NCBI GenBank assembly: GCA_032718475.1
Contig: JAUCBJ010003070.1
Span: forward strand, 62,001 to 126,000
Origin: Nemertoderma westbladi
Taxonomy: Eukaryota; Animalia; Xenacoelomorpha
Reading direction: 5' to 3'
Length of the DNA: 64,000 nucleotides
Within the stretch, counting starts at the first letter, position 1. Each line of letters starts with the position of its first letter. The position numbers were made by a program, and so were the translations under genes. Under the pieces are notes generated by a model. That model did not search any database. It saw only the letters and a program-made list of their open reading frames with translations, and had not been told where the DNA came from. Positions 1 to 64,000 of the stretch are shown one piece after another.

Positions 1-790
1 GCGTTTCTTATGATTGGGGGAACACATGACACTGCTCGAAGATTTTCGGAGGTGATGGAAATGTCAAATCCTGTCAATCATAGTCGCTGGTGAGTTACTC
101 TTAGGCGAATTACTGATGCTGTTAGAAACCTGGCGATTGGTAATTGTTACAATGAAGCTCAGAAGCTGCGTAATAAGTATGGGGCAGATACAGGTAACCC
201 TATCTCTGGTAATAGTGAGTCAATATATAATGTATCTGTTACTTTTGATGCCACTTGGCAGAAACGTGGGCATATGTCCCTTTACTGTGTGGCCTATGTG
301 ATGTCTGCTGATACCGGCGCAGTTCTAGATATTTTTGTTGTCAGCAAATCATGTTATATTTGCCGCCATTATTCTAAACTTTGTACTATACACGTACCGC
401 AACATAATTGTGACATAAATTTCCGTGGCAGTAGCAATGCCATGGAAACTTTTGCTGCGAAGCAACTTTGGGCAAGATCCATTGAAAGGAACAAGTTGCG
501 ATATACAGAGCTGCTAAGCGATGGAGACAGAGATTTTCAAAGAGCTCCGAGAGAACCCTCCATATGGCATCGAGCACCCAGTAAAGAAATATGAGTGTAT
601 TAACCATATCGCTAAACGAGTAACCAATGGCCTTGAATCAGTCCGTAAAGAAAAAAAGGATCGGTGGTGTGAATGGGCTCTCTCAGCCACGGATCAGACA
701 ACTAGCCAGTTATTACCGGAACACTGTTGTTCACCATGTCTCTTCTGTAGACTACCGAACAATAGAGAACCTCATTGACACCATAATACG
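1..790 (+). pseudogene. DDE transposase, 5' part (Mutator-like / Kolobok-Hydra type), frameshifted and interrupted by an LTR element
   Basis: Translated motifs FDATWQKRGH (from ~244), VLDIFVVSKSC, HNCDINFRGSSNAME, LSDGD and KYECINHIAKR, spread over three frames. The start lies upstream of the window. Confidence 0.85.
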
Positions 791-1958
791 TGTTCGCGCT
801 TTTAAGACCTTTGGCAGTTTAACCCGCCAAATCTATATGTCTTCTAGGTTATAAATCGACTTTAGCCTATGACAAGTATTTGACACAAATAAATCCAACA
901 TTAGCCGAAGCCAGTCTATGCGCGACCATTCACCCGCTGGATATACCCGGGGGACTGGATTTGGATGCTTTAATTTGATTGTGGTGCAGGCCTACCGTAC
1001 TATTCGATTGATCGTTAATATAATTCCTGACAAATATCATTCACTTTCGGGAAATATTAGCAGTTCCTTTAGGACGTGGCGCTCTATCTATATAAACAGA
1101 GCTATGGCTTACACTAAACACAACGGAATGGATTATAAGTTACACATAAGGCGCATTCTTTAGGAGATGCTTTGTTACGCGGACAAGCACATACAGACTA
1201 TTGCACACCGCTGCACACTGAATTGCCGATAGTCACTGATTTTAATCATACATAAAGAGAATAGCAACCGACATTTGTAGGGCCTATAAAATAGCATTCA
1301 ATTCACTACAAACCACGATAATATAAGTCGCAATTGCTATGTGTAGCCGGTCTCTCTAACCTTAGTGTATCAAGAAGATCGGGGTTTCTGATCGTTTATC
1401 GTTATTCTCCAAATAACAATATGTAAACAACCGATACAATTAATAACAAACAGCAAATAGCTGTAAATAATGTGCAATACGTACCGTACCGTTATGTGTT
1501 CTTAGTGTCTCGTACCGCTGTACCGGTAACAGTTATGTGTTCTTATAATTAAAGCCGTTCTAATGTTGGAATAATTCAGAATAATTCCATAGCCGATGTT
1601 CATGGCATCAGGAAAACCAACACACTGAACCCTGTGAGCTGTTGCAGGTAGCTTTCAACACAAAGAGGAAAGGCTCTCATTGGCAGAGTTCCATATTCCA
1701 CAGATTCCACGAATGTCTAAATGCCAAACCTCCCTAGCCTTTGCAGCCCATAGCCAACACAAGGCTAAATCGCTCTGATTGGTCGATCATTGTTCTGATT
1801 GGTTAATCGAACAGAACAAAGAGGCCATACGTACAGCAAATCAGCCAACCAGCGGGCAGATTGTGCCACTAGAAGCAACAGTTTAGAGGATTTGAGCGAA
1901 TGGGGGAAAACTGGATTACAAATGGAAAAGGCCAGTTATATCCCCAAAAGCTTTTACA
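791..1958 (-). repeat. 3' LTR of BEL/Pao element 1
   Basis: Near-identical to 11765-12932 (about 11 mismatches by eye). On the minus strand it is preceded by the purine-rich tract GGGAGCGG (1959-1966, putative PPT). Confidence 0.95.
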
Positions 1959-2036
1959 CCGCTCCCAGAAAATGGGATTTAATTATATAAAATATAAAAA
2001 ATCACAGTTTCTAAAATATAAAAATACTCTAAACAG

Positions 2037-3560
2037 TTAGTCTTTCTTGCGCGGACGGCGTTTACGCAGTTTCTTGAGGCTAGCAAGAGTCCTTTTCTCT
2101 TTTGGGGCGAGCCACTTTACTAGGAGGGCTATAACTCCTGGGTGAAGGGTGCAATACAATTGCATCAGAAGGTTTAAGGTTACGGTCGGTGTCTCGTCCA
2201 TTTCGATATGCTTCTTCTCGAGCTGATTTTCCTCCGCTTGTAGCTGGATACGTTCATCCAAAAACTCTCGCAGAGAATAGGATCGTCCAAGTTCGATAAC
2301 TTCTTAGAGATTCTGGATTTCCCGATCGAACTGAGATATAGTTACTTTGTTTACCGCTTGGACTTGCTAGTGCAATTTACGTTTATCTGAACAAGCGTAA
2401 GTTCCTTTTCTGATCTTTGTAGAATAGCGTCTAACTCATTTGGTACAACGCTCTCCGCCACTTTGGTGACAGGTTATATTGTGTTAAGCCGGGACGATGG
2501 TAAGGGTTAAACGGCGATATTAAATGTCTGCGTCCCAATCCGGCTAGGCAGGATAGGCTAATATCTAGGAAGCCCACAACCGGGGTGCCACCGACTAATC
2601 GTTCAGGTAACACTAGATCTTTGAGTAGTGAGTACAGCTCGGGAGGATCCGTCATACTAATAGGATCAAGAGTCTGAGGTCTCACTAGGGAATGAGGAGA
2701 TCTGATCGAGTATTCCGAAACTCTGATCATTGGTTTATTTAAGGATCGTCTGAGTCGAACGAGCGTAGGTGATACATCGAACAAGTTTCGCTCGAAACTC
2801 CCGTAAATATAGCGAGTAAAACTGTGTTTAAAGCAACGTCTCCGCGGATGTTTATGTCTTTCCGTTTGTTGGTTGGGTCTTGGGCATTCATCGCAATAAT
2901 ACCAAAAACGCACGTCTTGTAGGGGAAACGCGAGTGATCCTTCTCCAGCTTACAATATTCCTCCATCCGCTCGAAGCTATCCGGTACAACAGGCAGCGGT
3001 CGATCAGCGGCCAGACACACCACAGTGGAACAAAGCCGTTTGAATTCTACCTTGCGGTCATGATGCATACCTTGAGGATATCGAGTTTCTAGATTCTGTT
3101 GACTGGTAATATCGAGATAGGTTTCTCTCAAGAATTCCAGGTATTTGGTGAAGTCGCTGCGTTTATCCGGCTCTTCAACATCTGCACTTTCGAGTCGGTT
3201 TCGAATAGAATTTTCGTGTTCGAGTCTCAGTTTATCGCTCCTCTTCCGCTGGGTATGATATTTAAATAAACCCATTTCCCTTTTGGTGTCTATATCGTTC
3301 GTATCGTGTAGGTCGATAGGATGACCAGTAGTTAAGAAGTCCATATACGTACCATTACGAAGCGTATAGCGAGCGGTGAATTTTCTACAGTCCAATCCAC
3401 GCGCAAGTTGCTCCCGGGACACTGGCGGTTAGATATAACGACCACTGTCCTCCGTAGTAGTTGGACCAGCGTCGCCGCGTATCAAGCTATCAACAAATGC
3501 CTGTAAAGGTAGAGTATATCGCTCCCTGATACCAAGATCATCTTCTATCAACTCAGCCAT
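2037..3560 (-). pseudogene. Degraded extra ORF of unknown function in the env position of BEL/Pao element 1
   Basis: ATG at 3560 (MAELIEDDLG...) is in frame with the 227-aa ORF 2739-3422 through one TAA. It continues by apparent frameshifts into the 160-aa (2431-2913) and 74-aa (2037-2261) ORFs. No signal peptide or TM segment seen. Confidence 0.6.
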
Positions 3561-4394
3561 ATCTGCTATATGAGTTTATTAATATTATAATGAGTTTATA
3601 TTTAGGCTAGCGGGCGTCGCTACCTACCCCTCTCTGCCCCCGGACAGTGCAAGATCCTCAGCGCTGGTGTACTTTCGTCGATGTGCCTATCGCCAACGTC
3701 GTAGCTGCACAACGACTACAACAACCAGCACAAGTCACTCCACCGTCCGTCCCAAAGGCTTAGATATACTTCAGGTTCTTACTGGAGAGTTAGGGCTACT
3801 TTCACAATTGCGACTCGCTACTGTAAACACACCTTAGTAGTAACATTCACCTACAAACGCACAAATTCCACGTAACTGTCACAAATGGTACACATTCTAT
3901 CACACATTCGGGTCATTTGTCCGTTAGTCAAGTGCCTTCCAGAATGTCACGTTGTTATTATGTATCCTTGGATACTAGCGGTGTGCTATTTATTCCGTAT
4001 GCTATTCAATGGGGCAAGCCTTCTATTGTTCTTTTAACTCACTTCTAATTCTAGCGTGGTTGTTGCCATGGTGACATTATGGAAAGCTAGCGGTAGAATT
4101 AGGGTAATTCTCATGCATACAGATCTGGGATGCTATTTAATAGTAATTCTTTAATTGTCAATATTCTCTCTATATATGATTTTATGAAATTTTATCGGCT
4201 ATTGACTATATATTGGAGATTCTCGCACACAAATACACTTAATAGAGTGAATCTCCGCTCCCATGATCTATTAATTAATGGAATTTTGGGAATGTGATAA
4301 ATTGTATAAAATGACAATTTATTAAATTCATTGAAATATATGAATTTAAATTTATTCCCGTAAATTTTATTATTTAATGTTAAATAGATGTAAT

Positions 4395-4680
4395 TTTATT
4401 CCAGAACGTGTCTGGGGACTGGGATCCTAGATTCTAGGAATTTTGTCCTTTTAAGAGTATCGGTAAGTGCTACGATATCTTAATCGACTAGAATTTTAAA
4501 GGATCTAAAATTTGACAGATTTTGTAAATATTAATAATTAATATTTAGGATGGGCACCAGTTTATTCCAGAACTTGTCTGGGGACGTTAACCACTGATTC
4601 TAGAATTTGTCTTTCAAGTATATCGGTGGGTGCCGCGATATCTTAATCGACTAGAATTACAGATGGTCAAAGGGTTTAAC
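4395..4680 (+). repeat. Two diverged ~110-bp repeats (166-bp spacing) with conserved hairpin structure
   Basis: Both copies share TTATTCCAGAAC.TGTCTGGGGAC, ATTCTAG...CTAGAAT and TATCGGT..GTGC..CGATATCTTAATCGACTAGAATT. Confidence 0.75.
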
Positions 4681-5205
4681 AGCTTTATTTTGCGTTATAC
4701 GATACTGTTAAAAGGACATCACGCTACTATATGTATTATTTAATATACGGTATGAGAGCAATATTGCACGAAGCAATGTCAGTGAGAAGAGGCAAGTCGT
4801 TTCCAAGGTCTACCCAGAGCTTGGTTTAGCCGAGACACGAGGATCTGAACTTTGCATTCCTAATACTCTGCTTACCAATAATACTTAAATATAGTAGGAG
4901 CTTTATTGTACTTTAATAAGTACGGATATTTCATCTTACTGTAGTCACGTATTTATAATATGATACGGACAGTAAGGAAAGAGAAAAATAATTATTTCTC
5001 GCCGTCGCACTAAATATAATATACAAGTAATTAAGTAATAAACACTAATATATTGCACTAATCTACTAAATAATCGCTAAATAACATTTGACTAAATAAA
5101 ATTAAAGAAAACGATTATAATAAAATTACATAATAATACATACATAATATAAAATAATAAAAATAAATATAAAATAATATAGTCACATACCCACTCCGTA
5201 TGTTG

Positions 5206-5598
5206 TTACGTTATGGAGTCCCTAGATATTTGTTGGATTAGGGAGGTGGTCGTGGGAAGAGTATCTTGCCTTCCATAGTTTCCGGACAGTTTTCGGTTTC
5301 TTTCCAGTAAACATAAACGACCAGCTGGGCGATTGAGTTGTTGTGTTACTTTCTCCGCTCCCTTGGCCTGTCTAATCTTCGCCGGGTTAAGATGGGGAGG
5401 CCATTCATCTTCTTTACTTAGGAAGTCGGGTTCACCTAACCAGTCTGGAGTATCTGTCAGTTCTTGAGGAGTTGCTCCTCTGGAGGCGATGTCGGCTAGA
5501 TTGATCGTCTCGGGGCAATGTCTCCATTGATCTACATTGGAGTTGATGTCGTCATTATCTGAGGAGTATGGTGTTCCCTCAGTTGGGTCGTCAACCAT
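5206..5598 (-). pseudogene. pol: Fused remnant of BEL/Pao RNase H C-terminus and integrase C-terminus
   Basis: WRHCPETINLADIASRG...WLGEPDFL...EWP (RNase H end) is joined directly to RPAGRLCLLE (the terminal integrase motif of BEL elements). Confidence 0.8.
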
Positions 5599-8500
5599 TT
5601 TCCATCGCTACCATTTTTACTGACCTTATGCTGTGTTCTCCTAGTTCATCCTGGGGGGTGGACAACGCGCCTACATAATAATCCGCTATTACGGTAGATT
5701 TCCAAACCTGCATAATTCCTGACATGTTTAGCTTAGTTCGGAACTTGGGTTGTCCAGCAAAGATGTCTTCGGCTAGTTCTTTGTCGATGAATGTTCCTGT
5801 GCTACCGGAGTCAAGGAGGGCGTTCACTATATAACTCCTTGTAGGTCCGTGGACCCTTAACTGTACAACAGGAAATTCTCGGATTCCTATATTGGAAGTT
5901 GGTGCTTTCCAAGATGGTTGTCTGTCAGAAGTAGTTAGGGGGAGCTCGCTGTCGGTGTCCTTTTCATACGTAAGTGCTCGATACACTGCGGTATTTGTCA
6001 GGTAACAGGATTCGTTTTCGTCGGAGAATTCGTCCGTATAGAATCCTTCCATCTCAGAATATTGGTCAGTGTCGTTCACATCACTGAATTGGACATGTAG
6101 TTCGGACTCACTTACCTGACTCGGGCTGTTTCGTTCGAATTCCGTGTGCAACAAGATATGATGTTTTGCGCCGCACTTTGCACACCTTGCGTCGGAGTAA
6201 CAGGTTCGCCATTGGTGTCCTCGTCTGAGGCAATTATAACATAGCCGCTTATCCCACATGACTTCACGTCTATCCTTTAATGATTTCTTCAGGAATTCAT
6301 CACACGTATTCAAACAGTGGGTCCCGTCACATAGCGCACATTTCGGTTTGATGTTACTTACCTTATTTTGAATAACAGTGTGCACACTCGTTCTTTCTTC
6401 GGGCTTTCTCACCTGGATTCTCTTGGGAGACCGAGGAGGAGTTTTTCTTACCTGTTCTCTCCTGTCATTGGTTCGAGACTTGAATTTACTTACCTGTTCT
6501 TTAGGCGTTTTATTGACATAATAAGATCTTTCAGTGTCTTTCCCGCTATCCTCTCCTTGAGAAGTCTGGCTTTCGCCGTCGTCTGTATAACACACTGGTG
6601 TTACCTTTCTCCTAGAGACGGGTTTCTCACTTACCTTGTTTTCCGGTGTCTTCTCTCTGGACTGCTTTATGAGCTGTAATTTCACTTCGCCATCCAAGAA
6701 TGACATGAGATCAGCCATGGTAGGGTCTCGTTGTTGTTGTTCCATCATATATAACACTTTCTTGTCCCAGCGTGTACCTACTCCACCCTTCGGTAAAGTA
6801 GAAGCCACTGCTCTAATAACCATAGCACTCTGATACTCATGAGACTTACCTAGCCAATCTAATTGTCTGCAGATCTCCTGAATCTCATCGGAAAACTCTA
6901 TAATCCCGCTGCTAATAAACTTTCGGGGCGCTACCAACTTTGCATACAAATACCCAGCTATGTTATTCCTATTACCATACCTGATGTTTAGTGTATCCCA
7001 AACTTGTCTTAATCCGTCTGGATGTCCAATAAACTTTAACGCCATTAACTTGGGAGATCCTTCCAAGCACTCGATGAGGGATCTAAGTTTCTCTCCATTA
7101 GATAGCACAGAGTTCTGTATGTTATCTTTGTAATATTCATTAAAAGGTAACCATTTCATCTCATCTCCATTGAACTTGACTATCTCTCCCACCTTTACCG
7201 CTTGGCGGGCTTCGGTTCTAGCCATTTGACGCGTAAAACTTTCTTGGGCCATCGTGTTATTTAATATCGAGTTATCGGTATATAAATTTCTCGGATTATG
7301 ATCAAGTCTATAGGGAATATCACTATCAACAGGTCTATAATTACCCTTAATAGGGTTTACTATAGGAGTTTCTACTTCGCTAGCAGTATAGATGCGTGTA
7401 GGCTCCACACCTTGCGCATGAGATACTTCAGACCTAACGGGTTGACATATTGTTACAGAGGGTGGTGATATACCCTTTTGTAAATTTACTAATTTATCGC
7501 GTTCTAGCGCGATACTTTGCTGCACTTCTTGCAACTCTAACCTACTTTCCTTTACGGTTCCCTTTAACTGTTGAACAGTCCCTTCTAACTCTCGGACCTG
7601 TTGGGGGGAGCGCACTCGATTCTCCTTCATCTCTCCGAGGAGAATGTCCATCTCCCGCCGTCTCTCATTTACCCAATCAACCGCAGAAGCGGGATCCGCC
7701 AACGTCGTAGCGGGCAGACGAGGGACTACGGGCGATATATCCTTTATATTTCGCTCGGAGTCCAGGACCGACACTGTTTCAGGGGTTGTTCCTCTAGGCA
7801 CAGATAATTTGGTGCTGTGTAAAGGGAATTTAAAGGTGGGTTCTGGGAGCACAGGTGTCTCTATCACCGAAGGGGTGATTTCAAGAACAGGCCTAATTAT
7901 TTCAGGCTCATCTACTATAGTAGGGAGTCTTTCTATTTTAATTATTTGGTCTGTGGGTTCTGTACTACCTAAATCTGTGTTAGTTAGTTGCCTTCTAACA
8001 GCTGGGGGCAAATCAGGCAATTTTTGATGGTGAGATGTTCTTCTACGCCTACTTAGACGAGATCTATTTCCTCCGCCTTCAGGATTGGTGGTATCGCCTT
8101 CCTCAGATGATGTATAACCTTGTCTTTTGGGAGTAGATCTATTCATCATCTGCATATTACTAGCTGTTAACTGTTTACTGAAGTTGTCTTGCTTCTCTTG
8201 AAGATTTTCCAACTCTAGTTGGGTTGTCTCTTCAGATGCCCTCCGTTCTGCTTCTGCCACTGCTATTTTTGCCTCTGCCGCTGCTATTTTTGCCTCTGCA
8301 GCTGCTTCTGCCACTGCCGCCTTTCTTTCTGCTTCTGCCACTGCTGCTGCCGCTGCTGCTATCTTTCTGTCTTCTATACGTTTTTTCTTTACTTGTTCTT
8401 CTTGAACCTTAGCGATGCGGATGCTTTCATTGAATTTAGCTTGGTTCGCAGCTAACCTATCCACATTGATTGCGTCCAACACACGCTGGGCTCCTTCACT

Positions 8501-9568
8501 ATTAGGGCTAAGCCCCTCTAGTCTTCTCCTCAACTCTTCATCTCCTACAAAACGTTGATAGTCCGACAGATAGATGTCAATGGCATCCCTCTTATGCGGC
8601 TTCTCTGCCGTCGCTTCACTTTCCACTTGGGAAAAAGGAGCGTCTGTTGATTCTCCATGGGTTGAGCGCTCATCCAGTTGGGCTTTCCACTGAGTCGTTC
8701 CTTGCACCTGGAGGCTCACCCGTTGAAACCAAGTCTTTACGGCAACTTGCAACGACGTGTCTTGTCTTCTTTTAGAAGCCTCCTCAAAGGCCGATAAAAT
8801 TAGCCTGATTCGTAAAATTCTTTCTCTAACTTGATAAAGCAGCTGTCCCTGCTCTTGAGGTCCTTGGGGTTGTTGAAACAGTTGTTTTTCTAATCGCTCC
8901 ATGGAGCTGAAGAATCCCTGTACGTATCCGGCTGCGGACCTCTTCCACACAGCTGGATCGACGGTTTCCTTGGTTACTCCCATCCTGTGTATATCTTCCC
9001 AGGCAGCTTCTGATAAATCAAACGGGAGTCCGGGTCCGGGGAAGTTCCATTGCGACTCGACAATAGACTTCAGTTCTTCCCTTGTATATCCCGCATAACT
9101 ATCTTTAGTCGATCGCTTACTTCTCGCCCAATCGATCTGGTGTTCTTCCACCGCAATCAATAACCTAGTGAGTACGGCTGCAGGAAGGATGAGAAGGGGA
9201 TCCAAATAAACCGCATCCGTCATCTTTGCTCCGCGCTCGGGTGTCAGCTCTACAGTATCCTCACTACTGGAGCTGTCGGGCCGTTGAGAAATAAGTTCTT
9301 GGCTCGCGGGTTGTTGTTGTTCCGCTGCTTCTTGGTCCCGCTTGACCTGAGCTCTAGTGCCTATGATAGACCTACGGTGTTGGACTAGCCTAGGGTCTGA
9401 TATTACTACTGTAGGGAGGGCCTTTCTTACAGTAGGAGGGGACTTAGACTTTGGTCTGGGATGTTCTATACTTTGATCTTGATCACAGATCTTTTTAAGA
9501 CACTGTCTAACAGTAATTCTAACACTCTCTATGAGACTATCTGACAGTGTTTGTTGTGAGTCAGACAT
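5591..9568 (-). CDS. gag: BEL/Pao Gag-protease polyprotein (1325 aa) with a long N-terminal extension
   Basis: Coiled-coil AEA repeats; capsid-like DUF1759 region (FNGDEMKWLPF...KLRSLIECLEG...RYGN); three Cys/His knuckles (CALCDGTH, CYNCLRRGHQWRTC, CAKCGAKHH); aspartic protease LLDSGSTGTFI. Confidence 0.92.
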   Translation of the reverse strand: MSDSQQTLSDSLIESVRITVRQCLKKICDQDQSIEHPRPKSKSPPTVRKALPTVVISDPRLVQHRRSIIGTRAQVKRDQEAAEQQQPASQELISQRPDSSSSEDTVELTPERGAKMTDAVYLDPLLILPAAVLTRLLIAVEEHQIDWARSKRSTKDSYAGYTREELKSIVESQWNFPGPGLPFDLSEAAWEDIHRMGVTKETVDPAVWKRSAAGYVQGFFSSMERLEKQLFQQPQGPQEQGQLLYQVRERILRIRLILSAFEEASKRRQDTSLQVAVKTWFQRVSLQVQGTTQWKAQLDERSTHGESTDAPFSQVESEATAEKPHKRDAIDIYLSDYQRFVGDEELRRRLEGLSPNSEGAQRVLDAINVDRLAANQAKFNESIRIAKVQEEQVKKKRIEDRKIAAAAAAVAEAERKAAVAEAAAEAKIAAAEAKIAVAEAERRASEETTQLELENLQEKQDNFSKQLTASNMQMMNRSTPKRQGYTSSEEGDTTNPEGGGNRSRLSRRRRTSHHQKLPDLPPAVRRQLTNTDLGSTEPTDQIIKIERLPTIVDEPEIIRPVLEITPSVIETPVLPEPTFKFPLHSTKLSVPRGTTPETVSVLDSERNIKDISPVVPRLPATTLADPASAVDWVNERRREMDILLGEMKENRVRSPQQVRELEGTVQQLKGTVKESRLELQEVQQSIALERDKLVNLQKGISPPSVTICQPVRSEVSHAQGVEPTRIYTASEVETPIVNPIKGNYRPVDSDIPYRLDHNPRNLYTDNSILNNTMAQESFTRQMARTEARQAVKVGEIVKFNGDEMKWLPFNEYYKDNIQNSVLSNGEKLRSLIECLEGSPKLMALKFIGHPDGLRQVWDTLNIRYGNRNNIAGYLYAKLVAPRKFISSGIIEFSDEIQEICRQLDWLGKSHEYQSAMVIRAVASTLPKGGVGTRWDKKVLYMMEQQQRDPTMADLMSFLDGEVKLQLIKQSREKTPENKVSEKPVSRRKVTPVCYTDDGESQTSQGEDSGKDTERSYYVNKTPKEQVSKFKSRTNDRREQVRKTPPRSPKRIQVRKPEERTSVHTVIQNKVSNIKPKCALCDGTHCLNTCDEFLKKSLKDRREVMWDKRLCYNCLRRGHQWRTCYSDARCAKCGAKHHILLHTEFERNSPSQVSESELHVQFSDVNDTDQYSEMEGFYTDEFSDENESCYLTNTAVYRALTYEKDTDSELPLTTSDRQPSWKAPTSNIGIREFPVVQLRVHGPTRSYIVNALLDSGSTGTFIDKELAEDIFAGQPKFRTKLNMSGIMQVWKSTVIADYYVGALSTPQDELGEHSIRSVKMVAMENG

Positions 9569-9699
9569 GTTTGATTGTACAGTTGAATGCCTACTGCTAT
9601 ATTACAGTTAAAGCAAGTCTAGTAATTCAGTATCACTGTTAGCCTAGTAATTAATTACCGATATCATTACTCTATGTAGCGTGATATATATATAATATA

Positions 9700-9960
9700 T
9701 TAGAATACCGGTATGCTTATAGTATATATAAGTATTATTACAGACTAGGTTTGTCACAGAATACCGGTAGGTAATTTCAGCACAAATATATATAAATATA
9801 TAATAGGCCTATCGTGAATACCGGTATACAGCTTACACTTATAATGTATATATATAAGTATAATTACAGACTAGAATTAATTACAGAATACCGGTATATA
9901 ATTTAGCCTAAATTTATAGAAATAAATATAATAAGCCTATTGTAAATACCGGTATGTCAA
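9700..9960. repeat. Degenerate AT-rich tandem repeats carrying ATACCGGTA in the 5' leader of element 1
   Basis: Five recurring (GA)ATACCGGTA motifs at roughly 55-70 bp spacing with similar flanks. Confidence 0.55.
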
Positions 9961-10908
9961 TTATTTTAGAATAATTGAATTTCTGAATTTTAGGGGTTAC
10001 TTGGTTACTTTACTTACTTTATTACCGTTATTTGAGCAGTAGTCCAACTGATATTGAGACCTAATTGTTGTATGGCAGGCCTACTATTTATAAATCGTTT
10101 GAGTTGATTTATAATATATATATACCCGTTTAATGGGTTTTGTCAATATTTGAAATAAATGTTATTATTTCTGGGGGGAGTCACTACACAGAAGCTGTGC
10201 GCTCTCAGTGAAGTGCTACTTGTTGGACACTAAAACAAATAATTCTAATTTACCTAAGTTACTTAATACTACAAATTACGTACAATTCGGGGTGAGATTA
10301 CAATCTCTAAATAAACACAAAAATTACAAGTACGAATTTTTAGGGTAATTTTACAAGAAGTCTACTAACCAGCCTAACAAAGGGTTAGAATATCTGGTTA
10401 TTACAACGGACAGGTTACTACGGTATTTGAAAATAATAAGTAGTAGTAAATATACTGCGTTGTCCAGATAGGAAAATACCACCGTCTGACGACTTATAGC
10501 CGTATCGCTATAAGTACTACGTTATGTATCACGGAGTGTTCCTACCCAGAAGTGAATTACCGCGGTCTACCAGAACCAACGTGCCTATTAACCACTTTAC
10601 AACACAAATATACTGCCTACACACTAATCACCTTCGGAAAGCACTGTACACTAAACCCTAAATTAGGTACAAGTACTTGTACAACAAATAATCAGTAGTT
10701 AAAATACTTGAACAGCTAAAAGAACCACGGTATCTGCCGGAGTGACCAAAGCACAAAATCTCCAGTCTTTACCTACGCCAAGCAGCCCTGATGTAGTACC
10801 GGGGTTAGTTTAACTGTAACGGTATGTATAACAAACACAATTACTGTAGGAATAATCTTGGGGATATGAATATTGCGAATAATCGCATAAACTCTGAATA
10901 ATAAATAT

Positions 10909-11475
10909 TACGCTACGCGTACAGACTACTCAAACAAAATGCAGACCAAATACTACAGACTACTATCAAGCCTAAACAAACTACGGTATATGCAGACTCC
11001 GAAATGGTTAGTTAGTATGCGTTCTAACCTAGTAGTACGACTTATTCTTTCAGAGGGGGTTTACCTCACAGCACTGGAAGCCCCTACGTTCCCAACTGGC
11101 ACTTTATCGGACATACACTCTACACACACCGAAATTTCCTCAGACCTAACAACAGCCAGACAACTATCCAGCCTACAAATTATCTAAATAAGAATTATAC
11201 GCTACCTGTACAGACTACACAAACAAAGTACAGACCAAACGATGGCAGACTACTATCAAGCCTAAATAAACTACAGTATATGCAGACTCCAAAATGATTA
11301 GTTAGTATGCGTTCTAACCTAGTAGTACGACTTATTCTTTCAAAGGGGGTTTACCTCACAGCACTTGAAGCCCCTACGTTCCTAACTAGCACTTTATCGG
11401 ACAGATGCTCTACACACACTGCAATCCGTTCAGACTTAACAACAGTTAGACAACAGTCTAGCCTACAAATTGTCT
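10909..11475. repeat. Tandem duplication (~290-bp unit, 2 copies) in the 5' leader of element 1
   Basis: Both copies contain ACAGACTAC...GTTAGTATGCGTTCTAACCTAGTAGTACGACTTATTCTTTC...AGCCTACAAATT. Confidence 0.85.
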
Positions 11476-11753
11476 GTACAATCTGAGCAGGCTTACACGC
11501 CTTCTGCTCAATATTGGCCTACAAATAAATAAAAACTGACAGAAATAAGTAAAATCTCAATAAAAAACCAGGGCTGCAGTCCCTGATTAATTATTAAAGA
11601 ATAGTATAGAAAGGTATATAATTATCAAATCGAATAATACTGCTGTACTTGTACTGTTGTAAGTACCGGTCCGGGTGATCAGGCAGTCAGGCCTACTGGT
11701 TACCGGTCGACCGGTACTATCAACTTGATTGCTTACGCCGCAATCAAGAAGCT

Positions 11754-11764
11754 ATAACTGTTAC
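11754..11764 (-). promoter_or_regulatory. Non-tRNA primer-binding site GTAACAGTTAT, complementary to LTR-internal ATAACTGTTAC (12500-12510)
   Basis: It abuts the 5' LTR end, has no TGG, and forms a perfect 11-nt inverted repeat with 12500-12510 (1526-1536 in the other LTR). Confidence 0.75.
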
Positions 11765-12932
11765 TGTTCTCACTTTTAAGACCTTTGGCAGTTTAACCCG
11801 CCAAATCTATATGTCTTCTAGGTTATAAATCGACTTTAGCCTATGACAAGTATTTGACACAAATAAATCCAACATTAGCCGAAGCCAGTCTATGCGCGAC
11901 CATTCACCCGCTGGATATACCCGGGAGACTGGATTCGGATGCTTTAATTTGATTGTGGTGCAGGCCTACCGTACTATTCGATTGATCGTTAATATAATTC
12001 CTGACAAATATCATTCACTTTCGGGAAATATTAGCAGTTCCTTTAGGACGTGGCGCTCTATCTATATAAACAGAGCTATGGCTTACACTAAACACAACGG
12101 AATGGATTATAAGTTACACATAAGGCGCATTCTTTAGGAGATGCTTTGTTACGCGGACAAGCACATACAGACTATTGCACACCGCTGCACACTGAATTGC
12201 CGATAGTCACTGATTTTAATCATACATAAAGAGAATAGCAACCGACATTTGTAGGGCCTATAAAATAGCATTCAATTCACTACAAACCACGATAATATAA
12301 GTCGCAATTGCTATATGTAGCCGGTCTCTCTAACCTTAGTGTATCAAGAAGATCGGGGTTTCTGATCGTTTATCGTTATTCTCCAAATAACAATATGTAA
12401 ACAACCGATACAATTAATAACAAACAGCAAATAGCAGTAAATAATGTGCAATATGTACCGTACCGTTATGTGTTCTTAGTGTCTCGTACCGCTGTACCGG
12501 TAACAGTTATGTGTTCTTATAATTAAAGCCATTCTAATGTTGGAATAATTCAGAATAATTCCATAGCCGATGTTCATGGCATCAGGAAAACCAACACACT
12601 GAACCCTGTGAGCTGTTGCAGGTAGCTTTCAACACAAAGAGGAAAAGCTCTCATTGGCAGAGTTCCATATTCTACAGATTCCACGAATGTCTAAATGCCA
12701 AACCTCCCTAGCCTTTGCAGCCCATAGCCAACACAAGGCTAAATCGCTCTGATTGGTCGATCATTGTTCTGATTGGTTAATCGAACAGAACAAAGAGGTC
12801 ATACGTACAGCAAATCAGCCAACCAGCGGGCAGATTGTGCCACTAGAAGCAACAGTTTAGAGGATTTGAGCGAATGGGGGAAAACTGGATTACAAATGGA
12901 AAAGGCCAGTTATATCCCCAAAAGCTTTTACA
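11765..12932 (-). repeat. 5' LTR of BEL/Pao element 1
   Basis: Direct repeat of 791-1958; reads TGTAAAAG...GAACA on the minus strand. Confidence 0.95.
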
Positions 12933-13445
12933 ATACGCGAGGTGAAAGCTACTGTATTTCATTACACGAATTACCCAGAATCTCAGCGGGAAAGAAAACA
13001 TGAGGATTGTCCAATACGGTGGTGCAAAGCGATCCAGAAAGACCAAACCTACAAGGACAAATCCTTCATCAAGCCGGAGTGGCATGCCCACATTATGCCC
13101 GTATACAATAGACTTACAGATCGGAATCTATTGAAGCGTTGCCTTCCTGGTCTCACGCAGAACCAAAACGAATCTATTCATGGTCGACTTTGGAACAAAT
13201 GTGGGAAGGATAAGTTCCAGAACAAAATTGGAATTCCATGCATATTATACTGCACTTGTGCACAACAGGGGTTCATCTGCAGCTCAGATACTGTATATGA
13301 AGTTGGGCCTGGGGCCTGGGTGAAGATGGCGACAGGGTGCAAGGTGAGAGACCGGAAGAGAACTTCACGAAGCCTCCTCAAACGCAAATCAAAGAAATTC
13401 CGCCCGGAAAACAACGATTCCGCTTACAAACCTGGAGGGTTTTAG
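12933..13445 (+). pseudogene. DDE transposase, 3' part
   Basis: Removing the LTR element and one TSD copy restores the in-frame read IDTIIR-EVKATVFHY. Motifs HEDCPIRWC and LLKRCLPGLTQNQNESIH; ends in YKPGGF. Confidence 0.85.
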
Positions 13446-14220
13446 AAATTTATTTCAGTTTGTTACAACGAAGTCCCCATATATCTATATTTGCTTTATA
13501 ACAGACTGTTGAAACCTGTTCAGTTAGATTCGTCATGTCCTAATTAATAGTAAATAATATAACACATGAAATATACACCAGAATAATTATTTTGTAACTT
13601 ATACAGTATATAATATACTGTAGGCCCTATTTAAGTATGTTTCACTTTCAAATGCATTTTTCTCAAAATGAAATAATTTTGCACATTTTGTCTATCTACT
13701 TCTGAACTGCTCAGCCGATTTTGATTCTGTTTTCACTATATTGTAGCCCTTACATAACTGTAAAATCTGAACAGACAAAATTTTGTAAAAACATAATATA
13801 TAAAATTTTTTTTTCGATTTTTTGTGTCAAAATTTTGAAATATATTGAAAATATCTGGTAATTATTACTAATGATGACATAAATTGATAACCACTAACAA
13901 TATCAAAATTTTGTCTGCTCAGATTATTGTCCACCCGATATTGATCAAAATAAAAAAAAATTTTTTGAAAATATTGAAAAACAAAAAAGTAGATGCATTT
14001 ATAAAAATTCGAATTATTTTGGGTGAAAAAAAGTGCAAAAATGGAAAAAATTATGAAAAAAATATTTTTTTTCATTTCAAAATTTTTTTCCGAGATTTAT
14101 ACACCTTTTGGATACAATATGGTGAAAAAAGTAAATTAATCGGACATATGGTTCTAAAATGACAGCTTATATACTCTAGAATGGCAAATATTTATTAGTC
14201 TGGGGTGTCCTCCCCCCTTA
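13446..14220 (+). mobile_element. Probable right terminal region of the DNA transposon
   Basis: AT-rich subterminal sequence ending GGGGTGTCCTCCCCCCTTAG, which resembles a Kolobok-type ...CC/TTAA end. The left end is outside the window. Confidence 0.45.
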
Positions 14221-15639
14221 GAGAGACTAGATAGGGTGCTGGGCATGATTTTGTTATATGGCAGGCAACCTGCGGGTGAGAGTAGACTTAAACGACAGGT
14301 GGGAGCCACTGGTCGTGATAATTCAGATGATTTCGGTTCGACACGAGTTATTTGGCTGGCATTGCGGGGGCGCGCGGTCAATAATGCACCATATTGGTGT
14401 GCCTGATGTATTAAATAAGCATTGTATCTTATACCATTAACTAAATAATGTACAGCATCAAGGCTTTAAAATTCATGCCTAGTTAGTTATTTTGTTTATT
14501 GACCATATACGTCACATTACACTAATAATAATAATACACCATACAATTAAATCAATTTGACAACATAGAAATACAGTCCGACAAAATATACAAATTTTAA
14601 TGAAAGGCAGAGTATTTTATTATTAAACACCAACTGTGCCACAGATTTATATCTTGACAAATTTAATTGGAACCATGAAAATAGATATAGAAGGTTGAGA
14701 GAACTGGGTTAGGTAATTATCGTTTACGTAATTATATATTTTTTAAAACAACCTGCGAACGCAGCTGTTGGGATAATTCCTGCACAGTCACGGTTATTAC
14801 AGAACCCTGATATAATCTGTTATGTATAATTTATTTATGATGCACCAACACTGTATATTTAATCATCCATATATAGTATTGCAACTAATTGCACTAATAG
14901 AATTGACTATCTATAGAAATAATATATAGAATTAGAATGCAGCCCGCCAACCCGCCAGCAATTGGTGAACCTGAGGCAAATCAATAGAATTGCCCGGGTT
15001 GATACCCAAACACTTGAATCCCCAATGCGCAAGGCGAGCTGACAAACCTGGCCGATAAATTTCACATTAGCGCTGTAGGTGTTCAAGTGAACCGAATGTG
15101 GACTGGAAAGACAGACGAGTCATTGGTTAAGGAAATGGGAGGTGGTTGGCGACTTGCCCTCTGCTCAGCAGATGACAGTGCAATGCTAATAGAGGAATTG
15201 GTCTATTGATGAATCCAATTACACATTCCGCTTTGGACAAAATAGACATCATCTGTTAACATTTCTCATGTTCCGGAAGACTGGCTACAAAGTTTTTTAG
15301 GGAGGTTCTGATTGTGTATTATTCTAGTGTTGCCACATTAGAGAATTTAATAACTTTCTACCACTATCTACAAGCAACTTCTGCTGGAATGGATCAGTAC
15401 GCATTCTTAACTTTATTGGGTGACTTTAATGCCAGTCTCCATTGCTCCACCCACAACATGCCCATGGGTCTACTACGAAAGTGTGAACCGAAATGCAGTC
15501 ATCTTCACTGAAAAGCTATGGACTCATACTGGACCCAGTGCTCAAGTCCACGACTGACTATATTATGTTTTGTAAGAATAAACTCGTCCATCATATCCTA
15601 CTAGACATTTATCACAATAATGCGGAACCACAAGAACTG

Positions 15640-15681
15640 CAGACAGCTGACAGCAGACAGCAGACAGCTGACAGCTGACAG
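15640..15681. repeat. 7-bp minisatellite (CWGACAG) x6
   Basis: cagacagctgacagcagacagcagacagctgacagctgacag. Confidence 0.85.
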
Positions 15682-17278
15682 GGGGAAACGGGCAACATCT
15701 CCTATTTTGTAATAATGTATAAAAATCAATCAATATATATTTATATCTATCTGTGTAGGTCATGCATGAAATAACATACAGAAAACAATTTATTTATATG
15801 TTTCCAGAACATAATACTACTTTATACTTTGTGAAAAAAGGCTTCTTAGGTGAAGAACAAGGCTTGCTTAGATATGTATCACTTTTTCACATTGATCACT
15901 TGGTGCACGGGTGCTCATCATGCGTCAAATATTTAAATCAATCTTCGGTGACCTGCCTACATATCAGAGATTTTGAAAAGTTAAGTAAAACTATTAAGTA
16001 ATGCTATAACTATTACTATATTTTCGGCATGCGTATTGCAGATGCGCATTGAGAAAGCTCGAAGAAACTACGGCGTAAGCAACATTCTTGGTTATAAATT
16101 ATTTTAATGGGTTGGTGGTATGGTTGGATGATGTCGTCGCCATCATTGATGGCATTAACCTGCTGGTTGATAAGGCATTTTATTGCCCTATTTTGTCTGT
16201 TTGAATAGGGACCCATTCTGTCGATATTGAGATCCTCTCGGCACTTACGAATTCTGCCTGTGCTGGTTTCCTTTTTCGTGGAATGAGGCCCTTCAGCCTT
16301 CCATTTCTCCATAGCCTTTCGTTTCTCCTAAGTCCAGTATTCCTTTTAAGTTGGTCAACATAGTTAATGTATACCTACATTGTGTATATAAAAGAAGATA
16401 ACCAGACTGAGGTACAGATAAATATAATTTAACATTTCAAAAGGTAAAAGGTTATCATTCATTTCATTTCATTCCCGAATTAAGCCCTAATGGCTATATT
16501 CCTGGTCGTTATCAAAAAGTTCAAAATGTTAATATTCGTGTTTAAATACGTTTAAAATGCTCAGTTAGCTGCTCATACTTTAAACGAAATGATATAAAAG
16601 TTACATCAGTGATGAACTCACGATTTGTATATTGCAGTGTGGCAAACGAATTTGTTTGGATGAGATTCAATAAATATGTTTTACTGTAGTCGTATCTTAA
16701 TATTGAAGTTAAACTAGGAAGAGGGTAGAGGGGACATTTTCCGCGACTGCTCATATTGATGGCATATCGTGACGAACATACGTATCTCCAAATTTTTCGA
16801 TTTGGAGTTAACACCATACTTGGGGTCCTATAAGGCTAGCTAAACTACAATCTGAAGAAGAATCGTATCACGCGCATGCTCCAAACAGCCGTGACAGCAT
16901 AATGCAAACGGACTTATTCATATATTTTAAGCAAAACCATTTTGATGAACAGACTTACCCGTTTATAGAAACAATACCACCATTCGTCAACATTTTTTGA
17001 GTCCAATTGTAACACATACATCTGGAATGAATATTATTGTCTGGTGTACTACATTGTAAATATCAATTACATTAATTAATAATTATTTCATTGATAATTA
17101 AATAATTGAATAATTGATAATCAATATGGAATAATTGATGATTGATAAATTAATTAATAATAAAATTATATAATTTTATATAATTATACAATTTTTCGAT
17201 GATATTTTCCTTCTGAGCTATTGATTAAAATATATAATGCGGAAGATTCTCATCTACCTCAATAACTTGCTGCAACGG

Positions 17279-19384
17279 CTAGTCGATTATCGTGGACTCG
17301 GTTGGATCTTCATCGGGATGATGAACGGTAGGCACGTGCGCCTTCCATGATCCTTCCGGGTCCTTATTCTCTGTGTGGCGTTCCCCGTTATACGGTACTA
17401 ACGTTAACATCGACAGTCTGTTGACGAGGCCTCCCGCGTGGGTGAGATGAAAGTCACGAAAAACGCTGAATCCCACGCGCGTGAAAACATCACAGTGGGC
17501 GTCGGTGTTATAGAATGGTTGAAGGAATCGGCGAAATACTTCAGTATGGGTCCTCCCTTCCTCGTAAACTGTATGTCCCTCGCCGAGACATAACAGGTGT
17601 TGCTTTAACGTTCTAAGACACTATATCGGCGATGAAACATATGTTGACCGATGATTCTATTGCCAAATAATATTGTAGGATTATCCGCGGAGATGAGGTA
17701 ATCGCCCAGTATACACATCCTCTCCATTTCAACTGTGACTCAAACTCTTTGACATTGGGGGTATGTTACAAGCAAGGTCCATGGATTTTACTATCCGCTT
17801 AATCATGGTGTGTCGTTGTGTCGTCCCCTCCGGCATCGGCATCTTACGGTCGCTCCACTGTTGGCTGAAGACGTGAAGCACTCCACCTGGCACCCAAATT
17901 TGAATGGTTTTCGAAGTGAGGCTCTGCTGATGGATCCCTCCTTCGTAGAACATGTATCTGTTCTATCACAGAGATTGACTCGTCGTGTCCCAATCGTCAA
18001 GTAAATCATCAATGGGGGTCCATATTCTTCCGATGGATTTCTCATCATCGAGGCTAATAGGTTTCCCCGTCCAATTGGTTGCGATGTCAATGTCGGTTTC
18101 GAATGTGCCGACTCCGATCCATAATCGAATAATCCGCGTGAGATATCCTTGCAGGATGCAAGATGCGATATCCATACCCGTGCGATCAACTTCCTTAAAG
18201 TCGGTAATATGTGGAGGCATATGGCATACGATTTTCTGAATGATTATTCTATGCAACTCTGCAGCCTCTAACATATCACCAAATGTTACCGATGGGAGGA
18301 AATCTAGGTTAGATATGATCTCCGGATGCTCCACTATAGGAATCTCATAGGTCATATCCTCTCAAATCGGTACACTGATAGGAAAGTTGGTTGTCCTCGT
18401 GACCAGCACTACCGCTTGGGTAGAGTGGGGTTGAGATTCTCGCATCATCTCAATATGAGGTATCCATAATTTCTGCGACAAACGTTGAGCAAAGATAATG
18501 CTATCAAAGAGTTCGGGTGTCATTTCCTTGGGTTCGGTTTGATCGTGGGATATCCAATAGAATGGTAGGCTCGCGAGCCTTCCGCCGAACTCCTCGATCT
18601 TGCCTTTCTCGTACGCCTTGTACGCCCTATATAGGCTAAGAGCTTCCCTCTTCTCCTGTGTTGACTTGTTGGACTCGTTGTCTCGGACGTCGTCGTCGGG
18701 TTGGTCTATTATCATACTGTAGACGTCTGGTTTGACTAGTTTGGGTTCGGAAATCACGATCTTGCCCGCGTTCGGTCCGCTCATTTTGAACGAGTGATAT
18801 GAATTCGTCAAGGGGTATCCACCTTCCTGATAACGCAGACTCTGGTGGTTTGGGCATTGCGCTAGTATCGGCTTGGGGTTCTCCGGGTTCAAGCACTTAG
18901 GGATCACATTGTCTTCTTGCACACGCATACATCCTCCATATTTATAGAAGAGTTTCTAAATGGAGAACGCTTCCTTAGTCTCTGGATCTGCTCCTCGAGC
19001 GCGTCTATACAGGTGCATCCGCGTCGAATTCGTCCCTAGCTGCAGGCATGGGCTCACTAGCCGTCTGATATTGCAGCATGTGGTATAATCGACGTATCTC
19101 TATGTCGGGGTCCTCCCAGATGTCGCTGGCATCACACAACGCATCGTAGGGGTATAGCGCGTTAAACTCCTCGCATAAATCCTACGTTCTCTTATTGTAA
19201 GCGTTAGGTCACTGTAGCATAACGTTTGGATCCGCCTTTGACTTTGCGAGCTTAGCTGTACTCCTTGCCATGCTTTCAACTCCAAACACACTAAATTTCT
19301 TGGCTCCATATTGGTTGAACGGTGCCTGGTGCTCCTGTTCTTGCGTGAATCCCTGTGTTGTTCCTTATGGATCCTCTCTGCCAT
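17279..19384 (-). pseudogene. Degraded ~700-codon ORF of unknown function downstream of a BEL/Pao integrase
   Basis: Chain of same-strand ORF pieces (19100-19384, 18362-18928, 17966-18355, 17729-17953, 17279-17476). The middle three are in one frame, separated only by stop codons. GC content is higher than the flanks. Confidence 0.65.
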
Positions 19385-19440
19385 TATACGCGTATATATT
19401 GGTTACATATCATTACGTTTATCTATACCTTTGCATTCTA

Positions 19441-19475
19441 CTAGAGGAAGCAGAAACAGAGGTTAGATGTGAGGA
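19441..19475 (-). promoter_or_regulatory. Candidate splice acceptor upstream of the unknown ORF
   Basis: Minus strand reads CTCACATCTAACCTCTGTTTCTGCTTCCTCTAG: branch-point-like CTAAC, polypyrimidine tract, then AG. Confidence 0.5.
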
Positions 19476-20075
19476 GACTTAGAATTTGTAAGCTTTTGGC
19501 TCAACTTTGCTCTAAACCCCTACCCATTTGCCTATGATTTAGGGTTCCGCGTGATTTCACACTGGCTCCTAATCCAAAAAATTGTGCCGATAAAAAACGA
19601 TTTCAGGCAAACTAGCCGTGAGTCTAAATACTCACTTTTTAATCCCAAACTACTTCCCCAAAAAGTAAAGCAGTCGAGAATTAGTCAAAGTAAAATAAAA
19701 TAATAGACACGACTATTAGAACAAGGCTGATTTTATTTTTCAAAAAATATCGGAAGGCTCGCAAGCCTTCCTCCCCCCCCCCCCCCTGATTTTGGTTCCA
19801 TCCGACCATATCCTAGAATCCGTCCACTGGAGAATCGTTTTTCTTAAAATTCGAAATTCAAATGGATTATCTAAAATTTTGAAAAATTGACTCACTTGTG
19901 GGTTCCAAGTGGAATTCCATTCCTTCTGTACACACAAACCCTCTCCTATGTGATACATAAGGGTACTACCCTCAATGTTCATATATAAAGACAATGGAAT
20001 TCCACCGCTGTCTTTAACCTACAGTGTACAGGAACATGGTAGGACTATGTGGCAACCATCAAGGGTCCCACATCA

Positions 20076-22370
20076 TTACTTATGAAGTTTACATGGAGAT
20101 TTGTAATCTCCCATCTTGTTTCTAGTCTCCTCAAGGAGTACGAGACATTGTACGGGTCTGTCAACAGTATGTCCGTCAATTGTCCATACAGTCACAGTCC
20201 GTATTACACCACCTGAAGTCAGGTGTGTGGTCAAAATGACTCCAGTCAACCAAAACCGTCTCTTTAAGTTGGTCTCTGCCAATAATTAATGAACACCACG
20301 CTTCAGACACCGGATAGTAAGATACCAGGTGGTCCTGGGTGAAATAGAGGGCAAATAATGCTTCTGTCATACATCCCAAAACTTATTGGCTAACAACTGA
20401 GTGATTTTTCAAGCTTTGTCGCCGTAACTGTCACTGTCCATAGGTACAGAAGTGGGCAACAGTATCATCGGCGCCTGCATAAGTAGGTGCGCTGGTGTCA
20501 AGGCAAACTGAGATTGTTTGTCGTCTGGAATCAAAGCGATGGGTCTGGTATTCAGTACCGCTTCGATCTCTATCAACAACGTAGTCAGTTGGTCGTCTGT
20601 TAATATGCGTTGCGTAGGTATTACTTTCGCAATTGCCGTCTTGATGGATCCAATTAATCTCTCCCAAACTCCGCCTCTCCATGGACTGTTGGAGGGGTTA
20701 AGGTTCCACACGATCTTGTGGGGACGTAGTTTGTCGGAGATTTGATTGTGGTCCAACTTCTTTATGGCTCTGGAGATTTCGTTCCTCGCACCCACAAAGT
20801 TGGTCCCTTGGTCGCAGTGTATGGATTTGACCAATCCGCGTCTAGCGATAAATCGCTGTAAAGCTAGGATAAATGCGTTGGTGGTTAGACGTTACGTGTT
20901 CAATATGAACTGCTCTACTGGCCATGCAGGTAAAGATCAGTCCCCAATGTTTCACCTGTACGCGTCCACGTTTTGCGTTTATATGTCCAAAACAGTCAAT
21001 CCCCGTCTCAGTAAATGGGGGTCTAAACGCCTGTAATCTAGCTAGTGGTAGTTCACTCATTTCCTGGCGTCCTATCCTCGAGTGTACCTTCTTACAGATA
21101 ACACAGTTGCATGTTACTGAACTCAATGCCTTACAAGGTCTAATCAGTACAAACTTCGAGTGTAAGTGTGATAAACAGTGATGTCTACCTATGTGTTTGA
21201 TTTGTACATGTGTGTCCAGTATCATAGCACGCTGTAACTCATGGTGTTGCGGTATGATGATAGGATACCTAAAGTCAATAGTTAGTCAGTCAAAGTAGTC
21301 AATCAATAGTATCAATAGTAGTCAGTAGTATTTAGTATTTATCAGTAGTATTTATCAATAGTATTTCCGGTAGACAATCGGTCGAAAGATACAGAAAACA
21401 GTCTGGCGAATCTGGTGAAATCCCCCGCGGAACATCTTCTGAAAGATTCGTTGGAACATCTGGTAGAATGTCTGGTGAGACGTCCGGCATAATGTCTGGT
21501 GGAGTGTCCAGGTCATTGGACTTAACTTGTCCTTGTTTCCTTTTGACCTTGGTGCTGGCTTTAGCTTTCGACTTGACCAGTGTCGATTTTTATCTCGGCA
21601 CCTTCTGGTATAGTGCTCGATGTCGCGTCGAATAGCGGCAGCCATTCATCCGATGGTCGTTGTAGGAAGTCGGGTCCTTTAAACCAGAAGGACTTATTGT
21701 CCGGTTTACAAAAGTCTATGGGTAACATTCCCTGTGATGCGATGTCAGCCGGGTTCAGTTTCCCTGGGCAGTGACGCCAGTCCTGTTTGAGCGACCTGTT
21801 TAGTATTTCAGACCGTCTGTTGGTCACGAAAGTCTAGAAATGAAAAGTCTCGTTATTGATGTACCAAAGCACTAACATTCCATCAGTCCAATGAATGTGA
21901 CTTTCAAGTTGGTCTCCAGTTCACGCTGGACTAGACTCACGATGTCGGTAGATATCGTCCCGGCTTGAAGCTCTCCCCGAGGCACTGTCATATACTTCAG
22001 AGGCATTGTTTTAGCTTTTGAAGTAAAGAAAGATACCTCGTAACTGTCCAATGTAACTTGTCTATGTAGGTATAAGGTAACCCCAAGCCCATCCTTGCTA
22101 GTGTCACTGGAGCTGTGAAGCTCCAGATCCGCAGGAAAGGTGGCCTGTAAAGGAAACTATACCCTCGGGATGGTATAGTCTTGTAGGAGCGTCAGTTGTG
22201 CCTCCCAGTCCCTCCATTGCTCGGCTAGCTTTTCTGGGATGGGATCGTCCCATTCCAGTCCGGCTTGCCAAATGCTGCGGAGTATGATCCTTGCGTGTAG
22301 GATCACTGGACTGATAAAAGGAGGGTCATACAAACGACTCATGGTCAATAAGCAGGTCCGCTTGGTCTGC
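20076..22370 (-). pseudogene. pol: BEL/Pao pol fragment (RNase H and integrase), degraded
   Basis: Motifs TKRTCL...LYDP...LEWDDPIP, WRHCPGKLNPADIASQG, HHCC zinc finger, GIDCFG, CDQGTNFVGA, WERLIGSIK and RPVQCLVLLE, with multiple stops and frameshifts. No LTR identified. Confidence 0.9.
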
Positions 22371-23121
22371 TGATGACTTAGGAGTACTATCAGAATCATT
22401 AGAGGGAGCCCAACGGCTCCTCAGCTCATTAGAACATGCTGCTTCTAGTGTTGGTCTTTTTATTAACTCCAGAAAGACCAAAATTCTGACAGTTAACTTT
22501 GAAAGTTCTCAGCAAGTCTCTGATCGGATGAGCATAAGCTCAAAGGATGGTATGCTTGAGCATGTGGACGACTTCTGTTACCTGGGATCATGGATCCGGA
22601 AGTCAGGTGAGGACCTTCGAATACGTAAGGGAAAGGCATGGGCAGCCTTGAATAGGCTTTCCAGGATTTGGAAGTCACCGATGCTGGGCTCTAACTGCTG
22701 AGGACACCAAATCTCACCACATTCACAAGAATGCTACGCCGGGTTCATTGTGTCAAGTACAATGCACACATCTCCAACCAGACACTATATAACATTGGAG
22801 GTGTCTCATTGGTTCCCCCAAGCTTGACACTAGAACAAAATCGCCTCCACTTTGCAGGACATTGCTTTCGCCGTGAGGACCAGCCAGTGCATAATCTTGT
22901 ACTTTGGCAGCCTCATGGAGTGAATAAGCATGGTGGACAGCCCATGACTTTCTTGAGACGCATCTTAAAGGACACTGGCCTTAAAGATGCGGATGATCTA
23001 GCAAATGTCATGGGTGATAGGGAGTTGTGGCGGTGCAATTTTGTTAACAAGCCGGCACAGCATTCTTAAAAATGCAGCTGCAATGCAGCATGCCGATCAT
23101 AGTAGTAGTATAGTAGTAGTA
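22368..23121 (+). mobile_element. 5'-truncated RTE-like LINE with internal deletion and (TAG)n tail
   Basis: Near-identical to 26513-27319. Encodes FCYLGSWI and FAGHCFR; ends in tagtagtagtatagtagtagta. Confidence 0.85.
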
Positions 23122-24217
23122 TTTATTAAATAGAATAAAATAGCCTTGCGCATGCACAGTGCAACCCACATATTTGGAATCTTTTCACGGTCCGCTTTCT
23201 AAAAGTACCAACAATCACTATAAGGTTGAAGAATAACTGCAATAACTTAGAACAAAGATATAATAATAAAGAATAGCAAATAACGAATAAAGAATGACAA
23301 ATAACAAAGAATAACTTGAAGAATTTCAGATTTCACGATTTCTCATGAATTCTATTTCTATTATATTATATATTTCTATTTAATTTTACTACTATATATT
23401 TATATTTCTTCAGGTACATATATACTGAATGATGAGCATTCAGAATATATGTACTTGAAGAAGAACTGTTCTACAGAACTGGAGAACTGTACTATTCATT
23501 TCCTTTCGTTTGTGGGTGAAGAGCTTTTTATTATATAAACTATATTATTATTATATTTGGTGACATGTGTATTTATATTTGGTCTGGGATTTGGTGACGG
23601 GGCTGGTCTTAGCGGTGATGGGCTGGCAGACGAATTTTAATTTTTTGTTGTTTCAATTTGTCATTGTGCTAGTTCCTTGTTAAATTTTAAATATTGTTTT
23701 TGTTTTGTTTTGTAAATATCTTGTTATATATTATTTGTAGAGATATTTGGTAATATAATAATTTGTTTCTTCTACTATTATTATATTTACCCCACATTAA
23801 TTACCAATGACTTTCTTTCAAAGGGTGTATTTCTCTTTAAAAAAGTCATAAAATCAGGTCATCGCAGGATTTCATGCACATTACATCATATCATCATCAT
23901 TCTGAAATTTGTTATTATTTTCCTGAACTACTTGGCAACAATGCTATTAATTAGTGAATATAATATGTAAATAGTGATGGAACAAAAAGTATTGAGTAAT
24001 GTTACATAAACTCTATCACATCACCTCATAAAATAAACTGGAAAAATAATAAAGAATAAAAAATAAAGAATAGAGAAAGTAAATATCCCTAAACCCATGT
24101 GTTATACCAGTATCTAATTCACATGTAAATAAATTAACAGAAAAGGAATCTATATGAGTATCAATACTCCTCTTCTTTGCAATATAGTCAATTGGAAGTT
24201 TGTCTGAAAGTTTTTAT

Positions 24218-24870
24218 TTAAAGAAAGATGACAAGAACCACCATAATAATCAATGGAGCAACTTTGCAGGAAAAACTTGGAAGGATTGTTGTGGTTGTGG
24301 TTGTAGTAGTAGTAGTAGTCGTTGTAGTTGTACAGTAGTTGTAGTTGCATCTTTCATCCACATTTGTAGTGGACAATCGGTTCCTCTGCAACACTGGTTT
24401 TGACATACATCGTTTACAGAGGTTAAACCAACTTTTAGGCTATTAGTGATGTCATGTACTGCAACCATCACTTCAATATCGTAGCCCTCAATCTCCTGAC
24501 GTAAGAGCTCGGTACACTCTTGTTCTGTTAGAGGAGCACATGGATCATTTTCTCGGTAACAACTGTGTTGAGTGCCTATCGCAATGAGCGCAACATTCTC
24601 GCTGCTGTGAGCTGTTATTAGGCGTGAATAGGTTCCGCATTCATAACACACGTGTGCTGACATTCTCGGTTCGGTTAAAACGTAATGGCCAGGCAGAAAC
24701 TCCCAGTTATTACCACCTATTCCTAAGCGGCCGACTTTTGAATGGTATTCATTGGCTAATTCTTCATCGTCAGAAATGACACTGGTATTTGTTGACTCCA
24801 GACATGAAAGGAGCTGGGACCAACACATGGTCATGTGAAACGATATGTAAATGAAATGTATTATTCTCAT
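24218..24870 (-). CDS. Probable host secreted Cys-rich surface protein (Ly6/three-finger-like) with Thr stalk and GPI-like tail; apparent frameshift
   Basis: Hydrophobic N-terminus, then LSC...CYEC...SC..C..C...CQNQCCRGTDC. A second frame supplies CNYNYC, a poly-Thr stretch and the hydrophobic end APLIIMVVLVIFL-stop. Confidence 0.55.
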
Positions 24871-25508
24871 CTCTGCTCATTCATAAGCCCCTGAACATGG
24901 TACTGATATATTTTGACACTTTACCAATCACAATATTCGGACCCGGGTCTAGCACCCATGGAGGGTTGGCGTTATAGTTTACCTGATATGATTTGTCTCT
25001 TTCACAATATTTTATAGTTTAGATCACATTGAAAATTGAAGCCTTACATATAAGATTATATTAAAATATGTTAGTCCAAAATAAACTTATCGTGTTTCAT
25101 AATTAAGTCCCTCATGAAATGTTATATAAATATTATAAATTAATGGCCTCTTGCATATTGCGTGAATAATATCATTTTTATCTTTACGTCCCCAAGTTGT
25201 ATTCAACTTTTACTTTGGCAGAACGACGGAATCTACATCAGTGTAGTGGCAATATGGATTGCCTTGAATTCAAACATCTAGCCCAAGAGGTCATTGATTT
25301 GATCCTTACAAGGGTGCCACGCGAATTTTCCTTTCGGCATGAATGCTTTAAAGGGACTCATTTATGTACCTTGCATCTGAAAAGTATTACCTTAAAATCA
25401 CTCTCCGTTTTACAACAGTGCGAGACAAATCAAAACCGTGAGCCAAAAATAATCGCTAAATGGTTATATTTACACTTGAGCCGTTTTCTAAGTGTCTTTT
25501 TGAAGTAC

Positions 25509-26164
25509 ACAGTCTCCATTAATACAACAACCATTTTTAAGAGGTCGGAGCCCTCCCCACCCCCCCACCCCCCCCCCCCCCCCCCTCTAATTTTTTCAAA
25601 TTACAATCATATGCTACGAAATTGACGAATGATGATAGTTCCACAACTTTTCTTACTGCTGGCAGAGTCGGGTTTTTCAATTTCTGAGCTATTGCGATAT
25701 AACAAGTTTGTTTGTTTGTTTAGTAATACTGTATCTCCGTTGGCTTTATTTTTCGTCTTTTGAATGTAATCCAGACATATCATTAGAACCGCCTTTATCT
25801 GCAAATTCCGAATCTGAAAACCATTTTAAATTGCCAAAGGTATTATCAAAATACTAAGGTGTAAATTTTGAGACGTAAATCGCTATAATTATATAGCAGA
25901 TATGTTAATTATATAAAAAAAAGTTTTAAAAAATATAAAAATTTAACACTTAAAAAAAATGTTCTACAAAAAATTAGTTGTTCTTGAACATCATTAAAAA
26001 ATATTATGAAATGTTTTTACACTTTACACAAAGAGTAATAAGTATTAGCTGGTAAACTTTATGAATGTAGTTCTAGCTGTATTATTAAAAAATTATTGTC
26101 TACATATAAGATTTAAATTTGCTCTGATTTGCTAAAAAACGGCTGTTGTATTAAGGGAGATGGT
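25509..26164. mobile_element. MITE with ~30-bp imperfect TIRs
   Basis: ACAGTCTCCATTAATACAACAACCATTTTT at the left end matches the reverse complement of the right end, ACCATCTCCCTTAATACAACAGCCGTTTTT. Confidence 0.55.
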
Positions 26165-26263
26165 TTTGTAAAATCATACTATTATTTTATTCCAAAATTG
26201 TAACATTACTCATCGCCGTTAGTATTAACAGCGAGTTATTATTTAGCACTTTACAACTTTAGA

Positions 26264-27319
26264 TCAGATCATCATCAGATCAGTATACGATGGTTCGACA
26301 ACATTTGTGTCTACTGTTGATGGTGACACAGAACCATTTGAAGTGTTATGGGGCGTCCTCCAGGGAGACACACTTGCACCATTCTTGTTCATAATTGTGG
26401 TTGACTATGTTCTACGCATGTCCTTAGATCATCATAATGATGATGGGGTGAAGATAACTCCACCTACTGGAAGTCGAGGAAATCCTGCCAATTACCTAAC
26501 TGATCTAGACTTTGCTGATGACTTAGGAGTACTCTCAGAATCACTAGAGGGAGCCCAACGGCTCCTCAGCTCATTAGAACATGCTGCTTCTAGTGTTGGT
26601 CTTTTTATTAACTCCAGAAAGACCAAAATTTTGACAGTTAACTTTGAAAGTTCTCAGCAAGTCTCTGATCGGATGAGCATAAGGATGGTATGCTTGAGCA
26701 TGTGGACGACTTCTGTTACCTGGGATCATGGATCCGGAAGTCAGGTGAGGACCTTCGAATACGTAAGGGAAAGGCATGGGCAGCCTTGAATAGGCTTTCC
26801 AGGATTTGGAAGTCACCGAGAATTAATCGGAAACTTAAGGTCCGATTATTTAGAGCAGCAGCAGTTCCAGTACTCCTCTATGGGGCACCATGCTGGGCTC
26901 TAACTGCTGAGGACACCAAATCTCTGGATGGCACATTCACAAGAATGCTACGCCGGGTTCATTGTGTCAAGTACAATGCACACATCTCCAACCAGACACT
27001 ATATAACATTGGAGGTGTCTCATTGGTTCCCCCAAGCTTGACACTAGAACAAAATCGCCTCCGCTTTGCAGGACATTGCTTTCACCGTGAGGACCAGCCA
27101 GTGCATAATCTTGTACTTTGGCAGCCTCATGGAGTGAATAAGCATGGTGGACAGCCCATGACTTTCTTGAGACGCATCTTAAAGGACACTGGCCTTGAAG
27201 ATGCAGATGATCTGGCAAATGTCATGGGTGATAAGGAGTTGTGGCGGCGCAATTTTGTCGACAAGCCGGCACAGCATTCTTAAAAATGCAGCTGCAATGC
27301 ACCATGCCGATACTAGTAG
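26264..27319 (+). mobile_element. 5'-truncated RTE-like LINE (RT C-terminal part)
   Basis: Motifs GVLQGDTLAPFLF, LDFADD and FCYLGSWI; (TAG)n tail; 12-bp TSD TACAACTTTAGA at 26252-26263 and 27320-27331. Confidence 0.9.
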
Positions 27320-29603
27320 TACAACTTTAGAGGACATTACAGCATTGTATTAGTCTGTACATTTAGTATTGTATTTGGTGTTATCAGTTAAGTAATGTCC
27401 CCTTAGTGGACATTACTTAACGCCGTCATTGGTTACCATTTAAACAAAAGGTGGAAATTTGCCTGACAGCCGGATAGGCCTACTGCATGCATTACCTACC
27501 GGTAGGCGGGGTATAGCTATTAATAGCCAGTAGCTATATTATTAAAAAAAGGCTCCAAACGCCACCATAAATATAAGCTAACTTATTTCTAACATAATTT
27601 ATGTCATTTTTACATTTATTTATACAGAAACTAATTTAATTTGTGCAGTTTTTATATATCACTTATGTACAATCATTAATTTTAATTTAATTTTAATTTA
27701 ATTTTTAATCACATATCTTTAATAACATATTTTTAATAATATATTTTTAACAACATAAAATTTAATTGACAATATTATGTAATTGTTTAGAGCTCAATAT
27801 TTAAATTTCCCTCCATTTGGCTAGTGCCACCGTTTGCGTAATATCGTAATATTGTAATACCGGTACCTCATTCTCATACTTATTACATTCTAATTTTTAA
27901 ATTTTTACAGTTGTGTCAGAAGTCAGACATTGTGTTAAAAGGTTGAATAAAGGCCTGTGGCCGAAATATACCTTACTTATCAATTTTTCAACGTTACCGA
28001 AAGGTCAGCTCTATCACTTTATTTAATTTTAATTATGTATACAACGGCCATTATTGCAATGTCTCAATGATTATTATGATATGTATCAATGATTATTAAA
28101 TTCATCAATTTATAAATAGTAAAATGTATATAATTTGATGTTGGCCAGTTTTATTATTAAATAATTCGTCATTCAATAATAATATATGCTACTCGTCCCG
28201 TTTATGTGCAATTTCAAAATGTACAGTATCTTTGCATTGTATAATGTATATGCAGTATTTCTTAAAAAGTTTGTTTTACTAGTTATATAATAAAATAAAT
28301 CAATTATAAAATACTGTTGGGGGGGGGGGGGGGGGGGGGGGGGGGTCCGAAGTCAACAGATAAGATACACGTTACGAACTATGTTGAGCATGTATTGGGC
28401 AGATTCGACATAAACTAAATCCTTCGGCACAATTCCAGATTCCTGGGCATTTGTTGCTCTTGGGGATATTGCGGGAAACTATACAGTGACGGAATGACAG
28501 TTCCAGGTGAAACTTCTGACGAGTATCCCAACTACCACGCTAACAACGCTACAGTTCCAACCATTATGTTATGTAAAACCATTATACCATTGTTATACCC
28601 AGTCTAATTTCGTCCGTTGCCTTGATATATTGCTTTTTCAATATTAAAGAATCTTATATATTATTATTAGGACGTGGCACCTCAAATTTTGAAATATTCA
28701 AGCCCGGTTTACACTATACTCTTGGCGGTGATAGTGAGGTGGTTTTGCGACACATTTTGAATGCACTTTGTCAGCGCACCGCGTTCTTGCAGTGCTGTAT
28801 CCAAAAACCAAAAAGCTGTGATTGACCAACAGCGCTATAATAGAGCTGTCACCGTACTACTCTTTACAGTACTGTAAACAATAATTACACTATTTCATTT
28901 GGTAATAAAATCGGGTAACTACAATACATTTGAGAATTAAATTTTTTGTTTACAACTTTTGCTGATGAAAATCAGGTTACATTTAGAACTAATAATAATA
29001 GGGGCTATACATGACCTACTATAACAAGAACGATTATCAACGAAACAATATAGAGAACGATGAAATCCTTGGTAAATGTCAGCTCAAAGTACGGACAGAG
29101 AAGCAATCTTTTCTTCTAGAAGTAAAATTAAAAGGTAGAGTTTCATTAATAATATTTCGTTGATACCAGTAGGAGTGACTAAATGTGCTGATGAATAATA
29201 AAGTATAGCAATTGTTGAAAATTATTATAACGCATAGGTTTGATGGTTATTACGGTAACCAGGTAGTAAAATAATTTTATAAATTTGTTACAATTTTACA
29301 AACCAATAATGTTTCATGAAGGTATGTCAGTAGCAATAAGAATATTCCAATAAATACAATTTAAACTTGAATACCAGTTGCTATGGCACCTTAAGTACAA
29401 AATATACTGCCCCCACCCGGCGGCGCGCAAGATATGACGAGATATTATTTTCTTGATCAGGATATTGAATTTCTTAAAAAGAAAAAGCTAACTTTTTATC
29501 TGAAATATAGGTGAAAAGTGTATATATTTAAATCGTCGCTGCTGGTAGCTATGGTAACTAGGCGATGTTAAAACCTTCACAGAATATTGGCAACTAACCA
29601 TAC

Positions 29604-32600
29604 TGTAGTGATACAAACTCGCCACACTACATGGCTCGCCCCATATGCCAGCAGATACTCAGGGACTGCGGTACTGTAGGGATGACTCACCAGTATTCTT
29701 GGACTACGCCCTGACTCAGACTCAGGATACCACCGACCGATAGACAGCAGTTAGCTTGTCCAGTGGTCAGTACAGTTAGGTCTCCAGTCATAGGGCGCAC
29801 TGCCAGACAGACGGCCCAGCACAGCATTGTTGTTGTTTGTACTTGTGTGGTCACTACCTGTATATTATACGCCCGACATTATTCCGGCTCCACAGTTAGT
29901 CGTGACCTCCATACATGGCGCAGTTGTGTTTGTGTTGGTGAACTGAAACCACCACGCAATCCTAAACCTACGGACCTACCGGTACTCCTGTCTGCATAAC
30001 CCCAAACCCCGAGTAACGCAGAAGCGAACTGATGGCCGACCACAGAACTCCCTCCGAACAGGGCTCGGACGACACTGAACCCGCCATCGACGTTCTCAAC
30101 CACTTGCGTCAGGAGTTGGCAAAACGCGACGTTGACGCCACTCAACGCGAGGCGGCCGCAGACGCTCGCCTCGATAAACTAACTCAAATGCTGATACACC
30201 AGCAGGACAGTGCAGCACGCGAGCGCGCCGAGGCCAATGCGCAGATCGCGCAACTGTTGGGCGCACTCCAATCGGGCGCGGGTGTGACCAATCCCGGCGG
30301 GACCGGTCCGATACAACCCGCACCGACACGTCAACCACAACGCCGCGTTATCGATATCCGCGATCTCGAGAAAATCGATAGCGATGTCGACTTCACCTCG
30401 TTCCGTCGGTGGCGAGAGGCCTGGCGCGTCCACGCGCACCGCCAACAAGCATCCACATTCCCACGTGACGAACAGGTTTATTCGCTAATATCCGCAATTG
30501 GTCGAGACCTACAACAAACTCTCACCGTGACGCTCAACGTCGACATCGACGACGACGCAACCACCGTGGAGACGGTTCTCGACGCCCTCCAGGCGCACCT
30601 CCGGTCAAAGCGCAGTATCGCCATCGATGGAATAAAGTTCCACGACCGGAGACAGGGCCCGAACGAAAACTTCGACTCGTTCCGGATCGCCCTGGAGGAA
30701 CTCGGCGACGCCGCGGAACTTTGCGAACACTGTCGGAATCGACAGATCGTGACGCAGATCCTGGTCGGCATCCGTTCGTCGGAGACCCGCACCGAACTCC
30801 TCAAGGTTCTTCCACAACCTTCCCTCGAGGATTGCGTACGCATCTGCCAATCGATGGAGGCGAGCGAGCGTAACGACTCAATAATCGGGCGTGGGACCCC
30901 GGTTACGAAACTCACGTCGTCGTACAAACGTGGGCGTTCGACCTCCCGGCAAACCCCACCTCCGCCCCAACACGCATCTAATGCCTCCGGAGTATGCCGA
31001 AACTGTGGGCGCAGTCACCCTCCGGGAAAGAGTAACTGCCCCGCCAAAGACACGAAATGCCATAACTGTGGAAAGTGGGGCCACCTCCAGGCAGTCTGTC
31101 GTTCCGACTCGGTACATAAACCCAGTTCCAGGGGCGGCAAAGGAACGGGTAAACCCGCCTCGAGAGTGAACACGATCACGGGCGGCGGACCGATAAACTC
31201 AATAACATTCGCCTGCGACCTCCCCCGCATCGAGGTCGAGGTGCGCGGCGTGGACGATGATGACGTATGCGGAATCATACGCAATGTCCTCGCGGATAGC
31301 GGCGCTGCAGCCACCGTGCTAAGCCAGGAGATTTTCTACCGGATGGGCGGCTGTAACCAGGACCTTACTCCTCACCCCACTGCGGATCTACGCGCCGCCA
31401 ACGACCTTCCACTGGAGATAATGGGAGTTTTTGCTGCCCGAGTTTTCTTCGCAGGAAACTCGGCGATCGTGAACATCGGCGTCTCCCCGGAAGTCGACGG
31501 ACTCATCCTCTCCTTCCGGTCGCTCGTCGATCTCAAACTCCTCCACCCCAACTTCCCTCATCCCATCGCCTCTGTAGCATCTGTAACCGATCCTACGGCA
31601 CATTTACGCGCGAACCTCCTCAACGAATTCGCCGATGTATTCGACGACACCGATCGACCGCTCGGTACGATGGCCGGCGAGCCGATGCACGTTGAGTTGA
31701 AGGAAGGCGCCACCCCGTTCCACGCAAACGGCGCGAGGCCTATACCATTTGCGCTACGGGACGAGGTGCGCGCCCACCTGGACGAGATGGAACGACGGGA
31801 AGTCATCGAGCGGGTCACCGAACCTACTGACTGGGCCCACCCGCTCACTGTCGCTCGCAAACCCAATGGGAAACTCCGGGTTTGCGTCGACCTCCGCCAC
31901 CTGAACGACCAGGTTAAGCGGCCGTATTACCCCACCCCGAGCCCGCGGGTGGCGGTTACCGGGATATCCACGACCGCTAAGATATTCTCGGTATTTGACG
32001 CCGCCGCCGGCTATTGGCAGGTCCCCCTCGACCCAGCATCCCAACTCCTCACCACTTTTGTAACCCCCTGGGGACGGTATAAGTATAGGAGGGGCGTAAT
32101 GGGACTCATATCGAGTGGGGACGAATTCAATCGCCGGGGCGACGACGCATTGCGTGGACTTCCCGGTATGGTGAAAGTCGTCGACGACGTCCTTCTATAC
32201 GACAACAACCTGGACGACCACATCGCCAGTGTCCGACGGTTCCTCACGCGATGCCGTACAGCCGGCATCTCACTCAACCCTGACAAAATACAACTCGCCC
32301 AACCCAAAGTTAAGTTTGCAGGCTACATTGCCGGGGCCGACGGCATCCAGGCAGACCCATCCAAGGTCCGCGCCATAACGGATTTCCCTCGACCAACCAA
32401 CATTACAGACTTGAGGAGCTTTGTTGGGTTGGTCGAGCAACTCACCCCATTTTCGACAGACATCTCGGCTACGATGTCCCCCCTGCGCCCCCTCCTCCGT
32501 TCCAGGAATCCATACGAGTGGAACTCTGACCACGAGGCGGCATTCGAGGCGACCAAACGCACACTCGTCTCCCCACCCATCCTCGCTTCCTTCGATCCGG

Positions 32601-34788
32601 AGCTCGACACTAAGCTCGAGACTGACGCCTCAAGGAAGAACGGGTTGGGATACGCACTACTTCAGCGGCACGGGACCGACTGGAGGTTGGTAGAATGCGG
32701 TTCACGGTTTATTTCGGAAACCGAGTCGCGCTATGCGATGGTGGAGCTGGGGCTCCTCGCTGTTGCGTGGGCCGCCCACAAGTGCCGTCTCTACCTCGTG
32801 GGACTCCCACATTTCACGCTGGTGGTAGACCACCAGCCCCTGGTGTCCATCCTCGACCGCCAGACGCTGGATGCCAACGACAACTCACGGATCCAGCGAC
32901 TCAAGTCGAAACTCTCCTCCTTTGTACTTACTACCATCTGGAGGAGAGGAAAGGATCACCGCATTCCCGATGCTCTGTCCCGCTCCCCTGTCGACGACCC
33001 ATCCGACGATGATCTTGTTGACGACGGAGACATGGGCCACTACCTATGTGCTGTAACGTCACAGGTGGCTGCAACAATTGTGGGGGACGAACTCGATCCG
33101 GATGACGACCACCCCGATCTACTCCTCCAATCTTTGGCTGCAATGGCTCGGGCCGACTCCGATTACGTCGACCTCCTCGGCGCCATTCGCACCGGATTCC
33201 CGCCGCCGTCCCGCCAACTTCCTGGTGTCCAACCCTTTTGGTCGTTACGCGATGAACTTTCATCCGACCGCGACCTCGTCCTCTACGGACAACGGATTGT
33301 AGTCCCGCGGGCCTCCCGCTGGGACACTCTAGCGCGCCTCCACGCCGCACACCAAGGAGTCGAGAAGACGCTACGTCGCGCCCGCCAGACAGTGTACTGG
33401 CCCGGACTGACAAACGACGTTCGGACCACCGTCGAGTCCTGTGAGCCCTGCCTCACTCGACGCCCCAGCCTCGCGAAGGAACCCATGCTACGGGAGCGCG
33501 AGGCCACAAGACCATTCGAGGAAATCTCCGGAGATCTCTTCGCACTCGACGGTCACAACTTCCTCGCCATCGCGGATCGTTACTCCGGTTGGCCCGAAGT
33601 CTACAAATACGGGAATCCCCCAACCTCTGCTTCTACCGCTACGCATGTGAGGGACGTATTTACGCGTTTTGGCGCCCCCTTACGTTTCGCTTCCGACGGC
33701 GGTCCACAATTCGCTGGAAAGAATTTTACCGACTTCCTCCAGGTCTGGGGGGTCGATCCCGTAGTATCGTCTCCCGAATATCCCCAGAGCAATGGCCACG
33801 CGGAGTCTGCCGTGAAGGCACTCAAGGCGTTGCTCACCAAGACCGGGGGGAAAATGAACTCAGATGCTTTCCAGGAAGGACTCCTAGAACTCAGAAATTC
33901 CCCCCGCGCCCATGGAATGTCGCCGGCCCAGATTCTCTTTGGGCACCCCATACGGTCGCGAGTGCCAATGCACAGCCGCGCTTTCCTCCGGGAACACCAA
34001 CTGACCCGCGCGGAGCTCGACGAGGCACTGCCCTCACTCCACGGCACCCAGATGGCTGCCTACAATCGCGGAGCCAAACCCCTTATTCCATTCGCTGTAG
34101 GGGACCCGGTCCGAATTCAAAACCCAGTCTCGAAGCGATGGGACCGCACTGGGATTGTCACGGAAACAAGACCCAACCGGAAGTACACCGTACGTACCCC
34201 TTCCGGTCGATGCCTCACCCGGAACCGCCGCCACCTCATCTGGGACACCGCCGCTACCGGCACACGAGAGTGCACCCCACTCACACCAACAGCCATCGGG
34301 ATACCGAGGGACAACGGCCCAAGATCACCTGCAACGCCACCGAAGCGCGTACACTGGGCTGACACTCCCCCCACTCAACAACCCGATCGGCCTCGTAGAG
34401 CCTACCCCTCCCGCGTGAGGCGTCCCCCCAACAGATTCTGAGAGTTCGTTGACCCCGCAACGAACTAGAAGGGGGGTGTAGTGATACAAACTCGCCACAC
34501 TACATGGCTCGCCCCATATGCCAGCAGATACTCAGGGACTGCGGTACTGTAGGGATGACTCACCAGTATTCTTGGACTACGCCCTGACTCAGACTCAGGA
34601 TACCACCGACCGATAGACAGCAGTTAGCTTGTCCAGTGGTCAGTACAGTTAGGTCTCCAGTCATAGGGCGCACTGCCAGACAGACGGCCCAGCACAGCAT
34701 TGTTGTTGTTTGTACTTGTGTGGTCACTACCTGTATATTATACGCCCGACATTATTCCGGCTCCACAGTTAGTCGTGACCTCCATACA
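29604..34788 (+). mobile_element. Full-length Ty3/Gypsy LTR retrotransposon (Mag-like)
   Basis: 312-bp LTRs at 29604-29915 and 34477-34788 that appear identical; TSD CATAC; PBS TGGCGCAG at 29916; PPT AGAAGGGGGG at 34467-34476. Confidence 0.97.
30032..34441 (+). CDS. gag-pol: Gag-Pol polyprotein (1469 aa): capsid, two CCHC knuckles, protease, RT, RNase H, integrase
   Basis: CRNCGRSH and CHNCGKWGH knuckles; LADSGAA protease; LRVCVDLR and VVDD in RT; TDAS/DH/DALS in RNase H; HHCC, SDGGPQF and SNGHAE in integrase. Domain order is PR-RT-RH-IN. Confidence 0.97.
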
Positions 34789-35405
34789 CATACTATATAC
34801 CTGATTCAAGTTCTGACTTAATTAATCGATATAAGTGTTTAATTGTAAAAGGCAAAATAAATGTATATATTGAAATGACATTACTGGTTACTATGGTAAA
34901 TGGCAGCAAGAAAAATTTCCTCAAAAGGTAAAAAATTTACTAATCTATAATTAGTGAAATTTTTGTGACCAGCAGATAAAGTGGAAAAATCTTATTAAAG
35001 TTGAAAGTTACCCCACTAAATTTTTACGCCTGCAGCAGCATTCCGGCAGCAGCGGCATTCGTGTTATAGTAGGTCATGGTGTTACCCTCACCCCATCTTT
35101 TTTAAGATGGTCTAAGGATATGTGTAGAACATAATCAACCACAATTATGAATAAGAATGGTGCAAGTGTGTCACCGAGGAGGTATCCCCATAAAACTAAA
35201 ATGTATCATCGGTGTCACCATAATTATCCGCATCATCGAGACCCATTAGTGTCCTTTATGAAGCATCTCGAAAAAGTAATGGGCTATCTCACTTATTCTC
35301 TCCATTTGGCTTGACAAAACAAAACATGGTCCTCTCTGAAAGCAATGTTTTTGTAAAAAGTAACTCGAACTGTTTCTTTGCATTTTTAAATAACTTCTAA
35401 ATATC

Positions 35406-36768
35406 AACTACTACTACTACTACTACTAGGTCGAGCGAACTCGGACAGTGGAAATGAGATCCTTCCAGGCTTCCCGATTCTCCATAGTTGTCGCAATTTC
35501 GTTTCTCCCAAGTTCAGTATCCCTTTCAAGTTGATCTATATATGTTATGGCCGGTCGTCCACGACTACGCTTTCCATGAGTTGGTTGCCAGAAAAGTATA
35601 TCTGGTATGACCTCGACTTTACTTCGCCAGCAGTGCCCATTGAATCTTCATCTGCGTTCATGGAGGGTGGTTGATACAGGTGGTATTGTACCATAAAGCT
35701 CGGCGTTTGTCATGTGTTGTCTCCAGCTGATGTTTAGGGCTGCCCTTAGTAGTTTTGTGTAGCAACCATCAATTCGTTGTTCAAGTGATTTAGTCAGTGT
35801 CCAGGTCTCACCCCTGTATAAAAACACACTTTCCACTGTGGCTCGAAACAACTTAGTCTTTAGGTGCCTGGAGAGATCTGATTTCCAGATGATATCCATT
35901 TTTGATAGAGCTACCCAAGCCTTTGCTTTCTTAACTTCTATGTCCTTTTTGCTACTCTCTATCCATGATCCTAGGTACTGGAAGTCAGCAACCTTCCTTA
36001 GTTGATTATTATCAATGGTTGTCAAGTTTCCATCAACATTAAAAGTCATGAATTCGGTCTCGGTAGCATTTATATGCAATCCAACCTCCTTAGCAGCCCT
36101 CTCCACTTTATTTAGTAGAAGCAGTGCATCTGCTAGCGTATTAGAGAGCAGGGCGATGTCATCCGCGAAGTTGGTGTTTGTGACTGTAGTTGCCGGATAT
36201 CTACTACTTCTGCGTTCTTGAAGTGTGAATCCCAGATCTTCACCCTTTGTGGCCGTCCCCATTGCGTAATTCCAGTACAATTACAAATAGTAATTGGTGC
36301 TAATGTGTCACCTTGCAGTACGCCAGCCAGGATTGAGAAAAACTCAATTTCACCATCTGGTGAGAGTACCTGTGCTTCTGTGTCACAATATAACAATCCA
36401 ATGCCAGCAACAAATACTTCTGGTATTCCATAAGCTCTTAGGATTTCAAGTATTTTACCTCTAGGTATGGAATCGAATGCCTTCTTGAAGTCCACAAAAG
36501 TCATGACTGCGGGGAGATTCTTTGACTTAATACCTTCAATCAGTCTCCGTAGTGTAAGTATCTGAGCTATTATTGATCTACTTGGTCGAAATCCGTTTTG
36601 GCTCTTACGCAGTAGTTTCTCTATGTGAGGCCTAATCCTATATAGAATCACTTTATTGTATATTTTGGCAGCTACCACAAGCAGACAGATCCCACGATAG
36701 TTTGTTGGTATACCGAGGTCTCCTTTCTAGGGGAGATGCTTTATTTGACATCGACCTCGATGTTTGGT
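35406..36768 (-). mobile_element. 5'-truncated RTE-like LINE
   Basis: Motifs QNGFRP, FVDFKKAFDSI, GVLQGDTLAP, FADD and FQYLGSWI; (TAG)n tail; 11-bp TSD TTCTAAATATC at 35395-35405 and 36769-36779. Confidence 0.9.
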
Positions 36769-37195
36769 TTCTAAATATCTAGGTTTTCATATTGATAGTA
36801 AATTAACATGACTAATAATGTTGGAGCGAAAGGTAGCATTATATAAGTGGGGAATGCATTTATGTATTATTTATAAATGAATTACACTCATGGAATGCAA
36901 TAACGCAAAGTCTAAAATCGAAGGCCCTTGAAAAATCATTACGATAATGATTGACAAGAAATGTTACATTATATCCCTCCAACCCAGGATTCAATCTCCT
37001 ACAAGTAAACTAGCCCTACCAAAAACTAGCCCTACCAGTTCCTTTTTATTAGCCCTGCCAGTTCCAACCACAGATTTATTCCCTTGGCCACAGACATCCT
37101 CGGTTCCAAAACTCAGATAGTTCAGGAGACTTACTGCGGCAGTTTAAACTGCGCTAATATTGTATGCAGTTGGGTGAAGTCAGGGGGAGTATTCT

Positions 37196-37503
37196 CAGAA
37201 TGTTGTGTACCATTATAATTGTGGAAGCTGCGATGCTTCTTACGTTGGACGCACTGTACGCCACCTGGCTAAACGTGTTGAGGAACACACTGGCTTTCTG
37301 TACAACTCCGGAAAATTCTCCCGTCCAAAAATTATTCTATCTTTGAACACTCCTCCACCGCCGATCATCCCACGTTAAAAGAAAATTTCAGCATCTTATC
37401 AACATCCCGTAACTTGCGCGAACTTCTCATAAAGAGACATTGTTCATTAGGAAACTTCGCCCCACTTTAAATGACCAAACCAAACCTACTGTAGTTCCCT
37501 AAT
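37196..37503 (+). pseudogene. Penelope-like element GIY-YIG endonuclease fragment
   Basis: Manual translation gives QNVVYHYNCGSCDASYVGRTVRHLAKRVEEH and FSILSTSRNLRELLIK/ETLFIRKLRPTLN. Confidence 0.85.
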
Positions 37504-37789
37504 ATATCCCCCCCCCCCCCCCGCCCCTACCCCACGTACTGCCTTATTCGTGTACCGGTAGGTCCTGACTTTCTTACTGGACTGTCTTATACTATCCGCT
37601 CTGTTGTTTCTGTAGTTCTGTACTGCTGTACATGCCTTCCATATTCAATTACAACCTTTTTTTGCACACTAGCAACACCCATTATTTTGTAAATTGTTTT
37701 TTTTGTATTGTTATTACAATCTTCACCAGCCTTATTATTGTATTTTGTATTTAGTACTGTCTTTCACTAATTTTCAGGTATTTGTTTTT

Positions 37790-37830
37790 GCTTTGATAAT
37801 GTTTATTGTTAAATAATTCGAAATGTCAGC
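37790..37830 (+). ncRNA. Minimal type I hammerhead ribozyme-like motif of the Penelope pLTR
   Basis: GCT-TTGATAA-stem II-GAAA-T-GTC-AGC: stem I GCT/AGC, a U3-A8 variant of CUGAUGA, and a GUC cleavage triplet. It lies just 3' of the Penelope ORF. Confidence 0.65.
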
Positions 37831-38074
37831 TGTTTTTTAGATTTTAAGTTATTTGCGCTTTTTATTGTTGCCTTAATATTCTCAGAATAGAAAGTATCCA
37901 TTTAAATTTTCAGTACATACTTATGATTTAATCATTGGTTTATCACAACATAATTGAAACCAGCACCGAAATAGTATTTTTTACATTTATATTAATAATT
38001 AAGATAAAGAAAATATCGGAGCAAAAAATAATATCTTCTAAATATCTTGTTTAAAAATAATAAATCAATTTTCA

Positions 38075-38640
38075 ATGGCTGCCGGCCTTCACTGCGGTGC
38101 ACCTGTCTGCATTCCTCATACCTGGGTATGTGGCGCCGCGGCTGATGGTTTTGGTTACCACTTCCTCTCATGCTATTCAACAAAAGGCAAGCACGAACGA
38201 CACAGGGAAGGTAACAAAGCATTAACAATGCAATCTATAGAGCTCTTTCTTCAGGTGAGATACCATCCTCACTAGAACCCGTTGGTCTGTGTAGGGACGA
38301 TGGCAAGAGGCCTGATGGTGTGACCCTCTTAAATTGGCACCAAGGTAAAACCTTAGCCTGGGATTTTACATGCGTTATCCGCATGGAAGCCTCATACAGT
38401 TGCTTGGCAGAGTCTGAGGGTACCTCCATAGCAGAGATGGTAGAAGCCAGAAAGATTAAGAAATGCAGTAATATCTCTGCAGCTGTAATAATTCAGCCAA
38501 TTGCAGTAGAGGGCCTCGGAGGTTTCGGCCCACAGACACTAACTATCCTTCCCGCAAGAACTTGGTAGAACTTGGTTTCCTTAGACAGCATTTGTGTACA
38601 AGCTGGAAATGCTTCCTGCATCATGGAGTCCCTTAACTAC
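38075..38640 (+). pseudogene. CRE-like non-LTR retrotransposon 3' fragment (restriction-like endonuclease)
   Basis: Motifs CGAAADGFGYHFLSC...RH, LEPVGL...DGKRPDGVTL..W..GK.LAWDFTC and PIAVEGLGGFG. Confidence 0.75.
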
Positions 38641-40196
38641 ACACCCCTTATCCTCATCAACAACTTGAATTCTTAAGTCCATGGACATACGCTATCGAAT
38701 GATCGTCTCTTCGCTCTGCGCCCTTTTTTTCCTTTGATTTTTTTTATTTTGCTTATTGGTTTTCTTCTTTATTTATCTTTGCAGTTACAGTACCGGTTAT
38801 CCTTTACTATATAATAATTGTTGTACTATGTTGTATTTTCCTCTATTATGTTGTATGATCCTGTATTATTTCCTTTAGGTATATTATATACTTTTCACTA
38901 TTTTGTGTGTGCTGTAATTAATTTATATCTGTTTCATTGTAGTTTAAAATATCTTAAAATTATTATAATAAAATATCTAAGTACAAATTTAAAAAAATAA
39001 TATTGTATTAAAAGTGTGGCACCGAAAGCACAAAATAGCAAAATACTGCACCAAGTCAATAGTTGAATATTGAAAGGTAATATAAATTACTGTAATTCAC
39101 TATTACCATAGTATATTTATTCTTGTAACTTACCATGTTACAATTATAGGTAACATAATTACAGGACAGAAAGTCATATATTAATTAATAATTATTGTAG
39201 ATTTCCAATGCCTATAGGTTAGGTAACATTTCAGATGTTGAACCCAGTGGCGGCCAGAGAGACTATAAAGTAACTAATGAAATCCTAAAATCGTCGTCGT
39301 CATTTGTTCATGAATCGGAGCGAATTTTATTACTACCGGGAAGTGGAGGGGGGAGACCAACATCTGGGTTACCTTCCAGGGGTGGGAAGAGTGGAGGGAG
39401 AGGGGGAGTCCTCCTGTCTCTGTAATTCCTCCATCATTAGGGTCCATTACCTCGCCATCGGGATCTGTAAGTAGGAAAAACAATTCCTTTGTAAATCCTA
39501 AATAAATTTGATCAGTTTAATTCAAATTTATAGTTAAATTTATGAATACAAAGTTATCACAGATAAAAGCTAAAAGATAGCCATAAAAATAAATACTGAA
39601 ATTCGGAATTTGGTATGAATTCGTCAGAGATCCAGGTTTAGCGATAGCTTATTAATGTCTATCATCATTAAATCTTATAATTTTCATTGGGGACAGCTTA
39701 GCAGAGCCGGTATTGACGACCAGGTGGGATCAAACAGATTACCTACATTTGAAGTTCGGCCCTCTATCCATTCTGCTGATTGTGTCTCAGATAAAAGGTA
39801 GACCTTGAAAAACTCCTGATATCTTATATACACGCAAATTACGTCATCATGGCCACCTAACCGTGCAGCCACTATGTTCAACCCTACTTTACTTGCGCAA
39901 TAATTTTTATTGTCCGTTGAAATCCTTTTTTTGTCCTTTTTTTTATTTTTTATGTCCTCCAAAAATCTAATGTTAGGTTCCATGCAACTGTACCGGTTTC
40001 TCTACTGCTGTTCTCTCAGGCTATCAGTACCGGTATTAGTATATATAGCACTATTTTGCTGTATTGTACAGATGTAGGTATAAAGCAGGCATTTCTGTAT
40101 TTTAGTACCGGTACCGGCACCGGTACTGCTGTAGGCCTACTGTGTAGCCTACCATTTAAATACGGTACTGGTAGGCCTACCGGCTGACCGGTTGTT

Positions 40197-40810
40197 TTGG
40201 TTAGAAAATCCCGCGTGGTTAGAAAATCTGTAACCTGCTCCTTTGCCTGATTTGGTAAAGTGACCGTTTATTGTTTTGGTTAGAAAGGCCCGCCTCTGTA
40301 ACCTGCTCCTTTCCTTCATTTTGTAAAGTGACTGTTTATTGTTTTGGTTAGAAAATCCCGCCTCTGTAACCTGCCCCTTTCCCTCAATTAATTAAGTGAT
40401 CGTTTATTGTTTTGGTTAGGAAATCCCGCCTCTGTAACCTGCTCCTTTCTCTCAATTGGTAATGTTATCGTTTATTGTTTTGGATAGAAAATCCCGTCTC
40501 TGTAACCTGCTCCTTTCCCTGAATTGGTAAAGTGACTGTTTATTGTTTTGGTTAGAAAATCCCGCATCTGTAACCTGCTCCTTTCTCTCAATTGGTAATG
40601 TTATCGTTTATTGTTTTGGTTAGAAAATCCCGTCTCTGTAACCTGCACCTTTCCCTCAATTAGTTAAATGATCGTTTATTGTTTTGGTTAGAAAATCCCG
40701 CCTCTGTAACCTGCTCCTTTCCCTGATTTGGTAAAGTGACTGTTTATTGTTTTGGTTAGAAAATCCGGCCTTAACCTGCTCCTTTCCATCAATTGGTAAT
40801 TGTTTTTGGC
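40197..40810. repeat. Tandem array of a ~59-bp unit (about 10 copies)
   Basis: Unit GTTTATTGTTTTGGTTAGAAAATCCCGCCTCTGTAACCTGCTCCTTTCCCTCAATTGGTAAAGTGAC. Related single copies occur near 46508 and 46958. Confidence 0.9.
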
Positions 40811-41527
40811 TATAAAATGAGTGTTTTGTTACGTCATGTGGTAATCTATTATCGACAACAACCACAAACTATTAAATTTAGAGTCTTTTACCACAGGCGC
40901 ATATGGAATTCTATCTCATAGTCTATAAATCATGGAATGTTTTGGCAAAGGTATAGTGAAACCAACATACATAAAAAGTCATTAAAAGGACAATAAAAGT
41001 CATTAAAAGAACAATAAAAGTCATTATGCATAATTCGTAAAAAAAAGGAGGACAAAAAAAGTCAAATAAAAGGACATAAAAAATCACTGCCCTTTACTTG
41101 GCCGTCATATTATCCCAATAATAATCATTAAATCCGGCCACTAAGTATTTAATATGAGTTACATCGGTATTTTCTCAATTGTTTTTTACTTACCGACACC
41201 ACCTTCGCATACAATGCATTTACACGAGCCGTTTTCGAAATGTGTAACATCTACTGTATTACCAGTTGTGTGTTATCGCTACAGAGGAATGGGTGAGGTG
41301 TGGTTGTCGGTTGTCCACTTGTCCAGTACAACATGCGCACTTGGTCTCCAGAACAAATGGACTTATAGCACTTGTTGTATACGTGATTTCTTTCAATTGA
41401 AAGAATGAGTTTCTTGTGTAATGATATATTGAGACAATCACTTAAGACACCATGATTAAATTGTGAAAATTAAGTTGATGATCATCAGTGGGCATGGATC
41501 TGAGGGATCATGGATCACTCACATGTA

Positions 41528-43963
41528 TCAGTGTCCAAAGAAAGGGCACTTAAGTTTAAAACGACGTTTCTGTTTATCTCACATTTAGTCAGATGTTGGT
41601 CTAAAAAATCGATTTTCTTTTTATTATCTCATTACGTCCGAAATTTTATTGAGATTTCAAATATACAATCGGCTTCGTTATATCTTTTTTCGTTTTGAAG
41701 ATATTTCGCGAAAAGTAAGGGAAACTCAAAAATGGTTACAACACACAAACTATTTTTTCAGTTCCTTGTTCAGTTTTTCAGATCCGAAATAAAAATTTAA
41801 AACTCTGATTGACCATCTACATACGTTTTGTGGAGTGCCGAATGCAATGGCAATATTTATTAGGTGACTGAACGGACGGCTTTATAGTAATTTTTGTTGG
41901 GTGCTAAATTTGAAATTTTGGTGCTGGCGCCAACTTTTTGCACCCAGTGAAAAGTAGAAGTTCGATTGGTCTGTTTGTGTTTTACTTGGATCAGTTGAAT
42001 TCCTTACCACAGAAAACGTAAATAAAAATCAAATTGATACTATTCAATAAAATTTCAAGAAATTGAAAATTTGACATTTTGGTGCTGGCACCACCTTAAA
42101 CCAGTTAAAGTAGTATTTTCGTTTCCATGGTAGTATTATAATTAATTCAGTTGAATTCTCCTCCCAAAAAACTAGAACATGCCAAATTAATAGAGATCTT
42201 TGAATGAAAGTTCATGAAACAGATACAATTTGAAATTTAAATTCCATGTTGGCATGCATACCAGCTTCACTGAACTTACAATATATGTGAATTTATATAT
42301 ATATGAAATATATTGAAAAACAGCTCAAAAAAATGTTGGGTCGAATATCATAATTAACCTAATTCTAGAACATTCATATTTTATCTTCACTTTAACTGAA
42401 CGTTGGAAAATGTATAACAAGCTTGAAAAAAGCTCAAAAAAACTAGAAAAAAAGAAAAAAAAAAGCTAGAAAAACAGTTAAAATAAGCTCAGAATACCGC
42501 ACATAAAAAAGCAGCGCGGCGACGGGGCCTTAAAACACTCATACAATGAAATGGTACGCTCATTCGATCAACGCACCACACTACTTTTTTTTTAATTAAA
42601 CAATTTAATTTAAAAAATTAAAATTATACTACAAAGGAGCAATGTGTAAGAATAAAAAGTATGTTTTGTATTATACAAATCTCAATTGTATTCGAAGGTC
42701 CTCACCTGACTTACGGATCCATGATCCCAGGTAACAGAAGTCATCCACATGCTCAAGCATACCATCTTTTGAGCTTATGCTCATCCGATCAGAGACTTGC
42801 TGAGGACTTTCAAAGTTAACTGTCAAAATTTTGGTCTTTCTGTAGTTAATAAAAAGACCAACACTAGAAGCAGCATATTCTAATGAGCTTTAATATTAAA
42901 TTATCTTAATATGTTACGAATTAATGTCGATAGCTAAGAAGAAAAAAACATTGCCAAAATAAAACACATAATTTCATTTTCTAGAATGTATTTCAGTGAT
43001 ACGGCATAGATATCACATGGGGCAACTTTTGTTTCTGCGACTGTTTCTGAAACAAAAGTTGGTCAGTGTGAGGGGATCAGCAAAAAGTTGCTGGACAGGA
43101 CACACTCAGAAACAGTCCAGAAACAACTTGCTGCAACATTTTTAAAAAGGTATGTTCTAGATACATTTTCAAAAACTTTTATTAAATCACATTTTTCAAC
43201 TAGCTAATATTAGATCATTTGGGTGGTTAAAAAAATTATTTATAATTATGTCTGGAGATGTTGGATATTTATTTTGAAATAATTGATATTTTATTGAGCA
43301 ACAAGTTTCCCACGCGTGAGGAGTCCAGCAATAACTTGCAAAAAACAAGTTACAGAAACAAATTGATCCGTGTGCGGAAAACCTTACTACACAGTTCAGC
43401 CTTAATGATAACGACAAACAGACAGACATACTGTACGTAGACGAAAAAATTGTAAAAACTGGGTATACATATTTTATACGCACTGTTATATTCTTCAAAA
43501 AAATATACTTAACCTACAGTAATTAGATGCAGAAATTATTCAGCTCGCGTTTCCGTTTTATAACAGGTATAAAAGTTTTACTTGGATTAAAACTGATCTA
43601 GTACAAAAGTCTCCTAATTATTATCTTTAATCCAAGCCATTAAGGCACATAGTAAAAAGCATAATTAAATTAGACACAAACAAATAGCGCATCCCGACCT
43701 ACATACATTATACAAAAAATAAAGCACAATAGTAAAAGTATTATAATGTGATGTGACACTGTAAATAACATAAAACATAGTAATCATTACTTTAGTCGTA
43801 CAGAATACGACTATCAGGCATTTCCCTGATACGGGAAATGTTACCTGCACAACTTCATTTGCATTCGAATTTGGTATCAAAATGACCGCCTTTTATAGGG
43901 AAATTCAATTCTACAACAGAAATTCGAAAATTTGAACTTAAGGGCACTTTCTTTGGACACTGA
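41528..43963. mobile_element. Non-autonomous Tc1/mariner-like element
   Basis: TIR TCAGTGTCCAAAGAAAG(G/T)GC(A/C)CTTAAGTT at both ends, flanked by TA. Confidence 0.75.
42688..42889 (-). mobile_element. Internal fragment of the same RTE-like LINE family as 22368 and 26264
   Basis: Its reverse complement matches ~26568-26763. Confidence 0.85.
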
Positions 43964-45911
43964 TACATATTCATATCCACCAAATTAGACACTGGAAAGT
44001 ACAGAGATCTGCTTTCATTATGTAGTGGCGACAAGCCAGTTATACCCCTGAATTACACGGCCTTCTATCGAGGACTTTCCCATTAATTATCTTTATTATT
44101 GTGATAGTGATTATTAGTGATTAAAGTGATTATTATCAATATTATATAGTTTACAGGTGTATCTGCAGAAATGAATTTGCAAATATTTGACGAAGTGAAG
44201 TATTTGATTTATGACGTCATCGAGTATTGGGGACAAAAAAAATTTATTTTTTTGAAAGAGCTGATCATTTTGAACTCATTCATAACAACTACAAAACCAT
44301 TAAAAAATTACCCCGCCCATGAAGGATATATAGTGCCCAGATTGTGTGGCAATACTTCAATGGAGAATGGCCTTCACCCCATAGATGACCAATTTGTCAG
44401 CATGAGGCACAAGGTTTAACATAAAGCCTTTATCACAGTTGCTGATACTAGACCGATGGTGTAATACAGTGGAGACACGGTGAGATACCCGACAATAATA
44501 CGTGGAATGGAAGAATAGTCAAGCGTAGGGCATGGTCAAGCTATCCTGATGGAAGGATTCGCAGATCCTTCATATTGATTGCATTGTGTCTTTTACTGAT
44601 GAATAGGAGATAGTACAGTATGTGGCAATTATTAGAATAAAAAGTGTATAAAGATGCCATTAACATTCAGGAGTATGTGTGCCCTTTCCTTTGGTTGATG
44701 TAAGGCTGGGAAGTAGGTCCGTTTAGTATTAGAATCCTCCAGCTTTAGATTAACTTTCCCTTCCCAAGACTGTAAGATTCTATAGTTCATTCAGCGTTTG
44801 ACCAAATATTAGTATGTCTTCTGCATATGACAGTAACCTAATCAACAAGTAGATGTACCAATAATTAAATATATGCTATTGATTAATTAGTAATATTTTA
44901 AATATTTATTAATATTATTTATCATTATAAATGCTACTAGAACCGAATACGAGAATTTATTTTTGATGGAAACCTGACCACGATTAATAATAATTAACTA
45001 AAGAATATTGATGATTTCCAGTACCTTGGGGCAGGGATATAGGGCAGCAGAAAAGACAGCAGTTAGAAAAGCTCTATCAAAAATGGATACCATCTGAATA
45101 TACCGGATCTACTTTTCTGATTTTTAGGGAACAAACGGGCCACATTTCACTAAAGCCCGCAATTTACTTGATACAGTAAACTAACTAACTTCCCACTACT
45201 CATATAACAGAATGACTCTAATGGTGCTTAATATCTTTGTTGCAACGTCCAATGATATTTTTTTAATTAAGAAATACTCCCACAAGCACACTAACGGGTA
45301 AATAAACAAATCTTTTGACTACTTTGATCTAATCCAATCTGTCCATAAATTATTCTCTTGCTGAACTCCATACCAATACATAAACTAAAGTAGTGAATAT
45401 TTGATTCTTAAAAAATCGGCTCATTCGATCGCAATGAGTAATAGACAGTAAATAAAATTAGCCAACTCCCCATACGTTCATTAAATATTAACGAGCTATA
45501 TTCATTACGCAAGTTACTTTGAACCTATCACATAAAACTTTGTTTATCATCTCAACTGTCTAAACTTGTAAGCCAATATCGATCAATCAAGGTAAAACTA
45601 AAAAGGAGTGCGGTCCTCTATTATAAGAACAACCTCAGCCAAAATGAATATTCCATAAACACCCCATGATGTATATTTGTATAACTGACCTGATTTGCTA
45701 AGGTTCGCCCACACTATCGATACCGTTACCGATTATAAAAGGTACCCAATAAATGCGAATGTACCTACAAAGGTGTCGTCGCGTTACGGCTAATTTGTTG
45801 GGAGATTAGCCATAACGCGACTAACGCGTGGTACGGCTACTCTAAAAGTCGCGTTATGGCGAATTGTCGCGTTACGGCTAATCTATTGTCTTGGTTATAA
45901 ATAGGGAATCA

Positions 45912-45933
45912 TCTATACCTATAAAAATCAAAT

Positions 45934-45993
<60 letters not shown>

Positions 45994-46500
45994 GATAGCC
46001 GATTTCTAGTTGTGCCGACGCACTATTTGTTCAGAGTTGTGCCCTTTCAGTGGGACTGATTATTTGAAAATTGTGGTGACATCAATTCCTGTGCTACCAC
46101 TAGGGGGTGTGGTGTATAATGTGAGGGTAATGTGAGGGAGTGATATTGCTTTTTCGTCTTTGGTTATTTATTGATATTAAGTTTCTTTGACTGTAGGCAC
46201 AACTTGGTGTCCGGAAACATCATATATCGTGTATAATTGAGGGGAATGACAAATTGAATATTTAAGATCGCGATGTTATATTATAGTGCTTTTAATGAAA
46301 CATCGAATATCACTAATTTTTAATTGTATAAGTTGTTGAACAAATTATATGAATGATGAATGGGAAATTATTTTTATTATATTTTTATTATAAGGTGGTC
46401 GATAAAGCAATTTCCAGGCTCAATTTCTTTGTAAATGTACGGTCTCAGGAATTCTTAGCATGCGAGTATTCCTAGCCAGTGGGTATTCTTAGCCAGCGAA
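45912..46500 (+). mobile_element. Possible non-autonomous Helitron-like element with a (CT)n microsatellite at 45943-45992
   Basis: Starts TCTATACCTATAAAA followed by tctgtctgt(ct)n. The 3' end is poorly defined. Confidence 0.35.
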
Positions 46501-47209
46501 ACAATAACGTTTATTGTTTTGGTTCCCCCAATACTCCTCTGAAACCTGCTCCTTTGCTAACCTGCTCCTTTACTAACTCGCAATTTGAATCGCGAGATTT
46601 GAATCGATCGCGAAATTTGAATCATTGCTTCACGAAATAGAAGAAAAGGATTATTGTAATATTTCGTTTTATTCCATATCGTAACATCCAATCTTTTAAC
46701 ACCCTATCTCGTATAATCATGCCTCCCCCATCTCGTACCACGTAATGCATTATTGTCAAAAAATTTGCAAAATAAACTTGGTCTATAATCCGATCTATAG
46801 ACTCTTGGGTGTCCACAACGGTATTAGTACATAGAACAACATATTGGCAATAATAATTTGCTACAAGCGTGCAATAATAAATACAAAAGGGTGAGTACAA
46901 AACAAATACACAAGACCAAAAAACTTAAGACCTGTACGAAACACATGTGATAACTTTCGTTTATTGTTTTGGTTCCCCCAACTATGACTATGTAACCTGC
47001 TCCTTTACTAACCTGCTCCTTTAAATGCCAATGAGACCTAACGCTCTTTGGGACCTAACGCTAGTTTACCTCTTAGTTTTGTAAGTCCTTGGTCTTCGTT
47101 TTGTACTGACCCAGATACAAGCCAGATACAAGAGCAGAAAACCAGCTATATCGTCCTGCTACAACGTTATTAACTTCAGCAACTGTATCATAGACCTATT
47201 TGCCTTTAA

Positions 47210-47898
47210 CACTTTGCGTACCAACACGGTACGAGTTCATCAGACTTATTGTCACGACACGTACTCGTGTTCATAATTCATGAAAATGCTCATAATGCCG
47301 CCTTTAAATACTGTAATTATAACTTAACCCCCATGGCAGCAAAGTGCCACCTTTACATATATATAATATTATCCTGATCCCCAGGGTAGCAGTGTTTCGC
47401 CTTTATATAATTATAACCTAACCCTCATGGCGGCAGAGTGCCGCCTTTACATACTGTATATTATCCTGACTCCCAGGGCGACAGGGTGCCGCCTCTTTAT
47501 AAAAACCTCTTATAACTTTCTTATAACTATTGGGGCGGATAAATGGAGTTCATATTCGTGTCGTGCAGGAAAAACTGGTCTAGAAAAATTAATTTATTGC
47601 TTGAAGGGATTCCTGTTGGTTTGATTAATTTTAAATTACATAGTTTATGCAATTTAATTTAAATTTAGCCAATAATTATGTTACAAATGATTAAGGCTGC
47701 AGTGTGCCCCCCGGAGTTCAAATGAAAGATTTCTAAATTTCGAAAATGGTTAAAGGCGGCAGTGTGCCGCCTTTGAGGGTAGGATAAGTAATAATATGGT
47801 TATCCTCTTTATATATAACAACAAAATAAACCTTGGTACGATCAAATATACTTTCTTGGAAGTAAAAATCTTTATCTTTATCTTTGGTACACAAAGGG
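47210..47898. mobile_element. piggyBac-like MITE
   Basis: TTAA-CACTTTGCGTACC at the left end and GGTACACAAAGGG at the right end, with internal GTGCCGCCTTT repeats. The right TTAA is not preserved. Confidence 0.4.
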
Positions 47899-48005
47899 CT
47901 ACACTTATTTTCTTAAAATTTAATAATAGTTTGAGTAGGTTCTCGAGAATTTCGTTGCCATATTCGTAAACATGACGATTGTAATGTTGTGATAGACATA
48001 AGAGC

Positions 48006-49052
48006 TTAGGGCGGTGCGTTTTTTACTTTTTATCGATTTCATTGTTCTACCGGTGCACAAAAGTTGCCAAATGGTAAAAAAATAAGGCAAAAAAAATTCT
48101 TTCAATTTCATCTATATCTTCACGGATCCCAAGAGGGTTGAAATTTTGTGCCATCGCGATGCACCATAATGAAATGTATAACAATATAACACATTGATGA
48201 AAGATCAATGACTCAAAAAAGAACTTCCTGCATGCATCAAATGTCATGAAATGGGTCCAAACTTTGTTAGATACCAAAATTTTAACTTTTGGGTCAAGGG
48301 AAGTAGTGCCACAGGCACATGGCCAGAACCTACCATTTGGCGCAAGTGATGATTATTCTCAATTTTCGCGATGGCCAACTTTGATTTATCCTACTGCATT
48401 CATATTATGCTCATTAGAACCGCAATGGCCGATTTAGTGGGGGTAGACACCTTCAAAACAAACGTAGAGCGAATAGTTCTTGAGATATCGCAGAAAATGT
48501 GAAGTCCGGCACAAGTCTACATTACCGCCTTGATGTGATATGGACAAATACACAACAAATGATATTTTGAATTATATCAAGGAATCAAATTCGCTCTATG
48601 CTTATTTTGATGGTGTCTACCCCCACTAAATCGGTCATTGCGGTTCTAATGAGCATAATAATAATGCCGTAGGAGAACTAAAAGTTGTCCATCACCAAAA
48701 TTGAGAATAATCATCACTTGCGCCAAAGAGTAGGTTCTGGTCATGTGCCTGTGGCACAACTTCCCTTGATCCAAAAATTAAAATTTTGGTATCTAACTAA
48801 GTTTGGACCCATTTTATGACATTTGATGCATGCAGGAAGTTCTTTTTTGGGTCATTGATCTTTCATCAATGTGTTATATTGTTATACATTTCATTATGGT
48901 GCATCGCGATGGCACAAAATTTCAACCCTCTTGGGATCCGTGAAGATATAGATGAAATTTAAAGAAAGATTGAAATTTATTTACCATTTGGCAACTTTTG
49001 TGCACCGGTAGAACAATGAAATCGAAAAAAAGTAAAAAACGCACCGCCCTAA
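48006..49052. mobile_element. Palindromic (foldback) DNA element with ~480-bp arms
   Basis: TTAGGGCGGTGCG...CGCACCGCCCTAA with long, highly similar inverted arms; flanking AGAGC duplication at 48001-48005 and 49053-49057. Confidence 0.9.
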
Positions 49053-49540
49053 AGAGCATATTGCTTAAAATATATTAAATTTAATATAAATATAATTTGC
49101 TATACAAATTTCTGGCTGCTTATATTGCATGCATATAGTCCAACAAAATCAAATCAAGTCTCACACAGTCTCATATAGGAATAAGCAATCAAAGTGTAAT
49201 CTATGTACCCCTTTCGATATCGCTTAATGCACTGAATTCTTAATAATAATATAGAATTATTTCTTATATTTAATAAACTGTAATTTTATTAGGAAGAACT
49301 TTCACCTTTCTGTAATATAGTATACTTCTAAGAATACACCTCATTAGTAATAATAATGTTATAAGTTTAATTAGATTGTTTACTCGGGCAAATGGGTGGC
49401 TTTTAATATAAATGCTATTTAATTATTTATTTAATACTAAATATTATTACCCTTAACAAAGGATGTTACCCAATACATGAAAACTATTTTTTGCTCCAAT
49501 CATGTCTTGATCAATAAAATATAAAAAAGTAGAAAGTTTC

Positions 49541-50767
49541 GCTGATCACGATACAACTCGTTAAAAATAAGTTGTGGTAACGAAACAATCATTTTTGGTG
49601 TTTGTCTGGTGGGACGAAAAATACAAGTTAGCGTAAAATTTCAAACGCCAAAATTCGATTTCTTCGAAATTTTGGTTGGATAATAACGATATTTGGTAAT
49701 GGTGAAAAATATCGAGACTTGAAAAATATCGAGAGTAAAAATAACGAGAGTAAAAATATCGAGAGTAAAAATAACGAGTGTTGAAAAATAACGTGATTAA
49801 AAAATATCGAGAGTAAAAATAACGCGAGATGAAAAATATCGAAAATAACGAGTGTTGAAAAATATCGAGAGTAAAAATAACGAGTGTTGAAAAATATCGA
49901 GTGTTGAAAAATATCGAGAGTAAAAATATTGCATTTTGCTTGAGCATTTTATTTAGAATTATGGAACAATATTGCAGTGCATGGGTTACAACAGTGCAAG
50001 TGCAAGTAAATGGCATTATGTAATACACCTTGGGTACCCATTTACCAGATTTATTATACTAGCTAGTTTTTGCTATTTTTTTAATAAATATTATAAAAGA
50101 AGTGCTAGCTATAAATTTTGATAAATATTATAAATATTGTTAAATATTATATTAGAACACGTATAAGCTACCAAATGTTGATAAATATTGTTGTTCTAGA
50201 ACATTTTTAGTAAAAGAAATTATCATACAACCCTTATTTAAAAAAATTGTTACTGTCGATATTTTTACTCTCGATATTTTTCAACATTCTATATTTTTTC
50301 AACACTCGATATTTTTACTCTCGATATTTTTCAACACTCGATATATTTCAACACTCGATATTTTTCAACACTCGATATTTTTCAACACTCGATATTTTTA
50401 CTCTCGATATTTTTCAACACTCGATATTTTTACTCTCGATATTTTTACTCTCGATATTTTTCAACACTCGATATTTTTACTCTCGATATTTTTCAACACT
50501 CGATATTTTTACTCTCGATATTTTTCAACACTCGATATTTTTACTCTCGATATTTTTACTCTCGATATTTTTCAACACTCGGTATTTTTACTCTCGATAT
50601 TTTTACCCTCGATATTTTTACTCTCGATATTTTTTGAACTCTCAATATTATCGTTATTTTTCAACACTCGGTGTTTTTACTCGCGTTATTTTTACTCTCG
50701 ATATTTTTCATGTCTCGATATTTTTCAATATAACTCGATATTTTTGAGTGTCATGTTCGTGATCAGC
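49541..50767. mobile_element. Foldback-like element with inverted minisatellite arrays
   Basis: An (AAAAATATCGAGAGT)n-type array at ~49700-49930 faces (ACTCTCGATATTTTT / CAACACTCGATATTTTT)n at ~50255-50745. Outer inverted motifs are GCTGATCACGA and TCGTGATCAGC. Confidence 0.7.
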
Positions 50768-51612
50768 ATCCCAAAAAAACCTATATGGTCATCAAATTAT
50801 TTGGTTTTATTAAGGATTAAAAAATCTTGTTTGTAATGCAAAAAATTGATTCAAAATCGAAATACGGCCCTCGCACAGCACAATATATAATATGTATATG
50901 AGATCATCCACTGTGTTCATCCGTGGGAGTTAGTGTGGAGTCCCCCTTGCCTTGTACGTAAAAACAAGAGAAGGAAGCAAGTGAAAGAGTGCCCTTAATA
51001 TTGCCTCCAGTAGTGTTTCATATTCACAGATAAATTTACATTATTATGAATTATTATGATGAACCCGAATTATTATGAACCCGAATTTGTGGGGCAAGGG
51101 GCCTTCCTATTTACATCACAAATCAATATCGCCGTAGTCCGGCTGCCCCATCCATTGCATTAGCTACACTACTGTCTGGCCAGCAGACATATATTCGCCT
51201 TCAAGCTCGATATATTGCCTTCTCTAACAATGGCATCGCCGTTCACTCCATGTAAACAATTAATGTTCCTACAACTCGTGTTATAAATTCCATGAGATAA
51301 TTTTAATCAATATTGATGGTGTCATTTGTTTGATGTTAGCACAACTATTACATGTTAGCAGAACTCTAGTCAATGATTTTTGAATGTTCAAGAAGAGGAC
51401 GCTAAAGGGATACACGATTTTTTTCCCTCACATTTCAGGTATTGCAAAGTGGCACTTGTGCTAACATTACAAAGAGTACATGGGGACCCGATCAAAACGT
51501 CGGACACATGTTCCTGATCAAATGTCAGCTCAACTTGTTACCACTATTTTTTTGTCACCACAACTGCCATTTTTGATAGCCAAATGTTAGCACAACTGCC
51601 AGTTGGATATTC

Positions 51613-51616
51613 CTCT

Positions 51617-51683
<67 letters not shown>
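51613..51683. repeat. (CT)n microsatellite
   Basis: Read directly from the sequence. Confidence 0.95.
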
Positions 51684-51687
<4 letters not shown>

Positions 51688-51999
51688 TCGAACTCCTCCT
51701 AAACGGGCAGAGGGATTGCGCTGGAACTTGGCATGTGTGTATAACATTAACCAGCGGTCGTTATAGGCCACGTTTAATTCACGTTCGGTACCGGTACTTG
51801 GGTACCGGTACGTCAGTAGGCCTATACCGGTACCAGTACGCTAGTAGGCCTATGCCAGTAGCGGGAAATACCGGGTAACATGCCTCGGGTATTGCCTGCT
51901 AGTTATCAATATTATTCAATATATTCGATCACCCAGTTGAAGTTCCAGCTGCATTGGGAGGAGGTGGGTGATCCCAATTGGCATGTTGGCGTAGTCAAT

Positions 52000-52345
52000 C
52001 ACCCCTTCGTGGCCGAACCATTCCAACCCACCACTGAACAAGCCCCTTCGCGGCCGAACCATTTCTTCCCAACCCACCCCCGAACCACCCCTTCGCGGCC
52101 GAACCATTTCTTCCCAACCCACCACCGAACCACCCCTTTGCGGCCGAACCATTTCTTCGAAACCCACCCTGAACCACCCCTTCGCGGCCAAACCATTCCA
52201 ACCCACCAGCGAACAATCCCTTCGTGGCTGAACCACTTCTTCCCACCCCACCACCAAACCACCACTTTGTGGCCGAAACCTTCCAACTAACCCCACCACC
52301 GAACCACCCCTTCGCGACCGAACCATTCCAACCCTTGCCACCACC
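52000..52345. repeat. Tandem array of a ~42-45-bp unit
   Basis: CCCCTTCGCGGCCGAACCATTTCTTCCCAACCCACCACCGAACCA repeated about 8 times. Confidence 0.85.
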
Positions 52346-53475
52346 GAACCAAATGCCATACCCGGGCGATGAGTTCCTCCAGTAGTCTCAGCAGCTCCTC
52401 CCATATCAGGCGTGTTTCTCCTGGTTTTAGAACTCATTATTGGGAGTCACTCCCTGTTCATACTAGGCATCATCGTCGACATGACGATGGGGAGAGGGAG
52501 CGGCGATCTGATCGTGGCAGCGGCCATCGGGAGCGGAAACACACCAGGGAGCATAGCCGTGGGAGTCCGGGGTACCGAAACCGGCAGTGGAGGGGGTCCA
52601 GTCCCAGACGCTATTGGTATTCCACCTGTAGAGGGTAACCAGTACCGTAAATCGTATGACGTGACCTAATGAAACTAATAGAACGTCGGCCCTCTCTCTG
52701 TATAAACTTATATAGTATACATTTTTACGTCCTGCCCTGTTATATATTATTACCATTTTCGAATAAAAATAATTCTAAAATTTTTAGGTACTTTCTATAT
52801 AAAAAAATAGGAGAGTGATAAATTTTACAATGCTCTTTTCGTAAAACATTAATGCGGAAGCCAAGTTTTGCTTTCAGTTCCAATTCGAATAAACACAATT
52901 CAATGTTGGTACCTATCTGATATACATACAATATTGCAATGTTCTAGAATTAATATATACGTAAATAATAACCTGAAGCTAATAAGACAGAAGTAATTAT
53001 TACAGTATTATTTAATTATTACGGTTTTTATTTCCGTATATTAATATTAGAAGAACATTGAAATATTGTGTATATTATTAATTTTTGAGAATTGAATGTA
53101 ATAACAGCATATAGTGTATGCATTTAAAGCAATTATTCTAAGAATCGTGTTCTAATACATCACGCATTCTCAAGTTTTTCTAATGATTACGTTATTTTAA
53201 GTCCCAAATGTCTTAAAATGAAAAATATGAAAATTAAAATGTATTTGTATTGTGTTTATTCGCAATGTTCTAAGCGCCAATTAAAATTTAACCCTATTAG
53301 ATCTGGGCTATAAAATGTTGTACAAATACCGGGGGTGGGGGGGTCATATTGACCCATCCCTCTAAAATCTACAAATTTTTACAAAAAATCTGATTTTTTG
53401 TTTGTACGTAGGTATCACTAGTGTGGATCCGACCGAAAAAAAATTTCGAAAAAATTTACTGGGGTGGTTATATTG

Positions 53476-54131
53476 TGTGACGGGATCGAGTCTGAGATCC
53501 CGACCGGGTAAGATTGTACGCGTCACTTGGCCGCTGGGCTGCTGAGCTATTATCTTTTGCCGAAGGCCGTTGGGGAAAATAACAGAGTTTGTTTCTCAGT
53601 ATTAATAATCTCAGAAATAATAGCACAGTCAGATGTATACAGGTATAGTAACAATAATCAGCATAGCATAAATGACGACAGTAGCACATATGAAATGATG
53701 GTCAAAACTATGCCAGTCCGCAACTGTGTGATAATGAACTGACCGGTAAATCAGTAATCAGAGTAACTATATGATTGATACATATTGGATTGAGCTCTAT
53801 GCTACTACTGTGGCCTTTGCTACCCAATGGATGCCCTTCTATCCTTCCTCACGTGCTTCCCTGCCCTCTATTGGCTTATATACTAATTGTCACTTTGACA
53901 CTCCCTGTAGGTGCTACTCCCAGATGCTAGCCTCGCTAGCTGGGTTGTCCCTCTTAGGTGGTTTGACCTCTCACCTCTCTCTGTGGCTTAGGGCGTGTGT
54001 CGCCCCCCCCCCCCCCCGAGTTGGTTATGAGGCGAGATTATTTATTGGTAATTTCTCATCGCCAACTATATTGGTAAAATGCCACTGGTCCCATTTTCGG
54101 TGGGTGGTGTAGGGAATTGAATCCGCTTACA
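53476..54131 (-). repeat. 3' LTR of BEL/Pao element 3
   Basis: Direct repeat of 61097-61588 plus 62171-62323. Confidence 0.92.
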
Positions 54132-56003
54132 CTCCACCCCCATGCTATCTTCCTGGTGAGAAGATAGCATTAACCTTAAGTATGCTTCAATTCCGCTGGA
54201 ATCCAATCTAATATTGGATGTGGGGTGGAGTTTTCTTCTTGGTGTCGGCTTTCCAGACCGGCCCCCATGGGTCTGTTGTTACTACCCATCCTCGGTGCAA
54301 TCGCGAGCTATGTTGCACCAAGGTATCTGGTGTCTCTGTTTGAGACCATTGTCTTCTCTCTGCACACATTTTTTTTTCTAACCTTCCTCAAATCTTCCTC
54401 ACGGACTTTGCTGTCCCTTCCTCTCTCACCAGTCCCTTGGGACTCATCATCCTCCGTGCTCGCTCCCCACACTTGAATCGTACTCCTTTCATTTCCTCAC
54501 ATGCCAACACCTCCTCCCCATACTTCCCCCATTCCCCCATTTTCGTTTTCACTCTCCACACACTTATCGGGTCCCACACATGTGTGCACCATGTTAGTGG
54601 GATCCGTCTAAGTCTCGTCCTGCCGTTCTAGTCAATTAGTCCCCAGTCCCAGTAGCTAATTAGAAAAAGGTTGTACTTGACTACAGTATTTATTATATAA
54701 TATACATACGAGTTATATATAATAATTAATTATTATAATTATATATTATATACATTATATTATACGCTCGTCTACATGACGCGTCTTAACACCCCCCCCC
54801 CCCCCCCCCCCCCTGACTCGTCACGTGATATGACTCGTCACTCCCGGTCCCTCCCATTCCACGCTCTCTCCGTCATCACGATTCTCCTCTCTCACCAGAC
54901 TGGTGGTGCCTTAGAAAGGCTCATGATGGCAAGAGAGAACTAAATATGGTCTTAATTAGTTTAAATCAATGATGGCTTTCCTCCTACCTTGTTCTTTCCT
55001 TCATGCTAATATTCCCCGAATTTTATTTTATTTTATTTATGTTCCCCCCTGCCTATGCTATTATCCTATCTGCCTTCTCAGTTCCTCACGTGGCACCCTC
55101 AGTGCCCACAGGTTCTATGGTACTGTGTACCCTACTACTCCAGTATGCGTACATACCCCCCAATTCCGTAGGATGTAGGTCCTCTTAATCTTCGCCCCAC
55201 TCTCCTTGTAAATTCCAACTCTCTTGGAAATGACCTTCCCTTCTCCTCCACCCTTAAATCGGGTCTTTCCGTCATCTCACTAATCTCCTCGTGGTCCCCT
55301 GGCAGCAAAATGCCACCCTCCATCTTGTCGTCACTTGGCGGTAGAATGCCGCCCTTCATGCCATCCTCACTGGTACATGCCACCTCTGCTGGCCTCCCCC
55401 TCAATATGTGCGCAGGCATTAAAGCCCCCAATGACCACCGGTCGTCCTTCGGTACACATAAGGACTTTACCATTTAATGCCCCTTCACACTCTGCCAGCC
55501 CCATGTGCGTGTACAACACGCCTCCTCTAACTTTCCTGCCTCTTTCGTCATGCTTCGTTATCGGCTTCTCCACCCTTGGTCTAATCTTCCCACATCCTCT
55601 CCCCTTCCATCCTGTCTACTTACTCGACCTCCTCCCCATCGGTATGCTTCTTAATTGGACCGGCATCTCTTCCGGACATCTCTCTCCGGATGTCTCCGGA
55701 TATCTCGCCATCCACTCTTCTCCATCCTCATACCGATACTCGCCGGGAAGATCTATGTTCCATCCCATCGCCTCTAGGTCCTCTGCACCGAACCCGTTCT
55801 CCTCCGCCCACTCTCTTGCTGTTGCTTCTCCTCCTGACTTATCTATCGGCGGTATTTCTCAGGACTTATCCTCCACCCTTTCACCACGCTCCAGTATGCG
55901 TGGTTCCAGATCCATACCCATCCCTGACTCCTGGTGTCCTTCCTCGGGCCGCTTCCCATATTGGACCTCCCCAACGCCCATCTTTGGTTTCTCCTCTATG
56001 TTC

Positions 56004-59000
56004 TCAAAAGCACCGGACAGCATGCACCCTGATGTCTCGGACACACCAAATGGTGTCCTCGTCTTTATTGGGCCAGTGAGCGTCCATCCAAATGGCGTGA
56101 GAATGGTACGTCTGTAACCCTATCCTTGCGGCCACCCAACTCTCCGTTAGTGTGAATGCTGCTCCACTATCGACCAACATCAGTGTCGTAACCGATAGCC
56201 TGTCTTCTCCTTTTATTCTCACTGGTACTACCCCGAGTAATACTGTCCTCCTCCTCTTTGCTCCCATCGTGCTCGTTGCCATTGTTTGGCCTCCAGTCTC
56301 ATCAGTCTTGTCGTATTCTATCGGTGGTTCCTCGCATTCATCCTTCCAATGTCCTCCTACTGTGCATCGATGACATAGTCCATTCTTATCAGCGTAGGCT
56401 ATCCGATCTTGTTTGAGTAACACATGCCAATGCTTACAGTCTATGGTCTTATGGGTTCCATCTCTATGCAATTGACATTTGTAGTTGGGGTTGTAGCGTT
56501 CCTTGTATAGCCCTTCACGTATCGTGCGTAGATCCATATCTAGCAGTTTAGTGTTTTGGTTATTTGGATTCGGCCCACTGGGGGTATTGGGATTGTATTT
56601 TTTTGTATTGTTATTGTGCTTCTGTCCCTGCCACGGTGTGGCCCTACTCCCAGCTGCTTGTGGACTACAAGTCCCCTGCGTGGCTGCATGCGGTAGCGAC
56701 TGTCTCACTCTTGGAAATGCAGGATTATGTTCGGGTTCAGCTCCCCTTGTCACATTGGGGACCCGAGTGTTACGGTGTTTACTGAGGCTAGTCTAGTGAC
56801 TTGCCTCAGATTCACCAATGGCTTTGTTGGTCGGGGTGGAACATGAGAATAGCCTCCAACTCCAGAATCCCTCTCCCCCTCACAATCTGGCCTCCCTGGT
56901 GACCCAGGGTTTGGGCCAGAAAGGTCATCAGGAAAGGGACTCAAAGAATTGTTGGCTTCTCTCTCTCCAGTAGGGGGTGAGACAGGCAGCCGGTCAGGAG
57001 ATAACTGACGCCTGTGAGGCCGATTGTGTCCGGTAATTCCACTGGCCTCTAGTGGTCGGACCTCCGCATTACTAATGTAATCCATAGTGGGGAGTTGGGG
57101 GGTGCTTTTTTGCCGAGGCAGCTCTCGGGGCAAATACCACACCCTGGTTTGGTGGGTGTCGCAGTGGAGTCAGATATGAGGCCCATCACCCATATCTACA
57201 CTGGCGCACATCACCCACCATTGGCTGTGCAGCTCATCTGCTGGGTCATGCCCTGTACCCCTGCTGCCAGGTGCAGGTCGCAGTGAAGTGTACTCAGAGT
57301 GGACATGAGAACACTATACTTCTGACCAGCCATTGGTAGATCACCAAACTGCCTGGCCAGGCCATATACCCCTGCAACCAAGTATATGGGTCCTTAATCC
57401 AGGACCAACGGCGTCCATATCCCAGAACGAAGGGGGGTCCTAGTTACAGGACCAGATTTGCCCTAGTAAGAGGGTCTATGCAGCTACAGGTGGCACCTCC
57501 TTTATGCTGCATGGAGGTGGCAAGTTTTCTTGATCAATGACCTAGAATACCTGACCTGACCAAATTCCCTGTCCAGGGCTCGCCATGCAGTCGTGAATCC
57601 TCATTCAATACCTTGGTATTGCTCTCACGATGTCGTATGCTGGCCCCCCTGTGTAGACTTGTAAGTATTTAAGGCACTCCACCTGCGTCAAATTCTTCGT
57701 TAAGATTTCATTGCTGTACATACGCCGGAATTGCAGATATTCCTCCGGCTTACTACCATCGAATTTGAAGGGCTCCACTGGGGCAGGCTCGATCCTAGTC
57801 TTCAAGTGCGTCGATGAGTGTTGCCATTCCCATCGCTTGTACTTCTAGCGCGCTCGATGGTAGAGATACAGACTCCCTTGCTGTTGGGTGTGGTTCACCC
57901 TTCGGGCCCGTCGACTTTCCTTGCATTGGATATATCATCGGGTAACGGTCCCCTCCATATCTCCGTGTCGCACGACTTATGTTGGGTCTGAGGGGTTTGG
58001 GGTTTTTGTTCTTGGCTGCTGTAATTGCTGATACTGTAATGGGGGAATGTCACCCTGCCCCCCCCCCCCCCCCCCCACCGGTGTTATGTTTGGTACTGGG
58101 GTTGATGTTATCATGTTGGGGCCCATAGACCTATCGGCAATACCTCCCCCCTCCCCTGGGTATATATTATATCCCTGCATGTTATAGTCATACTGGTGTG
58201 CAGCTACCGGTATAGGCCTATCCACTTCTTGCCTACCGACCGGTATGTACGCCGCGACCTCCGGGTTTAATCCCGTTGTCGCGCTACCCTATCGCCTACA
58301 CTATCTCTCCCAGCATGGCCTATAGTATGTGCAGTAAGGCCTACAGTATGTCCTGCAGTCTGCCTGTGTCCTTCCGGACCGAAGTTTAATCTTCTCGAGT
58401 ATTCCAAGAAGTCCTCCCCGCAACTACCATATTCTCGATCGGCAGCTAAGTTCCGATGGAAGTTTCTCTTCGATCCCCTCTTCTGTCTTCATCCTCGTAC
58501 TGGTACATTCTGTACCCCTCTCCCGGTGTGTGGTATATCCCACCAGGTTGTGTTTCTCCGAGGCGACGGCAATCTCCCGGAGTACGACCCCACCGGCTCT
58601 CCGTCTCCATCTCGATTACTGACGGTTCGCTGTCCGTCCTTCCCCTCCAGTTGCTCGTAGCAACGCTCCCTCGATTCTCCTCACCTCGTCTGATTCCAGT
58701 GCAGTGTTCCTCCTCGTGAGATCTCACATCGACCTCCCGATAAACTCCACTGTTCTTCTTCCATCTTACGACTGGGCTCGATGTTTTCTCACTCGCCCGC
58801 TCATGGCACCAACTTCTCTCCCTCCGCTCGGTTGGATGGCCCTGGGGATATTCGCAATCCCCCTACTATTCTCTGTCATTGGGTGCCGCGGTTCACTTAA
58901 CTCACCACGTGCATTATCCGCCGATGCTTGTGGGACATTCTCCACCCCCCCCCCCCCCCCCCCCCCCCCCCCTCTCGCCCGCCATCGGGTGCCACGGTTC

Positions 59001-60800
59001 ACTCAACTCACCGCGCACATTACCCGTCGACGCTCGTGGGACATTCTCTGCCCCCCCCCCCCCCTCTCGCCACTAATCTGCTTGTGGTGGGGTGCCCGTA
59101 GCCCCCCCCCCCCCCCCCCCGCCCATCACCTCTTTCCTCGCCCCTACGCCCCCCTCTAGTTGACGCATTATCTCTACCCTCGCTGGGTTTATTCACCCCC
59201 TCTCCTCCCTGCGCAACTGTGTGGCCTTGCAGGCTCTCATTGGCCAGCTCGCTTGTTCCCCTTACGTTTGTATTAATTGCACCATTAATAATTTCGCCCT
59301 GGTTTGTTACACCGATATTAATGATATTACTTTGATAAATTTCTTACTTTGATAAATTTCTTCGGGGTTATTTATTATATTATTACCTAAATTATTGTTT
59401 AAATTATTTAAATTATTTTGTTCGGCATTATTTATATCATTATTTAAATTATTTTGTAAATTTAAACTAGGATTATTATTACCGGGTAAAATAAATTTCC
59501 TGCAAAAAAGATTTGATTAGTGTTATCTATTACGGTACTATTAATATGAACTCCCTCAAACGTATTATTATTACCCCCCCCCCCCCCCCCGCACATACGG
59601 TCACACCAGTCTTGGGTCTGTCATCCGGTACCTGTAAGTGGGGTATTAACAAAGGTTTCCATCACCCCTGGTTCCTTGTAAATACTACCCGAACCAGCCT
59701 CGCTCTCCGATAAACCCATTTTTGCCAGCTCTAACCGGTGCTTTTGTTTCGCTTCATATTGCATTAACACCCTCAGCTGGGTATGCATATCCTCCCACAT
59801 GCATTTACCGCTCTCTCTCTCTCTCTCTATCCTCCCTAATACTCTCGTTGGCTAGCTCTGCCTCTCTCGCCTCCCGCTCTCTACGCTCATTCACCTCTCT
59901 CGCCTTCCGCTCTCTGCGCTCGTTCACCTCTCTCTCAATCTTCTCAGCCCTCCTCGCTTCCCGCTCTTTGTGCTCATTAATCTCTCTCTCCTCCTGATCT
60001 TTGCGCTTGTTTTCCACTCTCTCCTCCTGCTCTTTGCGCTCGTTTATCTCTCTCCTTCCCACTCTTTGCACTTGTTTATCTCTCTCTCCTCCTGCTCCCT
60101 ATAGTTTATCGCCACCCTCTCAGCCCTCTCTTTACACTCTCTTGCTAATTCTCTCTCCCTCTCTAGTAACGCAGTTCCCTCATCCAACTGCCTTTCTAGT
60201 TCCATTTGATCTAGCGCAACAATGTCTAATTGACACGCCAGATCTATCTCTAACACCCGTCTTGCTTTCGTGGAAGATGTAGCGGACTTATCGGTCACGA
60301 CGGACTCCCGTCGCCTCTCTGTCCTACTAATTTTCCCCCGTTTGCTGGGATTCCTACTAACCGACGACACCAAATCTTCGGGGTTAACCTCGGATTCGCC
60401 GTCGTACGGGTCCGCCCATCCCACTAATTTAATTCCCCTGGCATCTACTAAGTAAGGCCCTACGTACACCACGTCTGGTACCATCACCTCGGACTGCCAC
60501 AATTCAAACAGTTCTGTGGCAACCCCCCTCGCCCTCTCACTCGCCAGTTCCCCTTGTCCAAAACGGACTAAATAATGGAAATGTTTATTGGACTCACCTA
60601 GCCTCTGATAATGTGTAGGCTGGTCTACCTTTCTCCCTTCTTTGGCATCCTTTAGTATCTTCTTCGTGGCGTTGTACACCCATCGAAGGCGATCACTCGT
60701 CCCGATGTCCTCCTCGTTGACTCTACCTTCCCTCCTCGTCCGGCATCGTACCATCGGCCCCACCGTTGCCATTCCGGTGGGCCGTTCGTCGCCCTTGGCC
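56004..60800 (-). pseudogene. gag: Fragmented BEL/Pao gag-protease
   Basis: Coiled-coil pieces (59805-60772); FKFDGSKPEEYLQF...LKYLQVYTGGPA (DUF1759-like); knuckles CQLH...HKTIDC and LCHRCTVGGHWKDEC; protease LVDSGAAFT. Confidence 0.8.
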
Positions 60801-61085
60801 TAAGGTTGGCCGGTGACTTCGGTACTCCGACCGCCATCATCACCTCGCGTTGACTCCTCATTTCCCTACTCGTTGTCGGCCGCCCTCCGCATGTGTATCC
60901 GGATTGTCCCTTGCTGGTGAGTCCGGGGTGGCGGGCCGGTATCGTCTCGTCGCAGCCTCTCGGATCGTTTGGTTGGTGTCGTCCGGGGTCCGCAGCGGCG
61001 TTCTTTCTCCCTCCGATTCTCGGGGTGTCTGTTCGCTCATCTTTGGGCCTCTCTCCTCCTCGGGTTGTGGCCACAGCTGTTGTTG

Positions 61086-61096
61086 ATAGTTTTGAC
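61086..61096 (-). promoter_or_regulatory. Non-tRNA primer-binding site GTCAAAACTAT, complementary to LTR-internal ATAGTTTTGAC (61322-61332)
   Basis: It abuts the 5' LTR end and forms a perfect 11-nt inverted repeat with 61322-61332 (53701-53711 in the other LTR). Confidence 0.75.
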
Positions 61097-62323
61097 TGTG
61101 ACGGGGTCGAGTCTGAGATCCCAACCGGGTAAGATTGTACGCGTCACTTGGTTGCCGGGCTGCTGAGCTAATATCTTTGGCCAAAGGCCGTTGGGGAAAA
61201 TAACAGAGTTTGTTTCTCAGTATTAATAATCTCAGAAATTATAGCACAGTCAGAAGTATACAGGTATAGTAACAATAATCAGTATAGCATAAATGACGAC
61301 AGCAGCACATTTGAAATGACGGTCAAAACTATGCCAGTCCGCAACTGTGTGATAATGAACTGACTGGTAAATCAGTAATCAGAGTAACTATATGATTGAT
61401 ACATATTGGTTTGAGCTGTACACTACTGTGGCCTTTGCTACCCAATGGATGCCCTTCTATCCTTCCCCACGTGCTTCCCTGCCCGCTATTGGCTTATATA
61501 CTAATTGTCACTTCGCCACTCCCTGTAGGTGCTACTCCCTGATACTAGCCTCGCTAGCTGGGTTGTCCCTCTGAGGTGGTTTGACCTCAATTCAATTCAA
61601 TTTCAATTCAATATTTATTTATTTTCCCAAATGTTACGTACATACAGAAATATTACATACACAAACAGTTAAATTTGATAATACAATATTATATATGATT
61701 TGTAGAACTCTATTTGGGACTGGAGACTGCAGGTAGCTCTAGGGGGCTAGTGAGTCGCAGCCACCAGGTGGGGGGGGGGGGGGGGGGGGGTGGTCTGCAA
61801 GCAAGCCTAAAAGATATAATAAGATTAAAAAGAAAGTATATGAATATTATATTTAAAAATTGAATAAATGGTACAAATAAAATACTGTATTATAATTTAA
61901 TTGGGGGTGTAATTTAACATGGAGACATTTACTGTATTTTATTTTCCAATACTGGTGTTGACGAAAAGTTATAATTTGAGATGGGTGCACGTAGGGGCTT
62001 GACGGGTTATGCTGTAAATTATATGCTAAAGTGATTGAAGTGGTTCATTTTTTAGTTTCTTGCAGAATACAATTTTGTTTGGAAGAGTTTTAATATTTTG
62101 ATTTAATGTATTCCATATTTGGGGACCGTTGTAACTTAGAGATTTTTGACCAATGTGGAGATTAAATCTCTCACCTCTCTCTGTGGCTTAGGGCGTGTGT
62201 CGCCCCCCCGAGTTGGTTATGAGGCGAGATTATTTATTGGTAATCTCGCATCGCCAACTATATTGGTAAAATGCCACTGGTCCCATTTTCGGTGGGTGGT
62301 GTAGGGATTTGAATCCGCTTACA
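61097..62323 (-). repeat. 5' LTR of BEL/Pao element 3, interrupted by a LINE
   Basis: Matches 53476-54131 apart from the 61589-62167 insert. Confidence 0.9.
61589..62167 (-). mobile_element. 5'-truncated CR1/L2-group LINE 3' end inserted in the LTR
   Basis: Minus-strand ORF tail SLSYNGPQIWNTLNQNIKTL...FCKKLK; (GAATT)n tail; absent from the other LTR; flanked by a CTC duplication. Confidence 0.7.
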
Positions 62324-64000
62324 TATTGCAGCACCAAAATTACAAGTAGTGCACAATTTTCACAAAATTTGAAAGTTACATTTTTCAGCTAATTGTTTTT
62401 CAATACAGGCTTTCTGGAGCGCAAAATACATTGGAAAATATTTAAAAATGATATGATTACTATAAATGGCTGTTTAGTCCTCTCTGCGTAGGCAAAAAAT
62501 GAAAAAAAACAAGTAACCAGCACTTTTCAGTTAGAACACAAAATTTTTAAATCACTTATACGATGCTATAAATTCACATTTTCAGGTTTTCTAGAGCGCT
62601 GATTCTAATGGAATACATTTCTAACATGCCAGATCATTGCTACTTGTATTTTTCGGCGTAATTTGGCAAATTTTGGTGCTAGGACCAAATTTCGTACCCA
62701 TCACCAAAAAGTACAATTTTGCGATTTCCAGTGCTGATTTTATTGATTCCATCGGATTCAGGACCCTCATAAACCTGTATAACGCAAGAAACAAGGTGAT
62801 ACTATCTACTGATTAACTTGCTTATTTTCCAAAATTTGGTGCTGGCACAACAATTTTCACCCACCGGCGAAAAATACAAGTTTGAAAACTCTTCTGAAAT
62901 TTTTACTGATTCAATTGAATTCAGAACCCTCACAAACCCGTATAACGCAAGAAACAAGGTGACACAATCAATTGATATATATGATGGTTTTCAAAATTTG
63001 GTGATAGCACCACATTTTGCACCCACTTCCGAAAAATACAAGTTTGAGATGTCTAGTTCGATAATTATATATTCCATTGAATTTAGAACAGTCATAAACC
63101 TCTAAAATGCAAGAAATAAATTGTCACAAGCAATTTTATCTATTGAATGGATTTTCAAAATTTTGTGCTACCACCAAAATTTGCACACAGCACCGAAAAA
63201 TACAAGTCTGATACGCTTGGTGCAATTCTTATACATTCATCGAAACCAGAACCCCAAAAAACCCCAATTGCATAAAAAACAAGTTTCAAACAATCAATTT
63301 ACAAAATTTACATATTTCAAAATTTGGTGCTGGCACCAAAATTTGGCACCCACCGAAAAAAACAAGTTTTAAATTTTTAAATCAATTTATATGAATTCCA
63401 TCCAATTGCTAACACCAAGAAACCGGTGTAAATCAAAAAGAGAGATGTTACAATTCATATTTAATGAAATGTAATTTTCAAAAAAAGTCTCAAAAAAAGT
63501 GCCAAAAGTAGAGTTAAAAAATGGTGCTATAACTCGAAAACTACCAACTATTTTTGAAAACGGTTTTCACTACTAGGAAGACAATAGATTTTTATGAAGA
63601 TTCGTAAAATTTCAGATTCCCAACTGCGTTTGTTTCAGAATTATAATAAAAAAACCAGAGGGGCTTCATATTGACCCCCCACGGGTTTAATAGGGATAAA
63701 AGTTATATAACACACATCACCAATAAAAGTTTTAAATGAATTAAAATAAATAAAATTGTTTTGCGTATCAGTGCGGATGCTAGTAATCAGAGTTAATTAT
63801 TATTGTTGTTTATGGTAACTGGTGAGTCGTATTCGATACTAAAAAAGTGTGAACGGAGTTCCAACGGGAACGCGTTCCAGACTATAGGGGCGGACACAGA
63901 GAAAGCACGTTTATCATATAAGTTGAGGTTGAACCTAGGGACACTCAAGGGTTGAGAGCCGCTGTATCGAAGATTACGGCTTGGTGAATATTGAGTAATG

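Follow-up and report, generated by a model that had tools for sequence, protein, structure and literature searches.

The first internal bases of a group of BEL/Pao LTR retrotransposons are complementary to a segment of their own LTR, and this self-pairing is a real feature that the group has in common. It is present in two elements, hereafter elements 1 and 2, of the window (the whole stretch of 64,000 nucleotides analysed here) and, in the same arrangement, in relatives from other DNA records. Judged from the sequence, element 1 would very probably be self-primed in one form or another. The form that we favour is that it likely primes with its own RNA, from an 11-mer probably lying inside the transcript and not at its first base.

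Two elements of the window and their primer sites

Element 1 is best classed as a young, non-autonomous and internally deleted BEL/Pao LTR retrotransposon (Table 1). Its two LTRs differ at 11 of 1168 positions, and the LTR edge is fixed independently because the 5-bp target duplication CGTAT flanks both outer ends. The gag-protease frame matches DUF1759 (E 1e-9), and its protein matches contain the Pfam families PF05380 (6 of 6) and PF03564 (5 of 6). The protease is followed, in another frame, by the remnant of a BEL RNase H (best E 2.5e-9). No reverse transcriptase or integrase match was found anywhere inside the element, a point on which an earlier note on this DNA was silent; because both enzymes are absent, element 1 would need a helper. 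The search for close relatives of its protein gave one representative at E up to 1e-30; the matches listed are 24–48% identical over short stretches, and no close relative was present among the protein collections searched.

The internal region of element 1 opens with GTAACAGTTAT, directly after the terminal CA, and no TGG site is present. The exact reverse complement lies at LTR 423–433 in both LTRs, with C as the preceding base; the pairing ends at 11 nt and is the longest complementary stretch between LTR and leader among those listed. The earlier note had described a non-TGG site directly after the 5' LTR, an exact reverse complement at 12510–12500, a pairing of exactly 11 nt and the C in front of it, and all of this holds now that CGTAT sets the LTR edge. 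Its estimate of the probability of a chance match (about 3e-4) agrees with our counts: 6 of 20,000 dinucleotide shuffles match at offset 0 (63 of 20,000 at any offset from 0 to 5), and 33 of 101,980 background 11-mers have a match. The Gypsy element of the window, which the note had named as an internal contrast, indeed has an ordinary TGG site: its internal region starts with TGGCGCAGTTG, and its self-match is only 5 nt long. This Gypsy element (29604–34788, plus strand) is intact and a very recent insertion; its two 312-bp LTRs are identical, it has a single frame of 1474 aa, and its relatives are at most 56% identical.

Element 2 (62323–53476, minus strand) is flanked by the target duplication CAATA and shows the same arrangement as element 1. 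Its internal region opens with the 11 bases GTCAAAACTAT, which are exactly complementary to LTR 421–431; 2 of 20,000 shuffles gave such a match. The 11-mers of the two elements have 7 of 11 letters in common, and all four differences are matched in the primer sites. The coding part of element 2 consists of degraded BEL gag and protease pieces, which are not significantly similar to those of element 1 (best blastp E 0.069), and a tree of gag-protease sequences does not settle the positions of the two elements. The insertion of about 580 bp in its 5' LTR lies at 61589–62170.

Table 1. Features of elements 1 and 2 and of the Gypsy element (positions in the window)
Feature	Position	Strand	Remarks
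Element 1, 5' target-site duplication	12933–12937	-	CGTAT
Element 1, 5' LTR	11765–12932	-	1168 bp, TG...CA
Element 1, candidate promoter motifs	12602–12776	-	motif scan; three CCAAT and initiator-like TCAGT
Element 1, predicted self-primer 11-mer	12500–12510	-	ATAACTGTTAC, LTR 423–433
Element 1, predicted U5 stem-loop	11778–11817	-	just upstream of primer site; z -2.8
Element 1, primer-binding-site position	11754–11764	-	GTAACAGTTAT, flush with LTR-terminal CA; no TGG
Element 1, perfect palindrome in leader	11701–11716	-	16 nt; 20 of 5000 shuffles
Element 1, open gag-protease frame	5591–9601	-	1336 aa; DUF1759, BEL-type zinc knuckles, LLDSGS protease motif
Element 1, BEL RNase H C-terminal remnant	5208–5607	-	other frame
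Element 1, open frame in 3' internal region	2739–3428	-	229 aa
Element 1, short purine-rich tract	1959–1966	-	GGGAGCGG, before 3' LTR
Element 1, 3' LTR	791–1958	-	same 11-mer at 1536–1526
Element 1, 3' target-site duplication	786–790	-	CGTAT
Gypsy element, TGG-type primer site	29916–29926	+	internal contrast; self-match 5 nt
Element 2, 5' LTR	61097–62323	-	insertion of about 580 bp; 11-mer ATAGTTTTGAC at 61332–61322; CAATA
Element 2, primer-site position	61086–61096	-	GTCAAAACTAT, flush with CA
Element 2, 3' LTR	53476–54131	-	656 bp; 11-mer at LTR 421–431, TATATAA 171 nt upstream

Several features of element 1 lie outside the pairing itself. Its leader (9602–11700, minus strand) is 2.2 kb long and contains internal duplications of 290 bp and 126 bp. 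No homologue was found for the 229-aa frame, for which feature searches gave weak leads (at most 0.90) to N-terminal domains of tyrosine recombinases. Around the 11-mer (12469–12521, minus strand) lies the motif TAAGAACACATAAC, of which a second copy follows 41 nt downstream, with repeated CGGTAC units that are able to pair with the leader palindrome. Divergent copies in run X1, whose contigs are possibly DNA, span 28 of 30 bins, none of them covering 12444–12600; one X1 contig spans the primer site, close to the contig end. Scans of viral contigs gave no matches.

Relatives with and without tRNA-type sites

Our scan for BEL RNase H motifs found 116 loci in metagenomes, of which 80 have long flanks, and 62 in genome records; further searches added 31 longer regions. 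The contigs that carry these loci are presumably animal DNA. BEL/Pao pol is present in 59 of the 62 loci from prokaryote genome records (L117–L178; three are without a BEL match), which suggests that animal DNA was binned into these records. LTR ends could be set for 52 elements with two LTRs, with circular-overlap contigs, partial LTR pairs and duplicate loci excluded, and a single rule was applied to all of them: a match at offsets 0–8, either contiguous or spliced at a GTRAG donor.

The rule separates the elements by the type of their primer site. Self-matches of at least 11 nt occur in seven of the nine non-TGG elements and in none of the 43 TGG-type elements (longest contiguous match 7 nt), counts to be read in the light of 52 comparators that are not independent, coming from few hosts, with 21 from one assembly and many copies of the same family. 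The nine include by choice L157, whose site is G-TGG-AAAA, and L129, a degenerate copy of TGG type in which no match occurs. Six of the seven matches run across a predicted splice junction (L120, L135, L157, L176, L227 and L257) and one is contiguous (L123); the less clean cases are L120 (offset 8), L123 (offset 4) and L227 (LTR end inferred). By inspection, L245 has a match of 10 out of 11 across the junction, with one mismatch, and the spliced signature is also present in three loci with no LTR pair (L042, L045 and L130). The earlier note had counted a loss of complementarity in related families against its proposal; it is present in seven of the nine non-TGG relatives.

The spliced relatives, including the three loci with no LTR pair, have a primer site that pairs over 11–12 nt with the exon–exon junction that removal of a predicted GT-AG intron would leave (L135 1000–1862, L176 1000–1770, L157 1484–1848 and L120 4290–4678 on the plus strand; L257 and L227 on the minus strand). 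The donors of the spliced matches are GTGAGT or GTAAGT and the acceptors are pyrimidine-rich. For four of these elements, 11 nt were reached at 0, 1, 0 and 3 of 2000 random internal sites. The sister elements L135 and L176 differ at the exon end (TAA to CAC) and at the primer site (TTA to GTG), the two having changed together. As in elements 1 and 2, the final letters of the matched LTR segments are AC, except that L135 and L176 have ACT there. L135, L176 and L227 have long open pol frames of 1587–1950 aa. All seven spliced relatives have a poly(A) signal, AATAAA or ATTAAA, 0–31 nt after the 11-mer, and 44–149 nt of LTR remaining after it, against 735 nt in element 1, which unlike them has no AATAAA near its 11-mer.

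L123 (5836–6155, plus strand) is an intron-less relative with two LTRs and a contiguous 11-nt self-match at offset 4. A splice-built primer was ruled out for elements 1 and 2, in which the best spliced match (9 nt) is shorter than the contiguous 11 nt. Two further candidates were set aside: the self-match of L003 looks like a terminal inverted repeat, and the LTR end of L075/L076, a possible non-TGG case, cannot be fixed. Scanning for the signature with no known LTR ends is noisy, with matches in 10 of 39 loci outside the tree group described below. A filter for sites starting with GT left none of these 39 and six of the 13 loci within the group; it kept a spurious site in L135 (2518) and missed the true sites of L135, L176 and L120.

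The RNase H tree (43 rows) places eight self-labelled rows, including element 1, together with six unlabelled rows on one side of a branch with an SH-aLRT support of 85, and none of 500 label shuffles was as clustered; the tree comes from a quick search, the branch is unstarred, element 1 fills 58 columns (28% of columns), and the labels of L045, L042 and L123 were assigned after the first tree. L227, L245, L236 and L239 lack the motif and are absent from the final tree. L123 is sister to L042 and L135. The clustering suggests a single origin of the putative self-priming signature. A tRNA-type motif before gag was found in none of the 14 loci of the group on this side of the branch.

Origin of the primer

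The cut and priming steps of the scheme that we favour for element 1 are modelled on Tf1, in which the first 11 nt of the mRNA are freed by RNase H cleavage to act as primer (PMC7175516, available portion). Transcription would start upstream in the LTR, and the 11-mer would fold onto the primer site. RNase H from an autonomous helper would then cut after ...UUAC and leave a 3'-OH, from which the helper's reverse transcriptase would copy the LTR end. Copying of the primer would regenerate the site in each cycle and would thus keep both sequences matched. Most relatives would form the same 11-mer by splicing an LTR intron; in elements 1 and 2, as in L123, it is already complete in the LTR. More broadly, one BEL/Pao branch may have given up tRNA priming and may cut an internal 11-nt primer, mostly built by the spliceosome across an LTR intron so that splicing would license replication; elements 1 and 2 would be members that lack the intron and always contain the primer. 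We regard this wider proposal as evenly poised between right and wrong.

The strongest rival is the strict Tf1 model, in which transcription begins at the A of 12510 and cleavage after 11 nt releases the primer. The earlier note had proposed this start together with self-priming, and the two parts fare differently. Self-priming independent of tRNA gains from element 2, from the seven of nine against none of 43 and from the matched letter changes; the start site is what the spliced relatives and the upstream TATA boxes argue against. The 11-mer exists only after removal of the GT-AG intron in the six spliced relatives with two LTRs, and therefore their RNA would have to start upstream of the donor; a start at the 11-mer would leave a first exon of 3–6 nt, which is unlikely. 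TATA boxes lie 215–240 nt upstream of the 11-mer in three of the seven spliced relatives (L135, L176 and L227), none being found upstream in the other four, and TATATAA lies 171 nt upstream in element 2. The motif scan of element 1 found no TATAWA upstream of the 11-mer and none near -30, and located TATAA at -11, CCAAT boxes at -266, -246 and -147 and an initiator-like TCAGT at -92 (predicted function), all relative to the 11-mer.

Other observations favour the strict model. Elements 1 and 2 each pair over 11 nt and no further, both 11-mers lie within C|ATA and at nearly equal LTR positions (423 and 421), element 1 folds best when its RNA is started at 12510, and in L123, which has no intron, an AT-rich GATAAATT lies about 30 nt ahead of the 11-mer. 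But CATA occurs nine times in the LTR of element 1, and the length of 11 nt does not mark a start, because the spliced relatives show it too, as does L123, where C|A is missing from the start of the 11-mer. We consider a transcript start at the A of 12510 doubtful and the strict Tf1 model as a whole unlikely. A start elsewhere had been taken by the earlier note to speak against self-priming; a start upstream would not do so.

Predicted RNA structures bear unevenly on the pairing. Whole-region folds of element 1 give the primer helix mean pair probabilities of 0.81 (the RNA started at 12510) and 0.63 in two of eight cases and about 0 in the other six, and forcing the helix costs 0.4–3.6 kcal/mol; in element 2 the probability is 0.84–0.97 in 14 of 16 folds. 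Tf1 needs two further duplexes beside the primer helix, the three-duplex 'pretzel' (bioRxiv 10.1101/2022.12.06.519325, available portion). Flanking duplexes of this type do not exceed shuffled sequences in element 1 (262 of 300 and 195 of 300 as good) or in element 2 (36–145 of 300). Longer pairing upstream of the 11-mer was ruled out (p 0.10–0.72; combined p 0.27 over six elements), as was the U5 hairpin as a distinctive mark, its z of -2.8 falling within the range of 22 tRNA-type LTR ends (-3.7 to +1.0). The 16-nt leader palindrome may be a site of RNA dimerisation. No Rfam family scored above threshold at 11400–13000.

The primer might instead come from the 3' end of an RNA, with the 11-mer of the 3' LTR or a short LTR transcript being trimmed and pairing in cis or in trans. 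The poly(A) signals just after the 11-mer in the seven spliced relatives favour such a source, but a signal in that place implies that the natural RNA end is further downstream, so that a cut would still be needed. Moreover, no such hexamer adjoins the 11-mer of element 1 or element 2 on either side, and the primer site begins with G and not with a run of T. We judge a 3'-end primer improbable.

Slightly less credit goes to the proposal that the pairing forms an RNA structure for regulation or packaging while priming is done by a small RNA or a host tRNA fragment, which for element 1 would end in AUAACUGUUAC. Half-tRNA primers are known from copia elements (PMC6317226, available portion), but here the segment ends in AC and not in CCA, lies exactly at the primer position, varies between families and always matches its own LTR, and no TGG site is present in the group on that branch of the RNase H tree. 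No tRNA gene is present in the window, and a tiny tRNA screen, of two tRNA-like genes in the first 116 loci, gave a best match to the 11-mer of 6 out of 11. Chance, or a template-switching scar in defective copies, is very improbable: elements 1 and 2 are both defective and the sequence had been seen before the hypothesis was framed, but two families reach 3e-4 and 1e-4, none of the 43 controls has such a match, and the three relatives with long open pol frames show the pairing too.

Known or predicted self-priming elements, and other repeats of the window

The ICTV describes Belpaoviridae as primed by host tRNA, with an 18-nt site for tRNA-Arg or tRNA-Gly, LTRs of 0.2–1.2 kb, an element length of 4.2–10 kb and a poorly understood replication (PMC8742986). 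Element 1 agrees with this description in its TG...CA LTRs of a length within the given range, its target duplication, and its DUF1759 gag, zinc knuckles, protease and BEL RNase H remnant, which lie in gag-pol order. It differs in its length of 12.1 kb and in the lack of a tRNA-Arg or tRNA-Gly site and of reverse transcriptase and integrase. The tract GGGAGCGG has seven purines in 8 nt, where a polypurine tract of about 10 nt would be expected. Element 1 is thus classed as BEL-derived by its proteins and as departing from the ICTV description at the primer site.

Elements with no tRNA site have been described elsewhere, namely Tf1/Tf2 of S. pombe, Tj1 and the Tf1/sushi group of Ty3/gypsy chromoviruses, to which plant Tcn1 belongs (available portions of PMC7175516, PMC4600332 and bioRxiv 10.1101/2022.12.06.519325). 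According to these, the Tf1/sushi group resembles element 1 in having a site of about 11 nt directly after the LTR-terminal CA that pairs with LTR-derived RNA; there RNase H cleavage yields the primer, a step that element 1 would take by analogy. Element 1 belongs to a different superfamily, with BEL/Pao proteins and no chromodomain seen; unlike Tf1, it has flanking duplexes not above shuffles, a start site that is probably upstream, and no autonomy, and most of its relatives need splicing to form the 11-mer. In outline it would prime like Tf1; it is not a member of Tf1/sushi, and it probably differs in the location of the primer. For the plant Ty1/copia TAR lineage (Houba, Osr-1), self-priming was predicted from a complementarity of at least 10 nt that begins 0–5 nt after the LTR, which elements 1 and 2 also show; that lineage consists of copia elements of plants, and a splice-built primer does not appear in the available portion of its description (PMC6317226).

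The earlier note knew of no description of self-priming in BEL/Pao, and our search of full-text literature likewise returned no such report, though an earlier mention is possible; priming is not discussed in the available portions of PMC554778, PMC3118150 and PMC8556966 (term search). If a self-priming BEL branch is confirmed, the mechanism would have arisen a third time, in addition to the Tf1/sushi gypsy elements and the predicted copia TAR lineage, and a primer that is internal or built by splicing would be mechanistically distinct from that of Tf1. One would expect such elements to evade silencing by 3' tRNA fragments directed at primer sites, and annotation software that relies on a tRNA site would overlook them or put them in the wrong place. 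Because the 11-mer predicts the 5' end of the strong-stop cDNA exactly, BEL priming can be tested directly.

Other repeats of the window touch on the same families. The first 30 nt of the element 2 LTR (62294–62323, minus strand) resemble a tRNA T-arm and also, in reverse complement, a stretch that precedes gag in L075/L076 (in L076 at about 9118–9147, minus strand). L075/L076 is a tandem BEL that lacks a clear TGG site. A third BEL fragment at 20097–22366 (minus strand) contains RNase H and integrase with stops and frameshifts and is cut by a repeat at 22368; it has no LTR pair and groups weakly with the RNase H remnant of element 1. The stretch 48006–49052 is a separate element with terminal inverted repeats of 470 bp.

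Follow-up and report, generated by a model that had tools for sequence, protein, structure and literature searches.

Element 3, a degenerate BEL/Pao derivative on the minus strand at 53476-62323 of the 64,000 analysed nucleotides (the window), carries directly after its 5' LTR an 11-nt stretch that is exactly complementary to a piece of that same LTR. Judging from the sequence, it is likely that reverse transcription is primed in some form from the element's own RNA. For element 3 we favour, with moderate confidence, a Tf1-like version of this, in which an 11-nt LTR piece near the start of the RNA would act as primer instead of a tRNA. Self-priming had been proposed in the original prediction from two elements of the window, and it now finds support among related elements, as relatives that encode Pol share the 11-nt design and relatives with a tRNA-type site do not.

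On the minus strand, the 5' LTR of element 3 (TG...CA, 61097-62323) ends at 61097. The adjoining 11 nt (61086-61096), the primer-binding position, start with GT, lack TGG and are the exact reverse complement of 61332-61322. On the plus strand, ATAGTTTTGAC has a single occurrence in the window, at 61086, and GTCAAAACTAT is found at 61322 and 53701. The former of these two copies (61322-61332) is the putative self-primer of the 5' LTR, and the latter (53701-53711, LTR position 421) is the identical 11-mer of the 3' LTR, both on the minus strand of the element. The match covers 11 nt and no more, with a C before and after it, and the putative primer begins 236 nt before the LTR end. The C-flanked complement is thus confirmed as originally described, and it is also retained in the 3' LTR. 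The chance of such a match, first put at about 1.5e-4, is 1.7e-4 when composition is taken into account; 2 of 3000 shuffled LTRs reach it with offsets 0-3 allowed. At the other internal positions of element 3 a match of 10 or 11 is never found (0/6905).

Element 3 is an old copy, because its LTRs are 93-94% identical (53476-53970 vs 61097-61588, 94%; 53968-54131 vs 62168-62323, 93%) and its 5' LTR contains a 579-bp insertion. This insertion (61589-62167, minus strand) lies in the upstream part of the LTR and consists of a short open frame followed by a simple-repeat tail, which we take to resemble the 3' end of a LINE; in the family contigs, other copies join across it. The 3' LTR (53476-54131, minus strand, 656 bp) is preceded by a purine-rich tract (54132-54149, minus strand), and a 5-bp target-site duplication flanks the element (left copy 53471-53475, right copy 62324-62328). 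Loose contig ends at 62323-62326 read into the left flank of element 3, which resembles the signal of an empty site. The element sits inside a very-high-copy repeat (62324-63400 of the window, contig depth above 100000, 163-bp tandem unit). Its broken gag-protease region of BEL/Pao type (56007-60799, minus strand) gives weak BEL/Pao profile matches (E 5e-4 and 5e-3; protease E 6e-4), and no match to RT, RNase H or integrase was found in element 3. The family is abundant in DNA contigs from two studies. In a homologue search with the 262-aa frame of element 3 none of 794 candidates passed, and a scan of viral contigs gave 20 pattern matches, none of them confirmed.

The window consists of animal-like repetitive DNA with several LTR elements, and the same layout is seen in element 1 (791-12932, minus strand; LTRs 791-1958 and 11765-12932, 99%; 5-bp target duplication). 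Its primer-binding position (11754-11764, minus strand, 11 nt) also starts with GT. The putative self-primer lies at 12500-12510 (minus strand) with a second copy at 1526-1536, and its LTR position, 423, is nearly equal to the 421 of element 3. Here 9 of 3000 shuffles match as well. The LTRs of the two elements are unrelated in sequence, as the original prediction had it, their alignment being at shuffle level (local score 25 against a shuffle mean of 21.8, with 22 of 200 shuffles scoring as high), and the two putative primers do differ at 4 of 11 positions. About 40 nt downstream of its 11-mer stretch, element 1 has a degenerate second version of it whose pairing with the primer site is incomplete (12520-12455, minus strand). 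Past its primer site, element 1 carries a perfect 9-bp hairpin (11752-11726, minus strand), and an 8-nt palindrome occurs in element 3 at about 61057-61064; both are possible packaging or dimerisation signals.

Element 1 has a BEL/Pao gag-protease frame of 1336 aa (5591-9601, minus strand). Its Gag matches Pfam DUF1759 (E 1e-9) and gives 13 hits, most of which carry BEL/Pao Pol domains, and the only Pol remnant of the element itself is a short C-terminal piece of RNase H. BEL-type Gag, with DUF1759 and cysteine-histidine knuckles, and protease were found, the match of element 3 being weak. A representative search with element 1 returned distant relatives only, one of them below 1e-30. Before its 3' LTR there are extra broken frames of 88-229 aa (2040-3428 of the window, minus strand), and for those of 229 and 172 aa no Pfam match was found. 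A stretch of similar coding look (about 17200-19400, minus strand) follows the integrase of a third BEL/Pao element; the extra frames at both places are possibly an accessory gene of this BEL/Pao lineage.

The third BEL/Pao element is represented by a broken pol (RT end, RNase H and integrase; 20079-22420, minus strand), which a non-LTR repeat cuts at about 22370, and an LTR pair for it was not found. The window also contains an intact, young Ty3/gypsy element (29604-34788, plus strand) with identical 312-bp LTRs, a single 1474-aa frame and a TGG-type primer site; used as a control, it shows a self-match of at most 6 nt. There are no tRNA genes in the 64 kb. At 48006-49052 and 49682-50741 there are long inverted repeats with arms of 378 bp (94%) and 15/17-bp tandem arrays in an inverted pair, possibly fold-back or MITE-like elements.

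A survey of BEL families whose internal region starts with GT had been named beforehand as a check. Relatives came from metagenome contigs, in which 544 BEL/Pao stretches were confirmed; the best 80 of these were used, and BEL-type Pol (RT, RNase H, integrase) is present in them. LTR ends were placed by eye where the contigs allowed and then scored by a script, the choice of junction not being blind. Among these best 80, seven Pol-coding loci without a TGG site allow the LTR end to be placed, and in all seven the site begins with GT at offset 0-3. They belong to 26 loci on the GT side; the LTR ends of two others (L001 and L006) are unplaceable and the remaining 17 lack a usable junction. The TGG label was given to 28 loci by motif scan and eye, and the 16 of these with a placed LTR end, several of which are near-copies, serve as controls.

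Exact pairing over 11 nt is present in five of the seven GT loci. In L002, which has a 2007-aa frame, the match is contiguous and occurs in both LTRs, though the LTRs are only 74% identical. In the other four (L004, L008, L016 and L017) the 11 nt are found only across a predicted LTR intron of the form GTAAGT...AG, 105-426 nt long. The sixth locus, L024, is a decayed sister of L016 and pairs over 10 nt, a match gained when the acceptor filter was eased from 8 to 7 pyrimidines between scorings. The seventh, L014, has a GT site and no match longer than 7, even with relaxed splice sites. For comparison, a match of 11 is reached at no more than 3 of 2000 downstream positions in any one element, and none of the 16 TGG-type controls has a match longer than 7. 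The LTR of L016 has two donors and two acceptors (about 8788-9131), and only the joint that skips the middle gives the 11-nt match. The LTRs of L002 (911-914) and L004 (92-93) end in TA, not CA, with a spacer of 2-3 nt before the GT site.

The seven GT loci and the 28 TGG loci are separated in an 84-row integrase tree by a single branch, whose SH-like support is 100; the tree (FastTree) is without reference elements and midpoint-rooted for drawing only, and implies no monophyly or subclade name. The pol of the third element of the window falls on the GT-site side on a long branch, thus this genome has carried Pol of that lineage. Elements 1 and 3 prefer the Gag-protease profile of the GT side over profiles of six samples, equal in size, from the other side (182 vs 137-161, 40 vs 9-18 and 19 vs 4-8 bits), the placement of element 3 depending on short, divergent Gag-protease pieces with mixed pairwise ranks. 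The closest named relatives of L002 come from corals, a brachiopod and a crinoid, a host range that the marine range described for Sinbad (PMC8220671) resembles, as a lead only.

Self-pairing in elements 1 and 3 is probably one inherited trait and not of independent origin, because the best-scoring lineage is the same for both elements and its readable members share the pairing. Element 3 had been presented as an independent second case, which can no longer be maintained: the sequences are unrelated, yet both elements score best with the GT-side lineage. Nor do the two elements show compensatory changes, as was claimed, since their 11-mers sit in unalignable LTRs. The only true matched change is between L016 and L017, where position 11 differs on both sides and the pair is kept. 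The shared ATA...AC of the two primers is general in one half only: the 3' AC is common to the six matched loci (L002, L004, L008, L016, L017, L024) and to elements 1 and 3, but the ATA start is not.

The claim that selection preserves pairing has to be divided in the same way. Pairing is indeed kept across families, but the complementarity may be templated. When an LTR element makes its plus strand, the primer is copied and restores the primer site, so the complementarity may be rewritten in each cycle rather than only selected. Such templating would also point to priming, without proving selection. In the family contigs covering 61062-61362, there are 29 substitution places in 61097-61301 versus none in 61302-61362, and within 61322-61332 no substitution reaches at least 4%. 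One family contig per run has an extra base at the 5' edge of the 11-mer, which is itself intact. This supports a constrained region of about 60 nt that holds the 11-mer and lies near the edge of the examined stretch, and it is not specific to the 11-mer. At position 11 of the primer site (61086), another letter is present in 93 of 168 in run X1 and 124 of 130 in X3, these two runs being one sample, and in 0 of 50 in X2. No matching change at 61332 is seen at 4% or more in the family contigs. This variant counts weakly against strict pairing, the depth being low and the pair terminal.

We suggest the following mechanism for element 3, by analogy with Tf1. The genomic RNA would begin at or shortly upstream of 61332, and the 11-mer would fold back onto 61096-61086. 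RNase H of a Pol given in trans by a related element would cut after the 11th base, so that the primer would end in AC, and RT would extend from the cut through the LTR end and R. Later, plus-strand synthesis would copy the primer and rewrite the primer site. The fixed length of 11 nt fits this proposal, because plus-strand copying would run over a primer with its 5' end 11 nt away from the cut. In some members of the lineage the LTR intron is predicted to split the 11-mer and splicing would build the primer; element 3 has a ready-made 11-mer. By the same analogy a start of the genomic RNA within a few bases of 61332 is a real possibility, although we stop short of calling it probable.

The start could instead lie well upstream, for example about 30 nt behind a TATA-like box at 61500, and the 11-mer would then be the 3' end of a longer primer or be excised on both sides. 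There is no TATA box 30 nt upstream of 61332, and the TATA-like box of element 3 (61494-61500, minus strand), a possible alternative promoter, lies about 170 nt upstream of the 11-mer; L004 repeats this arrangement, with a TATA-like box about 170 nt upstream and none at -30. In addition, the first exon of L004, L008, L016 and L017 would shrink to 4-6 nt if transcription began at the 11-mer. However, no TATA-like box is present upstream of the 11-mer in element 1, L002, L008, L016 and L017, and pairing ends at 11 in all seven exact cases, whereas a long primer would be over-copied in plus-strand synthesis. The predicted pairing of the helix in element 3 ranges from 0.0 to 0.99 depending on the RNA ends that are chosen, a sensitivity too great for folding to locate the start. 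Extending the RNA by 150 nt on its upstream side abolishes the predicted helix in both elements 1 and 3 (0.00-0.04), which also argues against an upstream start. We regard an internal self-primer of this kind as unlikely.

A somewhat less probable reading is that the 11-nt pairing forms a structural helix, used in packaging, dimerisation or as a translation switch, and that a tRNA fragment, another small host RNA or a protein is the primer. Half-tRNA priming does exist in Copia lineages according to PMC6317226, and L014 has a GT site without any match. On the other hand, between families the primer sites differ at most positions and still pair with the LTR, a combination not expected if one fixed host RNA were the primer. 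The pairing is also found exactly at the primer position and with a fixed length.

It is quite improbable that the 11-mer marks the cleavage and poly(A) site in the 3' LTR, with the 3' end of the RNA annealing to the primer site. This would fit poorly with the hexamers: AATAAA or ATTAAA is missing 10-30 nt upstream of the 11-mer end in elements 1 and 3, L002, L004, L016, L017 and L024, and where present it lies inside the 11-mer (L008) or downstream of it (L004, L016, L017, L024 and element 1). No canonical hexamer was found downstream of the 11-mer in element 3 and L002. In the six elements that have one, the hexamer position is as expected if the 11-mer lies near the start of R. Least probable is a chance match combined with an ordinary tRNA site further downstream, which the first TGG of element 3, 23 nt past the LTR, and the tRNA priming of Belpaoviridae given by ICTV (PMC8742986) would allow, but which is close to refuted by spacers of 1-9 nt between LTR and TGG in the 16 tRNA-type controls, the lack of TGG in element 1 until 194 nt past the LTR and the recurrence of the match in seven elements, each at a chance level of 1e-3 or less.

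Returning to self-priming, a wider proposal can be put forward tentatively. A large, mostly marine branch of BEL/Pao might have exchanged tRNA priming for an 11-nt self-primer that arose separately from that of Tf1, always ends in AC and does without the Tf1 fold. In many families splicing of an LTR intron would build the primer, so that splicing would license the RNAs that can be copied, and elements 1 and 3 would be intron-less forms. A primer built by splicing would, if true, tie reverse transcription to host splicing. Self-priming elements would need no host tRNA, and annotation software for which a tRNA site is obligatory would overlook or misinterpret them.

The Belpaoviridae profile of ICTV describes priming by host tRNAs, with an 18-nt site that binds tRNA-Arg or tRNA-Gly, and calls the replication of the family poorly understood (PMC8742986). 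LTRs, a polypurine tract, Gag with DUF1759 and cysteine-histidine knuckles, and protease are common to that profile and the elements studied here. The 18-nt tRNA site is absent from elements 1 and 3, whose sites start with GT and which are filed as BEL/Pao-derived by protein. Self-priming in BEL/Pao was not found in the titles and abstract openings searched, a scope that most subscription journals, repeat-database reports and supplements lie outside. The main texts of PMC554778 (Sinbad) and PMC3118150 contain no occurrence of PBS, tRNA or priming; their figures and supplements could bear on novelty.

Outside BEL/Pao, self-priming has been predicted for the plant lineages Tcn1 (Ty3/gypsy) and TAR (Ty1/copia), where PMC6317226 requires that 10 nt or more of the LTR can pair with a region beginning 0-5 nt past the 5' LTR. 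That prediction is made from sequence alone and by the same criterion as here, in other superfamilies and other hosts. Whether self-priming is ancestral or has been reinvented repeatedly is a question raised in PMC3601003. If our reading is true, BEL/Pao would be the third LTR superfamily with self-priming, which bears on that question.

The closest parallel is the Tf1/sushi group of Ty3/gypsy chromoviruses, for whose members Tf1, Tf2 and Tj1 self-priming is described (PMC7175516, PMC10085805, PMC4600332). Like the elements here, these lack a tRNA site, and the position directly behind their 5' LTR can pair with part of that LTR. The Tf1 primer is also given as 11 nt (PMC7175516), and the identical length would suggest a shared RNase H geometry. 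A primer at the 5' end of the RNA is a feature of Tf1/sushi, and here it is proposed by analogy; in Tf2 a non-productive downstream start is reported for unstressed cells (PMC5341516). The differences are equally clear. Tf1/sushi elements belong to Ty3/gypsy, whereas the elements here are BEL/Pao by protein match. The "pretzel" fold of Tf1, with its three duplexes, was not found in elements 1 and 3: the leader-side duplex does not surpass shuffles (0.61 in element 3, 0.90 in element 1), and a U5-side duplex is present only in element 3, with 2 of 500 shuffles as good. Unlike in Tf1, the 11-mer of several relatives is split by a predicted intron. As far as sequence can tell, the elements of the window are Tf1-like in layout and are not members of the Tf1/sushi group.
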